Assembly (NCBI GenBank): GCA_944332485.1
Contig: CALVKB010000004.1
Span: forward strand, 1 to 53,983
Origin: an uncultured Bacilli bacterium
GTDB lineage: Bacteria > Bacillota_I > Bacilli_A > RFN20 > CAG-288
Direction: 5' to 3'
Length of the DNA: 53,983 nucleotides
How positions within the stretch are numbered: position 1 is the stretch's first letter; every line of letters begins with the position of its first letter. Below the pieces are notes generated by a model that had not been told where the DNA came from, did not search any database, and worked only from the letters and a program-made list of their open reading frames with translations. A program made the translations under genes and the position numbers. Positions 1-53,983 of the stretch are shown here, in pieces.

Positions 1-43
1 TTGAAGTCAAAAAACAGCATTATCATTTTAAAAAATTTTTAAG

Positions 44-75
44 TGCTTAGTTTTGCATTAAATATGATAAATAAC
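44..75. repeat. Dispersed 32-bp repeat, copy 1 (matches loop and right arm of the palindrome at 27880-27929)
   Basis: tgcttagttttgcattaaatatgataaataac is 31/32 identical to 27898-27929. Confidence 0.8.
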
Positions 76-150
76 AGAATAGTTGTAAATTTATATTTTA
101 TTCATATTTAATAATATATAATTTATAAGATTTAACATAAGGATTTTTAT

Positions 151-963
151 ATGGATAAAATTAAAATAGTAGACTTATATTGCAAAGCGGAAAATTCCTC
201 CGAGATTCTCAAAGGAGTCAATCTTGAGATCAACAAAGGGGATATCATCGCTTTTTTAGGACCAAACGGTCATGGTAAATCAACTTTGTTAAATGTTTTG
301 ATGGGTGATCCAACCTACAAAATTACAAAAGGTAAAATATATTTTGATGATGTTGATATAACTTCATATACTCCAGATCAAAGAAGCAAATTAGGGATGT
401 TTTTAAGTTTTCAATCACCTATAAGTATCCCTGGCGTTGTTTCTATGGACTTTTTTAAGATGGCTTTGAACGCTCATAAAGATAAACCTATGAAGATGTT
501 TGAATATTATAGGATTCTTGAGAAAGCTTATAAGGATCTCAACATGGATTTTTCCTACGCACAGAGATTTTTGAACGATGGATTTTCCGGTGGTGAGAGA
601 AAGAAAAACGAAATACTTCAAATGAATATTTTGAAACCTGATTTTTGCATGTTGGATGAGATCGATTCCGGTTTGGATGTCGATGCTTTGAATATCATCG
701 CCGAAAATATCAACGCTTTGTACAAGGAGAAACAATCGACATTTTTGATAATATCACACTATTCAAAACTTTATTCTTTAGTCAAACCTAACAGAACAAT
801 CGTCATTATTGATGGTAAGATAGTTTTGAATGAAGATGGCGAACTTGCAATGTTAGTTTCGGAAAATGGTTATTCATATCTTTCTAAGAAGTACAACATA
901 AGAATAACTAAACAGCAGGAAAAACAAAGTGTTCTTGGAACATGTGGTAATAAGGTTATATGA
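151..963 (+). CDS. sufC: Fe-S cluster assembly ATPase SufC
   Basis: Walker A GPNGHGKST, FSGGERKKNEILQ, LDEIDSGLDVDAL; first gene of suf cluster. Confidence 0.95.
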   Translation: MDKIKIVDLYCKAENSSEILKGVNLEINKGDIIAFLGPNGHGKSTLLNVLMGDPTYKITKGKIYFDDVDITSYTPDQRSKLGMFLSFQSPISIPGVVSMDFFKMALNAHKDKPMKMFEYYRILEKAYKDLNMDFSYAQRFLNDGFSGGERKKNEILQMNILKPDFCMLDEIDSGLDVDALNIIAENINALYKEKQSTFLIISHYSKLYSLVKPNRTIVIIDGKIVLNEDGELAMLVSENGYSYLSKKYNIRITKQQEKQSVLGTCGNKVI

Positions 964-1616
964 TGAAATTTTTCAACGACAAACAATTTGATAACAAGAC
1001 TTTAAGTATTGAAAATTGTTTTATATTTGATAAAACCAATTTAGTTTTTGATAATCAAATTGTTTTAAATAATGATGAATCCAAAACTATTTTCATCTTT
1101 GATTTTTCAAAACATTCACAATTTAATCTGCATGTTCTTCTTCATAAAAATAGCTCATTTAATTTTTATTATGCTGCTATCAAAGATTCGGATTTTGAAA
1201 AGAATATCAAGATCAAAATAGACCATTTGGAAGAACACTCAACTTCGCATGTTGAGATGTTCGGGCTGAACAATTCACAAAAAAATAGCATGCGATTTGA
1301 TATGATTGCCTCAATTTTTAATAAAGCAATCAAGTGTGCAACTAGAGTTGAAGGAAAAATTGTCAACTTAAAAGAAAAATGCTCTTCAACTGTTTTACCG
1401 ATTTTGAACATTGAGGAAAATGACGTTAAAGCAAGCCATGGTGCGGCTTTAGGTACCATCGATCAAAGGATGATTTACTATTTGACATCAAGAGGAGTAG
1501 AGCAAGAACAAGCCAAGAAACTTGTTACAGCTTCTTACTTTAGAAAAATAGTCGATCTACTTACTGATGAGAAGATTAAAAAAGATGTTTTAAAACATCT
1601 TATAAATATCAATTAG
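960..1616 (+). CDS. sufD: Fe-S cluster assembly protein SufD (short form)
   Basis: C-terminal PILNIEENDVKASHGAA...YYLTSRG motif; between sufC and sufS. Confidence 0.85.
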   Translation: MMKFFNDKQFDNKTLSIENCFIFDKTNLVFDNQIVLNNDESKTIFIFDFSKHSQFNLHVLLHKNSSFNFYYAAIKDSDFEKNIKIKIDHLEEHSTSHVEMFGLNNSQKNSMRFDMIASIFNKAIKCATRVEGKIVNLKEKCSSTVLPILNIEENDVKASHGAALGTIDQRMIYYLTSRGVEQEQAKKLVTASYFRKIVDLLTDEKIKKDVLKHLININ

Positions 1617-1625
1617 GAGGTTAGT

Positions 1626-2861
1626 ATGGAGATTTTGGATGCTAAAAAAATAAGAGAAGATTTTCCAATATACAAGAACACCAGCTTGATGGATGGTCAT
1701 CCTTTAGCTTATCTTGATAATGCTGCTACAACCTTCAAACCTTACAAAGTTATCGATGCAATAAGATATTATTATGAAAATGAAACAAGTAATGCACACA
1801 GAGGTGATTATCGTTTATCAGCGAATGTTGATTATAAATATGAATTAGCACGTAAAAAAGTTGCAAAATTTATCAATGCTAAGGATATTGAAGTGTGCTT
1901 TACTTCAGGTACAAGCATGTCTTTGAATATGATTGCTTATGGTTTAGCTGATTTATTGAATGAAGGTGATGAAATTTTAATAACTGAAGCCGAACATGCT
2001 TCAAATGTTCTTCCTTGGTTCAACATCGCAAAAAGACATAACTTTGTTATTAAATATGTCCCCTTGACTAAAGATGGTCGTTTGACTGTTGAGAATTTCA
2101 AAAAATCTATAACTAAAAAAACCAAAGTTGTCAGTTTAGCTCATGTTACCAATGTTTTAGGTTACACAGTTGATGTTAAAACATTGGCTAAAATAGCTCA
2201 TGAAAATGGAGCATATTTTGTCTGTGATGGTGCACAAAGTGTTCCACATATCAAAACTGATGTTAAGGATTTGGATATTGACTTTTTGGCTTTCTCAGGG
2301 CATAAAATGCTAGGTCCAACTGGTATTGGTGTTCTTTATGGAAAATATGAACTTTTGACAAAGATCAATCCACTTCTTTCCGGTGGTGGTATGACCTCAC
2401 GCTTTGATACTTGTGGTGATATAACCTACTCGATGGTTCCTTATAAATTTGAAGCAGGAACACAAAATATCGCGGGGGCGATCGGTTTAGGTGAAGCTTG
2501 TGAATATTTACAAGAAATCGGTCTTGATAAGATTTATCAGCATGAGATGAATTTAAGAAATTACGCCATATCAAAACTTGAAAAACTTGATAATGTTATT
2601 TTGTACAACAAAGATGCCGATCACGGTATCATAACTTTCAATATAAAGAATATCAATTCTCAGGACATCGCTACATATATGTCCAGCAAAGGTGTTTGTG
2701 TGAGATCCGGCCAACATTGTGCTAAGATACTTTTGGATTTTTTACAAACTGAATCCACTTTGCGTTGTTCATTTTATCTTTACAACACCTATGAAGATGT
2801 TGATCAACTTGTTGAATGTTGCATAAATGGAGGTGATTTTCTAGATGCCTTTTTCTTATGA
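1626..2861 (+). CDS. sufS: Cysteine desulfurase SufS
   Basis: YLDNAATT, PLP-lysine motif SGHKMLGP, group II RSGQHCA. Confidence 0.95.
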   Translation: MEILDAKKIREDFPIYKNTSLMDGHPLAYLDNAATTFKPYKVIDAIRYYYENETSNAHRGDYRLSANVDYKYELARKKVAKFINAKDIEVCFTSGTSMSLNMIAYGLADLLNEGDEILITEAEHASNVLPWFNIAKRHNFVIKYVPLTKDGRLTVENFKKSITKKTKVVSLAHVTNVLGYTVDVKTLAKIAHENGAYFVCDGAQSVPHIKTDVKDLDIDFLAFSGHKMLGPTGIGVLYGKYELLTKINPLLSGGGMTSRFDTCGDITYSMVPYKFEAGTQNIAGAIGLGEACEYLQEIGLDKIYQHEMNLRNYAISKLEKLDNVILYNKDADHGIITFNIKNINSQDIATYMSSKGVCVRSGQHCAKILLDFLQTESTLRCSFYLYNTYEDVDQLVECCINGGDFLDAFFL

Positions 2862-3309
2862 TGCGAATATTTTGAGAGAAATTATCCTCGATCATTATCA
2901 AAATCCGAGAAATTATAAACAGATTGATAGTGATGATTTTATAAAAATTCATATGGATCATTCTGATAACTGCACAGATGATATATATGTTTATTTGAAA
3001 GTTGAAAATAATGTGATCAAAGAATGTTATTGGTATGGTCACGCTTGTGCTATATCAACAGCTTCTAGTTCAATTATGACTGAACTTGTTGTCAATAAAA
3101 CAGTTGAAGAAGCAACTAAAATTATGGACGAGTTCAACAAGATGATGAAAAACGAAGAATTTGATGAATCAATCCTTGATGAAGCTGTTTGCTTTGTCAA
3201 CACCTATCGTCAACCATCACGAGTCGGATGTGCCACTATCTCTTGGCGAGGTTTGAAAGAAGCCTTTGAGCATTTGAAGCATGAAGGAGATTGCGACTGT
3301 GGAAAATAA
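2845..3309 (+). CDS. sufU: SufU sulfur-transfer protein
   Basis: [33 protein letters not shown]. Confidence 0.9.
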
Positions 3310-4660
3310 TTATATTGATGAACTTGTCATCTCCACTGGCAAAGGTTTGAATGAGGATGTCGTCAGACAGATATCCAAATTCAAAAATGAACCAGAATGG
3401 ATGTTACAAATAAGACTCGATGCTTTAAAAGAATTTTTAAAACATCCAAATCCAAAATTTGGACCTGATTTAAATTTCATAAATTTCCAAGATTACACTT
3501 ACTATAAGAAGGTTTCTAAGGATGTTGAAAAAAGTTGGGATAATGTTCCAACAAAAGTTAAGGACACCTTTGATAAGTTAGGTTTGCCAGAAGCTGAGCA
3601 AAAATATCTTGCAGGAATCACCACTCAATATGAATCAGAAGCTGTCTATCATAATATGCTTAAAGAGGTCAGTGAGAAAAATGTCATATTCTTAGATACT
3701 GATACTGCCTTAAAACAACACCCTGAGATTTTTAAAAAGTACTTTGGAAAAATAGTGCCTTACACCGATAATAAATACGCCGCATTGAACACAGCTGTTT
3801 GGTCCGGCGGGAGCTTTATTTATGTTCCAAAAGGTGTCATTTTAGATAAACCATTGCAATCATATTTCAGAATCAATTCACAAAGAAGTGGACAATTTGA
3901 AAGAACACTTATTATTGTTGAAGATGAGTCAAGTTTGCATTATGTTGAAGGTTGTACCGCTCCAACTTACTCCTTTGACAGTTTACATGCTGCTATTGTT
4001 GAAATATATGTTGGTAAAAGATCAAAAATGCGTTATTCAACAATTCAAAACTGGTCAACTAACATAATAAACTTAGTGACAAAAAGAGCATTGGTTGAGG
4101 AAGATGGTTTGATGGAATGGGTCGATGGTAATATCGGATCCGGTTTGAATATGAAATACCCATGCTGTGTTTTAAAAGGTGATAGAAGCAAAGGTAGCTG
4201 TATCTCAATTGCTGTTAGCAGCAAGAATCAATATCAAGATGCAGGTGCTAAAATGATACATCTTGGCAAAGAAACAACTTCAAAGATAATCTCAAAATCG
4301 ATTGTCAAAGAAGGTGGTGTTTCAAATTACAGAGGTATAGTTGATATTAAAAGTTCATCTAGCAATTCCAAAGCTCACGTAGAATGTGATACTTTGATTT
4401 TAGATGATATCAGTAAATCAGATACCATTGAAACTAACAACGTAAATAATAACACTTCATTTTTGGAACATGAGGCGAGTGTTAGTAAAATAAGCGAATC
4501 TGATCTTTATTATTTGATGAGTCGTGGATTATCAAAAAAAGAAGCTACTCATCTTATTGTTATGGGATTTATCGAACCATTCAGTTCAGAGTTACCTATG
4601 GAATATGCAGTTGAATTAAATCAATTGATAAAATTGGATATGGAAGGTTCAATTGGATAG
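3281..4660 (+). CDS. sufB: Fe-S cluster assembly scaffold SufB
   Basis: [33 protein letters not shown]. Confidence 0.95.
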
Positions 4661-4661
4661 T

Positions 4662-6551
4662 ATGAAAGTTGATTTTGATGTAATCGTCGTCGGTGGTGGT
4701 CATGCTGGAAGCGAAGCAAGTCATGCTTGTGCTGTAATGGGTAAAAAGACTTTACTTTGTGTTTTAAATATAAATATGATCGCCAATATGCCGTGTAATC
4801 CCTCTATAGGTGGTTCTGCCAAAGGTATCGTAGTTCGTGAGATAGATGCTTTAGGTGGAATTATGGGAAAACTCGCCGATAAGCATTATATGCAGATGAA
4901 GATTTTAAATCTTTCAAAAGGGCCCGGAGTCCAGTCTTTACGTTCACAAGAGGATAAAAAAACTTATCCACTTTGTGTCCGTGACTATCTTTTGCAAACA
5001 GAAAATTTGACCATATGGCAAATTGAAGTTACAAAGATTGAAAGACTCACTACAAATGAAGATGAAGAATCTTATTTTCAAATAAGTTTTGCTGATAATA
5101 GAGAAAAAATTATCGTTCGAAGTGTTATTTTGTGCACAGGAACATTTCTTGAGTCAGTTATCTTGCGAGGTCATACTGTGACACCAGCCGGTCCGGATGG
5201 TGAAAATCCAAGCCATGGATTATCCAAGTCTTTGAGAGAACTTGGGTTAGATTTATTCAGACTTAAAACTGGTACTCCACCAAGAATTAAAAAAGATAGT
5301 ATCGATTTTTCAGTATTGGAACCTCAATATGGAACAGAAGGTAATATTGCCTTCAGTTTTGATACCACTGAATTTTTACCTTTGGACAAACAATGTGTTT
5401 GTTATTTAACATATACAAATGAAAAGACACATCAAATAATTAAAGAACATTTGTCAGATTCAGCTATGTACGGTGGAGTTGTCACAGGAGTTGGTCCAAG
5501 ATATTGCCCTTCCATTGAAGATAAAATTGTCCGTTTTAAAGATAAAGAGAGACATCTTTTATTTTTGGAACCGGAGAGTTTTTCAAATGATTCAATCTAT
5601 CTGCAGGGATTCTCGACTTCGATGCCTGTTGATGTTCAAGAGAAGATGGTGCATTCACTAAAAGGTTTGGAACATTGTGAAATATTGAAATATGCTTATG
5701 CGATTGAATACGATGCGATAAAACCTTTGGAATTCTCGCAAAGTTTGATGTCTTATAAAGTTAAAGGGTTGTTCGGAGCGGGTCAAGTTATAGGAACAAG
5801 TGGATATGAAGAAGCCGCAGCTTTAGGTTTGATGGCAGCGATCAATTGTGTCAGATATTTGAACAAGGAGAATTCATTTATTCTAAGACGTGATGAAGCT
5901 TATATTGGAATCATGATTGATGACCTTGTCACCAAAGGTACAGAAGAACCATATAGACTTTTATCTTCAAGAAATGAATTTAGAATGATTGCAAGAAGTG
6001 ATAATGCTGATAGTCGTTTGATGAAGTATGGCTATGAACTTGGGTTAAATTCCAAACAAAGATATCAAAGATTCTTAGATAAAAGAAAGAATATCGAAAA
6101 TGCAATCAAAGCTTTGAACAAAGTTCATGTTGGTAACAATAAAGAAGTTAAAGAATATATTAAAAATTTAGGATTTGAAGAACCTTCAAGCGATCAATCT
6201 TTTTACAATTTATTGAAACGACAATTTGTTGAATATAAAAAATTGCAAAAGTTTGCAACATTGCCATTTTTAAGTGATACAGAAATAAACTGTTTGGAAA
6301 TTGAAGCAAAGTATGAAGGATACATCAAAATGGCTTATGAACAAGCTTTCAAACTCAAACAGATGGAAGATTATAAAATACCAAGTGATATTGATTACAA
6401 ACAGATTACAGGTATAAGTTTGGAAGCAAGAGAGATGCTAAGTAAAATCAAACCTTCAACAATCGGGTTAGCCTCAAGGGTAATTTCTGTTCATCCAGCC
6501 GATATTGATACACTTTTGTTTTATATAAAACACAAACAAAAGAATAAATAA
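4662..6551 (+). CDS. mnmG: tRNA uridine-34 modification enzyme MnmG (GidA)
   Basis: GGGHAG, MPCNPSIGG, RLKTGTPPR, GPRYCPSIEDK, GTSGYEEAA; ATG 4662 preferred over TTG 4653. Confidence 0.96.
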   Translation: MKVDFDVIVVGGGHAGSEASHACAVMGKKTLLCVLNINMIANMPCNPSIGGSAKGIVVREIDALGGIMGKLADKHYMQMKILNLSKGPGVQSLRSQEDKKTYPLCVRDYLLQTENLTIWQIEVTKIERLTTNEDEESYFQISFADNREKIIVRSVILCTGTFLESVILRGHTVTPAGPDGENPSHGLSKSLRELGLDLFRLKTGTPPRIKKDSIDFSVLEPQYGTEGNIAFSFDTTEFLPLDKQCVCYLTYTNEKTHQIIKEHLSDSAMYGGVVTGVGPRYCPSIEDKIVRFKDKERHLLFLEPESFSNDSIYLQGFSTSMPVDVQEKMVHSLKGLEHCEILKYAYAIEYDAIKPLEFSQSLMSYKVKGLFGAGQVIGTSGYEEAAALGLMAAINCVRYLNKENSFILRRDEAYIGIMIDDLVTKGTEEPYRLLSSRNEFRMIARSDNADSRLMKYGYELGLNSKQRYQRFLDKRKNIENAIKALNKVHVGNNKEVKEYIKNLGFEEPSSDQSFYNLLKRQFVEYKKLQKFATLPFLSDTEINCLEIEAKYEGYIKMAYEQAFKLKQMEDYKIPSDIDYKQITGISLEAREMLSKIKPSTIGLASRVISVHPADIDTLLFYIKHKQKNK

Positions 6552-6561
6552 AGTGATATTT

Positions 6562-6585
6562 TTTGTTCATTTTTTAATGAACAAA
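6562..6585. terminator. Hairpin after mnmG, probable terminator
   Basis: TTTGTTCATT-tttt-AATGAACAAA perfect 10-bp inverted repeat; AT-rich. Confidence 0.4.
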
Positions 6586-6662
6586 TATTGTTTTTGAGTT
6601 TATGTTAGTTTCAATATAAAAATATCAAATTTTATATAATTTGAGATTAAGGAAGGTGATTT

Positions 6663-7169
6663 ATGGAAATAAACGAAAAATTTGAAAATTCACAAGAGAA
6701 TATCAACAAGTATATTCTTGGATTTGATCTTCATGAAAGAGAAGATAGTCAAGCTAGTTTCATCAATTTATTCCAAGCGATGATGAAACTTAAATTTGCA
6801 ATGCCTATTAGAGCAATTTCAGTTGATAAAGAAACTGGTGAACGTTTAATAATGCCTCGTATGATAGAAAATGCTAGTTTACCACAGCCTGACAATTTAT
6901 TTATACCATTCTTCATTTCAGAGCAAAACATGGTTGATTGTATGAGAAAAATCGGATTTATCAAAGAAGATGAAAAATGTGATTATATCGTTTATGATTT
7001 TATAGACCTTTTGAAGAAATACGATTTAAGTAAAGATGAAGTTGCTGCTGGACTTGTATTTGAACCTATGCATGAAAGTTTCAAATTCTTCGCTGGGCAT
7101 TTTGCTTATATAAATCATTTAATTAGAAACTTTGAAAGCTTAAAAGGCACAAATGTTGAAAAAAAGTAG
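6663..7169 (+). CDS. Hypothetical protein, possibly SseB N-terminal-like
   Basis: RBS aaggaaggtg; FIPFFIS and GLVFEP segments loosely resemble the SseB family. Confidence 0.55.
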   Translation: MEINEKFENSQENINKYILGFDLHEREDSQASFINLFQAMMKLKFAMPIRAISVDKETGERLIMPRMIENASLPQPDNLFIPFFISEQNMVDCMRKIGFIKEDEKCDYIVYDFIDLLKKYDLSKDEVAAGLVFEPMHESFKFFAGHFAYINHLIRNFESLKGTNVEKK

Positions 7170-8970
7170 ATTATTAAAATCGGATGATAAAGTTGAAAAT
7201 ATAAAAGTTAAAGATTCCATGAGAAAATACAAAAAGTATTTTATTATGGGTCCTATTTTTAAGACTTTTGAAGCAGTTTTCGATTTGATCATCCCTTTAA
7301 TAATGAAAAATATCCTCGATACAATCTCTTCGGGAGTATTATTAACCGATAGTGCAAATTTGAAATACACTTTGATAGGTGGATTGATAATTCTCTCTTT
7401 AGGTATCCTTGGTTTTGCTTCTACGATGGTTTGCCAATATATGGCGAGTGTGGCATCTTTGGGTGTCGGAACCGATTTGAGAAACAAAATTTTCAGGAAA
7501 GTTAGTAATTTCTCGTCTAAGGAGTTTGAAAAGTTTTCAACATCTTACTTACATAATGTATTGAATGCGGATAGTGTCAATGTACAAACTGGTGTTAGCA
7601 TGTTTATCCGTTTGGCTTTCCGTGCTCCACTTCTAATTATCGGTTCATTGATAATATCTTTCATATATTCATGGGAGATTGCTCTTTTATTTGTCGGAAT
7701 TATTCCGATCATTTTGTTGATAATCTTCGTTTTTATGAATAAAGTTGCTAAGAAGTATCAAGATATTCAAAAATCATTGGATGATATAAGTACTGTGACA
7801 ACAGATTCTTTGAATGGTTCAAGAGTTATCCGCGCATTCAATAGACAAAATTATGAAACAGTGAAATTTGAAAATTACAATAATAAATATCTTCAACAAG
7901 GAAGATTGATAAGCTTCATCACAGCTTTTATCAATCCACTCACTTTTGCTGTTGTAAATATTGTGATTATCGTTATTATTTATTTGACAAAACTTGATGT
8001 TTCACAAACAGTCAGTGTTTTTTCAACTGACTTGGAAGTTACGACAATAATAACCTTGGTTAATTATCTTGAGCAGATATTCCAAGCTTTGTTGGTTGTC
8101 AGTAATTTAACTAATATATTTAACAAAGCTATCAATTCTTCAAAACGTATCAACGAAGTATTCAAAGTTGATGTTTCAATAAAGAATAACGGAGAGAGAT
8201 TAGTCAAAAATATAAATCTTGGAGATGAGATTATAAAATTTGATCACGCATATTTATCCTATGAAGATGGTGATAACTATGCACTTAAAGATATAACATT
8301 CAGTTTGAATAAAGGTGAATCTCTTGGAATAATTGGTGGTACAGGATCAGGTAAGTCAAGTTTGATAAACTTGATGATGAGATATTCCGATTGTTCAAAA
8401 GGGTCAGTTTATTATAAAGGTGAAAATATTAAAGAATACGATTTACCATCTTTGAGAAATGATTACGGATTGGTTTTACAAAAAGCTATTTTATTCACAG
8501 GAACTATAAAATCAAATATGCAGATGGCTTATGATAGTATCAAAGATGAGGAGATAACCAAAGCTTTGAAAACAAGTTTAGCTTATGAATTTGTTTCAAA
8601 ATACGATGATTATATCGAACATCCAGTAGTTGAAAATGGTAAGAATTTCTCCGGTGGTCAAAAACAACGTTTGTCCATCGCTAGAAGCTTATGCAAGAAG
8701 AATGAACTTTTGATTTTAGATGATTCAACAAGCGCTTTGGATTATCTTTCTGATTTAAATGTTAGAAAAAATATAAATGAAAACTACAAAGAATTAACCA
8801 AAATTATAATCTCACAACGTGTTTCAACTGTTCAAAACTGCGACAAGATTATCGTTATGGAAAACGGATGTATCTCCGGATTGGGAACACATGAAGAGTT
8901 ACTGGAAACAAATATCATTTACAGAGAAACTTTCATGTCCCAACAGAATGGAGGTAAGATCGATGCTTAA
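7153..8970 (+). CDS. Heterodimeric ABC exporter subunit 1 (TMD+NBD)
   Basis: Hydrophobic TM region, GGTGSGKS, FSGGQKQR, degenerate Walker B LILDDS; start may be ATG 7219. Confidence 0.9.
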   Translation: MLKKSRLLKSDDKVENIKVKDSMRKYKKYFIMGPIFKTFEAVFDLIIPLIMKNILDTISSGVLLTDSANLKYTLIGGLIILSLGILGFASTMVCQYMASVASLGVGTDLRNKIFRKVSNFSSKEFEKFSTSYLHNVLNADSVNVQTGVSMFIRLAFRAPLLIIGSLIISFIYSWEIALLFVGIIPIILLIIFVFMNKVAKKYQDIQKSLDDISTVTTDSLNGSRVIRAFNRQNYETVKFENYNNKYLQQGRLISFITAFINPLTFAVVNIVIIVIIYLTKLDVSQTVSVFSTDLEVTTIITLVNYLEQIFQALLVVSNLTNIFNKAINSSKRINEVFKVDVSIKNNGERLVKNINLGDEIIKFDHAYLSYEDGDNYALKDITFSLNKGESLGIIGGTGSGKSSLINLMMRYSDCSKGSVYYKGENIKEYDLPSLRNDYGLVLQKAILFTGTIKSNMQMAYDSIKDEEITKALKTSLAYEFVSKYDDYIEHPVVENGKNFSGGQKQRLSIARSLCKKNELLILDDSTSALDYLSDLNVRKNINENYKELTKIIISQRVSTVQNCDKIIVMENGCISGLGTHEELLETNIIYRETFMSQQNGGKIDA

Positions 8971-10702
8971 GAAATTTTTAAAGTATTTCAAAGGTAATGT
9001 CTGGTTACTTGTTGTAAGTTTACTCTCCGCTTTGATATATGTTGGCTGTATGATAGCCATCCCTTATTTGGTTGGAAAATCCATCGATATGTTCACTTTG
9101 TATTCAGATACTGCAAATGAAGTTTATATGAATTATGTTTTCTACATTATTTTGATAATGACATTTTTGATTGTTTTCGGATTTGTTTTTGATTTTATCT
9201 TTGAAAATTCATTAGGGAGATTGTCTTATAAAATTGCTTATAAAGTTAGAAAAGAGGTTTATGATAAATATAACAGTGTCTCTATAAAAATTCTTGATAA
9301 TATGAAGATGGGTGACTTGTTGCAAAGAAACATTTTAGATGTGGAGTTACTTTTAAATGGTTTGATATCTTCGATAAGTAAATTTTTTGTCGGAGTTATC
9401 ACAATTTGTGCAACAATCGTTTTCATGTTTGTCATCAATTATTTGATGGCTTTGGTTGTTGTTGTCTTGACTCCATTATCATTTTTTGTCTCACGATTTG
9501 TATCTAAAAAATGCAATAAATATTTCAAACAACAATCTAAAGACTCCAGCGTAGTTAATTCTGATTCATTGGAGGTTTTCAGTAATTTGAAATTAGTTCA
9601 AAGTTTCAATTATCAAGATAAAGCCTATGAGAGTTTTGAAAAACACAACGCAACTTTGTATGAAAGTGGGCAGAAAGCTATGTTCAGTTCCTCTTGGGTT
9701 AATCCATCGACAAGATTGGTTAACAATATAATTTACTGCATAGTAGGTATTGTTGGTATTATATTGTTCATCTATCAACCGAATATCGGATTTGTTGTAA
9801 CTATCGGTGCTATCGCTTCATTTTTAAGTTATACAATGCAATATACAAAACCATTCAATGAGATAAGTTCAGTTGTAAGTGAAATAGGTTTAGCGAAAAG
9901 TTCCTTCAAAAGAATCACATCATTTTTATATGAGAAAGATGACATTGATGAAGGGACAATTGAAGATATCAAAGAAATTGAGACTATTGAATTTAAAAAT
10001 GTATGTTTCTCATATGTGCCTAATAAAAAATTGATTGAGAACTTCTCTGTCAAAGTTAATAAAGGTATGAAGGTGGCCATTGTCGGTCCAACAGGTTGTG
10101 GTAAAACAACTATGATAAATCTGTTGATGAGATTTTACGATCCAACAAGCGGTGAGATATTAATTAATGGTATTGATTCAAGAAAATTAACAAAAGAAAC
10201 TTTACGTAATCATTTCAAGATGGTTTTACAAGATAGTTGGATTTTCAATGGAACGATATTTGAAAATGTCAGATATTCAGTTATAGATGCTATTAAAGAG
10301 GATGTTGTTGATGCCTGTAAAAAAGCAAATTGCGATGGTTTTATAAATACTCTTCCTAAAGGTTACGATACGATGGTTGGTAAAAGTTTCTCATTAAGTG
10401 AAGGTGAAAAACAGCTTATCTGTATTTCAAGATGCATGCTCTCTTTAAGTGATGTAGTTATTTTGGATGAAGCGACAAGTTCAGTTGACTCACGTACCGA
10501 GATGAAAATTTCAAAAGCTTTTGATGAATTGATCAAAGGAAAAACTGCTTTTGTCATCGCTCATAGACTTTCAACAATTATCAACTCAGATTTGATTTTA
10601 GTTATGAAAGATGGCAATATAATAGAACAAGGAACACATAAGGAACTTCTTAAAAACGGAAGTTTCTATCCTGTTTTATACATGTCACAGTTTGAACATT
10701 GA
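8963..10702 (+). CDS. Heterodimeric ABC exporter subunit 2 (TMD+NBD)
   Basis: GPTGCGKT, degenerate signature LSEGEKQ, ILDEATS, IAHRLST; RBS ggaggt before ATG 8963. Confidence 0.9.
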   Translation: MLKKFLKYFKGNVWLLVVSLLSALIYVGCMIAIPYLVGKSIDMFTLYSDTANEVYMNYVFYIILIMTFLIVFGFVFDFIFENSLGRLSYKIAYKVRKEVYDKYNSVSIKILDNMKMGDLLQRNILDVELLLNGLISSISKFFVGVITICATIVFMFVINYLMALVVVVLTPLSFFVSRFVSKKCNKYFKQQSKDSSVVNSDSLEVFSNLKLVQSFNYQDKAYESFEKHNATLYESGQKAMFSSSWVNPSTRLVNNIIYCIVGIVGIILFIYQPNIGFVVTIGAIASFLSYTMQYTKPFNEISSVVSEIGLAKSSFKRITSFLYEKDDIDEGTIEDIKEIETIEFKNVCFSYVPNKKLIENFSVKVNKGMKVAIVGPTGCGKTTMINLLMRFYDPTSGEILINGIDSRKLTKETLRNHFKMVLQDSWIFNGTIFENVRYSVIDAIKEDVVDACKKANCDGFINTLPKGYDTMVGKSFSLSEGEKQLICISRCMLSLSDVVILDEATSSVDSRTEMKISKAFDELIKGKTAFVIAHRLSTIINSDLILVMKDGNIIEQGTHKELLKNGSFYPVLYMSQFEH

Positions 10703-10715
10703 TAAGGAGAGATTT

Positions 10716-12194
10716 ATGAAATACATTCTTGTTCTTGATCAAGGTACAACATCTTCAAGAGTTGTTATATATGATGAAAAATGCCGTGTTATATCCAAAG
10801 CTCAGGAGGAGTTCAAACAAATCTATCCAAAACCAGGCTATGTTGAACATGATCCGATGGATATTTTGTCAAGTTCAAGAAGTGTTATTTCAAGTGCTAT
10901 AACAAGGGCGAAAATAAAATACTCCGAGATTGCAACAATGGGTATCGCCAATCAAAGAGAGACGATAATAGCTTGGAATAAAACTACCGGTGAACCAATT
11001 TACAATGCGATTGTTTGGCAATGTCATCGTACCAGTGATTATTGTGAAAAACTGAAAAAAGACGGTTATGAGAACTTCATTCATGAGAGAACAGGTTTAA
11101 AAATAGACCCTTATTTTTCCGCTACAAAAATTAAATGGTTATTTGATAATGTCCCAGCAGTTAAAGCTTTAAGTGATGAGAATAATTTGTGTATCGGAAC
11201 TATCGATACTTTTTTGATGTTCAATCTTTCAAATGGAAAGATTTTTGCAACAGATTACACCAATGCTTCACGAACATTGTTATTCAATATTCACACTTTG
11301 AAATGGGATGAAGATTTATGTAAATTATTCAATATTCCGATGAATTGTCTTCCAGTAGTCAAACCATCAGGTTCATTTTTTGGATATACAAGCAGCGATA
11401 TTCTAGGTGCAAGTATTCCAATATGTGGCGTGGCTGGTGATCAACAAAGTAGTTTATTTGGGCAATTGTGTTTAAATCAATCTGAGATGAAAGTCACATA
11501 TGGAACAGGATGTTTTTTATTGGTGAATACATCTGATAAAGCGATTGATTCAAAACATGGATTACTTACAACATTGTGCTGTTCTCTTAATGATAAACCT
11601 AATTATGCATTGGAAGGTTCTGTTTTTATCGGTGGAGCTCTTATACAATGGTTAAGAGATGAGTTGAAGATAATAGAAAGCTCCGATGAAACTGAAAAAA
11701 TAGCGATGGAAGTTCCAAATACCAACGGTGTTGTAATTGTTCCATCATTTGTTGGATTGGGGGCACCTTATTGGGAATTTTCATGCACAGGATTGATAAC
11801 CGGTTTAACAAGAGGAGTTAATAAAAATCACCTTGTAAGAGCAAGTTTAGAGTCAATAGCTTATCAAGTACATGATGTTATAAAAGCTATGGAAAAAGAT
11901 ACAAAACTTAAAATTAAACAAGTGAAAGTTGATGGTGGAGCTTCAGTTAATAACTTTTTGTTACAATTCCAATCGGATATTTTGAATGTTGATATTCTTC
12001 GTCCCTACAATATCGAAGTCACCTCTTTAGGTGCTTGCTTTTTGGCTGGTTTGACTGCGAATATTTGGAATGATATCGATATGATTAAACAGTTTAATAC
12101 AACTGAGAAAGTATTTAAATCAAGCATTGATAAAGAGCAAAGAAAGAAGTTGTTATCCTCTTGGCATGATGCTATTAAAAAAGCTTTAGCATAA
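10716..12194 (+). CDS. glpK: Glycerol kinase
   Basis: DQGTTSSR, NQRET, DPYFSATK, TDYTNASRT, GDQQ, TYGTGCF; RBS aaggag before ATG 10716. Confidence 0.95.
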   Translation: MKYILVLDQGTTSSRVVIYDEKCRVISKAQEEFKQIYPKPGYVEHDPMDILSSSRSVISSAITRAKIKYSEIATMGIANQRETIIAWNKTTGEPIYNAIVWQCHRTSDYCEKLKKDGYENFIHERTGLKIDPYFSATKIKWLFDNVPAVKALSDENNLCIGTIDTFLMFNLSNGKIFATDYTNASRTLLFNIHTLKWDEDLCKLFNIPMNCLPVVKPSGSFFGYTSSDILGASIPICGVAGDQQSSLFGQLCLNQSEMKVTYGTGCFLLVNTSDKAIDSKHGLLTTLCCSLNDKPNYALEGSVFIGGALIQWLRDELKIIESSDETEKIAMEVPNTNGVVIVPSFVGLGAPYWEFSCTGLITGLTRGVNKNHLVRASLESIAYQVHDVIKAMEKDTKLKIKQVKVDGGASVNNFLLQFQSDILNVDILRPYNIEVTSLGACFLAGLTANIWNDIDMIKQFNTTEKVFKSSIDKEQRKKLLSSWHDAIKKALA

Positions 12195-12454
12195 AAATTT
12201 TTACTTGTAATAAAAAGTTGCTAATATTAAATTTATCCCATATTTAAGACATTTTTAAATTATAATTTGAAGTTTTCTTATTCATGTTTTGATAATTCAT
12301 ATGTATTGATTTTTTAAACTAGTTTAGAGGTGAATTTATTGAATAAATATAGATTAAATGATTATATTAATATCTAATTTATATATATTAATGCCATGTT
12401 TAAAAACTGATAGTTTTCTTTTATAATAAATAGAGTAAGCAAAGGAGAAAAAAT

Positions 12455-13498
12455 ATGCCTATATATGATGTAGTCAAGTTCGAACGTGATCTTGATGATT
12501 GGTTATTGTACAAATATCCTGAAACAGAATTCAATACTAAATCTAAACTTATCGTTAGTACTAGTCAAGTTGCAATTTTGGTTCACAATGGCAAAATTGA
12601 AAAAATTTGTGAGGAAGGGAAATACAATTTAGACACCGAGCTTCTTCCTTTTGTCAAAGAATTTGTGAAGATGATGCATGGTGGAAAAAATTCTTATCCA
12701 CTTGAAATTTACTTTTTAAATAAACGTATTAAATTAGATTTTTTGTGGGGTACGACAGATCCGATTGTCATACTTGATCCTATTTACAATATTCAATTGA
12801 AAATTAGAGCAAGAGGTCAGTTGGGAATTAAATTAAATAATTATCAATTTTTCATAGAAGGTTTAGTTGGTTCATTGATGACTAATTCATATGTTTCATA
12901 TAAACAAGTTTCGGTATTTTTCAGAGGCTTATTAAATCAGAAAATTAAGAAAGTTTTATCAAGCTATATGTTGCAAAATAAAATTTCTTACTTTGAGATA
13001 AATACTCATTTAGACGAAATCGAAAAAGCATTTTTCGATGAAATTAAAGATGAGATAGTCAAATTAGGTTTTTCACTTATCAATATGAGTGTTGAATCAA
13101 TCAATGTTCCTGATGATAATTTGAACGAGTTGAATAAAATTCTTCATAAGAAAGTTGAATACGAACAATTGGGTGATAATTTGTATAGGACATCAAGAGG
13201 TTATGATGTTTTAGAAGCTGGAGCTAAGAACAATTCATCAGTTGGTTCAATAATTGGTTTAGGATTAGGCGGTGATATTGTAAATGGTTCACGTACAAAC
13301 TCAATTATTCCCAATTCACCGCAACAAGAAGCAAATGATGAAATTGTCTGTCCAAAATGTAATACAAAAGTTCCTTCTGGTAGTAAATTCTGTCCTAACT
13401 GTGGTGAAAAATTGGAAACATATTGTCCACATTGTGGTGCTAAACTTACAAGTGTTGGTAAATTCTGCAGTTCATGCGGAAAGAAACTTTCTGATTAA
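12455..13498 (+). CDS. SPFH/band-7-like domain protein with C-terminal double zinc ribbon
   Basis: SKLIV..SQVAI, WGTTDPI...DP N-terminal pattern; four CxxC pairs (CPKC, CPNC, CPHC, CSSC). Confidence 0.8.
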   Translation: MPIYDVVKFERDLDDWLLYKYPETEFNTKSKLIVSTSQVAILVHNGKIEKICEEGKYNLDTELLPFVKEFVKMMHGGKNSYPLEIYFLNKRIKLDFLWGTTDPIVILDPIYNIQLKIRARGQLGIKLNNYQFFIEGLVGSLMTNSYVSYKQVSVFFRGLLNQKIKKVLSSYMLQNKISYFEINTHLDEIEKAFFDEIKDEIVKLGFSLINMSVESINVPDDNLNELNKILHKKVEYEQLGDNLYRTSRGYDVLEAGAKNNSSVGSIIGLGLGGDIVNGSRTNSIIPNSPQQEANDEIVCPKCNTKVPSGSKFCPNCGEKLETYCPHCGAKLTSVGKFCSSCGKKLSD

Positions 13499-13510
13499 GG
13501 AGAATAAATT

Positions 13511-13999
13511 ATGAAAAGAAGTTCGATATTTTTCATTGTAACAGATGTAATATTCTTAATATTATTGATTTTATTACCTATTTTGCTACCTAACGATGCA
13601 ATAGTCAGAAGCAATTCATTATTAAGTTTATACATCGTTACTAAAGTAATTTGTGCTTTGTACTTGGTTGGTTCAATTTTCTTTATTATATTCAGCAAAA
13701 TCGCCTTTGGTATGGGAGTTGTTTTTGCTGGTACTGCTTATTTCACACAGTTGATTCCATTATTTATAAGATTGATCATCACATACGTGAATGATGAAAG
13801 ATCTGCAATAATAGGTGGTGTGACGTTATTCTTATTGTATGTCATGGTTTTATGTGTCTTTATCGGTGCAAGTTTCTATATGAACAAAAAGATGGTTAAA
13901 TCTGATGAAAAATCAGAAGGTAAGCAAACAACTGAAATCGAGAATAGTCTTGATAAATTTATGAAAGAAAATATCGATGACCAACAAGATATATTGTAA
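13511..13999 (+). CDS. Hypothetical membrane protein (~4 TM)
   Basis: RBS aaggag; four hydrophobic segments, charged C-tail. Confidence 0.75.
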   Translation: MKRSSIFFIVTDVIFLILLILLPILLPNDAIVRSNSLLSLYIVTKVICALYLVGSIFFIIFSKIAFGMGVVFAGTAYFTQLIPLFIRLIITYVNDERSAIIGGVTLFLLYVMVLCVFIGASFYMNKKMVKSDEKSEGKQTTEIENSLDKFMKENIDDQQDIL

Positions 14000-14018
14000 T
14001 AGAAGGTTTTGAATATTT

Positions 14019-14276
14019 ATGGAACAGATAAAAAAAGAATGTTCAGGTTGTGGATACACTTTAAATGAGGATATTGAGTTTTGTCCATATTGTGGAAAAG
14101 CTAATCCTTATTATGTGAAGAAATCTGAAAGTTTAACTGTAACTCAACAACAAAAAAACACATCCGAAAATATTAGTACTGAGAAAAAATCAAAATTTAA
14201 TGCATTTATTTTCATCCTTTTACTTTTGATTTGTTGGCCTATTTCCATTGTTTATTTGATTCTTACAATTAAATAA
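14019..14276 (+). CDS. Zinc-ribbon protein with C-terminal TM segment
   Basis: CSGC...CPYCG; hydrophobic C-terminus FIFILLLLICWPISIVYLI. Confidence 0.75.
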   Translation: MEQIKKECSGCGYTLNEDIEFCPYCGKANPYYVKKSESLTVTQQQKNTSENISTEKKSKFNAFIFILLLLICWPISIVYLILTIK

Positions 14277-14287
14277 AATCAAAGAAT

Positions 14288-14641
14288 ATGAAAACTGTTG
14301 CAAGTATATTTTTATTAATTTCTGCCATCGTTGCTGGTATTGCTACATGGGTGTTAACTTTTATAATTTTTGTTTGGTTCTTCGCTATGCAATCTTCTTC
14401 CATAGAAGGTACAATATCGTTCTTCATACTTTTTATTCCAGCTCTAATTTTACTTACAAGTTTAATTTTTTCATCATTTGCATATAGAAAAATTAATAAA
14501 GCAAAAAGTGCAAAGGAACTTTTTGGGTGGGGTATTATTGCTATTTTTCTAAGTGGAATTTTACCTGGAATCTTTATTTTATTGATCCAGGATAGTGAGT
14601 TACAACCATCAGAACCGAAGAATGTTGATTCTATTGATTAA
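14288..14641 (+). CDS. Hypothetical membrane protein (~3 TM)
   Basis: Three hydrophobic segments; operonic spacing. Confidence 0.7.
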   Translation: MKTVASIFLLISAIVAGIATWVLTFIIFVWFFAMQSSSIEGTISFFILFIPALILLTSLIFSSFAYRKINKAKSAKELFGWGIIAIFLSGILPGIFILLIQDSELQPSEPKNVDSID

Positions 14642-14647
14642 TAAAAT

Positions 14648-14680
14648 TATGGCTGTTAAGAACAAATCTTAATAGCCATA
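14648..14680. terminator. Bidirectional intrinsic terminator between convergent genes
   Basis: TATGGCTGTTAAGA-acaaa-TCTTAATAGCCATA flanked by A and T tracts. Confidence 0.8.
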
Positions 14681-14686
14681 TTTTAT

Positions 14687-16771
14687 TTATTTCAATAATT
14701 CTATAAGTGATGTTTTATCAATATTGTTGATAGTTAGATCAATGTAGTCTGTTATCAAATCATCAGGATTTGTCTCACTATTTTGTTGTGACATCATCTT
14801 TTTTTGATATTTAACAACATCATCTGTTTTGATGGTTTTTATATTTGCTAATTCTAAAACAGTGTTTAAAGTTAATTTGCTTTGTGCCATTTTTTCCAAC
14901 CCTTTGATAAAAAAGTCGGTATTTATATCGGATTTAGGAACCCTTTCGAAATTAGAAAAAGAAGTATTATCAAAGGTGTATATTAATTTTTTGTCAGGGG
15001 TTAGTTTAGCAATACCAAATATTATTTCTTGTCTATTATCAGTAATCTCAAGATTAAATTTCATCACAATATTATTTGGATTTACTAAACCATTGAAAGT
15101 TTTCAAATTTAATTCATCTTTATTTATTTTATTAAAATTGCACTTTTCAGAAACAGCAAAAAATAAGTTAAATGGAATTTTGAGAACATCGTTTGAAAAC
15201 AAAATATCATTGTACAAATTTAATGCCACTAAAAATGTCTCCTCTTTTTTGCCAGGAGCTAAAGCCATAATTTCAGTTGCACCATTTTTTGCATCTGTCA
15301 TATCGCCACTGAAAGCGACTTTCATATCAGTGTCGTTGATTCTTCTGTAGGAATTTTCTAAATTACACCAGCCGAAATACTGTGAAGCATTGAATAAAGA
15401 AAGGTCTAAATCTACTCTGATTTCTTCAGTTTCTTTTTTACGCTTGATATTGTACCAGCTAACACCTATTTTGAAAGAGTCTGTATTGATGTCAGAGTTG
15501 ACATTTTCAATTTCAAAAGTTGAACCACATGGGATGTTATCTAAAAATTGTTTCTCTGAAGTTGGTAAAGCATATGTCAAATTAGTTGGAATAAAAACTG
15601 TTTTATTTCCAACGTTTTCCTTAACACGTTCAACTATCTCATTTAAAATTTTTTGTTTTATGTTTGTTGCCATATCTTTATTTTTGATTTTGTTGAAATT
15701 CTCGCAGACAAAGCTTTTGTTGTTTCTGATTCTGTAAATTATTGGATCATTCTCATTGTTCAAACGATAATTGAACATGTTGTAAATTTTAATCAATTTA
15801 AAAGTTGTCGCCACTTTAATGTCTGCGTTAATTTTCAACATTGTTTTTTCATCAAAATTTTCTAAAGAGGATAATCTTTCTAATATTGGTGTCTTAAATG
15901 CAGTTTTATTCTTGTCAGCTTTCTTTCTAAGACGATTTATAATTCTGTTTGTTTCTGAGAAAGAATTAGCTTCAGTTTTCAATGCTAAAAATAAAGGTTT
16001 AAATCTTAAAAATATAGAACTAAGTTTATCTTCACCGAATAATCGGATGTAGGTTGAAAGTAAATCTTGAGTTTCATCATAATTGCTTCTTGCTTCTTTT
16101 TTTAAACTTGTGATGGAATCTTTACTTTTTATAAGTAAACTTTTACCTGTCAATCTATAAATTAAGTAGCGTAAAAATTCTTCAGGATTTTCAGGAACCA
16201 ATTTGTATATTATATAAAGACTAGTTTTCACTTCTCTATTTTCGATAGTTTCAATGTAGTTTCTCAAATCAAAAACACAAGCTAAATTTTCGATGTGTGT
16301 AATTGTAGACTGTGAAAGGGCGATGCCGGAATTTAACAATTCCAACATTGCATTGATAATTTGTTTTTGGTCCATTGGTTTTATTATTGTCAAATTTGAA
16401 TTTTCATAATCAAATTTTTGCATTTTACAATTTTCGTTTGGAATAACTGAATTAGCTGTCAAGCCAAAAGCTTCCAACCCATAGGTTGAAAAGTAATGAA
16501 TAAGTTGTTCTTCAACAAGTTGTTCATCAGTTGCATTTAAAATTTTATCCCATGTTTTATGGAAAGTATTACTCAAAAGTGCATTATCAATTCCATACAA
16601 TTTTATGGCGGCTTTAACTACTGATTTTGGTGCATCATTAAAAATAACCACACCTTTTTTTAATGCAGTTTTATCAATTTTATTGTAATCAATTGCATTT
16701 AAGTCTTCACAATAGTAAGCCTTAAAAACCATTAACAAAGCTTGTTTGACAAGATTTCCAATTTTATTCAT
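14687..16771 (-). CDS. 694-aa protein: helical, putatively Ro/TROVE-like N-region plus C-terminal TerD-like domain
   Basis: RBS aaggagag; TerD-like motifs GVSW...RVDLDLSLF and FSGDMTDA..GATE; N-terminal TFHKTW...EQLIHYFSTYG. The Ro-like assignment is inference. Confidence 0.6.
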   Translation of the reverse strand: MNKIGNLVKQALLMVFKAYYCEDLNAIDYNKIDKTALKKGVVIFNDAPKSVVKAAIKLYGIDNALLSNTFHKTWDKILNATDEQLVEEQLIHYFSTYGLEAFGLTANSVIPNENCKMQKFDYENSNLTIIKPMDQKQIINAMLELLNSGIALSQSTITHIENLACVFDLRNYIETIENREVKTSLYIIYKLVPENPEEFLRYLIYRLTGKSLLIKSKDSITSLKKEARSNYDETQDLLSTYIRLFGEDKLSSIFLRFKPLFLALKTEANSFSETNRIINRLRKKADKNKTAFKTPILERLSSLENFDEKTMLKINADIKVATTFKLIKIYNMFNYRLNNENDPIIYRIRNNKSFVCENFNKIKNKDMATNIKQKILNEIVERVKENVGNKTVFIPTNLTYALPTSEKQFLDNIPCGSTFEIENVNSDINTDSFKIGVSWYNIKRKKETEEIRVDLDLSLFNASQYFGWCNLENSYRRINDTDMKVAFSGDMTDAKNGATEIMALAPGKKEETFLVALNLYNDILFSNDVLKIPFNLFFAVSEKCNFNKINKDELNLKTFNGLVNPNNIVMKFNLEITDNRQEIIFGIAKLTPDKKLIYTFDNTSFSNFERVPKSDINTDFFIKGLEKMAQSKLTLNTVLELANIKTIKTDDVVKYQKKMMSQQNSETNPDDLITDYIDLTINNIDKTSLIELLK

Positions 16772-16813
16772 ATTACTCTCCTTTATAAAAATTTGCGTTG
16801 GAAAGTTATTATT

Positions 16814-16887
16814 AAAAAAGACGGTCGAGAAGTAATTTTACTTCTAACTGGTAGAATCTTTGACATGAGGAACTTCATTTGACCGCC
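16814..16887 (-). ncRNA. Putative Y-RNA-like stem-loop or structured leader upstream of the TerD-like gene
   Basis: 5' GGCGGUC pairs with 3' GACCGUC (one G-U, valid on minus strand only); GAAGU/ACUUC inner stem; followed by U6. Confidence 0.55.
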
Positions 16888-16904
16888 AAATTAAATTGCA
16901 ATGC

Positions 16905-16960
16905 TTAACAGAATATACAAATATCAGCAGTTTTGATGTTTGGTATATTCCAACTGTTAA
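16905..16960 (-). other. Second long hairpin at the predicted transcript start
   Basis: TTAACA/TGTTAA, GAATATAC/GTATATTC, AAATATCA/TGATGTTT nested inverted repeats. Confidence 0.55.
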
Positions 16961-16962
16961 TA

Positions 16963-16991
16963 ATTTTAAACACAAAAAAATTTAAATGCAA
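16963..16991 (-). promoter_or_regulatory. SigmaA-type promoter for the ncRNA/TerD-like gene
   Basis: TTGCAT-17 bp-TAAAAT on minus strand; start near 16956. Confidence 0.55.
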
Positions 16992-17322
16992 GTAAAAATT
17001 TTATTTTTTTCAAAAAAATTGTTATTAAACGTAAAGTCCCAAAATTAAGCATTTAATAGGATTTATTATTTATATTTTATATATATGTTAGAGATTTACA
17101 TAGAAAAAAATTAGAGAATAAATTTAAAATTTTTTTAAATTCTTGTTTGTATTTCAAAAATTTTTTAATATTCAGCCTTATTTAACCATGAAAAACACAA
17201 ATTTAAATCAATTTAATAACATATTGAAAAAGTATTTAGACAAAAAAGCTCTATTATCAGAGCTTGATGTTTTTCAAGTTAAATTTAATTTGCATTAAAT
17301 GCTTTGATATATCATGTATCAG

Positions 17323-17426
17323 TGCTACTAATTGAACACCCATTTGCTTGTTTGCTACTGAGTGAATACATTACCTGCGACTGAGTGAACATACACTTTT
17401 TTACAGGTTTTTTACAAATAGTAGCA
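17323..17426. repeat. Cluster of short direct repeats at island left edge
   Basis: tgctactaattgaac (17323), tgctactgagtgaat (17353), tgcgactgagtgaac (17376), inverted agtagca (17420). Confidence 0.6.
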
Positions 17427-17505
17427 TTATTATTACAGAAATATACCAATATTTACAGATTTTGTTGAAAAATGACAGATTTCAACAAAGATGGTGTTTT
17501 TTTAA

Positions 17506-17748
17506 TTAGTCTAAATAAGCTTCAAAATCACCAAATGAGCTGACTTTTTGAAGTTTAACATCTGGGAAAGAAGTAACAATTTGAATCTTAATTGTTTCTT
17601 TAGAAAAAGATCTACTGTTGACGATTTTTACTTTGTAATCTCCAAATGAGTCAACGAATTGAACTTTTAAATCAGGGAAAGAAGTAACAACTTTAAACGT
17701 GACTTTTTTCCCTTTGAACTGAGATAAATAACCTTTACTGTAACCCAT
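17506..17748 (-). CDS. 80-aa tandem-repeat protein resembling the 7_1 (septoil) knot family
   Basis: RBS aaggag; two 37-aa-spaced units VTSFPD.K.Q.V.SFGD; DNA repeat GGGAAAGAAGTAACAA at 17564 and 17675. Confidence 0.7.
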   Translation of the reverse strand: MGYSKGYLSQFKGKKVTFKVVTSFPDLKVQFVDSFGDYKVKIVNSRSFSKETIKIQIVTSFPDVKLQKVSSFGDFEAYLD

Positions 17749-17809
17749 AAATTTCTCCTTTTTAATAAATATATAAAATTAAGTGCACTATTTTATGTAC
17801 ATTAGTGTT

Positions 17810-18908
17810 TTATTTAAAAATCTCATCACCTTTTGTTTGAATTATGTATATCGCTTTCTCAATAAAATAGCTTACTTGTTTTTTAATTTCATCATAGTTT
17901 TGAATATCGACTTTAGGCTCAACTTTTTCGTTCCATGTATCAAAATATTGATAAACCCAGTTTCCTGAATAAGAACATGGATTTTTACTCATTGTGGTAG
18001 GATGTCCAAAGATCTCTCTTTTACTTTTTTTATCAAACGTTTTATCAAACCACTTTTCTTCAAGACCTATTTTAAAGATGTTTTCAACAGGTCCTTTGGT
18101 TAAGCCAAGGAAAAGTCTAAATTGATTGTCTTCGATTTGGACACCGATTTGTCCTTTATAATTGTCTCCACTTCCTTTTTGTAATTCAAAAGAGATTGTT
18201 GATTTGCCGTTGTGGAATGACCTAGAAATATAAAAGGTCCATCCAGGAAGGTCTTTGATCTCGTGTTCCGCTAATAATCTTAATTCTTCACATGTTTGAA
18301 CAAAATCATCAGCTTTGTTTTTTCTAAAAACATCCATTAACCTGACTTTACATAATCCTTATTATATTTTCTGACCAATAAGAAAGGCGACCAGCCGTCT
18401 CTTTTAGAGAAAGGTCCATTAAAATATTGATTGAATCCAAAACTTCGCAGTAATCATGAACAATTGATTTCAAATATTCATTATGAATATCAAGCGTTCT
18501 CAAAAAAGAGGAAATTTCATGATAAGAAATAAAAGACCATTTATCCGGTAATTCAAATGGCGGTTCTTTAATACCCGTAATTACACCTTTTTCTAAATTG
18601 GTTTTTTTACTGTATCTTTCTAGCTGTGAGCGATTAGGGTAAGACTTAATTTTATTCTCAATTACATATTCCTTGCCTTTTGAATATATAACAAGGTCTC
18701 TATTTTTATCTTCTCTCTCAATCTCAGCTTCAGAGTAAACATCGATTTCTTTAAAGAAAAAGGAGATAAGTCCTTTGCATTCTTCCTGTTTCATTAAGTA
18801 AGCCCAAAAATTTGAATGAAACAGCTCTTTTGAACCTAAAGACATAGAAAACACAGGCGATTTTCTAAGCTTCTCAATATTTTCTATAAATAATTGATTA
18901 TTTTCCAT
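17810..18908 (-). pseudogene. PD-(D/E)XK nuclease (PDDEXK_4-like) split by a 1-nt frameshift near 18361
   Basis: SLGSKELFHSNFWAYL, RE...RDLVI, VIENKIKS in 5' ORF; removing one base joins 18348-18908 and 17810-18337 into ~365 aa. Confidence 0.65.
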
Positions 18909-19896
18909 ACTTAGCAATTATCCTTTCTGCTTCTGTTTTTGCTCTTTCAATCAGAGATTGAGGTGATAAAATGGTTACGCACTCGCTGTACTGCATATAC
19001 CAGTAGAACAAAGCACTTTCATTACACTTAATATCAGCATACAACTTACCATCCTTGCTATATGTTCTGGCATTTTTACCAAACCAATCAATAACGAATT
19101 GAACGTAACTTGATTGTTCCAACAAGAATGTAGCTTTAATTACTTTTCCATCTAATAGATAGATATTGTCATTTAAATATTTAGCGATATCAAAATCTTT
19201 TACACCTTCTAATGACTCAATTGGCTTAAGCGGCCATTCATCTTCAATTTTTGGATTAAGCATGTAGTCAATTCTGAACCACGTGATTGCACGATATTTT
19301 TCGCGATAATTGCAAATCAAGAAATAACGCCCATTACTATTAGCTGAATAATACGGAGAAACAATGTAACGATAACCGTCCATTTTGGTGTAAGGTTTTC
19401 CGTTTTCATCAAACGTTAAATATTGGAATGAGAGTCTTTTTCCTCTACGTTTGGCTTCTTCAATCAGTTCTAATGTATAGAATAATTCCTTGTTCTCTGA
19501 ACGATTGATTTCGTTACCTTTATAAATAAAGTTGTAGTCTTCTCTTTGATATCTGCTCAGACACGAGTTGAGTTTTTTAGAGAGTTCGGCTGCTTGCTTA
19601 CCACTAATTGACTTACTAGAAAACAAAGAATCAACAATATATCGAATCTCGCTATTATTAAAACTACGTGATAATAATGCATAGCCACCTCTAGGGGACT
19701 TGTTGATATCGTAGTCCAGTTCCTGTAATAGCGATATAGAAAAAGCTACCGATTTGCGTTCTAATTCGATTCCATACAATTCATCAACTTTATTAATGAT
19801 GTCTTGCTGTGTTAGAAAATGATCCTCATCAGAGTATTCTTCCAACACTTTTAAAATCAATAAAATTGAAGCTTTCTTATTTTCAATCATCAACAT
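18898..19896 (-). CDS. WYL-domain transcriptional regulator (wHTH-WYL-WCX)
   Basis: ILKVLEEYSDEDHFLTQQDI wHTH, LSFQY, VSPY...GRYFLI, FRIDYM, VIDWFG, QYSECVTILSPQSL; start ATG 19896 or 19890. Confidence 0.9.
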   Translation of the reverse strand: MLMIENKKASILLILKVLEEYSDEDHFLTQQDIINKVDELYGIELERKSVAFSISLLQELDYDINKSPRGGYALLSRSFNNSEIRYIVDSLFSSKSISGKQAAELSKKLNSCLSRYQREDYNFIYKGNEINRSENKELFYTLELIEEAKRRGKRLSFQYLTFDENGKPYTKMDGYRYIVSPYYSANSNGRYFLICNYREKYRAITWFRIDYMLNPKIEDEWPLKPIESLEGVKDFDIAKYLNDNIYLLDGKVIKATFLLEQSSYVQFVIDWFGKNARTYSKDGKLYADIKCNESALFYWYMQYSECVTILSPQSLIERAKTEAERIIAKYGK

Positions 19897-19929
19897 AATT
19901 ATAGACCTTAATGCTCGGCATTGCACTGA

Positions 19930-20334
19930 CTACTTATTAACATGGTTCAGCAACAAGCATTTTCCTTTTACTTCTAGCAATTCTATTGATCCATCACTAT
20001 ATTCCACTTCTGTGCAATAATCCTCGTGATCAATCCCCGTTAATTCCTTAATAATTGGAACAGGATCAACATCTTCGCCTTCAAAAAGTGCAATAAATGT
20101 TTCTGGATTATAGTACTCACCATCAACTCTACAGTCATTTAAATCAATATCAACTTGTACTAAATGTTTCTTTTCGTTTTTTTCATACTCTCCTTCAAAT
20201 AAAGAAGAAACGCTACAGTTAGAAAGCCTCGCACAGTGAGCAGCGATCTTAATAAAAGGAATATCAGCATAATCGTTTAATGAATAAGTGGCAAAATCCA
20301 CATATAACCAATTGACATCTCTTGCGGTTCTCAT
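19930..20334 (-). CDS. Hypothetical acidic protein
   Basis: RBS aaggag; operonic between AAA protease and WYL genes. Confidence 0.7.
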   Translation of the reverse strand: MRTARDVNWLYVDFATYSLNDYADIPFIKIAAHCARLSNCSVSSLFEGEYEKNEKKHLVQVDIDLNDCRVDGEYYNPETFIALFEGEDVDPVPIIKELTGIDHEDYCTEVEYSDGSIELLEVKGKCLLLNHVNK

Positions 20335-20344
20335 ATTTTTCTCC

Positions 20345-21646
20345 TTAAGCTAATCCTATAATGTTCAGAACCTCAAACGATTTGAGATTTTTCTTTTTAA
20401 ACAATTTGTCGGCCAATTTGATGAGCAACTTTTTGTTTTTCTTGAGATAGTGTTTTGTTTCTTTTTCGCATCTTTTCAGGAGCTTTTCTATTTCGATTTC
20501 ATTATGACGTCTTCTTTCTTCTGTTTCGTTTCTAATATATGGTTTGACTTCTGGAAGAGTATTAGCGCAAGATAAGAAGCCAACTCTGTTTATGGCTCTT
20601 GCTGCGATTTTATATGCTCTTTGCATATCTGAATCACACCCATCGGATCCTTTTTTAAAAATCAACTTTTCAGCAATTAAGCCTGCACAACTAATTTTTA
20701 TATCGGCGATTAATTTATCATGTGGATTGAACTCTCTATTGTTTTCAACAACAGACAAATATCCACCGTTATTGTTGATTGTTAATCTTCCAATCTTAAA
20801 GAATTCTGAGCAAGCTTTTGTCATTAAGGCGTGGCCAGCTTCATGAACTGCGTGCTGATAGATATCACTGTTACTACTATTTTTTACCTGATTAGTTAAA
20901 TTAAAAATTGAGTCATAGATCATTTCTGAAGTTATATTTTCAAAACCATTTGTAAGAAAAACTTCATTAACAATTGATTTAATCGTTGCACAAGGCACAT
21001 CATCTAAAGCTAATTCAAACTCTTCATTAACAAAATCAGATGGAAGAGTAACTCCAAGATCTTTAAAAAGCTTTTTAAGCAATAAAACTGCTTCTTTTCC
21101 TGTAGGAGATGGAATTCTTAAAACTTTTTCAAGGCGTCCACTTCTCATTAAAGGCTCAGGAATTTCATAAATATGATTGGTAGCACATAAAACCAAAATG
21201 TCAGATTCAGAACTAACACCATCGAGGTTATCTTGTAGGACTCTTTCAGCTCTACTGTCCTTGCCAATAAGAAGATCTAATTCATCAATCACAATAACAA
21301 CATGTCCTGTTTCTTTAGCTTTTTTGAACATTTCTTCTAATCCTTCAGAAACATTGTCCATGTCACCTCTAAAGACAAATGTCGGTGCCTCAGCATATTT
21401 AATTGTTTCTTTTATTAATAAAGACTTGCCATTGCCTGGATCACCATACATAAGAATGCCTCGAGGAATATCAACTCCTCTTTTTTTGTATTCCTTTGAT
21501 TCTTTAAACCATTTCAAAACCGAGATTAAGACTTCTTTTTGCTTTTGATGGCCAATTACCTTTCCTAAGGGTTCTTCAGAATCATTAACCTTTTGAGCAG
21601 GAATCAAATCATATGGTAATGTCTTTTTAATATCAATTTCTTCCAT
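20345..21646 (-). CDS. Soluble FtsH-like AAA ATPase / M41 zinc metalloprotease (no TM anchor)
   Basis: RGILMYGDPGNGKS, VIVIDELD, ATNH...LMRSGRLE, HEAGH, GLIAEK, GCDSD. Confidence 0.85.
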   Translation of the reverse strand: MEEIDIKKTLPYDLIPAQKVNDSEEPLGKVIGHQKQKEVLISVLKWFKESKEYKKRGVDIPRGILMYGDPGNGKSLLIKETIKYAEAPTFVFRGDMDNVSEGLEEMFKKAKETGHVVIVIDELDLLIGKDSRAERVLQDNLDGVSSESDILVLCATNHIYEIPEPLMRSGRLEKVLRIPSPTGKEAVLLLKKLFKDLGVTLPSDFVNEEFELALDDVPCATIKSIVNEVFLTNGFENITSEMIYDSIFNLTNQVKNSSNSDIYQHAVHEAGHALMTKACSEFFKIGRLTINNNGGYLSVVENNREFNPHDKLIADIKISCAGLIAEKLIFKKGSDGCDSDMQRAYKIAARAINRVGFLSCANTLPEVKPYIRNETEERRRHNEIEIEKLLKRCEKETKHYLKKNKKLLIKLADKLFKKKNLKSFEVLNIIGLA

Positions 21647-21654
21647 AAAACTAA

Positions 21655-22299
21655 TTACTCCTCTTCTTCGTTGGTAACCTTTTTATTTGGTTTCTTTTTA
21701 TTAATTCCTTTGTCGTATTGTTTGCAATCTTGGATGATTTTATCCTTTTCTTGAGGAGAATAATCCATAAACATGAATGTTTCTGGGTTAGTACTTTCTA
21801 AGTAATTGAATGTCCTTGCAAAAAGTATTGAAATCATTCTTCGTACATTAGGTGATTTATTGTTTGAGGTTCCTTCCACTATTGATTTGAGAAAAACATG
21901 ATCTTCATCTTCTTTTTCGTGGAACTCAAAATAGCCATTCTCCCTATCATAAGCTCTGTTTAAACCATGTTTTCTGGTATTAAGACAAAATCTTTTTCCC
22001 TCAAATTCTTTATAGATGCCATTGTAATAAGACAATAAGTTGTTGTAATTATCATTTACATGAAACTCATTTTTATCTGGACTAATAAAGACATCAATTG
22101 TTCCTATTTGGTTGTGAAGACCATACATTAAATGTGTTGCATCATTGAATTCACGAATTAATTTGTTTTGGAACAACTCTTCGTATTTACTCTGTATAAC
22201 TTCTGGATCTTCCGAATAATTATTCTTTTTTTCAACATTCCATATACCATTTCTTACATTAGCAATCCATGTCATTATTGTTTCAAATTTGAATTTCAT
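21655..22299 (-). CDS. Hypothetical protein, first gene of the protease-WYL operon
   Basis: RBS gaggt; 214-aa ORF, 8 nt upstream of the AAA gene. Confidence 0.7.
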   Translation of the reverse strand: MKFKFETIMTWIANVRNGIWNVEKKNNYSEDPEVIQSKYEELFQNKLIREFNDATHLMYGLHNQIGTIDVFISPDKNEFHVNDNYNNLLSYYNGIYKEFEGKRFCLNTRKHGLNRAYDRENGYFEFHEKEDEDHVFLKSIVEGTSNNKSPNVRRMISILFARTFNYLESTNPETFMFMDYSPQEKDKIIQDCKQYDKGINKKKPNKKVTNEEEE

Positions 22300-22387
22300 T
22301 TTTCTTACCTCGCACCATTATGATACAAAGACCAATGTCCGTTTTTCCGTGCATAGCAAAAAGTACTATAATTGCGAGGAAACAAAG

Positions 22388-22625
22388 ATGAAAAACATTA
22401 AAAACTATGTTATATCAGCCAATATTGATGAAAAAATGAATAAAATTGTTTTAGAAATTAAAAAAAATACGTACAGGTATGTACGAAATTAAGGATTGGG
22501 ATTCATGTGTCGAAACTGCTTTTTTGATTCTAGATAAGATTCTAGAAAACGGCTTAACACCATTAATGTTGGATACATTTATCGAATCATTTTCAAGAAA
22601 CGAAAAAACTAGTTTTGATGCCTAA
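22388..22625 (+). pseudogene. Small divergent gene (~78 aa) interrupted in an A8 run
   Basis: RBS gagg, ATG 22388; A7 instead of A8 at 22460-22467 gives MKNIK...KIRTGMYEIKDWDSCVETAFLILDKILE...FDA*. Confidence 0.45.
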
Positions 22626-23083
22626 AAATATATGATTTGTATTTTTCTTTTATTGTTGAGTATGCTTTTTTGACCGCAGTAGCGGATTTATTAGTTGCTC
22701 TCCCTATTCCTCTAAGAGAAATGTAAGGATTTTTCAGTCTAAACGACAAATAGAACAACTGCTTTTCTGATAGTGTTTTTAAAAAAGCCTCTGCACTCCT
22801 ATCTTCTTCTTGCCAATTTAGAGCATCGTCCACTTTTTCTGAAGAAGCAAGTATGAGCCCTTCAAAATTAAAAGCATCCATTGAAAGACAGTGATATCGA
22901 TTTCTTCTTAACATAGTCAATTCTTGCTTAACGTCATTCGACAAACATAAGAAACCATTCGGCTTTCGTATCTTCAGGATAGTATCTGGTTCTTTTTCCA
23001 TTCTCTAAACGCCATTCAATTCCAATAGGTTCTTTTGTTGTTTTGTTTCTTAGTATTTTTACCCCAGCATAATAATCAATCAT
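22609..23083 (-). pseudogene. Sigma-70 region-4-like HTH protein of mobile-element type, frameshifted near 22935
   Basis: AAAGGAGG RBS before ATG 23083; 49-aa ORF stops at 22934; second frame carries RRNRYHCLSMDA..EG and LSEKQ...SLRGIGRATNKSATAV. Confidence 0.6.
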
Positions 23084-23158
23084 TTCACATCCTCCTTTAA
23101 TTGAATATTACAATGAAAAAGCCCACTACTCAGTTTTTCAACTTTTCATGGGCAATAA

Positions 23159-24604
23159 TTATGCTTTGCTTTCTTCTTTGGTTAAGCGTTCCATTATTTT
23201 CTGGAAAGCTCCTTCGTAGATTCTCTTAATGCCGTTATATTCAACAGTAAGTTGTTCAAGAGTCATGCTGGTGTAGTCTTTTTTCAAATGAGCAGAGCTT
23301 TCCTTAATAAAGTCGTTTAATTGTTTATAGACTAAATCCTTTGTTTTGAGGCTCTTCATCTTTTCTCTTACACCAGAATTCATGATTTCACCAACCATCA
23401 TATTCATCTGATTGATCATGTTCTCACGCTCAGTAATGTAAGTTCTGACTTTAATTGCATCAGCTTCCGACAAAGCGTTCTTGTCAACTTGTAGAAGTTC
23501 GTCAATCGAATAGTTAAGACTATTGTCTATCTTATAAAGATAGTTGATATGGATTGGAGTTGCAAACTTCTTCATTGAAAGCAGCGCTTCCTTAGACCAG
23601 CCTTTCTCAAAGCCGTTCTTAATTAACGAAAGCCCAACTTCAGCAAGTTCCTTAGAATCTTTTCTGTTGAGAACATATTCCACTACTTTTTTAGCGGTCT
23701 CATCTGATACAGCTAATAAGATTCTCACCAAAGATCTTGTTTTGTATTCATTAATCCAGCCTTTAGATAGCAATTGTTCGATAGCTTCTTCGCATCTGGC
23801 TGAGTTAGATTTAACAAAGTCATATTTGCTTTCTTTGAAGAAATAGATTCCAAACACATTAATAACGCTTGTGACTTTAATATATTCATTAAAAATCGAA
23901 CCTAAGTTGTTATCTTTATCTTTGAAGATGAATCTCTCTTTTAGCATTGCATTAAGAACGGTTTGAGATAAAGCATTCCATTGGCCACCAGTTATTTCGC
24001 TAGTAATTTCGCAAGGATAAGCTGAAATATTCATGCTTTGGCCTTTGTAGACTTTATCAAACTCTTCTTTGTCGATTGGAAGGAACTTATTGTCATCTAA
24101 ATTAACAACTATTCTTTCTTCAGAGAAGATAGCATCATATACATCTCTCTTGGTTGTACCTGGTTCGCTTTCAAAGCTGATGTCCAAGAAGGTGGAATTC
24201 TCATCTTTTGGCATCATGAATTGCTTAAGCAATTCTTGATTATCAAAGAGGTTTCCTTCAAAGACCTTGTTTCTAAATCTAGAAGCATTAAACATCTCGT
24301 AATACTTGAAGTGATCAGAAACCATCATAGTTACTGGATATAAGGAATTTTCGATAATTCCATCAATTTGACTTTCTGTGAATTCAGAAATTTCCTTATA
24401 TAGTCTCTTGAAGTGTGAATTAAGAGAACCTTGGCCACAGATTTCTTCAATATAATCGAATGCTTCTTTTTTGGTTTTAGCATTCTTGATTAATGAAGCC
24501 ACTAAATATGAATCGTATGTCGCTTTTTGATAAGTATCATAACGAAGCATTACTTTGTAAAAGGTATTAGGCAAGCTTAGAGCCACTCTTGCTTTGATTT
24601 CCAT
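23159..24604 (-). CDS. Hypothetical 481-aa partner of the helicase
   Basis: Overlaps helicase 3' end by 38 nt, own RBS aaggag; helical/coiled-coil C-terminus. Confidence 0.8.
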   Translation of the reverse strand: MEIKARVALSLPNTFYKVMLRYDTYQKATYDSYLVASLIKNAKTKKEAFDYIEEICGQGSLNSHFKRLYKEISEFTESQIDGIIENSLYPVTMMVSDHFKYYEMFNASRFRNKVFEGNLFDNQELLKQFMMPKDENSTFLDISFESEPGTTKRDVYDAIFSEERIVVNLDDNKFLPIDKEEFDKVYKGQSMNISAYPCEITSEITGGQWNALSQTVLNAMLKERFIFKDKDNNLGSIFNEYIKVTSVINVFGIYFFKESKYDFVKSNSARCEEAIEQLLSKGWINEYKTRSLVRILLAVSDETAKKVVEYVLNRKDSKELAEVGLSLIKNGFEKGWSKEALLSMKKFATPIHINYLYKIDNSLNYSIDELLQVDKNALSEADAIKVRTYITERENMINQMNMMVGEIMNSGVREKMKSLKTKDLVYKQLNDFIKESSAHLKKDYTSMTLEQLTVEYNGIKRIYEGAFQKIMERLTKEESKA

Positions 24605-27071
24605 AATCGATTTCTCCTTCTTTATATCTAATCATCTTTCCTGCTGAGGAAATGTATTCAATGATGTCTTTGAAATAGTGCCTATCCATTCCACCACTGA
24701 TTTTCATGTTGATTTTGCTTAAAGTGATCTTATTTCCGAAAACAATGAGTTTGTCTCTTGAACGAGACATGGAAACATTGATTCTTCTAAAATCGTTTAA
24801 GAAGTTTCTTTGAGTTGCATCAGTAACAACTGTATTGACAAGAACAACATCACATTCTTTCCCCTGAAAAGCATCCACGGTATCAATATCAAATGATTTG
24901 AATAACTTTTTAGCTTCATTGATTAGAGCTATGTTGTTCTTTTGGAAGTGATTAATTTGAGCAGCATATGGGAAGATAGCAGCAACAGACATCTTCTCTG
25001 GATTAATCGCTGTTTTCATTAAATCTTTCAATATAGCAACAGTTGCGTTGATTTCTTGGACATTGAATCTAGAAGTTCCGTCTTTTGTTTCTTGACCACC
25101 TAACACTTCAACAAAAACTGCATCTTTGTCTTCAAATGCTGGGTTAGTGAAATGAACTTTTTCAGGCCTAACTTCTTCTCTTCTTCCAATAAGCTCACCG
25201 TTATAGAACATGTTATAACATGTAAGGACTTGCTTAACTGATCGATAATTCTCATTTAAGAGCACTAATCTATTACTTTCTTTAGCTTTGGATAAAACCT
25301 TGGCGAAGACTGATTGTTCATACATGGCTTGCATTTTTTCAAACATATCTTCGTCATAGCTTGGGAGCTCTTTGACATCATCTTTTGTAAATTCAAGGAG
25401 AGGAGCTAATTGGAAGTCATCACCAACCATGATGATTCTGCTTACATATGGAAGATATCTGAGAACTTCTGTAATTGGGCATTTACTGACTTCATCAATA
25501 ATAAGCCAGTCATAGCCCTTAAGAGTTTCAAGGCCTTTCTTACCAGCGATAGCACTTGTTGTGGTTGTAGCTCCGATAACTGAGAATTCGCTATCAACTT
25601 CCTCAGAATATCTGAATCTAAACTCACCATTAAAGTTAGCCATAGAAAGAGCCATCTTCTCTTTTAACTTTTTATTGGTCGATCTTTCATTATGAGCAAG
25701 GAACTTTCTGCCCCATGTTTTATATAAGGTTTCATCGATGTATTCTTTTGAATACTTGTTACGTCTATTGGTAATTCTATTAGGAATAATAAGGTCATTA
25801 TTCTCCATCAACTTATCCAAAACATTGTCAATAGCGATGTGGGTTTGAGAAGAGATAATAACTTTTTCGCCTAATTCCTTTGTAATGTATTGAGTAATCG
25901 CATTAATGACATGCGTTTTACCTGTTCCTGGTGGCCCTTTAATAAGACTGACAGGAGAGCCATCTATTGCCATCAAGAAGGCTTTTCTCTGTGATTCATT
26001 TAAGCCTTCCATGTACTTCTCTTTAGTCCTTGAAGTTCTAGAGACATGGTTAGGCATTTTTGTGTCGCCAATTAAGTATTCCAATAACTCTGAAGCTGCA
26101 CCTGTGGCACCTTGATTGATTAATCTTAAAGAGTTATCGATGGACTCAATTTTGATTTTTTGGCCCATATCATAAAGGTTTAGATATGAATAGTCTTCTT
26201 CGTAATCAGCAGAGGACTTCATTTCTCCAGAAAGGATAACTTCGTCTTTGACGATTCTGATGTTAACTAATAAGAATTGTTTAAGGTTTTTAGCGGCAGC
26301 TTCAGTAACAAAGTTATAGTTACTTAAGTAAATGTTGTCATCACCACATCTTTTAATTCTTGCGAGAACTTCCATACCACCTTCAATGTGTACGTCTATG
26401 AGTTCTCTGACCTTATCTTTAATGTCGTTGCTTAAGGTGTCGTATTGAGTAACGTCAAATTTGTAGCCTTTAATGACTCCGTTTTGGTCCTTTACTTCTT
26501 GCTTGAAGTCAGAATCAAACTCTTTAACATCAGCAGGAACAAAGAAGTAAGACTCCGTTTTACTGACTACAGGATATGTAATATTGTTGTTGAGTTCGTC
26601 AGATAACTTCTTATAGAAGTTGAATATTTCCATGAACTCATCAAATTGACCGATATTATATTCAAATTCGTTTGAGTTAGCTAAGATATTTAATGCTTCT
26701 CTAGTTTGGTCTATTTTCATTGGAGGATAACCAGCATAAACGAATTTAGTTCTAGTTAATACACCTTTAAGTGTTTTGAAATCTGTTTCTTCTTCAAACA
26801 CCTTTTTAACGAAGAACATTCCGCCAAACGGAGGTCTGAAATCGCATTGAAGGTTTCCAACAAATCCAACTATTCCGCCACCTTTTCTTTCGTAACATAA
26901 TTTCACGTTGTCGATAGATTTTATGAATCTAGCATCTTTCGCATCGAATTTGATGGTCTTTTTGTTGGTGTTGATTTTGACATCATGATAAGTGTCATCT
27001 CTTAATTGTCTAATCCACTCTTGATCGAAATCCGGGAATGAATCTAATTTAAGTTCAAGTGCTAATGCCAT
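24567..27071 (-). CDS. Superfamily-1 Upf1/DNA2/NAM7-like helicase (AAA_11/AAA_12) with ~350-aa unknown N-terminus
   Basis: LNESQ, GPPGTGKT, SQTHIAIDN, IIDEVSK, VGDDFQLAP, NYRS, TVDAFQGKE, RRINVSMSRSR; RBS aggaggagg. Confidence 0.92.
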   Translation of the reverse strand: MALALELKLDSFPDFDQEWIRQLRDDTYHDVKINTNKKTIKFDAKDARFIKSIDNVKLCYERKGGGIVGFVGNLQCDFRPPFGGMFFVKKVFEEETDFKTLKGVLTRTKFVYAGYPPMKIDQTREALNILANSNEFEYNIGQFDEFMEIFNFYKKLSDELNNNITYPVVSKTESYFFVPADVKEFDSDFKQEVKDQNGVIKGYKFDVTQYDTLSNDIKDKVRELIDVHIEGGMEVLARIKRCGDDNIYLSNYNFVTEAAAKNLKQFLLVNIRIVKDEVILSGEMKSSADYEEDYSYLNLYDMGQKIKIESIDNSLRLINQGATGAASELLEYLIGDTKMPNHVSRTSRTKEKYMEGLNESQRKAFLMAIDGSPVSLIKGPPGTGKTHVINAITQYITKELGEKVIISSQTHIAIDNVLDKLMENNDLIIPNRITNRRNKYSKEYIDETLYKTWGRKFLAHNERSTNKKLKEKMALSMANFNGEFRFRYSEEVDSEFSVIGATTTTSAIAGKKGLETLKGYDWLIIDEVSKCPITEVLRYLPYVSRIIMVGDDFQLAPLLEFTKDDVKELPSYDEDMFEKMQAMYEQSVFAKVLSKAKESNRLVLLNENYRSVKQVLTCYNMFYNGELIGRREEVRPEKVHFTNPAFEDKDAVFVEVLGGQETKDGTSRFNVQEINATVAILKDLMKTAINPEKMSVAAIFPYAAQINHFQKNNIALINEAKKLFKSFDIDTVDAFQGKECDVVLVNTVVTDATQRNFLNDFRRINVSMSRSRDKLIVFGNKITLSKINMKISGGMDRHYFKDIIEYISSAGKMIRYKEGEIDYGNQSKSGSKLA

Positions 27072-27085
27072 GTTTCTACCTCCTC

Positions 27086-27504
27086 CTAGTAAGCTAATGC
27101 AGCTTCGTAATTTCTCATTGAATATAAAGCTTCTGTATAGATAATTTTGTTCTTTTTCATTTTGTATTTAACTGTGTAATCTCTGTCTTTTTTACTAACT
27201 TTGCGAGGTTCTTCATAGCAGACAATCGATTCATCTATGTATATACATAGTTTTTCTTGCTCCTGCTTAGAACCAACCTTGAAGTAAGGATCATTCTTAT
27301 TGATTTCCTTCAGTTCAAGATGCTCTTCCTCAGAGATATTTCTAACATCAATATTTGCATCCTTCCTATGATGTTTGACTCGTGGCATCCATCTAACCTT
27401 TTCAGTGTTTCTCTTCCGTTCTCTGCATAAACTGGGATGGTCTTAGGAATGTATTTTCCGCTACCAACGTGTCCAAATTGAGCTGTAACTGCATAATGTT
27501 CCAT
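27086..27504 (-). pseudogene. Conserved-hypothetical small protein (~139 aa) split by a 1-nt deletion near 27405
   Basis: RBS aaggag; adding one base gives ...GHVGSGKYIP...AENGRET-AEKVRWMPRVKHHRKDA...NDPYF, a pattern I recognise from Firmicute hypotheticals. Confidence 0.65.
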
Positions 27505-27830
27505 GTACGTGAATCTCCTTTAACGAAAGCAGAAGACGTACTATAACCAAAATATAAAATTTTAAATCAGTTAATCTTACAGTCAGAAATAGTACGTCCC
27601 GACGTACTACAGGTAATTATCAATCCTACTCAGATCTTTTCAGACCTTTTTGGTTGGAACCATAACGTGGTTTCCTTCGTTCGCAATTTCATTAAATCAA
27701 AAAAAAAAGTAACTGTCAAACGTTTTTGTGAAGCGAGTTCAGTTACATGAAGTAATTTTTTTGAGGTGGGGCACATACCTGTAGTGTTGCGAACGAAGGA
27801 TCTGCACCCCGAAGTATTCACGTTCGCAGT
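27505..27830 (-). promoter_or_regulatory. Highly structured ~330-nt leader with mutually exclusive pairings
   Basis: 14-bp IR 27673-86/27787-800, 10-bp IR 27606-15/27776-85, 9-bp IR 27590-98/27601-09, terminator-like stem plus U10; TATAAT at 27835-27840. Confidence 0.6.
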
Positions 27831-27879
27831 TATTATTATAAATAATTTATTGCGCCTGATAAAGAAAAAATCTCTGTTT

Positions 27880-27929
27880 GTTATTTACCATATTCAATGC
27901 TTAGTTTTGCATTAAATATGGTAAATAAC
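27880..27929. repeat. 50-bp palindrome (21-bp arms), second copy of the dispersed repeat
   Basis: GTTATTTACCATATTcAATGC-ttagtttt-GCATTaAATATGGTAAATAAC. Confidence 0.8.
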
Positions 27930-27939
27930 TTGAAACAAT

Positions 27940-28203
27940 ATGGTTAAAAAAAGATCTATGTCTAAAAAGGGATGTTCCCCAGACAATTCAATTTGTGAAG
28001 GATTCTTTGGAACAATTAAAAATGAGTTCATTTATCCAAATAATTGGAAATATACAACATGCGATGATTTTATTACTGAATTAGAAAAATATCTAAATTG
28101 GTTTAAAAATAAACGAATTAAGAAAAGATTAGGATATTTATCGCCAACACAATTTATGTAAAATTATAATCAATATTAGTCCAAAAAAATATCCGCATCC
28201 CCA
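27940..28203 (+). mobile_element. IS3-family remnant: transposase C-terminal fragment plus right end
   Basis: SMSKKGCSPDNSICEGFFGTIKNE...RIKKRLGYLSP; followed by gtccaaaaaaatatccgcatcccCA. Confidence 0.85.
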
Positions 28204-28401
28204 AAACTACCATTTGAGATTGACATTTACAAAAAATGTCCAATTTCTCAAACAAATATTATTTTTTGATACAGAGTATCAAAATATAAACTTCATTGTG
28301 TGCAATTTAATAAAAATATGCAAAGTACAATTTATAACATATACATTAAAGGGTTAGCGAAAACTTAATAGTCAACTAACCCTATTTTGTAAAGCGAGCA
28401 T

Positions 28402-28722
28402 TTAAAAATCAACGTTGATTTTGTTATCAAGTACATAGCTACCGTCATTTACAGCATTTAATTTATGTATTAAATCACTGATTAACTCATTCAAAGAATT
28501 TTTGTTTTCAGCTGCTCTTTGATAATTAAATGAGCATGCACTCGTTCCGTCAAAATCATAAAACGAACTATAAAGCGATGAGATTCTATCATTTAATTTA
28601 TTTATTGCTTCATTTTCGTCGACTTGAGGAACGCCTGTAACAAGAGTTCCTTTACTAATACTGAAAACATCTTTAACAATTGGTCCAATCATAAAGTCTA
28701 ATTCAAGTTTAATAGTTTTCAT
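28402..28722 (-). CDS. Conserved hypothetical protein (106 aa)
   Basis: RBS gaggag; IKLELDF..GPI, YSSFYDFD, LNAVNDGSY; downstream hairpin AGGGTTAG/CTAACCCT. Confidence 0.75.
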   Translation of the reverse strand: MKTIKLELDFMIGPIVKDVFSISKGTLVTGVPQVDENEAINKLNDRISSLYSSFYDFDGTSACSFNYQRAAENKNSLNELISDLIHKLNAVNDGSYVLDNKINVDF

Positions 28723-29129
28723 TTTCTTTTCTCCTCACACTTATATTTTAATTTTTTGAAGTGTGTGGTATAAAAAAGTGTTACCTAATCACTTCATTGA
28801 ATATTTTTTTGCATTTGCACCTTTTTATTCAATGAACTTATATCATTTATTATATATATCGCCAATACCCATTGAATATTTTGTTGTATCTGTATGTTTT
28901 TATTCAGCGATATTTTCTAGTTTTTCAAATATTTCGGCTGTATTAAGGCAATAGATAAATGCATGAGCAATCGTTGTTTTATAGGGTCAATCGTTGGAGT
29001 ATCGATTATAAATCACCAAATTTTAGAGTGTTCAATGGTTCGAATGTCATCGAACGAAACAAAAACTTTAATTTTATGTACTAAATATAAAAAATGATAT
29101 TTTTACGTATCACTCTTATTGTTTACTAA

Positions 29130-29212
29130 TGGTACCGACGAGGAGACTTGAACTCCCACGGTTATACCAGTGGATTCTAAGTCCACCGCGTCTACCATTC
29201 CGCCACGTCGGT
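29130..29212 (-). tRNA. tRNA-Leu(TAG), CCA encoded
   Basis: Acceptor ACCGACG/CGTCGGT, anticodon arm GTGGA-CTTAGAA-TCCAC, long variable arm, TTCAAGT T-loop. Confidence 0.95.
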
Positions 29213-29301
29213 ATACCTTTAAAAATATATCAAATTTAAAAGAGAATTCAAACGTGAATAAACGATTAAAATAGTTTGAAAAGATATATAATTAACAATA
29301 T

Positions 29302-29643
29302 ATGAAGAAAGATTTGAATAAAGTAAAGAAATTCACAATCAAGGTTCACAAGATGAAACCAAGAGATAGTGCCTTGTTCATTGCTAGTATGAGCATCTCT
29401 TTTTTGTTGGGAATTTGTCTAATCTTAACTGGTGTATTTTTTAACAATAATACACAAAATGCTTTTACTAATGCTTATTCCATCTCTGGAATCGTAATTT
29501 TATGTTTGACATTATTGACTGTAACTTTACTTACATTAATCAGCAATTACGGTGGTAAATTATCAAGATTACTAACTATTGAGGATGAAAATAAAAAATC
29601 TGAAGATAATAAAGAAAATATAGAACAAAATAATGCTAAATAA
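29302..29643 (+). CDS. Hypothetical membrane protein (2 TM)
   Basis: Two hydrophobic helices; TATAAT immediately upstream and no RBS, possibly leaderless. Confidence 0.7.
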   Translation: MKKDLNKVKKFTIKVHKMKPRDSALFIASMSISFLLGICLILTGVFFNNNTQNAFTNAYSISGIVILCLTLLTVTLLTLISNYGGKLSRLLTIEDENKKSEDNKENIEQNNAK

Positions 29644-29647
29644 AAAA

Positions 29648-29721
29648 CGTCGGATTCCAGATTTGAACTGGAGGCCTTGTGCTTAGGAGGCACACGCTCT
29701 ATCCAACTGAGCTAATCCGAC
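29648..29721 (-). tRNA. tRNA-Arg(CCT), CCA not encoded
   Basis: Acceptor GTCGGAT/ATCCGAC, D arm AGCTCAGTTGGATAGAGC, anticodon arm TGTGC-CTCCTAA-GCACA. Confidence 0.93.
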
Positions 29722-29814
29722 AACTATCTATGAATTTTACATTTTTAAAATTGTAAATTGCAATTTTTTAATTTGCTTTTCTTTTTGCCTTATATATTGC
29801 AAAGGGGGAAACAG

Positions 29815-31635
29815 ATGAAAAAAATCAATAAAATTTTGCTAGGTTCTTTAATGTTAGGAATGGGACTATCAACTAATAATATTACTAATGAGAGTGTTGT
29901 AGCAAAGCAACAAATCAGAAAGGCTAATTCAGTTGGAAATTTAAATATAGTAGAGAACGAACCAGTTTTTGATGTGTTTTATAAAAACCGATTATCTGAA
30001 TCATTGATAGATTATTCTACACCTGGTGTAGTCAAAGTAAAAAGCGTAAAAATCAATCGTGATGAAAGTATATTTGATTCTACATTATGTTTTCAAATTG
30101 GAATAAAAGGAGATGTTAGACTTGATTATGGTGAACTTGATTATAATCTTGAATTTAATTTAGATAATTACAATCATTCACCAAGGTTACGATATTCATA
30201 TGGAAATGTTCATCAACAATTCAGTACTTTTGCAAGCAATATCAATACTAAAGGTTCATACAGTGGTACGAATGCCAATAGTTTCACATTACAATCAACC
30301 ACATATTATGATGTGAAACAAGACTTGACTATTTGGGTTATCACATTTCCAGCTCAAACCGACACTATTGTTGCAAATCTTACATTTAACTATGGTAAAG
30401 GTGGATCTAAATTTAAAATTCAATATGTTTCACTTTTAAAATCAAATACAAATGTTTATAACTCATCGACTATGGCTTATTCCTTTTATAACAAAGGAAA
30501 CATCGAACCAAGTTTCATAGGAAAAGAGGGAGATGATTTTTATGTGAAAGTATCTCAAGGTGAAGCTAAACAACTGGCTTTTTATAAGCAACAATTATTT
30601 TTGGTGTATCTTGAGAATAATAAATGGATGAACATAACATATAAAGATGATGGAAATTACTCAGCAAATTGTTCAAGTGGTTTATATGTACCTTCATTTT
30701 ATGTTGTAGATCCGACAACTAATGAAAAGACTGAAATCAAATTAAAAATATATGTGTCAGATACAGAACCACCTGTTATTAGTTTTAAAAATATCTCACC
30801 ATCATATGCATATTATGAGGAAAACATTTTAGAAAAAGTCAAAGAAAATGTTTTAATAGAAGATTTTTCAGGAATTAAAAGTGTTGAGTATGATATTAGT
30901 GAAGAAGAACTTCACACACTAGGTAAACATGAAGTAAATATAAAAGCTACCGATATATATGACAACACTTCAGAAAACATATTGGTTGTAGAAATATATG
31001 ATGATAAATCGCCAATAATTACAGGATACGATTTATTGAGAACTACAACCGACAAAGTTTTGACTATAGATGAGATTTTAAAGATGTATAAATCGTTGGA
31101 TGAAATTGATAAAGAATGTCCAATAACTGTCATCAAAAATGAATATCATAAAGAGTCTAATTCTTCAACTCCTGGTATGTATTCAATTTTGTTAGGTTCT
31201 GTTGATAAATCAAATAATTCTGTTACTAAAAATATACAGATTGAAGTAGTTGAACCAACAAAAGAACCGATTTACTATTTGACAGATGGGAAGCTCACAG
31301 TTGTTAAGGGAACTAAACTTGAATATATGGAGATAGTTTCCAAACTGCAAGAACTCGGTTACATCGCCAAGGATACTACATATGTCAATTGCTTTAGATT
31401 GGAAGGATATGAAATAGATGGGACTAATGAACTTGGTTCTTTCAATTTAACTTTACAAGCGGAAAAAGAAAATGGTGACTTTGATGTAATTGAATTGGAA
31501 GTTACAGTTATAGAAGAACAAAAAACAGAATCAAATGGATCATCTTCTAATTATTCGACAAACAGCTTTATAAGATTCTTTCAAAAATTATTTGAATCTA
31601 TCAAGAAATTTTTCATGAATCTTTTCAGACGATGA
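29815..31635 (+). CDS. Secreted/surface protein with Ig-like (HYR-type) repeats
   Basis: Signal peptide MKKINKILLGSLMLGMGL; DTEPPVI and DDKSPII repeat starts; amphipathic C-tail FIRFFQKLFESIKKFFMNLF. Confidence 0.75.
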   Translation: MKKINKILLGSLMLGMGLSTNNITNESVVAKQQIRKANSVGNLNIVENEPVFDVFYKNRLSESLIDYSTPGVVKVKSVKINRDESIFDSTLCFQIGIKGDVRLDYGELDYNLEFNLDNYNHSPRLRYSYGNVHQQFSTFASNINTKGSYSGTNANSFTLQSTTYYDVKQDLTIWVITFPAQTDTIVANLTFNYGKGGSKFKIQYVSLLKSNTNVYNSSTMAYSFYNKGNIEPSFIGKEGDDFYVKVSQGEAKQLAFYKQQLFLVYLENNKWMNITYKDDGNYSANCSSGLYVPSFYVVDPTTNEKTEIKLKIYVSDTEPPVISFKNISPSYAYYEENILEKVKENVLIEDFSGIKSVEYDISEEELHTLGKHEVNIKATDIYDNTSENILVVEIYDDKSPIITGYDLLRTTTDKVLTIDEILKMYKSLDEIDKECPITVIKNEYHKESNSSTPGMYSILLGSVDKSNNSVTKNIQIEVVEPTKEPIYYLTDGKLTVVKGTKLEYMEIVSKLQELGYIAKDTTYVNCFRLEGYEIDGTNELGSFNLTLQAEKENGDFDVIELEVTVIEEQKTESNGSSSNYSTNSFIRFFQKLFESIKKFFMNLFRR

Positions 31636-31773
31636 TATTTTAAAAATTAAGAAAGGGGGTGGTATATGAAAAATAGCAATTTACGTAGCAGGTAAATTGC
31701 AAACATGATCCAATTCCACAAATTTATATATTATTTGTTTCAAAATATTACTTTCTATAAAATATATGAAGGT

Positions 31774-31855
31774 GGGACCATGGTGGAATTGGTAGACACG
31801 CCAAGCTCAGAACTTGGTGTTGAAAAACGTGAGAGTTCAAATCTCTTTGGTCCCA
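31774..31855 (+). tRNA. tRNA-Leu(CAG), CCA not encoded
   Basis: Acceptor GGGACCA/TGGTCCC, anticodon arm CCAAG-CTCAGAA-CTTGG, long variable arm. Confidence 0.93.
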
Positions 31856-31953
31856 TATTCCTATGGTTAATCAAGGCTTTCAAGAGTAAATATATCTTGT
31901 AAGCCTTTTTTAATTTAATTATTTATAATTTATATTGTCAAGAGGATGAAATT

Positions 31954-32391
31954 ATGAGAAAAAAATATTTGATATTCGCAATAGTATATGCAAGTTTAGC
32001 ACTTGTTTTCGGTGTGTTTTATCGCGAGTTCACAAAGGCTTATGAGTACACTGCACAAACAACGTTATCTATTTTACATGTTCATTATTTAACACTTGGT
32101 ATGTTGTTCTATCTTATATTGTTTTTATTTGATAAAAGCATTAATTTATCGCAAAGCAAGTTATTTAATATTTCTGAAGTTGTTTATAATATTGGCTTAA
32201 ATTTGATGATTCTCTTCATGTTGATTAAGGGAATTCTTCAAGTTTGCAATGTTGAAATTAGTACATCAGTTAGCGGAATTTTAAGTGGCTTTACTGGTAT
32301 TGCACACGCTATGCTTGGAACAGTCCTTATCTTAATTTTGGTGTCGTTTTTCTTGATAGTAAAAAAGCAAGATAAGAAAAAGGAAAATTAA
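31954..32391 (+). CDS. DUF2871-family membrane protein
   Basis: GVFYREFTK, LHVHYLTLGM, YNIGL, GIAH. Confidence 0.8.
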   Translation: MRKKYLIFAIVYASLALVFGVFYREFTKAYEYTAQTTLSILHVHYLTLGMLFYLILFLFDKSINLSQSKLFNISEVVYNIGLNLMILFMLIKGILQVCNVEISTSVSGILSGFTGIAHAMLGTVLILILVSFFLIVKKQDKKKEN

Positions 32392-32392
32392 T

Positions 32393-33604
32393 ATGGGAAC
32401 TATATTATCCTTTTTAAAAAAATATGGTAAGGAAAAATTAACTAAGGAAAATTTCTGTGAAGTTGATGCTTTGATTTTAAGTCAACTTTCTTATTTGAAT
32501 TTTGAGGTATATTCTCCACGGCTTGACAACGAGAATAAAAAGCCGAGATATTTTTCCTCATTCACTACAAATAAAAAAGATATTATTCAATTGACAAGTA
32601 TAGTTATATATCCAACAAAAAACCAAAAGTTGATAAGACTTATTAGGGAGTGTGATAGATATCGCGGTTTGAAGATTAATTATTTTAAAGATAATTTTGA
32701 CGAGATTAATCATTCACAATTTGCAGCAATAACTTTCTTTGTAAATGATGTTACTTTTGTCGCATATAGAGGAACAGATACTTCTATAAATGGTTGGCAT
32801 GAAAATTTGACAATGTGTCTTTATGAAAAAATATCCTCTCAGATTGAAGCAGTTAATTACCTTAATACTGTTGCTAAATTATTCGATGGTCCCTTTTATG
32901 TTGGAGGACACTCAAAAGGTGGAAATCTTGCACAATATGCATCTGTTTTTTGTGAAAAAGAAATTCAAGATAGAATCATTCAATGTTATAACAATGACGG
33001 CCCTGGCTTTTATAAAAACCAAACTGATTTGGAAGAATTCAAACGCATAAAACATCGAATTATAAAATTTATTCCATGCGAATCTGTTGTTGGAAATTTG
33101 TTGAATGATGATACGACATTTTTTGTGATAAAAGCTAATAACAGATTGTTTTTTCAACATGATCCTTTCGCTTGGAGAGTCAAACATGATTATTTTGTTA
33201 GAACTAAAAAGCAAGCCAGCTACTCTATAGCTATTGCACAGTCTTTTGTTGGAATATTAAACAATATGGATCTAGATAAGAAAAATAAAACAATCGATGA
33301 TTTGTTCTACTTTTTTGATTTCAACGATATAAAAACAATTAATTATTTTAAGAAGAATGTAATTTTAAAAATAAGGCTGCTAAGAAAAACCTTTGATAAA
33401 ATGGCGGAAGAAAGCCAGGAAAATCTTAAGAATTTTTACAAATCCTTATTTAAGATGTTCCGAACAAATATGAAAAAAATATCTGAAAATCGAAAACAGT
33501 ATTTAAAGCAAGCAAAAAGTAGTTTTATGACCAATGAACAAATAGAAAAACTTAAATTCTTGGCGAATGAAGGTGAAAAAGTCGATTGGAGCATAGAATT
33601 CTAA
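32393..33604 (+). CDS. DUF2974 (Mbeg1-like) alpha/beta hydrolase
   Basis: EVDALILSQLSY, QFAAIT, AYRGTD, GHSKGGNLA, DGPGF, QHDPFAW. Confidence 0.85.
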   Translation: MGTILSFLKKYGKEKLTKENFCEVDALILSQLSYLNFEVYSPRLDNENKKPRYFSSFTTNKKDIIQLTSIVIYPTKNQKLIRLIRECDRYRGLKINYFKDNFDEINHSQFAAITFFVNDVTFVAYRGTDTSINGWHENLTMCLYEKISSQIEAVNYLNTVAKLFDGPFYVGGHSKGGNLAQYASVFCEKEIQDRIIQCYNNDGPGFYKNQTDLEEFKRIKHRIIKFIPCESVVGNLLNDDTTFFVIKANNRLFFQHDPFAWRVKHDYFVRTKKQASYSIAIAQSFVGILNNMDLDKKNKTIDDLFYFFDFNDIKTINYFKKNVILKIRLLRKTFDKMAEESQENLKNFYKSLFKMFRTNMKKISENRKQYLKQAKSSFMTNEQIEKLKFLANEGEKVDWSIEF

Positions 33605-33659
33605 TAACAAGTGTAAGCGTTTTCTTTTTTTGTTAAAATAATTGCTAGGAGGGTTGCGT

Positions 33660-34034
33660 ATGAAAGTATTACGTTTAATCGGCAACATTATTTGGTTTAT
33701 TTTTTGTGGTATCGCCACAGCACTTGTCTTCTGTTTCTTCGGATTGATATTGTGCATCACAGTTATAGGTATTCCTCTTGCGATTACCTTATTCAAATTG
33801 CTCCCTTTGGTTTGCTTCCCATTTGGAAAGAAAGCTGAGGTGAATTGGGCAAGTCATCCAATTGTTAACACAATTTGGGCCATTTTCTTCGGTTGGGAAC
33901 TTTTCCTTTACTACATTTTTGTTGCAGTAGGTTTATGTATTATTATCATCGGTATTCCTTTTGCAATTCAAATGTTCAAGTTCAGCATAGTTGCTTTATT
34001 ACCATTTGGTTGTAAAGTTACCGAACTCAAATAA
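33660..34034 (+). CDS. YccF-domain inner membrane protein
   Basis: Duplicated NxIW...G...CITxIGIPxA...PFG; RBS aggagg. Confidence 0.88.
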   Translation: MKVLRLIGNIIWFIFCGIATALVFCFFGLILCITVIGIPLAITLFKLLPLVCFPFGKKAEVNWASHPIVNTIWAIFFGWELFLYYIFVAVGLCIIIIGIPFAIQMFKFSIVALLPFGCKVTELK

Positions 34035-34061
34035 GTCTTAACAGTTTTTTAGTTTTAATAT

Positions 34062-34147
34062 AAAGAGCATAAAGGAGTAAAAACTTTGAGAGGTACCCCA
34101 AATCCTAGACATTAGGAAAGGGGTACCTCTCACTTTGTGCTCTTTTT
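34062..34147 (+). terminator. Intrinsic terminator interrupted by a mini-element
   Basis: AAAGAGCATAAAG ... CTTTGTGCTCTTT plus T tract. Confidence 0.65.
34087..34132. mobile_element. 46-bp IS3/IS150-derived miniature element or scar
   Basis: TG...CA ends, perfect 13-bp TIR TGAGAGGTACCCC/GGGGTACCTCTCA, 3-bp flanking duplication CTT. Confidence 0.7.
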
Positions 34148-34208
34148 ATATTGCATTCTGTTTAATTAAATTAATTAATAATAAAACTAAAATTGATATA
34201 CTCAAAAT

Positions 34209-37200
34209 ATGATTTGTTTTAAGATTTCAAATAATTATACAAGTGAAAAAAGCGTCTTAAATAATGCTATAAAAGCTTTTGATACATTTGATTTTAAATC
34301 TTGTATTAATTTGCTAAAAAACGAAAATGATACAGTTTCAAATGAATTAAGAGTGCTCTCTGATTTTTATATTCAAAATAAATACGTTTCTAATTTGATT
34401 GAACAAATGAGAGAGTTAGCAAGTAAGAAAGAACATGTTTTTGCTAAAGTTTTTCTTTGTGAGATGCTTTTACAAAAATCAAAAAGTTACAAGGAAATAT
34501 ACAACGCTTTTCAAGATATTAATTTAAATTTTGACAAGGACAATTTGATTGATATAAAGTTTTTAATTTACTGTAAATTGACATCTACAATTGTCGGTGC
34601 AGATATAAAAAGAGCGTTAGAATTGATTGACAAATTTCATTTAGAAAATGATTTTGAAGTTAATAGATGGTTGATTGACGCCTATGGCGAATGCAGAGAC
34701 GAAAATTATGATCCGTACTATTTATTAAGAGCATTGATGAATAATGCAGTTAAAAAAGATGCGGATGCTTTGAAAAAACTAGGCATTACATCAAATATAA
34801 AATTCAAAACTAAAAAAGAATTAGCTTCTTATTTGATGGGAAATCTTGACAAGAATCCAGAAACATATTCATACAAATATATCTTAAAAAACAACCCAAA
34901 TTTATATTTGGATAATGGTGAAACAAACACAAATGTTACTAAACCTGTAAATATACCATCGAAAGCATTTATTTATTGTCTGGTTCCATATTACTTTCAA
35001 TTGAAGAAAAAGAATTTAAGTGGTGAACAATTAATCTCCAGAATCAATAAAGATGTTTTTGATAAAGATGTCATCTATGATATCAACTTGGTTGATAAAT
35101 ATTTCTTTTATCTTCTAACGTATGAATATTTTGAACTCTCAAAGTTCAAAGAAGGTTTTAAGTTTGCAACAAATTTGAAAAATGACCCTCGATTAGGCTC
35201 TCTTTTTGGTCGTTACATACTTAAAGATAGATTCAGAAATCAATTGTCCAAGTCAATTTTCAGATATGATTTATCGAATATTAGAAAAGCATCTTATCTT
35301 GATTATGATAACTTGGAACACTGCGAAATAACTGAAAAACAGATATTATTATTGAGAGAAGATAAATATAATATCAAGCGAAATATGCCGGTCCGTTTAC
35401 CTTCTATCTTTGAGTTATTAAATAAATATATGACAAATAGTGAAGTTGAAAAATCTATCATGGAATTATTGATAGCTAAGGATTTTGTCGCTGTTGTCAG
35501 AACACTTGATGAGGTTATAAAAACAGAAAAAGAACCTTCCTTATGGATACTTATTCGTGCTATTTTATTGTCAAACAGAAGATTAAAAAGAAAGTTTAAA
35601 GTCAAGATCAAGGACTTGATAACTACGATTGAAGAACGTGTTGATGCCGATAAATACATTGAAGCTTACTATATTAAAGCTTATCTTTGGAGCTTGAGTA
35701 GAAAACATGATTCAAATTACAAAACAATAACCAATTTATACACAGGTTATGTTTTGAATGAGAAGAATGCTAAGGCTCAACTTTTTGCAATATTGTTTTT
35801 CAATTATGAAGTTGTTAATCCATATTATGCTGAAGATTTAGTTCTTTCAAATGACTTTTACAAATTTTATAACATGGATGATAGAATTTTCTACTTTTAT
35901 TTCTCATCTTATATCCGTTTTAAAATTGAATCTTTCTATCAATTAGTTTTCGACTATGCTAGTAATCAAGAAGCTTTGGGTGATTTTGAAAATAGATGTT
36001 TGTTGATGAACATTTATTTGCTCAAAGGAAGTAAGCATTACAACATTTACAAAGCTATTGAATTGTACGAAAAAGATGTGGAAATAAGCAAACACCCTGA
36101 GTTCCCATATGTTGATATTTTGTACGCTTATGAGGATATCTACTATTCTATGTCTTTTGATGATATGACTGAAGAGTTATTGTTGCAACTTGAGAACAAT
36201 CTTAAAATGCGCGGTGAACTTCTGTTTGAACATCTAAAGGAACCTCAACTTAGTAGTATCAGAAGAAATTACACATATAATATGCTGAATGTTCTCTCTT
36301 TGAAAAACGATTTGACTGAACAATCTTGGTTCAACGCACTTGAACCTTTGATCAACAATCTTATTTTTACACCATCCATAGAGGATATATCTTTCTCAAA
36401 CTATCTTTTGAATAGCGGTCTGTTTCCGATTATAGAGAAGATGGCTTACGAGTCAGATTTTTTTCATGAACAAGCTTTGATTAGCTTTTTTGAAACAAAC
36501 ACTGAATTCAACGATGTGGATGAACAAGTTTTGGTCGACGTTATAGAGTTCTTCTTATCTGATTATTGTTATACACCAGTTCTTTTGGACGAGTTAGTTA
36601 ATTTTATAGATAGTAATGCTGAGCGTTTTCAATTCTGCTTAGTTAAAGCCTTCTTGAAATCTTATTATTCATATCAAAAGAATCAAAGTAATCATTCCGA
36701 GTTTTACGCTTTGATAATTTCTTTTTTTACCATGTATTTTGGTCAAAGAATTTCAAAGTATTTCAAACCTATCGAATACATTATGATGACAAGGTTGTTC
36801 TTTTCATTAGGTAAACAATATGAAGAAGCGCTAAGAAGACTTGATGATGGCTTGTATTTATTTAGAAATTCCTGTTTTTATCAAGATTTACAAGTTTATC
36901 GTGAAGTAGTTTTTTTTATATCGTTGTTTGATTTTGACTCACCTTATTATATTGGAACTAAGAAGATGAATGACTATAAAGAAAAAACCTTGATTTGCAT
37001 CACCAATATTCAATATGCCTTGGACAATTATACAAAGCAAAATAACTACAACTTTGATATATTCGCTTTACAAGTTGTTTTCCAATGCCTCGGTTGGACT
37101 AATAAAAGACTTTCCTTCATCGAGATTGAAAAATTGATGAAATTGAATGATAAGTTCGCAAATAAACAGAATGTTTTTTCAATTTTCTTGGGTGGATGTA

Positions 37201-37550
37201 ACAAATCTAAAAAAGATTATTCCTTGGATACTATCTTAAACGCTTATGAGAATCTTAATACTTTCATCCATGCAGTTTTTAAAATTTATTATTTTGTTGA
37301 TATAAATCGTAACGAATTTTTGACTGATTTTCAAATTGAAGAATTCAAAGCAAACATATCAATTGTACGTCAATATTTGCGAAATCAGACTGTCGATCCA
37401 AAATTCAAAAATAGAATAAGTGAATTTTTCCCTGTAAATATACACATATCGAATTTCTTTGATAAAGTCGAAAAACTTTCCTCAAATATGAATAAAAAGA
37501 TGAGAGTTTTGGACAATTATATCAACGATGATTGCTTCAACATCTTCTAA
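34209..37550 (+). CDS. Large hypothetical protein (1113 aa), probably alpha-helical
   Basis: Uninterrupted 3.3-kb ORF rich in Y/F/L/K/N; no recognised motif. Confidence 0.8.
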   Translation: MICFKISNNYTSEKSVLNNAIKAFDTFDFKSCINLLKNENDTVSNELRVLSDFYIQNKYVSNLIEQMRELASKKEHVFAKVFLCEMLLQKSKSYKEIYNAFQDINLNFDKDNLIDIKFLIYCKLTSTIVGADIKRALELIDKFHLENDFEVNRWLIDAYGECRDENYDPYYLLRALMNNAVKKDADALKKLGITSNIKFKTKKELASYLMGNLDKNPETYSYKYILKNNPNLYLDNGETNTNVTKPVNIPSKAFIYCLVPYYFQLKKKNLSGEQLISRINKDVFDKDVIYDINLVDKYFFYLLTYEYFELSKFKEGFKFATNLKNDPRLGSLFGRYILKDRFRNQLSKSIFRYDLSNIRKASYLDYDNLEHCEITEKQILLLREDKYNIKRNMPVRLPSIFELLNKYMTNSEVEKSIMELLIAKDFVAVVRTLDEVIKTEKEPSLWILIRAILLSNRRLKRKFKVKIKDLITTIEERVDADKYIEAYYIKAYLWSLSRKHDSNYKTITNLYTGYVLNEKNAKAQLFAILFFNYEVVNPYYAEDLVLSNDFYKFYNMDDRIFYFYFSSYIRFKIESFYQLVFDYASNQEALGDFENRCLLMNIYLLKGSKHYNIYKAIELYEKDVEISKHPEFPYVDILYAYEDIYYSMSFDDMTEELLLQLENNLKMRGELLFEHLKEPQLSSIRRNYTYNMLNVLSLKNDLTEQSWFNALEPLINNLIFTPSIEDISFSNYLLNSGLFPIIEKMAYESDFFHEQALISFFETNTEFNDVDEQVLVDVIEFFLSDYCYTPVLLDELVNFIDSNAERFQFCLVKAFLKSYYSYQKNQSNHSEFYALIISFFTMYFGQRISKYFKPIEYIMMTRLFFSLGKQYEEALRRLDDGLYLFRNSCFYQDLQVYREVVFFISLFDFDSPYYIGTKKMNDYKEKTLICITNIQYALDNYTKQNNYNFDIFALQVVFQCLGWTNKRLSFIEIEKLMKLNDKFANKQNVFSIFLGGCNKSKKDYSLDTILNAYENLNTFIHAVFKIYYFVDINRNEFLTDFQIEEFKANISIVRQYLRNQTVDPKFKNRISEFFPVNIHISNFFDKVEKLSSNMNKKMRVLDNYINDDCFNIF

Positions 37551-37638
37551 AAACTGACCACAATTAATAAAGATTTTATATAAAATATTAAATTCTAATA
37601 ATTAAATATAAAAATAATAACTTTTTTTGAAAAAAGTG

Positions 37639-37667
37639 TTGCAAAACATTTTTGCTTTTGTTACACT
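37639..37667 (+). promoter_or_regulatory. S10 operon promoter
   Basis: TTGCAA-17 bp-TACACT with extended -10 TG. Confidence 0.7.
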
Positions 37668-37672
37668 TTTAA

Positions 37673-37770
37673 GGCTGTTTTGCTCAGCAAGCTATGACGT
37701 GTAAAGTTGCTAGAACGCCCTCAAGGGTTGTCATTAGTGTTCTAGGTAATTTACACCGAGCTAGGTCTAT
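37673..37770 (+). promoter_or_regulatory. S10 (rpsJ) ribosomal leader RNA
   Basis: GTGTAAA/TTTACAC and CTAGAAC/GTTCTAG nested stems, GTTGCT motif as in Firmicute S10 leaders. Confidence 0.7.
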
Positions 37771-37800
37771 ACATTGATCTTAGACAGAAAGGAAAATACT

Positions 37801-38115
37801 ATGGCAAAAGAAGAAAAAATCAGAGTCCGTCTTAAAGCTTATGATCACAAGGTTCTCGATGTTTGTGTCGCAAAGATCCTTGAAGCAGCTATTAAGAGCG
37901 GAGCTAAGGTAGTTGGTCCAATCCCATTACCAACCGAACGTCAGGTCTTCACAATCTTACGTTCCCCACACGTTGATAAAGATTCACGTGAACAATTCGA
38001 AATAAGAACTCACAAAAGACTTATCGATGTTATCAAACCAACCAAGGAGACAATTACAAAATTGACAACCTTAGATCTCCCAAGTGGTGTTGATGTCGAT
38101 GTCATTACAAAGTAA
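37801..38115 (+). CDS. rpsJ: 30S ribosomal protein S10
   Basis: [31 protein letters not shown]; ATG 37801. Confidence 0.97.
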
Positions 38116-38133
38116 TAAGGAGGCAAGGTTAAT

Positions 38134-38811
38134 ATGAAATCAATTATTGGTCGCAAAATTGGTATGACTTCAGTCTTCACAGTTGAAGGCGAAATGATCC
38201 CTGTTTCTGTAATTGAAGTCCTCCCAAATGTCGTTGTTCAGAAAAAGACAATTGAGAAAGATGGATATGAAGCTTTACAAGTCGGTTATGAAGATAAGAA
38301 GGAATCACGTTGTACAAAAGCTCTCCTTGGTATCTGCAAGAAGACAAACACAACTCCAAAGTACGTTTACACAGAGTTGAAAGGTGATGAGATTTATTCC
38401 AAGAACGTCGGTGAAACAATCGATTGCACCATCTTCAGTGCTGGCGAAGCTATCGATGTCACAGGTGTTACAAAAGGTCTTGGTTACGCTGGTGCTATCA
38501 AACGTCACCACTACCACATCGGTCCTAAAGGTCACGGTTCAGGTTATCACAGACAGATCGGTTCATTAGCAACCAACGGTCGTTGCAACAACCGTGTTCA
38601 CCCAGGTAAGAAGATGTCCGGTCACCATGGTCACACTCAAACAACAATCTTGAATTTACAGATTGTCAGCGTGAACCCAGAGAAGAATTGTATTCTCATC
38701 AAAGGTGCTGTTCCAGGTCCAAATAAATCAATTATCAAGATTCGTAGTGCAGTAAAAAACGTTAAACTTAATGAAGTTAAACCATTGGTTAACTACACTG
38801 AAACTAAGTAA
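38134..38811 (+). CDS. rplC: 50S ribosomal protein L3
   Basis: GRKIGMT, DGYEALQVG, KGAVPG. Confidence 0.97.
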   Translation: MKSIIGRKIGMTSVFTVEGEMIPVSVIEVLPNVVVQKKTIEKDGYEALQVGYEDKKESRCTKALLGICKKTNTTPKYVYTELKGDEIYSKNVGETIDCTIFSAGEAIDVTGVTKGLGYAGAIKRHHYHIGPKGHGSGYHRQIGSLATNGRCNNRVHPGKKMSGHHGHTQTTILNLQIVSVNPEKNCILIKGAVPGPNKSIIKIRSAVKNVKLNEVKPLVNYTETK

Positions 38812-38831
38812 GAATCGGAAAGGAATAACTT

Positions 38832-39497
38832 ATGGCAGAAACAAAGATTAAAAATGTTCCATACGATGTAGTTAACTACAAAGGCGAGAAAGTTGGAACA
38901 ATTGAACTTAGCGAAGAGCTTGTTAACATCGAAGAACATCCAGCTTCAGTTCAATTGGCAGTCCGTTGTCAATTGGCAAACCAAAGACAGGCAACCGCAA
39001 AGACAAAAACTCGTGCTGAAGTCCGTGGTGGTGGTAAAAAACCATGGAGACAAAAAGGAACAGGCCGTGCAAGAGCCGGTTCATCCAGATCCCCTATTTG
39101 GGTTGGTGGTGGTACTGTTTTCGGTCCTACCGGAATCCAAAATTTCAAACTCAAAGTTAATAAGAACGTTCACAGCTTAGCATTGACAAGTGTTATCGCT
39201 GAGAAGTTACGTAATAAAAACGTCATCTTCGTTGATAACAGTGAAGTCTTCCCAACATGCAAAACAAAAGATGTTCGTGAATTCTTAAATAAAGTCAACG
39301 CAGCCAAAAAGACATTGATCGTCATCGACGTCTTCGCTGATAAGACCAACGAAAACCTTTACACAGGTGCAAGAAACCTTGAAAATGTCACAGTAGTCGG
39401 CAGTGATAACATCTCTGTTTACGATATTGTCAACAATCAAACTGTCATCTTCGAAAGAAGTTTAGCACCTATGTTCCAATTAGAGGAGGCTAACTAA
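38832..39497 (+). CDS. rplD: 50S ribosomal protein L4
   Basis: KTRAEVRGGGKKPWRQKGTGRARAGS. Confidence 0.97.
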   Translation: MAETKIKNVPYDVVNYKGEKVGTIELSEELVNIEEHPASVQLAVRCQLANQRQATAKTKTRAEVRGGGKKPWRQKGTGRARAGSSRSPIWVGGGTVFGPTGIQNFKLKVNKNVHSLALTSVIAEKLRNKNVIFVDNSEVFPTCKTKDVREFLNKVNAAKKTLIVIDVFADKTNENLYTGARNLENVTVVGSDNISVYDIVNNQTVIFERSLAPMFQLEEAN

Positions 39498-39499
39498 AA

Positions 39500-39904
39500 A
39501 TGGCTAGAAAAAAACAAGAGCAAGAAGTTGTAGAAGAAAAAGTTACCAAAGCTGAAGTTGTTGAACAACCTAAAGCTGAACAAGAGGAAACCGTCAAGAT
39601 TTCCTTACGTGATTGCGAAGTTTTGAAACACATGGTTCTCACAGAGAAAACACAAAAGTTGACCAAAGAGGAGAATGTTCTCACTCTCAACGTCAAAAAA
39701 GGTGTCAAAAAATCTGAAGTTAAACATGCTGTTGAAAATTACTTCAACGTCAAAGTTGATGATGTAAGAATCCTCAACTGCCGCGGTAAGTCAAGAACAG
39801 TTGGCCGTTTCAAAGGTACAACCAGTGCAACAAGAAAAGCTTACTGCAAAGTCAACAAACAATTCGATTTGGTTAAGATGGCTGAAGAAGCTCAATCCAA
39901 ATAA
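39500..39904 (+). CDS. rplW: 50S ribosomal protein L23 with N-terminal extension
   Basis: LTEKT, KSEVKHAVE..F.VKV, RKAY; operon position. Confidence 0.93.
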   Translation: MARKKQEQEVVEEKVTKAEVVEQPKAEQEETVKISLRDCEVLKHMVLTEKTQKLTKEENVLTLNVKKGVKKSEVKHAVENYFNVKVDDVRILNCRGKSRTVGRFKGTTSATRKAYCKVNKQFDLVKMAEEAQSK

Positions 39905-39933
39905 ACAATTAGCTAGATATAGGAGAAGGAAAA

Positions 39934-40767
39934 ATGGCAATTAAAACATATAAACCAGTCACTCCAGGTTCCAGACACAAACAATTGCTGACCAGTGACT
40001 TAATTACAAAAGATACTCCTGAAAAAGCATTACTTGCCAAGAAGACTAAAAAAGGTGGTAGAAATAACCAAGGTTATATAACAACCCGTCATCATGGTGG
40101 TGGTCACAAGCAGAAGTATCGTATCATCGATTTCAAACGTTCAATTGAGAATGTCCCTGGAATCGTCAAAGCAATTGAATACGATCCAAACCGCAACGCT
40201 TTGATCGCTTTGGTTGTTTATGAAAACGGTGTTAAAACATACATCATCGCCCCTAAAGGTTTGGAAGTAGGTCAAAGAATCTACAGCGGTGCTAATGTCG
40301 AATTCAATGTCGGTAACTGCTTACCACTTGAGAAGATCCCAGAAGGTTTCTTCGTTCACAACGTTGAACTTCAACCAGGTAAAGGTGGTCAATTATGCAG
40401 AGCTGCCGGTACCTCCGCACAAGTCTTGGGTAAGGAAGGTAAATATGCCTCACTCAGATTAGCTTCCGGTGAAGTTAGAAAAATATTGTTAAGTTGCAAA
40501 GCCACAATCGGTGTTGTTGGTAATGAAGAACAAAACTTGGTTCACTTAGGTAAAGCCGGTAGAACAAGATGGTTAGGAATTCGCCCAACAGTTCGTGGTT
40601 CTGCTATGAACCCAAACGATCACCCACACGGTGGTGGTGAAGGTAAGTGTCCTGTCGGTAGAGATGCTCCAAGAACTCCATGGGGTAAGAGAGCTCTCGG
40701 TGTCAAGACAAGAAATGTCAAGAAAGCCAGTACTAATTTGATTATTAGACGTAGAAATGGCAAATAA
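39934..40767 (+). CDS. rplB: 50S ribosomal protein L2
   Basis: [24 protein letters not shown]. Confidence 0.98.
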
Positions 40768-40783
40768 GGAAAGGGGTAGATAA

Positions 40784-41062
40784 ATGTCTCGTAGTTTGAA
40801 AAAGAGCCCATATGTTGAACAAAGATTGATGTCAAGAATCGTCGAACTTAACAAACAGGGAAAAAAACAAGTATTGAAAACATGGTCACGTCGTTCTACC
40901 ATTTTCCCAGAGATGGTTGAGCACACAATCAGTGTTTACAACGGTAAGACTCACGTCCCAGTTTATATCACAGAAGATATGGTTGGTCATAAGTTAGGTG
41001 AGTTCGTTCCAACAAGAAACTTCCATGGTCACAAATCAGGTGACGACAATGGTTCTAAATAA
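40784..41062 (+). CDS. rpsS: 30S ribosomal protein S19
   Basis: [24 protein letters not shown]. Confidence 0.97.
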
Positions 41063-41075
41063 GGAGGATTAATAA

Positions 41076-41606
41076 ATGCCAGCAAAAAAAGTAACAACTG
41101 AAAAAGTTGAAGAACAAGAAGTTAAAACTCCTGCTAAGAAAACAACAACAGCTAAGAAAGCTACCACAGCAGCTAAAAAACCTGCTGCTAAAAAGCCAGC
41201 TGAAACCAAAGCTGTTGAGAAAAAAGCACCAGCTAAAGTTGAAAAACAAGAAAAACCAACTGCTACAAGCGCTGTTGCAATTTCCAAAGGTATCTCAGTC
41301 ACTCCCAGAAAGGCACGTTTAGTCGTCGATTTGGTCAGAGGTAAATCAGTTGAAGAAGCTTACAACATCCTCAATAACCTCAACAAAGCAGCTTCTACTT
41401 CTGTTTATAAAACAATCAAGTCCGCAGCAAGCAACGCTGTTCACAATTATCACATGAACCAAGCATTGTTGTATGTTGACACAATCTATGCCAACGATGG
41501 TCCAAGATTGAAAAGATATTTACCAAGAGCAAAAGGTAGTGCTTCTGGTTTAGTTAAAAGATGGTGTAGTATCACTGTTATTGTAAAGGAGAGAGAGGTT
41601 AAGTAA
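41076..41606 (+). CDS. rplV: 50S ribosomal protein L22 with Lys/Ala-rich N-terminal extension
   Basis: TPRKARLVVDLVRGK, SAASNA, GPRLKR..PRAKG. Confidence 0.96.
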   Translation: MPAKKVTTEKVEEQEVKTPAKKTTTAKKATTAAKKPAAKKPAETKAVEKKAPAKVEKQEKPTATSAVAISKGISVTPRKARLVVDLVRGKSVEEAYNILNNLNKAASTSVYKTIKSAASNAVHNYHMNQALLYVDTIYANDGPRLKRYLPRAKGSASGLVKRWCSITVIVKEREVK

Positions 41607-41607
41607 T

Positions 41608-42390
41608 ATGGGTCAAAAGGTTAATCCTAACGGTCTTCGTGTTGGTATCTCACGCGGTTGGTCTTCTCGTTGGTACTCACCAAAGGAAGATATCAAAGCC
41701 AATTTGAAACAAGATATCGATATAAGAAGATATTTAGATAAAAGACTTGCTGATGGTGTTGTTTCACATATTGATATTGAAAGAACAAAAGATACAGTCA
41801 CAGTCAATTGCTATGTTCAATTCGTCGGTAAGTTACTTTCCAAGGATGAAGGTAAATTCTTAGAAACAACAAAAGCCGGTCTCAGTGAAGTTATCAATGG
41901 TCATTTCACCAAGAAACAACTTCAAAATATGAAACAAGGGATGCTTTTGAAAGTTGAACTTAACTTATATCCAGTTGAACATGTCAACTTAGATGCAACA
42001 CTTGTTGCTAAAGACGTTGCAAGACAACTTGAAGGTCGTTCAACAGCAAGAGTTGTTCAAAAGAAAGCTATTATGAAAGTCATCAACGCCGGTGCCAAGG
42101 GTATCAAAACCATGGTCAAAGGCCGTGTCGGTGGTGCAGAAATTGCTCGTAGTGAGCAATATAAAGAAGGTGTCTTATCACTTCACACATTGAGTAGTGA
42201 TATTGATTACGCCTTAGCAGAGGCTCACACAACCTATGGAATTCTCGGTTGTAAAGTTTGGATCTCCCGTCCTGAAAACTACAAGGAATTGGAAAAAGCT
42301 CCAAGAAGAGATCCACGTAAGAATAACTTTAAGAATTCTTCAAAACCAAGAGCTCCAAGAAAAGAGCCACAAGAGAAGAAAGGGGAGTAA
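41608..42390 (+). CDS. rpsC: 30S ribosomal protein S3
   Basis: MGQKVNPNGLRVG, GAEIARSE, TYGILGCKVWI. Confidence 0.97.
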   Translation: MGQKVNPNGLRVGISRGWSSRWYSPKEDIKANLKQDIDIRRYLDKRLADGVVSHIDIERTKDTVTVNCYVQFVGKLLSKDEGKFLETTKAGLSEVINGHFTKKQLQNMKQGMLLKVELNLYPVEHVNLDATLVAKDVARQLEGRSTARVVQKKAIMKVINAGAKGIKTMVKGRVGGAEIARSEQYKEGVLSLHTLSSDIDYALAEAHTTYGILGCKVWISRPENYKELEKAPRRDPRKNNFKNSSKPRAPRKEPQEKKGE

Positions 42391-42396
42391 AACAAT

Positions 42397-42816
42397 ATGT
42401 TACAACCTAAAAGAGTTAAATATCGTAGACCTCACGGTCAATCATATGAAGGTTTGTCCAAAGCAGGTAACAAAGTCGATTTCGGCGATTTCGGATTGCA
42501 AGCTTTAAGTGGTAACTACATCACCAACAGACAGATCGAAGCCGCTCGTATTGTTTTAACTCGTTATACAAAACGTGCCGGTAAAGTTTGGATCAGAATT
42601 TATCCACACTTAAAAAAAAAAAAAAAACCAGCCCAAGTTCGTATGGGTTCTGGTAAAGGTAGTGTCGACAGCTGGGTTGCAGTTGTCAAGAAAAACAGAG
42701 TCATGTTTGAAATCGGTGGTGTTGACCCACAATTAGCACAAGAAGCTCTTCGCTTAGCCGGTTACAAACTTCCTATCAAGACTCGTGTTATCGCCAGAGA
42801 GAAGGAAGGAGAGTAA
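42397..42816 (+). CDS. rplP: 50S ribosomal protein L16
   Basis: [24 protein letters not shown]; contains an A16 run. Confidence 0.97.
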
Positions 42817-42818
42817 AT

Positions 42819-43016
42819 ATGAAGATTCAAGATCTTAGAAATAAAACTGATGAAGAATTAGTTCAAAACTTAGCCGAATTGAAGTTTACACTTACTCAAC
42901 TTAGATTCCAAAACAAATCTGGTAACCTTCAAGATGGTAATAAAATAACACATACTCGTAAGGACATCGCTAAAGTTCTTACCGTTATCAACGAAAGAAG
43001 AGGAGGAAATAACTAA
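42819..43016 (+). CDS. rpmC: 50S ribosomal protein L29
   Basis: [17 protein letters not shown]. Confidence 0.95.
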
Positions 43017-43017
43017 T

Positions 43018-43278
43018 ATGGGTAATACTGCATTAACAAGAAGAGTACTTCAAGGTATCGTTGTTTCTTCCAAGATGGATAAAACAGTTGTTGTTGAAGT
43101 TAAAACATACAAAACACATCCTATTTATAAAAAGAGAGTTCAATACAGAAAGAAATTCAAAGCTCATGATGAACACGAAATTGCTAAAGAAGGTGATACA
43201 GTTGTCATCGCTGAAACAAGACCTTTAGCTAAGACTGTTTACTTCAGAGTTGTTGAAGTTGTCAAGAAAGGAGAGTAA
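43018..43278 (+). CDS. rpsQ: 30S ribosomal protein S17
   Basis: [28 protein letters not shown]. Confidence 0.97.
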
Positions 43279-43283
43279 AAACT

Positions 43284-43658
43284 ATGGTACAGAATGAGAC
43301 AAATTTAGTTGTTGCTGATAATTCTGGTGCTAAATCCGTTAGAGTTTTCCGTCAATACGGCGGTTCTATCAAGAGAAGTTCCTCTGTCGGTGACATTGTG
43401 AAATGTGCTGTTAAGTCTGCTCTTCCAAATGGCAGAGTTAAAAAAGGTGATGTCGTCAAAGGTGTCATCGTTCGCGTTAAGAAAGCATATCAAAGAAAAG
43501 ATGGTTCAACCATAAGTTTTGATGACAATGCTGTTGTCATCATCAACGAGGATGGATCACCAAAAGGAACCCGTGTTTTCGGTCCTATCGCCCGTGAGTT
43601 GCGTGAAAAAGGTGAAGGTTTTATGAAGATAATTTCCTTAGCACCTGAAGTTATTTAA
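43284..43658 (+). CDS. rplN: 50S ribosomal protein L14
   Basis: [28 protein letters not shown]. Confidence 0.97.
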
Positions 43659-43675
43659 GGAGGTAATGGTAATTT

Positions 43676-43984
43676 ATGAAAATTCGTCAAAACGATAACG
43701 TTATTGTTATCTCTGGTGCATACAAGGGCACACACGGTAAAGTTGCAAAAGCTTTACCAAAAAAGAATATGGTAATTGTTGAAGGCGTTAACAAGAGAAC
43801 CAAACACGTCAAACCAAATCAACAAAACCAAGAAGGTTCAATCAAGACAATCTACGCTCCAATTCACGTTTCCAACGTTGCAATTGAAGATCCAAAAACC
43901 AAGACTCCTACAAGAATCGGTTACAAGATTGTCGATAATAAGAAAGTTCGTGTTACTAAGAAGAGTAACAGCGTTCTCGACTAA
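43676..43984 (+). CDS. rplX: 50S ribosomal protein L24
   Basis: VIVEGVN, APIHVSNV. Confidence 0.96.
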   Translation: MKIRQNDNVIVISGAYKGTHGKVAKALPKKNMVIVEGVNKRTKHVKPNQQNQEGSIKTIYAPIHVSNVAIEDPKTKTPTRIGYKIVDNKKVRVTKKSNSVLD

Positions 43985-44000
43985 GAAAGGGTGGTAATTT

Positions 44001-44579
44001 ATGGCAGAAAAGAAAAACACAAATAAAGTAGCACAAGTTACTACTCGTTTACAAACATTGTACAAACAGGAAGTTTTGCCTGAATTGATGAAGGAATTCA
44101 ATTATTCTTCAGTCATGCAAGCTCCTAAGCTTGTCAAGATCGTCATCAACATGGGTATCGGTGAAGCTACCGGTAACTCCAAAGCTATTGAAGAATCCGT
44201 CAAGGATTTAACTCAACTCTCCGGTCAACATCCAGTTGTCACCAAAGCTAAAAAATCTGTCGCTAACTTCAAGCTTCGTGAGAATCAAGCAGTTGGTGCT
44301 AAAGTTACACTTCGTGGTGTCAGAATGTACGACTTTTTGGACAAGTTGATGAACATCGCTCTTCCAAGAGTTAGAGATTTCCGTGGTGTTAGCAAAAACT
44401 CATTCGATGGTAGAGGTAACTACGCTCTCGGTATCAAAGAGCAATTGATTTTCCCTGAGATCGATTACGATAAGATCACCAGAACACAAGGTATGGATAT
44501 CATCATCGTCACCACAGCACAATCAGATAAAGAGGCATACAGCTTATTAGCAAGATTAGGTATGCCATTTAGAAAGTAA
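44001..44579 (+). CDS. rplE: 50S ribosomal protein L5
   Basis: [25 protein letters not shown]. Confidence 0.97.
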
Positions 44580-44590
44580 GGAGGAAGAAT

Positions 44591-44776
44591 ATGGCAAGAA
44601 AAGCTTTGATTATCAAACAATCACGTCCTCAAAAATTCAAAGTGAGAGAATATACACGTTGCACACGTTGTGGCCGTCCTCACGCTGTTTCAAGAAAATT
44701 CGGTTTATGCCGTCTTTGCTTGAGAGAGATGGCATACAAAGGTGAAATTCCTGGTATGCACAAAGCCAGTTGGTAG
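44591..44776 (+). CDS. rpsZ: 30S ribosomal protein S14 (Zn-binding type Z)
   Basis: CTRCGRP...CRLCLRE...KASW. Confidence 0.95.
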
Positions 44777-44790
44777 AAAGGAGAAACGAG

Positions 44791-45207
44791 ATGTTCACAG
44801 ATCCTATTGCAGATATGTTGACAAGAATCAGAAATGCCAACAAGATGAGAAACAAGGAAGTTTTGATTCCAAGTTCCGAAATTAAAGTTAGCATCGCTAA
44901 GATCTTGTTAGAGGAGAATTACATTCAAAAATATGAAGTCGTTCCTCATTTCGATGATAAGAACAACAAAACAAATTTCAGTGATATAAAGATCACATTG
45001 AAATACGATAATAACAACAAGCCAGCCATCACTGATTTAAGAAGAATCAGCAAACCTGGTTTGAGAGTTTACACCGACATTGAAAATATGCCAAGAGTCT
45101 TAAACGGCTTAGGTATCGCTATCGTTTCTACTTCCAAAGGTGTCATGACCGATAAGAAAGCAAGAAAAGAGAAAGTCGGTGGTGAAGTTCTCGCCTTCGT
45201 TTATTAA
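44791..45207 (+). CDS. rpsH: 30S ribosomal protein S8
   Basis: [26 protein letters not shown]; ATG 44791 after aaggag. Confidence 0.97.
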
Positions 45208-45227
45208 TATTAAGGAGTAAATAGAAA

Positions 45228-45779
45228 ATGTCAAGAATCGGTAAAAAACCAATCAGCATCCCACAAGGTGTTGAAGTTACTGTTAACAAAAATCAAGTGA
45301 CAGTTAAAGGTCCTAAAGGTACTTTAACACAGAGTTTCAATGCGCACATGAGCTATGACATCACCCCAACAGAAGTCACAGTCAAGCGTCCCGATGATAC
45401 AAAAGTTATGAAGATGATGCATGGTACAACCCGTGCTTTACTTCACAACATGATCAAGGGTGTATCTGAAGGCTTTGAAAAAGTCCTTGAAATTCAAGGT
45501 ATCGGATATAAGGCCGAGATGAAGGGTAAAGATATCGTCCTTCACTTAGGTCACTCACACCCCGATATCGTTTCTCCTGTTGAAGGTGTCACAATCAGTT
45601 GTGCATCTCCAACCGAAATTCACGTCAGCGGTATCGATGCTCAAAAAGTCGGACAAATAGCCGCTGTTATCCGTGCAATCAGAAAACCAGAACCATACCA
45701 TGGTAAAGGTGTCCGTTACAGAAACGAAAGAGTTGTCCTTCGTGTTCCTTCTTCAAAGAAGAAAGACTCTAAGAAGTAA
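45228..45779 (+). CDS. rplF: 50S ribosomal protein L6
   Basis: MSRIGKKPI, HGTTRAL, PEPYHGKG. Confidence 0.97.
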   Translation: MSRIGKKPISIPQGVEVTVNKNQVTVKGPKGTLTQSFNAHMSYDITPTEVTVKRPDDTKVMKMMHGTTRALLHNMIKGVSEGFEKVLEIQGIGYKAEMKGKDIVLHLGHSHPDIVSPVEGVTISCASPTEIHVSGIDAQKVGQIAAVIRAIRKPEPYHGKGVRYRNERVVLRVPSSKKKDSKK

Positions 45780-45796
45780 AATAGGAGGTAATAGAT

Positions 45797-46150
45797 ATGA
45801 TTAAACAAGCATCTAAAAAAGAATTAAGAGCAAAAAGACATATGCGTACTAAAGATATCAAGGGTACAAGTGAATGTCCAAGAATATCTGTTTTTCGCTC
45901 CAACAAGTACTTGTATGTTCAATTGGTTGATGATGTCAACCACAAGACATTGGTGAGCCTTTCCACTGCTAAGTTCGATTTACCAGAAGGTAAAAACGTC
46001 GCTGCAGCTACAAAATTAGGTGAGGAAGTTGCAAAACTTTGCAAAGAGAACAAGATTGAAAAGGCAGTTTTCGATCGTTCCGGCTACATCTATCACGGTA
46101 GAATCAAAGCATTGGCTGAAGCTATGCGTGAGAACGGTGTCAAATTCTAA
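45797..46150 (+). CDS. rplR: 50S ribosomal protein L18
   Basis: [21 protein letters not shown]. Confidence 0.97.
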
Positions 46151-46161
46151 GGAGAAAATAT

Positions 46162-46728
46162 ATGGAAAATAAACAAAAAGTTCAGTTGGAGAAAACTGAA
46201 GGTAACGCTGAAGCTAGAAAAACTAGCGAAGGTAAACGCCATACATTGAAAGAAAAAAGAGTTGCTCCACAAAGAAGAAAAGAGGAATCTCCATACGAAG
46301 ATAGAGTTGTTAAAGTAAAGAGAATTTCCAAAACCGTCAAAGGTGGTAGAAGAATGCGTTTCTCAGCATTGATCGTCACCGGTGACAAGAAAGGTGTCTT
46401 CGGCTTCGGTACTGGTAAGTCAACTGAAGTTCCAGAAGCTATCAAGAAAGCAAGTGAAAAAGCAAAGACCAATTTATTCAGGCTTCAAAGAGTTGGTGGT
46501 GACACCATCGCTCATACAGTCGTCGGTAAGTTCGGTGCAACACAAGTTTTCTTAAAACCAGCTAAAGAAGGTACTGGAATCATCGCTGGTGGTGCTGTCC
46601 GTGTTGTTTTGGAGTTAGCCGGTATCCGTAACATCTACTCCAAGGTTTACGGTTCTAGAACACCTATCAACATCATCCGTGCTACAGTCGATGGTTTAAA
46701 TCAACTTAAGAAAGTTAAAAAGGACTAA
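46162..46728 (+). CDS. rpsE: 30S ribosomal protein S5
   Basis: [25 protein letters not shown]. Confidence 0.97.
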
Positions 46729-46741
46729 AGGAGGTTAAACT

Positions 46742-47251
46742 ATGGAATTACACAATCTTAAAACTGTTGAAGGCTCAACCCACAGTTCAAAAAGAGTCGG
46801 TCGTGGTTTAGGCTCCGGTATGGGTAAAACCTCCACCAGAGGTCAAAAGGGTGCTGGTGCCCGTTCAGGTGGTGCTATCCGCCCAGGTTTTGAAGGTGGT
46901 CAATTACCTTTATACAGACGTTTTCCAAAACGTGGTTTCAGATCATTGAAAAAACATGATTACATAACAGTTGATATCGCTGATTTAGCTAGTTTGGCTA
47001 AAGTCATGAAAGACACCAAGCTCACTGAGACAGATATCATCAACAAAGGTTATGTCAAAGTTAGAAAATCCAGTTTGAAAGTTGATCGTGAATCCGAATT
47101 CTTGGATTTATACAGCAAAAAAGGTGTCAAGGTCATCGGTAACGCTGACATTGATGTCAAATTGGATTTGGAAGTCAGTGCTATTTCCGCTGGAGCAAAA
47201 GCTAGCGTTGAAAAAGCAAATGGTACAGTAACAATCGTTAAGAAGGATTAA
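46742..47251 (+). CDS. rplO: 50S ribosomal protein L15
   Basis: RVGRG.GSG.GKT, GFEGGQLPLYRR.PKRGF. Confidence 0.97.
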   Translation: MELHNLKTVEGSTHSSKRVGRGLGSGMGKTSTRGQKGAGARSGGAIRPGFEGGQLPLYRRFPKRGFRSLKKHDYITVDIADLASLAKVMKDTKLTETDIINKGYVKVRKSSLKVDRESEFLDLYSKKGVKVIGNADIDVKLDLEVSAISAGAKASVEKANGTVTIVKKD

Positions 47252-47258
47252 TCTTTAT

Positions 47259-48620
47259 ATGCAAAAGTTAGCCTCCATGTTCAAGAATAAGGATGTAATG
47301 AATCGCATCCTGTTCACATTCGTAATATTCTTTATATTCAGAATTGGTTCGGCTATCACTCTTCCAGGTGTTAAACTCTCCGATCAGGCGGATTTATTCA
47401 ACACAAACAACGTTTTAGCACTTGTTAACTTGATGGGTGGTGGTGCCTTGCAATCATTCTCAATATTTGCCTTGGGAGTTTCGCCATTCATCACTGCTCA
47501 AATTATCGTACAACTTCTAAGCATGAACGTTTTGCCATCGCTCACTGAGTTGTCAAAACAAGGTGAAACTGGAAGAAAAAAGATTAATACTGTTACTAAA
47601 ATATTAGCTTTGGTTCTCGGTTGTGTCCAAGCATATGGAATCATCGTGACCATGCAAAACACCTCGGGATTGGAAGTTTTGGATACTTCCGCTTGGGGAT
47701 ATATAAAACTTGTTCTTTACTTGGTAGCTGGAAGCTTATTGCTCATCTGGTTAGGTGATCAAATAACAGATAAGGGTATCGGAAACGGTATCTCCATGAT
47801 CATCTTCTGCGGTATTGTCAGTGCCATCCCTCAACAGATTGTCGGTGCATTCGAACAATACTTGCAATCCAACTTAACAACCGGCGATTCAATTATGATC
47901 TTGAAGGGAGTTCTTTCCTTATTGACATACTTCTTAGCCTTCTTCGCTATCATCGTCTTCGTTGTATTTGTTGAAAAATCTGAAAGAAGACTTCCGGTCA
48001 GTCATTCAAACACATCGGAAAGTCAAACCAAAGAGTTGAATCAGAAAGCGAGTTTCCTACCGATAAAGATCAATTCATCGGGAGTTATTCCTGTCATCTT
48101 CGCGTCAAGTGTCATGATTGCTCCTTCTATCATCATCTCCTTATTTATAGGAAGTGATAATCAACCTTACTGGGTTACAGTCTTAAATGAGGTCTTCTCA
48201 TACAACACGCTTGTTGAGATGCCAGGGATAAACGGTACTAAATGGTACATGCCCTGGGGATTGATAATTTACCTCGTGCTGATCATATTGTTCAGTTATT
48301 TCTACGCTAATTTGCAAATTAACCCGGAGAGAATAGCTGAGAATTTCCAAGAGAGTGGAACTTACATCACCGGACTTCGTCCAGGTGTTGAAACAGAACG
48401 TTACATAAAAACTGTTTTGAATAGAGTCACCTTCATGGGAAGTATCGCATTAGCACTTATTGCGGCTTTACCTGTCGTTCTCACTTTAACAGGAGTTGTT
48501 CCTTCATCATTGGCCTTAGGTGGTACTGGTATGATCATCGTTGTCGGTGTTTGTTTGGAACTTAGAAATCAAGTTGAAGGTATGATAGCGACAAAAAGTT
48601 TTGAAAAAATGTCATTGTAA
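47259..48620 (+). CDS. secY: Preprotein translocase SecY
   Basis: SIFALGVSPFITAQI, GIGNGIS, GVIPVIFA, GLRPG. Confidence 0.97.
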   Translation: MQKLASMFKNKDVMNRILFTFVIFFIFRIGSAITLPGVKLSDQADLFNTNNVLALVNLMGGGALQSFSIFALGVSPFITAQIIVQLLSMNVLPSLTELSKQGETGRKKINTVTKILALVLGCVQAYGIIVTMQNTSGLEVLDTSAWGYIKLVLYLVAGSLLLIWLGDQITDKGIGNGISMIIFCGIVSAIPQQIVGAFEQYLQSNLTTGDSIMILKGVLSLLTYFLAFFAIIVFVVFVEKSERRLPVSHSNTSESQTKELNQKASFLPIKINSSGVIPVIFASSVMIAPSIIISLFIGSDNQPYWVTVLNEVFSYNTLVEMPGINGTKWYMPWGLIIYLVLIILFSYFYANLQINPERIAENFQESGTYITGLRPGVETERYIKTVLNRVTFMGSIALALIAALPVVLTLTGVVPSSLALGGTGMIIVVGVCLELRNQVEGMIATKSFEKMSL

Positions 48621-48631
48621 GGAGATAGTTG

Positions 48632-49279
48632 ATGTTAAATATTATTCTTATGGGTCCACCAGGAGTTGGTAAAGGTACTCAAAGTGAACTTATAGTAAAA
48701 GAATTCAAGATTCCCCATATCTCCACTGGAGATATGTTTCGTGAGGCAATCGCCAAGAACACACCTCTTGGTTTGAAAGCTAAGGAATATATGGACAAGG
48801 GCTTACTTGTTCCAGACGAAGTTACAATCGGTATTGTCAACGAACGTTTGGCGATGGACGATTGTAAAGATGGTTACCTTTTGGATGGTTTCCCAAGAAC
48901 CATCGCTCAAGCTGATAGCTTGAAAAATCTAACCATGAAATTGAAAAGACCATTGACACACGTTATCAATTTAGAATGTGATAAGGAAAAGTTGATAACA
49001 AGAATCGCTTCGCGTCGTGTTTGTCCTAAGTGTGGGGCAAGTTATAATCTTATTTCCAAGCGCCCAAGTGTTGATGGCATCTGCGATTGTTGCAATGGTG
49101 AGTTGATTCAACGTAGTGACGATAACGAGGAGAGCTTCAAAGTTCGTTTGCAATCCTACGAGGAGAAAACACTCCCATTGATAAACTACTATCTGCATGA
49201 GAGACTCCTTATTTCAGTTGATGGATTAGGTGAGATTGATGAAGTTTTTTCAAGAATTAAGAAGGTTTTGAAAAGATAA
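48632..49279 (+). CDS. adk: Adenylate kinase (Zn-lid)
   Basis: GPPGVGKGT, HISTGD, LDGFPR, CPKC...CDCC lid; start ATG 48632 or TTG 48629. Confidence 0.96.
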   Translation: MLNIILMGPPGVGKGTQSELIVKEFKIPHISTGDMFREAIAKNTPLGLKAKEYMDKGLLVPDEVTIGIVNERLAMDDCKDGYLLDGFPRTIAQADSLKNLTMKLKRPLTHVINLECDKEKLITRIASRRVCPKCGASYNLISKRPSVDGICDCCNGELIQRSDDNEESFKVRLQSYEEKTLPLINYYLHERLLISVDGLGEIDEVFSRIKKVLKR

Positions 49280-50076
49280 TGGCAATCAAAATTAAAACTG
49301 ATGCTGAAATCTTGATGTTGAAGAAGGTCGGACTTAAATTAGGTAGGGTCTTCGATAAACTGAAAGGTCACATTGTTCCAGGTGTATCGACCAAATATCT
49401 CGACTGTTTAGCAAAAAAATACATCTTGGAAGAAAATTGCAAACCTTCATTCCTCGGTTATGAAGGTTTTCCAGGATCGATCTGTGCTTCAGTTAATGAC
49501 ACATTGATCCATGGTATTCCCTCTGAAGATATAATCCTTGCTGATGGAGATATCATCTCCATCGACATGGGAAATATCGACAATGAAACAGGATTTCAAG
49601 GGGATGCTTGTAGAACATTTACCGTCGGTAATGTCTCAAGTGAAGCAAAAAGACTCATTGAATGCACCGAAAGATGCTTTTATGAGGCTATGAAAATTAT
49701 CAAACCGGGAATTCATGTCACCGATATCTCAGAAGTATTCACCAAGATTGCTAAAGAGTACAACTACTCCTTGGTTGAGGAATTTGGTGGACACGGCATC
49801 GGGCGTGAGATGCATGAGGATCCTATGATACCTAATTGTGGCAAGGGTAATCATGGGCCGATTCTCAGAAAGAACATGGCAATAGCTGTTGAACCGATGG
49901 TTTTACAAGGTAAAAGATATATAACATGTTCTGATGATGGATGGACAATTAAAAGTTGTGATCACAAATTAACTTGCCACTATGAAAACACTCTTGTTAT
50001 CACAGAGAACGGTTGTGAGATAACCACTGTTGATTCAAGCGTTATCTCTTATTTAGGAGGTAATAAATATGAGTAA
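49279..50076 (+). CDS. map: Methionine aminopeptidase
   Basis: CASVN..IHGIP, GHGIG..MHEDP, EPM, HYENT. Confidence 0.96.
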
Positions 50077-50296
50077 GGAAGACAATTTTATCGTTGTAGA
50101 AGGTGTAGTAACTGAGATTATTTCTGGAAATAATTATTCGGTTTTGCTCGACGATAATAACATGGTAATCCGGGCCACGGTGTCTGGAAAAATGCGTATG
50201 AATAAGATTCGTATTTTACCAGGAGATAGGGTTACTGTTGCTCTTTCCAAATACGATTTAACACTTGGCCGTATTACATACAGGTACAAAAACTAA
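50069..50296 (+). CDS. infA: Translation initiation factor IF-1
   Basis: [28 protein letters not shown]. Confidence 0.96.
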
Positions 50297-50306
50297 GGAG
50301 GTTATT

Positions 50307-50420
50307 ATGAAAGTTAGACCATCTGTAAAGAAGATTTGTTCAAAATGTAAAGTAATTAAACGTAAAGGTCGTGTTATGGTTATTTGTGAAAATCCAAAAC
50401 ACAAACAAAGACAAGGATAA
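50307..50420 (+). CDS. rpmJ: 50S ribosomal protein L36 (absent from ORF track)
   Basis: Manual translation [37 protein letters not shown]; RBS aaggagg. Confidence 0.97.
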
Positions 50421-50432
50421 GGAGATCAGAAA

Positions 50433-50807
50433 ATGGCACGTATTGTTGGTGTTGACATCCCAAATGACAAGGTTGTCACATATTCATTAACTTATATCTA
50501 CGGTATTGGTTTATCTACTGCAAAGAAGATTGTTGCAGATGCTAAGGTCGATCCAACTAAGAGAGTTAAAGATTTGACCGATGAAGAACTCACAAGTATC
50601 CGTAGTGAAGTTTCCAAATATAAAGTTGAAGGTGACCTTCGTAGAGAGGTGAACTTAAATATCAAACGTTTGCAAGAGATCGGTTGCTATAGAGGTTTAC
50701 GTCATAAAAGAGGCTTACCAGTTCGTGGTCAACGTACAAAGACAAATGCTCGTACACGTAAAGGACCAAAGAAGACTGTTGCTAACAAGAAGAAAGCTTC
50801 AATGTAA
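50433..50807 (+). CDS. rpsM: 30S ribosomal protein S13
   Basis: [26 protein letters not shown]. Confidence 0.97.
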
Positions 50808-50823
50808 TTAGGAGGTAATTAAA

Positions 50824-51213
50824 ATGGCAGAGAAAAAGACAAATAGAAAGAAAAAAGCTAAACTCAGTTTCACCAAGGGTATAGCACACATTCACTGTTC
50901 CTTCAATAATACAATAGTTTCAATTTCTGATGAACAAGGCAAGGTCATTGCTTGGGCCAGTTCCGGAAGTGTCGGATACAAACACACAAGAAAATCCACA
51001 CCATTCGCCGCTCAAGTCGCTGCTGAAACTTGCGCTAAAGCTTGTTATGATAGAGGTTTGAGATCTGTCAGCGTCAGAATCAAAGGTCCAGGTCCAGGTC
51101 GTGAAACAGCACTTCGTGCACTTGACAAGGCTGGTTTAAAGGTTGACAGTATTGTTGATGTTACTCCAGTTCCTCACAATGGATGCCGTCCACAGAAGCG
51201 TCCACGTAACTAA
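50824..51213 (+). CDS. rpsK: 30S ribosomal protein S11
   Basis: [26 protein letters not shown]. Confidence 0.97.
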
Positions 51214-51237
51214 TTTTAAAAATATGGAGGAAACTAT

Positions 51238-52191
51238 ATGAAAGAATTTGAAATGCCTAAATTCGTAGTTAACAAAAACTATGAGTCAACCAATCATGGC
51301 GAATTTAAGATTGAACCACTTGAGAGAGGTTTGGGTAATACTATCGGTAACGCTTTGAGAAGAGTTTTGCTCTCCTTATTGCCAGGTAGTGCTATCTTCT
51401 CCGTCAAAGTTGAAGGTGCAATGCAAGAATTCACCGCATTGAAAGGGGTTGTCGAGGACGTTCCTCAGATTATTCTTAATTTGAAAGAGTTAGTTTTGAA
51501 AATCGATTCTTCCGAAGAAGATACCCATCGTATTTTGAAACTTGACGTTGTCGGTCCTAAAACAGTCACCGCAAATGATATTGATTATCCAGGTGATGTT
51601 GAGATCATCAACAAGGATTTATTCATCGCAAACGTCTCAGAAGGTGGTCATTTAGTTATCACTATGCAAGTTTGCAAAGGTCGTGGTTTCGTTTTAGCTG
51701 AAACAAACAAGATCGAACACGAGATGCCAGTTGGTACAATCCCAGTTGATAGCAACTTCTCACCAATTAAGAATGTTAGCATGGAAGTCAATTCTACTCG
51801 TGTTGGTAATTCTTCCAATTATGACAGCTTGAGTTTGAATGTTGATACAAATGGTGCCATCACTCCAAGTGATGCCATCAGCATCGCATGTAAGATTTTG
51901 TCCGCTCATTTCCAAATTATCGAAACTATCTCTGATACTGCTGAGAATGTTTCCATGAGTTCATCTTCATCATCTAATGAGCAACAAGCTAAGGCTGTCG
52001 ACTTACCTATCGAAGAGCTCGATTTATCCGTCCGTAGTTACAACTGCTTGAAAAGAGAGGCTATCACCACTGTTACAGAGTTGTGCAACTACAGGGAAGA
52101 GGATATGATGAAACTTAAGAATTTAGGTAAGAAATCATTCAAAGAAATCAAAGATAAACTTGAATCCATCGGATACAAGTTTAAAGAGTAA
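51238..52191 (+). CDS. rpoA: RNA polymerase alpha subunit
   Basis: EPLERG.G.T.GNALRRVLL, LSVRSYNCLK, NLGKKS. Confidence 0.98.
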   Translation: MKEFEMPKFVVNKNYESTNHGEFKIEPLERGLGNTIGNALRRVLLSLLPGSAIFSVKVEGAMQEFTALKGVVEDVPQIILNLKELVLKIDSSEEDTHRILKLDVVGPKTVTANDIDYPGDVEIINKDLFIANVSEGGHLVITMQVCKGRGFVLAETNKIEHEMPVGTIPVDSNFSPIKNVSMEVNSTRVGNSSNYDSLSLNVDTNGAITPSDAISIACKILSAHFQIIETISDTAENVSMSSSSSSNEQQAKAVDLPIEELDLSVRSYNCLKREAITTVTELCNYREEDMMKLKNLGKKSFKEIKDKLESIGYKFKE

Positions 52192-52208
52192 TAAGGAGAT
52201 AGATAGAC

Positions 52209-52613
52209 ATGGCTACAATTGGTCGTAAGAACGTTCATGGTAAAGGTGGTGTTCGTTTCAAAACTGGATACACCGCTAGCAAAGATAAAAGCATGCTCAG
52301 AAATGTCGTCACACAATTGATCATTTCTGAACAGGTTGTTGTCACTTTGAAAGTTGCTAAGCAAGTTTCTCAATTAGCTGATAGATTAGTAACCTATGCT
52401 AAACACGGTGATTTGCACAACAGAAGATTAGCTGAAAGCATCGTTAGAGATGTTTACACTGATAAGAGTGAGAAAGAAACCGCATTGCAAAAATTATTCA
52501 CAACATTAGCAAAACGTTATCAATCAAGAAAAGGTGGTTACACCAGAGTTTTGAAGCTTGATAACCGCCGTGGTGATAATTCACCTATGGCAGTTTGTGC
52601 TTTCGTTAAGTAA
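52209..52613 (+). CDS. rplQ: 50S ribosomal protein L17
   Basis: MLRN, GDLHNRR, RKGGYTRVLK..RRGD. Confidence 0.96.
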   Translation: MATIGRKNVHGKGGVRFKTGYTASKDKSMLRNVVTQLIISEQVVVTLKVAKQVSQLADRLVTYAKHGDLHNRRLAESIVRDVYTDKSEKETALQKLFTTLAKRYQSRKGGYTRVLKLDNRRGDNSPMAVCAFVK

Positions 52614-52639
52614 AAATAATAAATTTATATATAGATAAT

Positions 52640-52665
52640 AATGCAGAGAGAATCTGCATTTTTTT
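52640..52665 (+). terminator. Intrinsic terminator of the alpha operon
   Basis: AATGCAGA-gagaa-TCTGCATT-TTTTT. Confidence 0.8.
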
Positions 52666-52677
52666 GTTGTTTTATTC

Positions 52678-52740
52678 TTGCACATTTAAAAATTATTTTG
52701 TATATTATTAGTAATCATTATTAATAAGTAATGATTATTG
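52678..52740 (+). promoter_or_regulatory. Promoter with tandem Per/Fur-type 7-1-7 boxes
   Basis: TTGCAC-17-TATATT; TAGTAAT-C-ATTATTA (52709) and AAGTAAT-G-ATTATTG (52726). Confidence 0.7.
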
Positions 52741-52750
52741 GAAAGGACTT

Positions 52751-53146
52751 ATGAATAATACCAGGGAAACATTGCAAAAAAAGATCATATTTGATTGTCT
52801 GAAGAACAATAAAGTTCATCCTACTGCAGAGGATGTATACAATATTGTTCACAAAGATTATCCAAATATATCGAAAGCGACAGTTTATCGAGTTTTGAGT
52901 AAACTATCGGAAAATGGACAAATTAGAAAGTTGGATTTTGATACAAGTTCAAGATTCGATGATGAGATAGCTCCTCATTATCATTTTGTTTGCAAAAGAT
53001 GCAACAAGATTATCGATGTCTTTTTAAACGAAGAGAGATTGACTCAACTTGATGAATTTAAACAAACATTCAATGACTTTTCAATAGACGATACTGAGAT
53101 AGTCTTCAAAGGATTATGTAAAGATTGTCAGAAAAAGGAGAATTAA
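52751..53146 (+). CDS. perR: Fur-family regulator, PerR-like
   Basis: HPTAEDVY, ISKATVYR, HYHFVCKRC..IID, GLCKDC; coupled to peroxiredoxin. Confidence 0.8.
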   Translation: MNNTRETLQKKIIFDCLKNNKVHPTAEDVYNIVHKDYPNISKATVYRVLSKLSENGQIRKLDFDTSSRFDDEIAPHYHFVCKRCNKIIDVFLNEERLTQLDEFKQTFNDFSIDDTEIVFKGLCKDCQKKEN

Positions 53147-53149
53147 AAA

Positions 53150-53839
53150 ATGGAAGAAACAAAAATTGTTGAACAGGAGCAAGGATTATTAAGAATCGGT
53201 GATGATGCTCCACACTTTGAAGCAGTTACAACTCAAGGAAATATCAATTTCCCAGAGGATTATGAAGGTAAGTGGGTTATTTTATTCTCACATCCAGCTG
53301 ATTTCACCCCTGTTTGTACAACTGAATTCATCACTTTTGCTTCAATGCAAGAGGAATTTAAGAAGTTGAATACAGAATTGATCGGTTTATCAATCGATAG
53401 TATTTACGCCCATATCGCTTGGTTGAGAACCATCAAAGAGAAGATCAAATGGAAAAAATACAAGAATGTCGAAGTTACCTTCCCAGTTATTGAAGATATC
53501 AAGATGGAAGTTGCTAAGAAGTTCGGTATGATCGCTCCAAAAGCTAGTACTACCCAAGCTGTTCGTGCTGTATTTTTCATCGATCCACAAGCTAAGATAA
53601 GAACTATTTTGTATTATCCAGCAAGCTTAGGCCGAAATTTTGAGGAAATTAAGAGAATTTTGGTCGGATTACAAAAAGCTGATGCAGATAGTGTTGCTTT
53701 ACCAGCAAACTGGCAACCAGGCGATGATGTTATCATACCTCCACCAGGCTCATGCGGTTTAGCCAAACAGAGAGTTGCTGAAAAAAGTGATAAAACATAT
53801 TGCCTTGATTGGTTCTTATGTTTCAAAAAAGAAAAATAA
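53150..53839 (+). CDS. Peroxiredoxin (Prx6 class)
   Basis: FSHPADFTPVCTTE, GRNFEEI, C-terminal CLDWFLC. Confidence 0.93.
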   Translation: MEETKIVEQEQGLLRIGDDAPHFEAVTTQGNINFPEDYEGKWVILFSHPADFTPVCTTEFITFASMQEEFKKLNTELIGLSIDSIYAHIAWLRTIKEKIKWKKYKNVEVTFPVIEDIKMEVAKKFGMIAPKASTTQAVRAVFFIDPQAKIRTILYYPASLGRNFEEIKRILVGLQKADADSVALPANWQPGDDVIIPPPGSCGLAKQRVAEKSDKTYCLDWFLCFKKEK

Positions 53840-53863
53840 TTGAAATTTGAATATTTATATTAT

Positions 53864-53885
53864 AAACGTGCATCGGCACGTTTTT
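53864..53885 (+). terminator. Intrinsic terminator after peroxiredoxin
   Basis: AAACGTGC-atcg-GCACGTTT-TT. Confidence 0.8.
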
Positions 53886-53983
53886 ATTTGTTTAATATAT
53901 ATTTTTAAAATAAAATTTGATAACACTAGTCAAGTATAAAATTAAGTAAAATTGTTTGATTTTTTTCCATAACAAAAGATTAT

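What the first reader, a model, noticed from the sequence alone, without database searches (positions are those of the whole stretch)
14687..16991. Candidate Ro/TROVE-like-TerD ribonucleoprotein with its own Y-RNA-like RNA
Seen: a promoter (TTGCAT-17-TAAAAT, 16963-16991) precedes a ~185-nt untranslated region. It contains a 68-nt element that is GC-rich for this genome: GGCGGUCAAAUGAAGUUC...UUACUUCUCGACCGUC-UUUUUU. Its 5' and 3' ends pair, the G-U pair fixes the minus strand, and an internal loop, second helix and 3' oligo-U follow. Next is a 694-aa helical protein with C-terminal TerD-like motifs (RVDLDLS, FSGDMTDA..GATE). Established: Ro60/TROVE proteins bind the end-paired, bulged stem of Y RNAs encoded beside them, in RNA quality-control/repair loci. 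Inference: a divergent Ro-like protein with TerD in place of vWA and a minimal Y-like RNA lacking the tRNA-like arm, with no RtcB in the window. An alternative hairpin (AGAAGUA-aaau-UACUUCU) competes with the inner helix, so it could also be an autoregulatory attenuator.
Basis: partly seen in the sequence, partly recalled or inferred. Interest (0 to 1): 0.8.

Follow-up and report, generated by a model that had tools for sequence, protein, structure and literature searches.

The report
Phage-type protein with cognate structured RNA
A large unannotated protein that is common in phages and scattered through bacteria and archaea is almost always encoded beside a small conserved folded RNA, often carrying a tRNA-shaped part, which points to an undescribed RNA-protein particle that resembles the Ro-Y RNA complex in layout but shows no detectable kinship to it.

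Summary
In detail: a 694-aa ORF (14687-16771, minus) is preceded by a 68-nt element (16820-16887, minus) with paired ends, an inner helix and a U-run. The element is a conserved RNA. A covariance model built from relatives hits it at 42.5 bits (E 3e-8). The model finds 116 copies in 69 of 80 homologous loci, all on the gene's strand, 112 of them upstream. A protein-blind scan of viral contigs found the motif beside the protein gene in 58 of 80 loci, 70 of 70 copies co-oriented. Unconstrained helix positions paired in 75 of 82 distinct copies, against 11 when partners were shuffled. Relatives carry a permuted tRNA-like domain in the variable loop, or place the module in the anticodon loop of a tRNA-like RNA. 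The C-terminal half has a TerD-like fold. The N-terminal helical domain matches nothing clearly. TROVE/Ro60 homology is not supported (hhalign probability 0.2%). No Pfam, PHROGs or PADLOC family matches the protein, NCBIfam gives one weak sub-threshold hit, and no Rfam family matches the RNA. Best reading: a new cognate RNA-protein pair built like Ro-Y RNA from unrelated parts, often sitting in phage tRNA arrays. Binding, RNA accumulation and function are untested.

The parts
16986..16991 (-).
   Evidence: Read. It matches the consensus at 3 of 6 positions and was not listed by the scan, which found 23 sites against 20.2 expected. Its status is open.
16963..16968 (-). Promoter-like -10 hexamer TAAAAT, 17 nt after the -35
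   Evidence: Read. It matches at 5 of 6 positions. There is no evidence beyond the consensus match.
16905..16960 (-). Predicted leader hairpin between the candidate promoter and the RNA module
   Evidence: Predicted by RNAfold on the 189-nt leader. It is not matched by model R1 and its conservation was not tested.
16820..16887 (-). Conserved RNA module, 68 nt. Stem 1 pairs 16887-16881 with 16826-16820. The internal loop is AAA (16880-16878) opposite bulged C (16827). Stem 2 pairs 16877-16873 with 16832-16828 (U.U, then GAAG/CUUC), closed by the invariant U16872-A16833 pair. Junction UCCU lies at 16871-16868. The variable loop is 16867-16836, followed by UU at 16835-16834.
   Evidence: Model R1 gives 42.5 bits, E 3e-8, and it is the only hit in the window and in the genome. 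It aligns column for column with 56 relatives. Covariation is shown.
16828..16845 (-). Competing hairpin AGAAGUA-AAAU-UACUUCU, which sequesters the 3' strand of stem 2
   Evidence: It is the MFE fold at -16.4 kcal/mol against -14.3 for the conserved fold. Stem-2 pairs have probability 0.024 in the free ensemble. 83 of 90 strict-pattern relatives keep stem 2 in their MFE fold, so a dominant competitor is not the rule.
16814..16819 (-). U6 run directly after stem 1 (terminator-like)
   Evidence: Read. A T-run follows 23 of 66 3'-most copies in relatives.
16776..16784 (-). Shine-Dalgarno-like AAAGGAGAG, ending 4 nt before the ATG
   Evidence: Read.
15572..16771 (-). CDS residues 1-400: mostly helical N-terminal domain of no recognised fold
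14897..15514 (-). CDS residues about 420-625: TerD-like beta-sandwich (RVDLDLS, FSGDMTDA..GATE)
14687..14896 (-). CDS residues 626-694 (helical C-terminal tail) and the stop codon
14648..14680 (.). Hairpin between the convergent genes; likely a two-way terminator ending the 694-aa gene
   Evidence: 14-pair stem, listed on the plus strand. The minus-strand sequence shows the same hairpin followed by a U-rich tract.

Best explanation
The 68-nt element and the 694-aa gene form a two-part unit: a structured RNA and the protein that most likely binds it. The RNA has a rod-shaped handle. Stem 1 is followed by an asymmetric internal loop (A-N-A opposite a bulged C), then a 5-bp stem 2 closed by an invariant U-A pair, then a junction reading UCCU...U. 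Beyond the junction lies a variable cargo. In this window the cargo is a plain 32-nt loop. In relatives it is a hairpin, a T arm, a whole permuted tRNA-like domain or even a complete tRNA. In a circularly permuted form, the handle replaces the anticodon loop of a tRNA-like RNA. The invariant nucleotides cluster at the internal loop and at the junction, half a helical turn apart. I infer that these are the two sites read by the protein. The protein has a new helical N-domain, a TerD-like beta-sandwich and a helical tail. By layout the pair works like Ro60 with its Y RNA: the protein holds a handle helix and the RNA presents a tRNA-like module to other factors. It is built from parts with no detectable relation to Ro60 or Y RNA. 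Its frequent place inside phage tRNA arrays, and occasional RtcB, CCA-adding-type and RNA-repair neighbours, suggest a role in tRNA or RNA surveillance during phage-host conflict. Shown here: conservation, covariation, strand-specific and genome-level co-occurrence of RNA and protein, the TerD-like fold, and the lack of detectable TROVE similarity. Inferred: binding, accumulation of the RNA as a stable species, and any function. The confidence given is for the claim that RNA and protein are a cognate, physically interacting pair that is not a TROVE member. The specific tRNA/RNA-surveillance role I hold at about one in three.
For: (1) Strand and position. A strict pattern gave 116 hits on the gene's strand and 1 on the other in 827,194 nt of 80 protein-found loci. 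Model R1 gave 117 hits at E <= 0.1, all co-oriented with the gene. They fall in 69 of 80 loci, with 112 of 116 upstream and 4 just downstream. Of the 11 loci without a hit, 6 hold under 130 nt upstream and 2 carry the permuted form.
(2) Structure. RNAalifold predicted the two helices de novo. On alignment A3, 92.3% of cells paired against 69.6% in shuffles, with covariation 0.672 against 0.226 (0 of 500 shuffles as high). All 12 pairs show double changes. Pair 6-73, which the selection pattern did not require, is kept in 48 of 57 sequences through 5 pair types.
(3) Protein-blind test. An IUPAC pattern that leaves 4 stem-2 positions free matched 112 viral stretches, of which 80 were read. Of 82 distinct copies, 75 pair at all 4 free positions, against 11.2 +/- 2.9 (maximum 24) with shuffled partners. 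There are 15 G.U pairs and 0 A.C mismatches, so the structure is in RNA and on this strand. 58 of 80 loci hold the protein and 70 of 70 copies there are co-oriented. Ten of the 22 loci without the protein were checked as whole records. The 4 records that are 78-100% complete hold the protein elsewhere. The 6 without it are fragments of 2-21% completeness.
(4) Specificity. R1 gave one hit in the own genome and none in 60 relatives. Those 60 relatives also lack the protein.
(5) Isolated phages not used for the model. S-CRM01 has 3 copies upstream and 1 downstream of g174. Phass-1 has 5 copies 1.3 kb downstream of its gene.
(6) Cargo and permutation. 17 of 107 distinct copies hold a T-loop motif. 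Full-length tRNA-model matches with a roughly 40-100-nt insert in the anticodon loop lie just upstream of the gene in 12 loci.
(7) Protein. The family is large, with 1164 clusters at E <= 0.001. It has no conserved neighbour gene. The TerD-like fold is shown. There are many invariant basic and aromatic residues.
(8) Context. 280 tRNA genes lie in the 80 viral loci, and 27 of those loci have 3 or more. RtcB occurs in 6 of 160 loci.
Against: No experiment or RNA-seq shows that the RNA accumulates or that the protein binds it. No RNA run could be listed. The 3' end of the nearest copy lies within about 20 nt of the estimated start codon in most loci, and a T-run follows only 23 of 66 3'-most copies. 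The proximal copy could therefore be a cis-acting leader. In this window the conserved stem 2 has a predicted probability of only 0.024, because a competing hairpin is 2.1 kcal/mol more stable. Fourteen viral loci with at least 700 nt downstream of the motif held no family gene in the DNA read, and 6 of the 10 records checked remained without one, all of them small fragments. The fold of the N-domain is unrecognised, so RNA binding by it is an inference. The seed alignment A3 was chosen with a pattern that demanded pairing in 9 of its 12 pairs, so its pair percentages are partly circular. The independent figures are those (pair 6-73). The RNA-repair neighbours are few: 6 RtcB in 160 loci, and single cases of HAD_SAK_2, CCA-adding-type, RNase T-like and SpoU genes among 146 flanking genes scanned. 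No background rate was computed.
Confidence: 0.65

Rival explanations
1. The element is only a cis-acting leader. The protein, or another factor, binds the 5' UTR of its own mRNA and sets termination at the U-run or access to the ribosome-binding site. There is no separate stable RNA and no action in trans.
For: The nearest copy ends within about 20 nt of the estimated start codon in most loci. The window has stem 1 followed by U6, and a competing hairpin that could act as a switch. In several relatives a -10-like box sits about 7 nt before stem 1, so the RNA would start the mRNA (read by eye, not tested statistically).
Against: Twenty-seven of the 69 loci with a hit have 2 to 5 copies in tandem. 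Copies also lie downstream of the gene (L075, L078, L079, S-CRM01) or 1-9 kb away, or elsewhere in the same phage genome. Cargo domains shaped like tRNA, and a permuted form set inside a tRNA-like scaffold, are hard to explain for a mere operator. A T-run follows only 23 of 66 3'-most copies. A dual role, as a leader that is processed into a stable RNA, is not excluded.
Confidence: 0.15
2. The protein is a true but very divergent Ro60/TROVE homologue whose vWA domain was replaced by TerD, and the RNA is a divergent Y RNA.
Confidence: 0.07
3. It is a toxin-antitoxin or abortive-infection pair of the type III kind. The RNA neutralises a toxic protein, and the terminator sets the ratio between the two.
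For: The layout is promoter, RNA, U-run, protein gene. Relatives carry tandem RNA arrays. The unit is a stand-alone two-part module with a patchy, mobile distribution, and it is absent from 60 relatives. The window's copy sits beside defence-type genes: an MkoA-like helicase, WYL and a PDC-S26-like nuclease.
Against: The arrays are not near-identical direct repeats. They are divergent copies with different cargo. PADLOC gave no hit. No nuclease-like fold was recognised, although absence from those lists does not exclude one. The gene is common in lytic phages, inside tRNA arrays, which suits a phage-benefit function better than host suicide.
Confidence: 0.08
4. The RNA works without this protein, for instance as a processing or stability signal for phage tRNA-array transcripts or as a small ribozyme or riboswitch. 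It merely travels with the gene.
For: In L019 the two halves of the handle flank a complete tRNA with an encoded CCA, like a leader-trailer helix. Many copies lie among tRNA genes.
Against: Most cellular loci have the RNA and the gene but no tRNA gene: 61 of 80 have none. Co-orientation is 70 of 70 and 117 of 117. The genome-level link holds in every near-complete record tested, 4 of 4. In a 1.13-Mb genome the only copy is the one before this gene.
Confidence: 0.05

Closest known systems
Ro60 (Rsr) with Y RNA / YrlA ribonucleoproteins of bacteria and phages
   Same: The protein gene and one or more cognate small RNAs lie side by side on the same strand. The RNA has a conserved bulged handle helix formed by its ends, plus a variable module that is often a tRNA-like domain in the order T arm, loop-capped acceptor stem, D arm (Chen et al. 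2014, PMC4201824, passages and section 6 read; here). Both occur in bacteria and phages and are occasionally next to RtcB. The protein has a helical N-part followed by a C-terminal domain of a metal-binding family.
   Different: There is no detectable TROVE or vWA_Ro60 similarity. The C-terminal domain is a TerD-like beta-sandwich, not vWA. The handle consensus GGC-ANA-helix-UUCCU...UUA-helix-C-GCC differs from GNCGAAN0-1G. No Rfam Y RNA model matches. A circularly permuted form with the handle in the anticodon loop is present here. I do not know of one for Y RNAs (recalled, not searched). The family also reaches archaeal MAGs, including Promethearchaeota, DPANN lineages and Methanobrevibacter.
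TerD family (tellurite-resistance TerD/TerE/TerZ, Pfam PF02342)
   Different: There is no Pfam TerD hit for the protein at E <= 1 or for any of 41 members at E <= 0.01. The domain is embedded between a 400-residue helical domain and a helical tail. The gene is not in a ter operon.
Type III toxin-antitoxin systems (ToxIN type)
   Same: An RNA gene, then a terminator-like element, then the protein gene in one unit. Some relatives have RNA arrays. The distribution is mobile and patchy.
   Different: The RNA copies are divergent and carry cargo domains. No ToxN/AbiQ-like fold or PADLOC model matched. The unit is frequent in lytic phage tRNA arrays.
MXAN_6230/SCO0854 RING-domain proteins (NCBIfam NF041916; Prok-RING_4 clusters)
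   Same: There is a weak sequence hit over residues 368-525 (E 0.004, 15.4 bits). ESM-Atlas lists clusters with Prok-RING_4 at scores 0.83-0.87. This hints at a shared linker and TerD-like region.
   Different: The hit is far below the family cut-off of 600 bits. No RING domain is present here. The lead was not followed up.
Candidate structured RNAs of viruses (catalogue of 10,006 csRNAs, PMC10690425)
   Same: That survey of IMG/VR reports unnamed candidates that lie upstream of genes or partly overlap tRNA predictions (abstract and passages read). The present motif may be among them.
   Different: The text read names no protein partner, no TerD-domain family and no permuted form. The catalogue's supplementary tables could not be seen, so overlap is unknown.

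Membership tests
Ro60 / TROVE (Pfam PF05731 with PF25045 vWA_Ro60) | TROVE domain recognisable by sequence profile | tested here: not met
   There is no Pfam hit at E <= 1 for the protein and none at E <= 0.01 in any of 41 members. hhalign of A1 and A2 against 11 verified TROVE+vWA_Ro60 proteins gave probability 0.2%, E 0.38 and 0.31. Caveat: the comparison profile is shallow, with 11 sequences from one phylum.
Ro60 / TROVE (Pfam PF05731 with PF25045 vWA_Ro60) | Closed ring of HEAT-like repeats | tested here: inconclusive
Ro60 / TROVE (Pfam PF05731 with PF25045 vWA_Ro60) | C-terminal vWA domain with MIDAS site | tested here: not met
   The C-terminal globular domain is a TerD-like beta-sandwich. 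There is no vWA hit.
Ro60 / TROVE (Pfam PF05731 with PF25045 vWA_Ro60) | Cognate small RNA encoded within a few kb on the same strand | tested here: met
   All 117 model hits are co-oriented with the gene, and 69 of 80 loci have a hit. In the protein-blind scan, 70 of 70 copies are co-oriented.
Y RNA / YrlA (Rfam) | Match to the Rfam models, and the Ro-binding motif GNCGAAN0-1G or GGUCCGA near the 5' end | tested here: not met
   Only tRNA matches were found at gathering score in the window and in 21 loci. Only chance-level hits on the other strand appeared at E <= 10 around the element. The consensus here is GGC-A-N-A-(helix), against the motif quoted in PMC4201824.
Y RNA / YrlA (Rfam) | tRNA-like domain (T arm, loop-capped acceptor stem, D arm) inserted in the loop of the handle | tested here: met
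   This is met in relatives only. 17 of 107 distinct copies have a T-loop motif, and examples such as L003, L008, L015, L072, L078 and L082 show T arm, capped acceptor and D arm. The window's own copy has a plain loop.
TerD (Pfam PF02342) | TerD beta-sandwich fold | tested here: met
TerD (Pfam PF02342) | Sequence match to the family profile | tested here: not met
   No PF02342 hit for the protein or for any of 41 members. ESM-Atlas gives only a lead: a cluster with TerD on 22% of members, score 0.89.
TerD (Pfam PF02342) | Calcium-binding acidic motifs | not tested
   D454-L-D456 and S488-G-D490..E500 are invariant in 41 sequences. Their equivalence to the Ca sites of TerD is recalled, not aligned.
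Type III toxin-antitoxin (ToxIN type) | Near-identical tandem RNA repeats upstream of the toxin gene | tested here: not met
   The window has a single copy. Arrays in relatives consist of divergent copies with different loops.
Type III toxin-antitoxin (ToxIN type) | ToxN/AbiQ-type endoribonuclease fold | tested here: inconclusive
   No such chain is listed, and PADLOC gave no hit. Absence from those lists does not exclude the fold.
Intrinsic terminator / attenuator | Stem directly followed by a U-run | tested here: met
   In the window the 7-bp stem 1 is followed by U6, although the stem encloses 54 nt and was not called by the terminator scan. In relatives, 23 of 66 3'-most copies and 6 of 41 other copies have a T-run.
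tRNA (Rfam RF00005) | Full cloverleaf match | tested here: not met
   The window's element does not match. Relatives with the permuted form match positions 1-71 (1-70 in one) of the 71-position tRNA model, with the handle inserted in the anticodon loop, in 12 loci. ARAGORN calls none of them.

The most novel reading that the evidence does not exclude
This is a new and widespread class of ribonucleoprotein found in phages, bacteria and archaea. A TerD-domain protein with a novel helical RNA-binding domain grips a conserved bulged-helix handle. Nature has fused that handle, in two circular permutations, to tRNA-shaped RNAs. It would be a non-homologous counterpart of Ro60-Y RNA that serves or guards tRNA pools, for example in large phage tRNA arrays during phage-host conflict. 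The permuted forms would be matured by the tRNA-processing enzymes.
Probability: 0.5. Interest if true: 0.9.

Novelty: new variant of a known kind. Interest (0 to 1): 0.85.

Why it matters
Ro60-Y RNA has been the only known particle in which a protein-held handle presents a tRNA-like RNA, and what the tRNA-like part does is still unsettled. A second system with the same logic, apparently built from unrelated parts, would show that the design is under recurrent selection. It has over a thousand protein clusters and sits in cultured phages such as S-CRM01. It would therefore give an independent, tractable system in which to ask what the tRNA-like module recruits.

It would also add a new structured RNA class that shows natural circular permutation and a well-defined protein-recognition module. 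A large family of hypothetical proteins would gain an RNA-binding role. Unexplained gaps and doubtful small ORFs inside phage tRNA arrays would be accounted for.

The TerD fold is so far tied to tellurite and stress resistance with no clear mechanism. This finding would give it a link to RNA.

Tried and rejected
**Library scans of the protein**
- Pfam, PHROGs, PADLOC, NCBIfam and PDB sequence searches gave nothing usable for the protein.
- The only items were GlutR_dimer (E 0.003, below cut-off) and NF041916 (15 bits against a cut-off of 600).
- Cluster look-up of 7 relatives gave no usable names.

**Rfam**
- The gathering-score scan of the window found tRNAs only.
- The permissive scan around the element found two chance-level hits on the other strand.
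- Scans of 21 loci found tRNAs only.

**Structure searches**
- The Foldseek PDB hits to clostridial neurotoxin chains and similar (rmsd above 25, probability 0.2 or less) are spurious whole-chain alignments. I disregarded them.

**Other explanations considered and dropped**
- A repeat or mobile element: the 161-nt region is single-copy in the genome.
- A conserved partner protein: clustering of about 1,600 neighbouring ORFs from 160 loci gave none. The largest non-family cluster is a DNA methylase in 10 loci.
- A plasmid origin: no plasmid match.

**Searches that returned nothing**
- RNA evidence: no RNA holder was listed for the window stretch.
- The Burroughs and Aravind 2016 review of RNA-repair systems, cited from memory, was not held under the two identifiers I tried. 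Whether it mentions this family is unknown to me.
- Eight paper searches found no description of this protein-RNA pair. Supplementary tables of PMC10690425 and PMC4201824 could not be seen and may list the motif or the gene.

**Not attempted**
- Complex prediction was not used. It takes no RNA chain, and two copies of the protein exceed its size limit.
- A closer promoter directly before stem 1 was looked for by eye in the window. None was convincing.


Full report
**What is in the window**

On the minus strand, one search shows TTGCAT (16991-16986), a 17-nt spacer and TAAAAT (16968-16963). About 75 nt further on comes the element GGCGGUCAAAUGAAGUUCCU...UUACUUCUCGACCGUC (16887-16820), followed directly by UUUUUU. 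An AAAGGAGAG ribosome-binding site follows, then an ATG at 16771. This ATG opens a 694-codon frame ending at 14687.

The window has 33.2% GC. The gene region has about 28% and the element 41%.

Folding the element alone gives only a modest signal: -17.6 kcal/mol, z -2.44, with 3 of 200 shuffles folding as well. The promoter-like site has 3 of 6 matches in its first hexamer. The consensus scan found no excess of such sites: 23 against 20.2 +/- 5.0 expected. So the description is accurate, but single-sequence evidence alone would not carry it.

**The protein family**

No Pfam, PHROGs or PADLOC family matches the protein, and no PDB sequence match was found. The only NCBIfam item is a 15-bit match to a RING-domain family whose cut-off is 600 bits.

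The family is nevertheless large.
- The word-indexed search found 1001 proteins at E <= 0.001 among 8000 scored candidates.
- The exhaustive search of cluster representatives found 1164 at E <= 0.001, 1030 at 1e-10 and 615 at 1e-30.
- Nearly all are 600-700 residues long and align end to end at 30-38% identity.
- None of 41 aligned members has a Pfam family shared with another member.
- The only names in source records are "hypothetical protein", and the cluster look-up of 7 relatives added none.

A scan of one genome per prokaryotic species returned 101 confirmed loci, of which 80 were kept. They come from Bacillota, Cyanobacteriota, Planctomycetota, Desulfobacterota, Bacteroidota, Chloroflexota and Gammaproteobacteria. 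They also come from archaeal MAGs: Promethearchaeota, Pacearchaeota, Woesearchaeota, Nanoarchaeota, Thermoplasmata and Methanobrevibacter.

The gene is single-copy in the window's 1.13-Mb genome. It was not found in 60 related genomes, 36 of them from the same family.

ESM-Atlas places the protein nearest to clusters that are 70-100% viral. tblastn finds it in Synechococcus phages S-CRM01 and S-CBWM1 and in gut phage Phass-1. BFVD gives full-length structural relatives in a Siphoviridae MAG, Campylobacter virus IBB35 and Lactobacillus phage LpeD. No plasmid record matched.

**The upstream element is a conserved RNA tied to this family**

Printing the 120 nt before each homologue's start showed the same pattern in most loci across phyla. 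The pattern is a stem ending in GGC, then A-N-A, a 5-nt helix strand, UUCCU, a variable stretch, UUA, the complementary helix strand, a C, then GCC and the rest of the stem.

A strict pattern for this layout gave 116 hits on the gene's strand and 1 on the opposite strand in 827,194 nt.

An alignment of 56 short copies plus the window's element has 10 invariant and 8 nearly invariant columns. The window's copy aligns to it column for column. RNAalifold, given no structure, predicted both helices and an invariant U-A pair closing stem 2.

Counting pairs on that alignment:
- 92.3% of cells are paired, against 69.6% in shuffles.
- The covariation score is 0.672, against 0.226.
- 0 of 500 shuffles reached the observed values.
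- Sliding the partner by one to three columns drops pairing to 43-57%.

Nine of the twelve pairs were demanded by the selecting pattern, so these percentages are partly circular. Pair 6-73 was not demanded. It is kept in 48 of 57 sequences through GC, UA, CG, UG and AU.

The covariance model R1 built from this alignment found 117 matches at E <= 0.1 in the window plus 80 loci, every one on the gene's strand. The window has a single match, 16820-16887 minus, at 42.5 bits and E 3e-8.

Tally of the 116 matches in loci:
- 69 of 80 loci have at least one match.
- 112 of 116 lie upstream and 4 just downstream of the gene.
- 42 loci have one copy, 16 have two, 5 have three, 3 have four and 3 have five.

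Of the 11 loci with no match, six hold fewer than 130 nt upstream of the gene. Two carry only the permuted form described below.

**A test that does not start from the protein**

The pattern GGCANANNNNGTTCCT-N(12-42)-TTACNNNNCGCC leaves four stem-2 positions free. It matched 112 stretches of IMG/VR, and I read the 80 returned as loci.
- Of 94 instances, 84 pair at all four free positions.
- Among 82 distinct instances the figure is 75, against 11.2 +/- 2.9 (maximum 24 in 1000 trials) when 3' strands are shuffled among instances.
- There are 15 G.U pairs and no A.C mismatches. This places the structure in RNA, on this strand.
- 58 of the 80 loci encode a family protein (tblastn E <= 1e-5), and all 70 motif instances in them are co-oriented with it.

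Of the 22 loci without the protein, 8 have under 450 nt of sequence downstream of the motif. I checked ten of the 22 as whole records. Four hold the protein elsewhere, and these are the records CheckV rates 78-100% complete. The six without it are fragments rated 2-21%.

In the window's own genome R1 finds only the one copy (150 of 1491 first-look candidates were scored). It finds none in the 60 relatives that lack the protein.

In phage records not used for the model:
- S-CRM01 has three copies directly before g174 and one directly after it.
- Phass-1 has five copies in a row 1.3 kb downstream of its gene.

Some of these copies overlap small annotated ORFs.

**Anatomy of the RNA and its variants**

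The handle is a rod. Stem 1 has 4-7 or more pairs. The internal loop is A-N-A on the 5' strand opposite one C. Stem 2 has 5 pairs plus the invariant U-A. The junction reads UCCU on the 5' side and usually U on the 3' side. The invariant letters therefore sit at two places, one stem-2 length apart.

The loop beyond the junction varies. The median copy length is 60 nt and the range is 48-134.

Seventeen of 107 distinct copies contain a T-loop motif. Longer copies, for example in L003, L008, L015, L072, L078 and L082, read T arm, acceptor 3' strand, a short capping loop, acceptor 5' strand, then D arm. This is the permuted order that Chen et al. describe for YrlA (PMC4201824, section 6 read).

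In L019 the two handle halves flank an ordinary tRNA, which matches the Rfam tRNA model at 66.9 bits.

In twelve loci the arrangement is turned inside out. A full-length match to the tRNA model, 110-174 nt long, lies just upstream of the gene on its strand. The printed alignment for L027 shows 44 nt in place of three anticodon-loop positions. That insert is the handle with stem 1 closed by a loop. ARAGORN does not call these as tRNAs.

The two forms are circular permutations of one secondary structure. That is hard to explain unless the folded RNA itself is the functional object.

No Rfam family other than tRNA matched in the window or in 21 loci. Only chance-level hits appeared around the element at E <= 10.

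**The window's copy in particular**

It has the full handle, with one U.U at the base of stem 2, a 32-nt loop without tRNA-like features, and a U6 tail. Its loop can pair with the 3' strand of stem 2. The alternative fold is -16.4 kcal/mol against -14.3 for the best fold that keeps the conserved helices. Stem-2 pairs have a predicted probability of 0.024 in the free RNA.

Among 90 distinct strict-pattern relatives, 83 keep stem 2 in their minimum-energy fold. A dominant competitor is therefore not the rule. Here it could be a local regulatory switch or an accident.

A T-run follows only 23 of 66 3'-most copies and 6 of 41 other copies in relatives. Termination after the RNA is therefore not a family-wide feature.

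**The protein's structure and the Ro60 question**

AlphaFold2 with 41 sequences gave pLDDT 82.7 and pTM 0.82. The model shows a mostly helical part up to about residue 390, a beta-rich domain at about 420-605 and a helical tail.

For a profile test I collected 11 proteins from Planctomycetota genomes. Pfam confirms TROVE in all 11 and vWA_Ro60 in 10 of them. hhalign of either family alignment against them gave probability 0.2% and E 0.3-0.4.

TROVE was not found in the window's genome or in 150 other genomes sampled from its phylum.

Membership in the Ro60 family is thus not supported. The ring-fold question stays formally open, because I could not inspect the coordinates.

**Context**

No neighbouring gene is conserved. 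Among about 1,600 ORFs from 160 loci, the largest non-family cluster is a DNA methylase in 10 loci.

What does recur is tRNA genes:
- The 80 viral loci hold 280 tRNA genes. 38 loci have at least one and 27 have three or more.
- The 80 cellular loci hold 131. 19 have at least one and 9 have three or more.
- For scale, the 54-kb window has 4. No matched background rate was computed.

S-CRM01 g174 sits in the middle of that phage's tRNA array. S-CRM01 and S-CBWM1 are two of the four cyanophage isolates said to carry more than 20 tRNA genes (PMC9964418, passages read).

An RtcB ligase cluster occurs in 6 of 160 loci. One member was verified by Pfam.

Among 146 flanking genes from 46 loci there are single cases of a HAD domain of RNA-repair proteins, a CCA-adding-type nucleotidyltransferase, an RNase T-like exonuclease and a SpoU methylase. 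The rest are unrelated housekeeping and phage genes.

In the window the unit lies between an SPFH/zinc-ribbon gene set and a run of defence-type genes on the minus strand. A terminator-like hairpin at 17265-17246 separates it from the latter. The genome has no RtcB match.

**Reading**

The conservation, the covariation, the strict co-orientation, the genome-level co-occurrence and the absence of any third conserved partner make it very likely that the RNA and the protein act together. The simplest form of that is direct binding of the handle by the protein.

The variety of cargo, the tandem arrays, the distal copies and the two permutations argue that at least some copies are stable RNAs rather than only mRNA leaders. 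The copy nearest the start codon may also serve in autoregulation.

The layout parallels Ro60-Y RNA point for point: handle helix, tRNA-like module, several RNAs per protein, occurrence in phages and cells, and occasional RtcB neighbours. Neither the protein nor the handle shows detectable relation to that system. I therefore file it as working like a Ro-Y particle without being a member.

Function is inferred only from context. Some role with tRNAs or RNA surveillance in phage-host conflict is the best guess. I hold it at roughly one in three.

**Novelty and limits**

Eight full-text searches found no description of this pair. A catalogue of 10,006 candidate viral structured RNAs (PMC10690425, abstract and passages read) may contain the motif unnamed. 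So were those of PMC4201824, and one review that I recalled was not held.

No RNA-seq run could be listed for the window, so expression is untested. All structural statements rest on predicted models.

Noticed in passing
window 17506-27388 (minus strand): A run of defence-type genes lies next to the unit. It includes an SF1 helicase matching PADLOC MkoA at 255 bits (24567-27071) and a soluble FtsH-like AAA+/M41 protease with weak IetA similarity (20345-21646). It also includes a WYL-domain protein (18898-19926), a short PD-(D/E)XK protein matching PDC-S26 (18348-18917) and several ORFs with no family. It looks like a defence island. No known complete system was identified.
   Followed up: partly
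window 12455-14641 (plus strand): There is an operon-like set: an SPFH/Band-7 protein with a C-terminal double zinc ribbon (12455-13498), a 162-aa ORF, an 85-aa zinc-ribbon protein and a 117-aa ORF. It is convergent with the 694-aa gene and shares the hairpin at 14648-14680.
   Followed up: no
L101 (phage S-CRM01) 3668-3894 and L102 (Phage Phass-1) 7043-7446: The annotated small ORFs g173c (S-CRM01, opposite strand) and a 'hypothetical protein' CDS at L102 7052-7351 overlap arrays of the RNA motif. They are probably not genes.
   Followed up: partly
L062 / L083 (same chromosome, handle G209): In one Planctomycetota genome a genuine TROVE+vWA_Ro60 gene (549 aa) lies about 1.8 kb downstream of the family gene, convergent with it, with one 499-aa ORF between them. 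In the other genome that has both, they are far apart. One case only, so it may be chance.
   Followed up: no
L019 4674-4789: A complete tRNA (anticodon CAU as I read it) with an encoded CCA end is nested between the two halves of the handle. The handle would then be a leader-trailer helix of a pre-tRNA.
   Followed up: partly
protein residues 368-525 (window about 15197-15670): There is a weak similarity to the MXAN_6230/SCO0854 RING-domain family (NCBIfam NF041916, E 0.004). ESM-Atlas lists neighbours with Prok-RING_4 domains. These hint at a distantly related family in Actinomycetota and Myxococcota that shares the linker and TerD-like region.
   Followed up: no
window 16905-16960 (minus strand): A long predicted hairpin lies in the leader between the candidate promoter and the RNA module. 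It is not matched by model R1 and its conservation is unknown.
   Followed up: no
window 8328-8414: ARAGORN calls a tRNA-Ile(GAT) of 87 nt that the Rfam tRNA model did not report at gathering score. It may be an atypical or false call.
   Followed up: no
L037 10962-13683: Thirteen tRNA genes lie in a row about 3 kb downstream of the family gene in a Desulfobacterales MAG contig. The same contig also has RtcB upstream and an RNase T-like gene downstream. It looks like a prophage or a tRNA-array island.
   Followed up: no

Follow-up and report, generated by a model that had tools for sequence, protein, structure and literature searches.

The window, by which the whole stretch of DNA analysed here is meant, comprises 53,983 nucleotides of contig CALVKB010000004.1 (GenBank assembly GCA_944332485.1) from an uncultured Bacilli bacterium. 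An intact open reading frame on its minus strand (17506..17748) starts with ATG and encodes a protein of 80 amino acids with a computed mass of 9.1 kDa, a pI of 9.5 and a net charge of +5. Based on its translation, a phmmer search and an AF2 model, this protein is the cytoplasmic short form of the Septknot, or 7_1-knot, family, and the terms knot gene and knot protein are used for it throughout. A GGAG ribosome-binding box can be read at 17755..17758 (minus strand), 6 nt before the ATG. Three direct repeats of TTCAMTYAGTMGCA are located 3' of the stop codon, at 17323..17389 on the same strand (3 found, 0.18 expected; none of 100 shuffles had as many), and about 240 nt past the stop codon a hairpin followed by a T run (17246..17265, minus strand) matches the terminator consensus only. 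The region downstream of the knot gene (16700-17505) showed no protein or DNA similarity to any of the loci compared, and the lipoprotein gene that follows the knot gene in relatives is absent from the window. No in-frame TGA was found in the genes described here, and decoding with table 4 was therefore dropped. In a sequence check the short form contained neither a signal peptide nor a Cys pair, and the knot protein showed no recognisable catalytic motif, known binding motif, degradation tag or adaptor motif. A role as DNA mimic was ruled out because the protein is basic.

The knot gene is the last gene of a minus-strand cassette in which a WYL regulator gene is followed by a gene for a PDC-S26-like nuclease, and the cassette belongs to a larger block of defence-type genes on that strand. 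The regulator (342 aa; 18898..19926) was recognised by Pfam WYL (E 1.2e-4) and by the PADLOC WYL model PDLC01652 (E 2.7e-20), and the end of its reading frame overlaps the start of the nuclease frame. The nuclease gene is frameshifted: an N-terminal piece of 189 aa (18348..18917, minus strand) carries the PD-(D/E)XK domain (Pfam PDDEXK_4, E 5e-7; PADLOC PDC-S26, E 2.8e-13), and a C-terminal piece of 175 aa (17810..18337, minus strand) was recognised by tblastn with the orthologue of locus L001. The intact 364-aa nuclease of L001 aligned to 18908-18351 (residues 1-191) and, in a different frame, to 18355-17840 (residues 185-356), and the overlap of the two segments marks the frameshift zone at 18351..18361 (minus strand). 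With the gene split at about 18351-18361, the window holds no single intact frame of about 350-400 aa that matches PDC-S26 models. The sequencing runs listed as carrying window sequence number 10, from 3 studies; they are DNA or unclassified, and none is recorded as RNA. Runs X2 and X4 match the window at this place, and run X5, from a strain of a different study, lacks one base at 18361.

Upstream of the WYL gene the minus-strand block continues with a 134-aa protein (19930..20334), a soluble FtsH-like AAA+ ATPase fused to an M41 peptidase (433 aa; 20345..21646) and a 214-aa protein (21655..22299), which is the first conserved gene of the block. The AAA+/M41 protein matched Pfam AAA (6e-20) and Peptidase_M41 (2e-17), NCBIfam FtsH_fam at E 1e-36, which is below that model's cutoff, and PADLOC IetA (E 2.6e-12). 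The 134-aa protein had no Pfam, PADLOC, PHROG or NCBIfam match and is conserved in the block, with homologues in L001, L086, L095 and L096 and a short fragment match in L088; the 214-aa protein, also without family match, has homologues of about 72% identity in L001 and L096. Further up the same block lies an SF1 helicase resembling MkoA of Mokosh (834 aa; 24567..27071, minus strand; PADLOC MkoA, E 3e-76; Pfam AAA_11 and AAA_12). The WYL, nuclease and AAA protease genes named as neighbours in the first-pass annotation are thus all present on the minus strand.

WYL orthologues of 85-91% identity are found upstream of varying nucleases or other partners at six loci (L001, L072, L086, L087, L088, L096), where the effector behind them is PDC-S26, mREase_II or a protein without known family; the orthologue in L095 is 60% identical. 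A WYL gene that directly precedes a defence effector on the same strand was observed in the window and likewise in L001, L086, L087, L088, L095 and L096. WYL regulators of the BrxR/CapW type are reported to sit upstream of diverse defence systems (PMC9122601), and the window cassette has the same order of a WYL regulator and then a variable defence effector. It differs in its conserved 80-aa terminal gene, which does not appear in the available part of that description, and the window regulator was assigned by WYL models only. In a DNA search of positions 12400-31700 against 20 relatives, the genes of this island gave no matches beyond tRNAs, an IS fragment and similarity of a generic AAA kind; most of the flanking sequence was unmatched as well, so that the search does not define an insertion.

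No solved protein structure is known to hold a more complex knot than 7_1, and we know of no study that has investigated it other than as a curiosity of folding and mechanics. Membership of the knot protein in the Septknot/7_1-knot family (PF19647) is practically certain. The first-pass annotation had noted a resemblance to the 7_1-knot protein of Ureaplasma, and a sequence search and an AlphaFold model bore this out strongly. The knot protein is 81% identical over all 80 residues to the crystallised protein Q9PR55/UU089.1, and phmmer against the PDB aligned residues 1-80 with residues 10-89 of chain 8iwa_A (E 5.1e-38). The AF2 model (pLDDT 85.7, six strands) was superposed by Foldseek on 8iwa_A with TM scores of 0.96/0.97 and an rmsd of 0.7 Å over 79 columns, and on the NMR model 8jrm with a TM score of 0.94; no fold other than 7_1-knot structures scored better than E 2.5. 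The nearest ESM Atlas clusters were PF19647 Septknot at 0.98, and homologues 88-90% identical to the knot protein carry the precomputed annotation PF19647.5; a Pfam scan at E<=10 gave no PF19647 row for the knot protein, the model possibly being missing from the Pfam copy scanned. Because of the 81% identity and the 0.7 Å superposition on a solved structure, the knot protein should fold into the deeply knotted beta structure of its homologue, with its five-fold pseudo-symmetry. The knot of the solved chain was established by experiment, and from the superposition on it we infer a 7_1 topology. It is a new addition to a known family to which no function has been assigned so far.

Q9PR55 (PDB 8iwa, 8iwb, 8iwc and 8jrm) shares the five loop motifs of the window protein, and the two are equal in length once the 9 disordered N-terminal residues of the deposited chain are excluded. 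In both cases the knot gene adjoins a defence nuclease, which is HEC-05/GmrSD-like and downstream for Q9PR55 (as in L094), whereas in the window a PDC-S26-like PD-(D/E)XK nuclease stands upstream under a WYL regulator. The host lineages also differ, and the window genome reads TGA as stop in these genes. It was reported that the knot structure of Q9PR55 is monomeric and resists urea and the ClpXP unfoldase, and that ClpXP takes about as long to degrade it as the most resistant substrate known (PMC10840475); within the family, such resistance to unfolding has been published for Q9PR55 alone.

An internal duplication of 37 aa (111 nt) had been described in the first-pass annotation. This period is real: VTSFPDLKVQFVDSFGD (residues 21-37) returns as VTSFPDVKLQKVSSFGD (residues 58-74), shifting the protein by 37 aa against itself leaves 14 of 43 positions identical (0 of 5000 shuffles as high), and DNA identity at a lag of 111 nt is 52%, against 27-39% at four control lags (45, 100, 110 and 112 nt). 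The strongest period, however, is 11 aa (18 of 69 positions identical; again 0 of 5000 shuffles as high), and the underlying unit is present in five copies, with loop motifs SFPD (23), SFGD (34), SRSF (45), SFPD (60) and SFGD (71). Since 37 is the sum of 11, 11 and 15, the 37-aa duplication is part of a five-fold repeat. SFPD-type tetrapeptides in the inter-strand loops and pseudo five-fold symmetry are described for the 7_1-knot fold in the structure paper (PMC10840475), and the knot protein has both the loop tetrapeptides and the five-fold repeat.

The Septknot family occurs in two forms, short cytoplasmic and longer secreted, and the 161 loci collected were dereplicated to 119 clusters with 29 short-form and 90 long-form representatives. 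When PADLOC was applied at E<=1e-8 to 87 neighbours of the 29 short-form loci, a specific defence protein was encoded by the adjacent gene at 18 of them: PDC-S26 (L001, L086, L088, L095, L097), Uzume UzuA (L002, L003, L006, L116), HEC-05, a BrxU-like GmrSD enzyme (L089, L092, L094, L113), mREase_II (L087), PDC-S01 (L004), PD-T4-3 (L005), PDC-S11 (L098) and a fragment of PDC-S72 (L072). All 18 partners are on the strand of the knot gene, with gaps from -26 to 356 nt (usually 5-120, and <=70 nt in 12 cases), and the order of knot gene and partner varies among loci. BLAST homologues of the window nuclease are also present at three more loci (L083-L085). The knot frame of L094 is identical over 80 residues to residues 10-89 of chain 8iwa, and a HEC-05/GmrSD-type enzyme (E 4e-150) is encoded 45 nt downstream of it. 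In L163, a locus of another genome that served as an independent check, a PvuRts1I-like homologue directly follows the knot gene. One gene further out, six WYL regulators were found (L001, L086, L087, L088, L095, L096), and the remaining matches were to generic or non-effector models: ABC-type ATPase (L005, L006, L008), HTH (L005), capP (L007) and PDC-M37B/DolB (L113). At 8 of the 29 loci (L007, L008, L103, L009, L010, L091, L096, L100), the neighbours included no recognised defence gene and no homologue of the window nuclease.

What recurs beside the short form is a nuclease that targets DNA rather than an AAA protease. The first-pass annotation had counted the AAA protease as part of the neighbourhood clue, which the survey does not support: homologues of the AAA-M41 protein occur at only 5 of the 29 loci (L001, L086, L087, L088 as a fragment, and L096), all in the window's own clade, and none is present at L094, the locus of the protein identical to the crystallised one. 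The nucleases HEC-05/BrxU-like GmrSD, Uzume, PD-T4-3, PvuRts1I-type mREase and PDC-S26 are catalogued as acting alone and are found here as partners of the knot gene; antiviral activity has been reported for the BrxU-like HEC-05 (bioRxiv 10.1101/2024.01.29.577857). The knot protein itself has no PADLOC match, and the PADLOC definitions of these nucleases include no small knotted companion.

At three of the loci without recognised partner (L007, L008, L103), the knot gene stands beside a 194/195-aa protein of no known fold, at a gap of 5 nt, with RuvC and V-ATPase genes near. This protein had no Pfam, NCBIfam or PDB-sequence match; none of its 57 homologues carries a Pfam domain, and a single one is named by its source, as 'hypothetical protein'. 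Its model (pLDDT 95) found no fold match (best Foldseek E 0.7; best Z 4.5 in a wider structure search), and a relationship to the SciA endonuclease of phage T5 was rejected at Z 4.1, which is within noise. An HNH-like FHDEH motif in it is an unproven impression. No family was found for the 447/450-aa partner in L096 and L072.

The long forms served as a control, in which 142 adjacent genes at 74 of the 90 loci were covered. These proteins, such as P73136, are built from the same SFPD-K-V-Q repeat unit as the window protein, and the homology is detectable (410 clusters at E<=1e-3). They differ in length (100-150+ aa against 80 aa), in a hydrophobic N-terminal segment (94 of 121), in a Cys pair (64 of 121) and in having mostly six motifs; for P73136 a 5_1 knot, simpler than 7_1, was predicted (PMC9278004). 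The neighbours of the long forms are housekeeping genes or peptidases, not defence genes. A specific defence neighbour was found at about 1 of the 74 long-form loci, compared with 18 of 29 for the short form (Fisher p 1e-11), and any PADLOC hit at 10 of 74, nearly all of them generic helicase, cyclase, ABC or ankyrin domains, compared with 20 of 29 (p 9e-8); both p-values overstate the contrast because related loci are not independent, and the comparison is unmatched because the control loci represent different phyla and habitats. The defence-like operon offered as a functional clue in the first-pass annotation is therefore real in the window and recurrent in the short form, and the survey of neighbourhoods proposed there supports it to that extent, but it fails family-wide, as the long forms lie among ordinary housekeeping genes. 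For the same reason the basic role of the domain need not concern phages.

Across the short form the knot protein stays 70-96% identical while its partner is swapped, and the partner folds are unrelated (PD-(D/E)XK, GIY-YIG, GmrSD DUF262/HNH, PvuRts1I-SRA and AAA_14 ATPase). In the knot-protein tree, the window clade mixes PDC-S26, mREase and 447-aa partners without known family, the knot protein of L087 (mREase) falls inside the PDC-S26 clade, and the HEC-05-linked proteins do not form one clade; near-identical knot proteins accompany PDC-S26 in L088 and the 447-aa protein in L096. With eight partner families, no stable pairing of one small-protein lineage with one effector lineage was found. 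The gene is rare, being present in 5 of 399 genomes of the window's class (window genome included) and in 1 of 399 genomes of a Clostridia sample, namely the genome on which that sample was centred. Its genomic places include sites after recR (L094), nrdG (L113) and an nrdF-like gene (L098), and beside a MobV relaxase (L002) or an IS3 transposase (L100). Searches with tblastn gave 0 matches in 50,697 phage records (INPHARED) and 0 in 72,556 plasmid records; IMG/VR contained one distant knot-family locus, and the knot protein has a weak similarity to phrog_6462 (E 3e-8).

Several explanations can be considered for this distribution. In a two-gene system, the knot protein would bind the adjacent nuclease and either restrain it, like an immunity protein or antitoxin, or activate it; the close co-directional adjacency at 18 of 29 loci (12 of 18 gaps <=70 nt) and the occurrence of knot+HEC-05 and knot+UzuA pairs at different chromosomal places, as if moving as units, speak for such dedication. 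It is nevertheless improbable, because the partners are unrelated in fold, nearly identical knot proteins stand beside different ones (L088 against L096; L087), gene order varies, a hyper-stable knot is the opposite of a labile antitoxin, and a basic protein of net charge +5 is no DNA mimic. It is also unlikely, if less so, that the knot protein is an unrelated passenger, a small stable protein with another or no cellular role that neighbours nucleases through tight packing of mobile, defence-rich DNA. The rarity and patchiness of the gene, its intactness beside a frameshifted nuclease, the housekeeping surroundings of the long forms and the RuvC and V-ATPase genes near loci of the L007/L008/L103 type agree with a passenger. 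However, effectors concentrate at the adjacent position, with WYL or generic and non-effector models at the next gene out, and eight partner families with 18 of 18 in the same orientation would be hard to obtain by chance from island neighbours; some pairs, such as the one that follows recR in L094, also lie outside larger islands.

Small, secreted, very stable proteins with disulfides are typical of peptidase inhibitors, and the secreted long forms suggest such a role. Six Myxococcota loci have a trypsin-like peptidase gene 24-49 nt downstream of the long form, S33-type alpha/beta hydrolases follow it directly in L027, L056, L059 and L071, and an S9 peptidase precedes it in L073. Extending inhibition of secreted serine peptidases or hydrolases to the short form seems hardly credible, since these cases come from few related clades among the 90 long-form loci, most neighbours there are unrelated housekeeping genes, and the short form has neither signal peptide nor Cys pair and recurrently neighbours nucleases. 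Very improbable as well is the idea, put forward in the first-pass annotation, that the deep knot acts as an undegradable substrate that stalls or titrates the FtsH-like AAA+/M41 protease of the island, or an unfoldase of host or phage. The slow degradation of the 81%-identical homologue by ClpXP (PMC10840475) and an AAA-M41 gene three genes upstream in the window and in L001, L086, L087, L088 (fragment) and L096 would suit such jamming, but most pairs, that of L094 included, lack the protease, which is confined to one clade, and the knot protein has no recognisable tag or adaptor motif.

A functional tie of the knot protein to anti-phage nucleases is slightly favoured over its absence. Since the partner nuclease changes and the knot protein barely does, it can be read as a partner-independent accessory; that it is a helper of this kind is put at rather less than even, and the best overall explanation, the short-form knot protein as partner-independent accessory of anti-phage nucleases, is evenly poised. 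The knot protein would be co-expressed with the nucleases, as gene arrangement suggests, and may serve as a non-enzymatic, very stable binding module rather than as dedicated subunit or antidote of one nuclease; its target would be common to all these modules, and our guess is nucleic acid or a phage factor, for instance an anti-restriction protein. In the window the nuclease is broken and the knot gene intact, which an independent role explains no less well than a helper role does. Adjacency of knot gene and nucleases is not function, and the role in defence is thus inferred. The words phage, defen-, restriction and nuclease do not occur in the structure paper (PMC10840475); the passages covered of the literature naming Q9PR55 or the septoil knot give no function, and none of the matches listed joined knot and anti-phage terms.

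A bolder proposal, speculative and on balance unlikely, would make the short 7_1-knot protein a transferable part of anti-phage immunity that is tied to no particular partner. Thanks to a knot that unfoldases would not undo, a tiny binding module would persist through infection, perhaps as a decoy for phage anti-restriction proteins or as a general modulator of DNA-targeting effectors. Unrelated nucleases would exchange this protein among themselves, either along with regulators such as WYL or in their place. If true, this would provide the first biological function for the most complex known protein knot and a new class of defence accessory. The nuclease adjacency in L094, in the window and in most close relatives is a first testable clue to the purpose of the knot, and an 80-aa gene without PADLOC match may alter the behaviour of several 'single-gene' defence systems.

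The knot gene, an 80-aa ORF on the minus strand (17506-17748), carries a GGAG box 6 nt before its ATG, as read from the sequence, and encodes a basic protein (13 K+R vs. 8 D+E; pI 9.5). The first-pass annotation had pointed to a likeness to the Ureaplasma 7_1-knot protein, and this was borne out: in a phmmer search of all PDB chains, the single real match was 8iwa_A ("Uncharacterized protein UU089.1"; E 5.1e-38, query 1-80 vs. chain 10-89). The AlphaFold check agreed as regards the fold, since a model built from 45 homologues (pLDDT 85.7) matched 8iwa_A with a TM of 0.96 and an rmsd of 0.7 Å over 79 columns (81% identity). The model also fitted an NMR model titled "7_1 knotted Q9PR55", and a structure search with it returned no other fold better than E 2.5. 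Because of the 0.7 Å superposition on 8iwa, a 7_1 topology is predicted for this protein as well. Homologues carry precomputed Pfam PF19647.5 and a UniRef name starting "7(1) septoil knot domain-co…", and ESM Atlas assigned the protein to PF19647 "Septknot" clusters at 0.98. A local Pfam-A scan (E ≤ 10) gave no PF19647 row for the knot protein, but near-identical proteins have PF19647.5 among their precomputed annotations; the missing row was taken as a probable gap in the local Pfam copy, whose scans can fail to detect this model, and not as counter-evidence to membership. By sequence and structure model, the protein is placed in the known 7_1-knot family.

A 7_1 knot was predicted in Q9PR55 and a 5_1 knot in P73136, a 112-aa homologue (PMC9278004). 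It was later reported that Q9PR55, whose structure was solved, is a monomer that withstands urea and that ClpXP breaks down very slowly, and that more than 150 homologues with SFPD loops exist; no function is given for it in the available parts of that paper (PMC10840475). The internal repeat of 37 aa (111 nt) noticed earlier in the window's protein is real: 14/43 positions are identical at this lag, a value reached by 0/5000 shuffles, and the DNA is 52% identical at a 111-nt lag vs. 27-39% at four control lags tried. An 11-aa period is stronger (18/69 identical; 0/5000 shuffles as high), and there are five loop motifs (SFPD, SFGD, SRSF, SFPD, SFGD). Thus, the 37-aa duplication (11+11+15) forms part of a repeat of five units, one of which is longer.

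The Septknot family comprised 410 clusters in an exhaustive representative search (E ≤ 1e-3) and 707 clusters, defined at 90% identity, in a word-index search. Short forms of about 80 aa were found in Bacillota, Fusobacterium and Bacteroidota, according to source names and record titles. Among the representatives of at least 95 aa, a hydrophobic N-terminal segment precedes the first motif in 94/121, a Cys pair is present in 64/121, and most have six motifs; the segment occurs in none of the 28 representatives of at most 90 aa. Judged by these features, long forms look secreted and short forms cytoplasmic. As an accessory gene, the knot gene is rare and patchily distributed: the 1.13-Mb genome of the window has a single copy, the gene occurs in 5/399 genomes from the same class (own genome counted), a Clostridia sample yielded 1/399 (the centre genome only), and phage and plasmid records gave 0 matches.

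In the window, the knot gene belongs to a minus-strand block from 14687 to about 28722, and the WYL, nuclease and AAA protease genes earlier placed upstream of it are present, all on that strand. In order of transcription, the block encodes an 834-aa MkoA-like SF1 helicase (PADLOC MkoA of Mokosh, E 3e-76) and, overlapping it, a 481-aa protein (both within 23159-27071); a 130-aa protein; a 214-aa protein, a soluble FtsH-like AAA+/M41 protease and a 134-aa protein (all within 19930-22299); a WYL regulator; a PDC-S26-like nuclease in two pieces (18348-18917 and 17810-18337); the knot protein; and, beyond 734 bp in which no ORF was convincing, a 694-aa protein. The 481-, 130-, 214-, 134- and 694-aa proteins are of no known family. 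For the helicase, no PLD-type partner could be recognised. At the far end lie a transposase fragment (27940-28161) and tRNA-Leu (29130-29212); together with the fragment, 27880-28810 holds short repeats, copies of which are found at many contig ends of the same genome (C3, C9, C11, C14, C19, C31, C37, C40 and others), and this region is an IS element breaking the assembly beside the tRNA. Elsewhere, an ARAGORN tRNA-Ile call (8328-8414) inside the long ORF 7153-8970 is probably false; the Rfam tRNA model reported nothing there at gathering score.

The stretch from the 214-aa gene through the knot gene is also present in loci L001 and L096 of other contigs, and its part from the AAA-M41 gene onward in L086 and L087. 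In six loci (L001, L072, L086, L087, L088 and L096), the WYL proteins are 85-91% and the knot proteins 84-96% identical, and the intervening gene varies: PDC-S26-like, a different PDC-S26, mREase_II or a 447-aa protein of no known family. A WYL regulator ahead of an exchangeable defence gene, as in this cassette, is what the title of PMC9122601 names. Similarity to related loci stops 3' of the knot gene, which is therefore the final gene of the conserved cassette. The 214-aa, AAA+/M41 and 134-aa trio, found in L001 and L096 and as two of three genes in L086, may be a separate uncatalogued defence-type module; its similarity to IetA/IteA-like ATPases is weak. The 447/450-aa protein (L096:5600-6943, L072:3969-5321), filling the effector slot between WYL regulator and knot gene, had no family match and is a candidate new defence effector. 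Past the knot gene, three direct repeats of TTCAMTYAGTMGCA (17323-17389, minus strand; spacing 23-30 nt; 3 found vs. 0.18 expected) precede a terminator-like hairpin (17246-17265, minus strand) about 240 nt beyond the stop codon. The related loci contained nothing similar, and this stretch may be an array for regulator binding or an element of the 3' UTR.

The window's nuclease is split into ORFs of 189 and 175 aa by a frameshift at about 18351-18361, compared with the intact 364-aa orthologue of L001. The break is strain-specific, because contigs from two runs of the probable source study match the window there and, in a contig of a different study, a base is missing at 18361, a difference that would restore a single frame. 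The knot gene is intact in all four runs.

The neighbourhood survey covered 80 loci from one-genome-per-species contigs (114/388 candidates confirmed), 80 further loci from metagenomes (115/488 confirmed) and one from viral contigs, retrieved by peptide patterns of the knot protein, a method biased towards close relatives. Dereplicated on their flanking DNA, the loci fell into 119 clusters, of which 29 were short-form and 90 long-form. ORFs were called by a simple longest-ORF script (table 11), which short or recoded genes may escape, and 87 genes within two positions of short-form knot genes were scanned with PADLOC (E ≤ 1e-8). In 18/29 short-form loci, the adjacent gene encodes a specific defence protein: PDC-S26 (PD-(D/E)XK; L001, L086, L088, L095, L097), Uzume UzuA (GIY-YIG; L002, L003, L006, L116), HEC-05 (GmrSD/BrxU-like, bioRxiv 10.1101/2024.01.29.577857; L089, L092, L094, L113), PvuRts1I/SRA-type mREase_II (L087), PDC-S01 (L004), PD-T4-3 (L005), PDC-S11 (L098) or a PDC-S72 fragment (L072), where "PDC" families are candidates rather than proven systems. 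A 72-aa opposite-strand ORF in L003 was taken as spurious and skipped. All 18 partners are on the strand of the knot gene, with gaps of -26 to 356 nt (≤70 nt in 12/18). One gene further out are WYL regulators (six loci) or generic or non-effector matches (ABC-type ATPase, HTH, capP, PDC-M37B/DolB); defence effectors thus concentrate at the position directly adjoining the knot gene. Three further loci on short contigs (L083-L085) have BLAST homologues of the window's nuclease, and the later, independent L163 fits the pattern, as its knot gene is immediately followed by the gene for a PvuRts1I-like homologue. The pairs are placed after recR, nrdG or an nrdF-like gene, or beside a MobV relaxase or IS3 transposase. 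In L094, the knot ORF is identical over 80 residues to residues 10-89 of chain 8iwa. It comes after ybaB and recR, and 45 nt separate it from the downstream gene for a 584-aa HEC-05/GmrSD_N protein (E 4e-150), so that a protein identical to the crystallised one abuts a type IV restriction-like enzyme there.

Eight short-form loci (L007, L008, L009, L010, L091, L096, L100, L103) have neither a defence match nor a homologue of the window's nuclease. In three of them, the gene for a member of a roughly 195-aa protein family stops 5 nt short of the knot gene (e.g., L008:9409-9996, L103:6412-6996). The family has 57 homologues, an invariant FHDEH..P..CR..K.EDR motif and an AF2 model with pLDDT 95; neither a PDB fold (best Z 4.5) nor any family of Pfam, NCBIfam or PADLOC matched, and the model is possibly an undescribed nuclease-like fold.

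The survey thus supported the expected defence neighbourhood for the short form but not for the long form, whose neighbours in Pfam are transporters, dehydrogenases and other housekeeping genes. The control scan, of 142 genes adjoining the knot genes of 74 among the 90 long-form loci, gave PADLOC matches at 10 loci (DEAD and RecG helicases, five nucleotide cyclases, an ABC ATPase, ankyrin repeats, RNase T and one PDC-M21C). Fisher tests gave p 1e-11 for a specific defence neighbour (18/29 vs. 1/74) and p 9e-8 for any match (20/29 vs. 10/74), values that overstate the case because related loci are non-independent and the control set is not of the same phyla and habitats. Clade-specific long-form neighbours were trypsin-like peptidases in six Myxococcota loci and alpha/beta hydrolases in spirochaetes. 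Long forms with a signal peptide are encoded 3-101 nt ahead of genes for secreted trypsin-like peptidases that bear FG-GAP repeats (L021, L023, L025, L033, L034, L036) or for S33-type alpha/beta hydrolases (L027, L056, L059, L071), hints that secreted long forms may be linked to hydrolases.

A functional tie of the knot gene to defence, in whatever form, is given slightly better than an even chance. It would be rather unlikely for the gene to be a mere passenger in mobile DNA, a reading favoured by the broken nuclease of the window and by some loci in which its tightly coupled neighbour is a 194-aa protein with an apparently undescribed fold. That the knot protein serves the nuclease next to it as a dedicated subunit or antidote is distinctly improbable: the partners have unrelated folds, the position of the knot gene relative to them varies, and a tree of 23 knot proteins, weakly supported at 80 aa, has several kinds of partner in the clade of the window and does not group HEC-05-linked copies together. 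Unrelated folds and mixed partners likewise make a partner-specific interface unlikely. What the partners have in common is attack on the DNA of invading phages, which favours a partner-independent accessory.

The gene's position beside WYL, nuclease and AAA genes had been proposed as a functional clue; this held for the nuclease but not for AAA-M41, which accompanies the knot gene in only 5/29 short-form loci, and the associated idea that the knot jams an AAA unfoldase or protease is accordingly very doubtful. Peptidase inhibition, suggested by some long forms only, seems the remotest reading. The favoured reading, at less than even odds, is that the knot protein would be a partner-independent accessory, co-expressed with anti-phage nucleases, acting as a very stable, non-enzymatic binding module on a factor common to these modules, which might be a phage counter-defence protein or nucleic acid.

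The knot gene is a genuine member of a known, structurally famous family, and its fold is not new. The terms phage, defen-, restriction and nuclease do not occur in the structure paper (PMC10840475), and the pairing of short forms with anti-phage nucleases, including the crystallised-identical protein of L094, appears to be new. This recurrent pairing opens the function of the 7_1 knot to experiment.

Follow-up and report, generated by a model that had tools for sequence, protein, structure and literature searches.

To our knowledge, immunity circuits of the P4 and P1 type, which are built from RNA only, are known mainly from proteobacterial phages and satellites. The CI RNA of P4 belongs to the Rfam C4 antisense RNA family. 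The c4 RNA masks the ribosome-binding site (RBS) of icd; Citron and Schuster are said to have reported in 1990 that it has two short complementary segments and that the specificity of P1 and P7 results from matched changes. A passage of PMC4825925 states that the partners of the CI RNA of P4 are seqA, on its upstream side, and seqC, on its downstream side, and that this RNA halts transcription of the replication genes. The part of the same source that deals with the Gifsy-1 prophage describes IsrK, whose short terminated leader form acts in trans and re-folds the long read-through form (PMC4825925). Regulation of ant expression in P1/P7 by the C4 antisense RNA is stated in a passage of PMC8201110.

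Here we describe a non-coding module of ~270 nt on the minus strand, upstream of a helicase operon in an uncultured Bacilli bacterium. The window (the whole stretch analysed) comprises 53,983 nucleotides of contig CALVKB010000004.1, and all coordinates refer to it. The arrangement resembles that of P4: the order of three repeats, a5-mid-a3, corresponds to seqA-CI(seqB)-seqC, and the antisense segment lies on the same strand as, and upstream of, the genes to be controlled. It likewise resembles c4 (immI operon) of P1/P7, a same-strand upstream antisense RNA that controls the downstream genes of its own operon. A P4-like layout appears not to be known from this bacterial lineage. We consider it reasonably probable, with considerable doubt left, that the locus is a self-contained antisense-RNA control module of two tandem minus-strand transcription units. 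Judged from sequence comparison, the prospect that the locus yields two RNAs which pair in trans, and that operon expression is set by this pairing, is likewise somewhat better than even.

The repeats are exact in the window. The antisense core mid (UCCUUCGUUCGCAA, 27787-27800, -) and the second repeat copy a3 (UUGCGAACGAAGGA, 27673-27686, -) form a perfect 14-nt inverted repeat, and a shorter 5' copy of 8 nt, a5 (UGCGAACG, 27821-27828, -), is complementary to part of mid, so that mid pairs either with a5 (helix H1) or with a3 (helix H3). Mid is held, together with a second antisense segment, H4a (ACUACAGGUA, 27776-27785, -), in the large loop (27 nt) of hairpin H2 (27768-27810, -), in which GGGGUGCA (27810-27803) pairs with UGUGCCCC (27775-27768). 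Downstream of a3 follow hairpin Ha (GGAAACCA with UGGUUCC, 27656-27675, -), the base of which overlaps a3 by 3 nt, and two fixed motifs, CCAAAAAGGU and UCUGAGUAGGA, which clamp a variable hairpin, Hb (27624-27653, -), and form constant columns of the alignment described below. The second leader target site, H4b (UACCUGUAGU, 27606-27615, -), pairs with H4a in a 10-bp helix (H4) and is overlapped by 4 nt by hairpin H5 (UAGUACGUC with GACGUACUA, 27590-27609, -). A third copy of the H5 sequence (UAGUACGUC, 27543-27535) lies beside an anti-Shine-Dalgarno stretch UCUUCU (27536-27531), ahead of the Shine-Dalgarno sequence AAGGAG (27520-27515) and the AUG of the first gene (27504-27502; together 27502-27543, -). 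The preliminary description had listed these repeats, the 10-bp helix and the GACGTACTA triple (27590-27598, 27601-27609 and 27535-27543, -; all copies of the GACGUACUA type), and all of them were recovered. It had also called for folding against shuffled controls: the 338-nt stretch folded at -88 kcal/mol, compared with -70.0 +/- 4.4 kcal/mol for 100 shuffles (z = -4.06; none as good), and in the minimum-energy fold of the full stretch H3 is formed and the third copy is bound by the 3' arm of H5.

Thirty-two further loci carrying the module were found, in uncultured Bacilli/RF39-like bacteria, Izemoplasmatales and similar groups. A BLAST search of related genomes returned two homologues, one from a genome of the same family (74% identity) and one from a different family (70%); at the level of the order the spread is sporadic (3 of 401 genomes, the source genome counted). 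A scan with a pattern of two motifs returned 7 loci in genome_contigs, 22 in metagenome_contigs and none in viral_contigs, and the labels of these loci include Ca. Enterosoma, Bacilli/Bacillales MAGs and Izemoplasmatales, along with two bins labelled Phocaeicola and Lachnospiraceae. Two extra copies (L050 and L051) came from a class-level search with the helicase. The family was thus gathered by BLAST, by two fixed motifs and by the helicase, which biases its breadth and its linkage to the helicase towards close relatives, and more distant members have probably been missed. The window and 25 homologues, all full-length, were aligned (alignment A1, 26 copies); four pattern loci cut at contig ends, L050 and L051 were left out. 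The expectation that the element is undescribed was borne out: a cmscan of positions 26500-29000 of the window at E<=10 gave miRNA and snoRNA noise only, eight homologous loci at E<=0.1 gave tRNA only, and neither the window nor these eight loci matched the covariance model of the C4 family. No description of the module was found in the literature searched (listings, abstracts and passages).

The decisive point for structure beyond chance is that the pairings survive through compensatory changes in the 25 other full-length homologues. The 14-bp, 8-bp, 10-bp and terminator-stem pairings put forward from the window sequence all co-vary. For H1, H2, Ha, Hb and H5 taken together, 93.5% of the cells of A1 are paired and double changes occur in 16 of 33 pairs; with the partners slid as a control, 31-47% are paired. 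For H3 and H4 the corresponding values are 93.4%, 13 of 25 pairs and 31-52%. None of 500 shuffles was as good in either case; the sequences in A1 are related, so that these counts are not probabilities, and more weight can be given to the slid controls and to the number of distinct pair types. The helices contain 102 G.U and 24 A.C mismatches, an imbalance that argues for RNA (or single-stranded DNA) of the minus strand as the pairing molecule and against double-stranded sites.

H1 has 8-12 bp and is present in 26 of 26 copies (96.4% of cells paired, double changes in 4 of 9 pairs), as are H2 (98.4%, 3 of 7) and H3, which has 12-16 bp (95.7%, 6 of 14) and is likewise selected by RNAalifold. 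The antisense core complements both the upstream and the downstream copy in every one of the 26 copies, the design known from P4, and the three elements change in step: their cores read GCGAAC, GCGAGA, GCGCAA, GCACAA, GCGUAA, GCGGAA, GUACGA and others, so that at least nine distinct "addresses" occur among the 26 copies. Duplexes of cognate repeats are favoured over non-cognate ones by 5-8 kcal/mol; for H1 the means are -13.8 and -8.3 kcal/mol, respectively. Such differences in specificity would resemble those mentioned above for c4. H4 forms a duplex of 10-14 bp in 23 of 26 copies and is weak in L024, L028 and L045 (90.5% of cells paired, double changes in 7 of 11 pairs), and H5 is paired in 82.9% of cells (3 of 5 pairs); the figures for both are lowered by six divergent copies that are misaligned in A1 at H4/H5. 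H3 and H4 cross each other and can therefore not be stacked as one helix. H2 and H4 have 3-5 nt in common in most copies.

Within the leader of the operon, Ha shows double changes at all five core pairs (for example, A-U in 11 copies and G-C in 10). Hb is 100% paired, and its sole free pair (A1 columns 234-260) is U-A in 14 copies and C-G in 11. The constancy of CCAAAAAGGU and UCUGAGUAGGA on either side of Hb is built in, as these letters were demanded by the search patterns in all 25 homologues; L050 and L051, found through the helicase and thus independently of the pattern, carry CCAAAAAGGU and AUCUGAGUAGGAA. The two motifs, facing each other across Hb, suggest a bound factor. Two further candidate pairings, RNA-1 ACCUUUGGGUG with leader CACCCAAAAAGGU and RNA-1 AAUCCU with AGGAUU of the constant motif, were dropped, their partners not changing together in A1 (read by eye).

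A coding function for the leader was also considered. The 7-codon ORF MVPTKKV (27663-27640, -) that had been noticed earlier is present in the window and is not conserved: its ATG occurs in 3 of 26 copies, four copies have a different ATG at this site, and 19 of 26 have no ATG-ORF there. The longest stop-free stretches vary among copies in place and frame, and no ORF of the module is conserved among the 26. Ha, which holds the ORF, co-varies as RNA, and the frame is not kept because the loop length of Hb varies; the leader peptide was accordingly discarded. For the same want of a conserved small ORF, the module does not fall among the type I toxin-antitoxin systems.

Two promoters can be recognised. 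The upstream one, P1 (27835-27862, -), combines the TATAAT noticed in the preliminary description (27840-27835) with TTATCA (27862-27857) at a spacing of 16 nt and matches the consensus at 10 of 12 positions, with the start of a first RNA (RNA-1) predicted at ~27829-27827. All 26 copies have a sigma-70-type promoter here, ending 6-8 nt ahead of the GCG of a5; the background rate, for this promoter and for the second one, is 0.0082 sites per position. Many copies have an extended TG (alignment read by eye). The second promoter, P2 (27691-27719, -), consists of TTGACA (27719-27714), a 17-nt spacer and TTTAAT (27696-27691), with TG at 27699-27698, and is predicted to start a second RNA (RNA-2) at ~27686-27684, i.e., with a3 at the 5' end of the operon mRNA. 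By a strict rule P2 was found in 22 of 26 copies, mostly as TTGACA-17-TAnnnT; the remaining four (the window, its near-twin L036, L034 and L038) all read TTGACA-17-TTTAAT and miss the rule solely through a T at the second position of the -10 box. The -10 box of P2 ends 6 nt before the GCG of a3 (5 nt in L030). The two promoters have the same geometry relative to the repeat, with a distance of 6 nt in most cases, and the mid:a3 helix ends 0-3 nt upstream of the predicted P2 start G in all 26 copies.

What had been described as a terminator-like stem inside a single leader is better read as a terminator, T1 (27699-27746, -), overlapped by the conserved P2. The stem GUAACUG (27746-27740) with CAGUUAC (27715-27709), followed by U10 (27708-27699), was confirmed; in the window P2 overlaps its 3' arm and the U run. 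A scan returned a hairpin with a U run between H2 and a3/P2 for each of the 26 copies: tight stems (6-12 bp, loops of 4-15 nt) in 14, weak stems of 5-6 bp in four, and in eight the window type, with loops of 22-29 nt that enclose the -35 box. L025, L026, L040 and L047 have a separate tight T1 hairpin upstream of P2, and the full promoter persists downstream of it; membership of a stem therefore does not by itself account for the conservation of the P2 hexamers. We conclude that the module probably represents two tandem transcription units and not one leader, and the one interlocking leader of the preliminary description is revised on account of the internal consensus promoter. The simplest reading is that of two RNAs sharing their first 8-9 nt.

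On this basis the following mechanism is proposed. P1 would give rise to the small RNA-1, ~130 nt in the window and spanning a5 to T1, in which hairpin H2 would present mid and H4a from its 27-nt loop. P2 would produce the operon mRNA, RNA-2, whose first 14 nt (UUGCGAACGAAGGA) are perfectly complementary to mid and whose H4b site, ~70 nt beyond a3, is complementary to H4a over 10-13 bp. Given these two complementarities, RNA-1 would pair with the operon mRNA twice, once at the very 5' end and once internally. Transcripts that read through from P1 could form identical pairings in cis. As the shorter copy of the target, a5 would act as a weaker internal competitor that pairs with mid when the target is absent, and could serve for self-masking or as a protective 5' stem. 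We would guess that the pairing represses the operon, a costly one of a defence-like kind. Candidate outputs are the stability of the mRNA 5' end, early termination and, in the subfamily of the window, masking of the RBS; by the last route, GUACG..UCUUCU would pair against AGGAGA..CGUAC, with the 3' arm of H5 as the alternative partner.

The module shows no similarity to P4 in sequence or by Rfam model, and it is found in an AT-rich Bacilli lineage, whereas the host of P4 is among the Enterobacteria. P4 CI is cut from a long leader transcript; the module has its own terminator and a promoter for its target, and the conservation of T1 and P2 suggests termination and separate initiation rather than processing of a leader. 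The module further has a second, unrelated target site (H4), and its cargo is a defence-like helicase operon in place of replication genes. Premature termination is the output in P4 and a candidate output here. By eye, U-rich hairpins are seen in some RNA-2 leaders. No family of integrases, replication proteins or phages was recognised in the ORFs scanned from 7.1 to 38.8 kb, and in this the surroundings of the module differ from those of c4. While c4 masks an RBS, the module is predicted to target mainly the mRNA 5' end, which lies ~165 nt upstream from the RBS. As with IsrK, a short terminated RNA would act on a longer transcript that bears the leader; IsrK, however, has one promoter and two isoforms, whereas a second promoter is conserved here, and no homology was seen.

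The single cis-acting leader envisaged in the preliminary description remains the main competitor of the two-RNA reading. Transcription from P1 would mostly read through T1, with P2 adding a basal level, which we regard as possible though doubtful. A cascade of mutually exclusive helices (a5:mid or mid:a3, H2 or H4, H5 or the third copy) would then set termination at T1 or exposure of the RBS, a proposal that we hold just as tentatively. Like an attenuator or riboswitch, the module combines a terminator in the leader with helices that exclude one another: mid is common to H1 and H3, and H2 overlaps H4 as H4 overlaps H5. The minimum-energy fold described above, with H3 and the H5 arm bound to the third copy, also fits a single leader, and so do the long T1 loop (24 nt) and the weak TTTAAT -10 box of P2, from which it follows that read-through from P1 may be substantial in the window copy. 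By eye, a UUAC/GUAA hairpin of 4-7 bp in A1 overlaps, and could compete for, the 5' arm of T1 in the window's subfamily. Against a single leader, the P2 hexamers, the 17-nt spacing and the distance to the repeat are kept even where T1 is separate (L025, L026, L040 and L047), and the end of H3 coincides with the predicted P2 start. By their coordinates H1 and H3 do not overlap T1; because they do not touch its stem, there appears to be no classical terminator/antiterminator link, and in this the module would differ from attenuators and riboswitches, as it does in having a promoter in or beside the terminator and no known aptamer. No anti-terminator sharing a strand with the large repeats was found, and a ligand-sensing riboswitch, one of the earlier suggestions, is unsupported. 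As for the proposed second switch, its sequence copies exist, but the third GUACGUC copy beats shuffles in only 7 of 21 leaders, of two subfamilies; the alternative partner of the H5 3' arm lies at about -42 from the AUG in most. It is possible that the third-copy region is a subfamily-specific hairpin that masks the RBS and for which H5 is the alternative partner. Folding with a3 and H4b blocked caused no consistent change in RBS accessibility across 18 leaders. RNA data bear on both readings. In the two runs (X3 and X4) of a bovine-gut metatranscriptome sample, the region is represented by two contigs only, which cover 27489-27670 and 27519-27669 at 99% identity with no loose ends, inside the predicted RNA-2 leader. 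They begin 15-16 nt below the predicted P2 start, assembled contigs not giving transcript ends, and their lack of cover upstream of 27670 is a weak hint of RNA-2. Contigs from two other libraries (X1 and X2) run unbroken over 27102-27840, i.e., over the entire region, and represent a relative of 94-95% identity with unlike upstream sequence; DNA and read-through RNA are both possible sources, and a single long transcript fits them equally. The two readings are not exclusive. In P4, the corresponding pairings act on nascent transcripts.

Two other explanations take the RNA out of the role of a mere regulator or out of consideration altogether. The RNA could be a working part of the helicase system, with the loop formed by CCAAAAAGGU and UCUGAGUAGGA binding the helicase, its partner or a ligand, which we consider improbable; that the RNA-1:RNA-2 duplex serves as substrate or sensor, and that infection triggers the system by disturbing it, seems to us improbable to the same degree. 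Both motifs recur in L050 and L051, the association of module and helicase persists where the first gene is exchanged, and the helicase is of the RNA helicase-like Upf1/IGHMBP2 kind. On the other hand, the constancy of the motifs stems partly from the pattern scans, one helicase homologue (in G147) has no module, and in L019 the module survives without the operon. A bolder version, which we rate as unlikely yet worth stating, is that the RNA pair is the sensor of a new helicase-based defence. RNA-1 on the mRNA 5' end and the constant loop would assemble into a ribonucleoprotein, the protein component being the Upf1-like helicase or its partner. The system would be switched on when phage infection removes or remodels the duplex (by transcription shut-off, a phage RNase or the helicase itself), and the co-varying GCGNAAC address would prevent cross-talk between systems resident in one cell. 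Finally, the repeats might be sites on DNA, such as repressor operators at +1, recombination sites or an invertible promoter segment. Two direct copies do lie equidistant from two promoters with an inverted copy between them, and remains of an insertion sequence (IS) are found just upstream. We nevertheless consider this highly improbable: seven separate helices co-vary, well beyond the repeat alone; the excess of G.U over A.C noted above is unexpected for double-stranded sites; helix lengths vary by copy (8-12 and 12-16 bp); a single orientation, with no joints, was seen in the 32 homologous loci and in the contigs of the RNA libraries; and the ends of the multi-copy IS stop at 27880-27929, outside the module.

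The position ahead of a helicase operon, already noted in the preliminary description, is conserved in the homologous loci. The operon begins with a gene for a small basic protein, here called KFGHVGRN (27086-27504, -), which is frameshifted in the window; relatives have one extra base at 27405 or 27408, and an intact homologue of 139 aa is encoded in L036. No Pfam, NCBIfam or PADLOC family was assigned to this protein, and a fold search gave weak matches (best E 0.12). The second gene encodes an SF1 helicase of 834 aa (24567-27071, -; Pfam AAA_11/AAA_12). PADLOC matched it to MkoA (3.2e-76) over the core alone (profile positions 543-1099 of 1112), and the NCBIfam matches to IGHMBP2 and to PLuB helicase were both below cut-off. 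A partner of 481 aa (23159-24604, -) is present in the three loci whose DNA reaches it; it fell into no PADLOC, Pfam or NCBIfam family, and an Atlas search gave no usable match. With only the MkoA core matched and a partner lacking PLD-nuclease or any other family, the operon is not assigned to Mokosh (MkoA/MkoB). In the window it continues with an HTH-like protein (a single weak Pfam match, below cut-off), a soluble FtsH-like AAA+/M41 protein (IetA/IteA-like), a PD-(D/E)XK protein and several unknowns.

A homologue of the helicase lies downstream of the module, within ~0.5-1.6 kb, in 23 of 29 pattern loci, or in 23 of the 24 with enough downstream DNA, with 40-99% identity over the aligned part (45-71% in long matches, L036 aside). 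Five of the six loci without it have 1.6 kb or less of downstream DNA; the sixth, L019, is a degenerate remnant joined to a truncated hsdR, in which the module persists without the operon. Conversely, G147, one of four helicase-bearing genomes in a class sample, has no module within 1.5 kb upstream. The gene between module and helicase is exchangeable among loci: basic KFGHVGRN proteins of 139-155 aa, a protein of ~470 aa with a weak PIN match, one of 121 aa, a radical-SAM protein and an exonuclease-like protein were encountered, and in L050 there is no gene at all between the two. Neighbours in other loci were of the defence type (ORFs read by eye).

If the proposed mechanism holds, the copy/anti-copy/copy logic would exist in an unrelated sequence family, in small-genome uncultured Bacilli of gut and rumen, joined to a candidate defence operon with an Upf1/IGHMBP2-like helicase and exchangeable first genes. 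The module, with two promoters and one terminator in ~270 nt, would make a compact and testable model, and could show how costly defence operons are restrained by RNA. Its addresses, at least nine in 26 copies, would provide a natural set of orthogonal antisense/target pairs, and a structured-RNA family would be added to the catalogue.

The module is single-copy in its own assembly (BLAST; 1.13 Mb in 52 contigs). The 14-mer has no further site with 0 or 1 mismatch in the assembly and four sites with 2 mismatches; a reversed control pattern gave nine sites in all. A 34-nt piece upstream of the module (27898-27931) is the terminal repeat of a multi-copy IS and occurs at 22 other places in the assembly, 12 of which lie no more than 81 bases from the start of a contig. 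At 27880-27929, outside the module, the left and right IS termini are joined and the interior is absent, and a C-terminal fragment of an IS3-type transposase (rve_2; 27940-28161, +) adjoins the joined termini. The start of the module was observed to lie just inside this IS-terminus junction.

In the window, the helicase operon, preceded by the conserved RNA module, belongs to a run of minus-strand genes, mostly without assigned families (14687-27504), which is flanked by housekeeping genes encoding ABC transporters, an FGGY kinase and ribosomal protein L3. The run includes genes for a PD-(D/E)XK protein (18348-18917, minus strand) and a soluble FtsH-like AAA+/M41 protein resembling IetA/IteA (20345-21646, minus strand). 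In another module-bearing locus, L025, a tRNA gene (4419-4506, minus strand; 54 bits) precedes the module by about 200 nt on the same strand, the arrangement expected of an island that has integrated next to a tRNA gene. Loci L019 and L010 are the same sequence (positions 1-1300 of L010) and represent a remnant locus without the helicase. Here the AT-rich module comes directly after a GC-rich gene whose translation reads as RNA-methyltransferase-like. Beyond the module lies the C-terminal portion of a gene resembling type I restriction hsdR, likewise from reading of the translation.

Remains of IS elements were found upstream of the module in the window. A 21-nt inverted repeat at 27880-27929, with arms 95% complementary and 8 nt apart, is formed by the two ends, left and right, of a multi-copy IS that abut with no interior sequence between them. 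The assembly contains this terminus (GTTATTTATCATATTTAATGCAAAACTAAGC...) at 22 further sites. Twelve of these fall in the first 81 bases of a contig, and the start of the window's own contig is among them. Next to the repeat, a 73-aa plus-strand ORF (27940-28161) corresponds to the C-terminus of an IS3-type transposase (rve_2, 5.8e-12). The N-terminal portion of the transposase is absent where the RNA module and operon start.

The first gene after the leader (27086-27504, minus strand) is broken into frames of 64 and 100 aa in the window. In the near-identical relative L036 this gene is intact and encodes a single 139-aa protein, and relatives' contigs carry one additional base at 27405 or 27408 compared with the window. 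Based on these sequence comparisons, the window copy is either a pseudogene disrupted by a frameshift or an artefact of assembly.

The small basic "KFGHVGRN" protein encoded by this first gene (L036, 2464-2880, minus strand) was aligned with 12 homologues. Its fold was predicted with confidence (pLDDT 88): a beta-alpha-beta domain at the N-terminus, with helices after it. The top PDB matches were LX/eL20-type ribosomal proteins from archaea (E 0.12, probability 0.97, 56-63 columns), which gives a weak hint of RNA binding, no more.

A short UUAC...GUAA hairpin was recognized by eye in the alignment of 26 full-length module copies, at 27740-27757 (minus strand) in the window and at the equivalent position in L019, L020, L027, L030, L034, L039, and L041. 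The stem is 4 bp long, extending to 7 bp in L030 and L034. The hairpin overlaps the 5′ arm of T1, the terminator of the predicted small RNA RNA-1, and repeats the sequence of the T1 3′ arm; it might serve as an antiterminator for RNA-1.

A second copy of a UAGGAUUAUU-like motif, absent from the window leader, was observed further downstream in the leaders of L019, L022, L029, and L034, about 45-50 nt past the constant UCUGAGUAGGA. In the L019 leader the repeat is exact over 11 nt (AGGAUUAUUAG).
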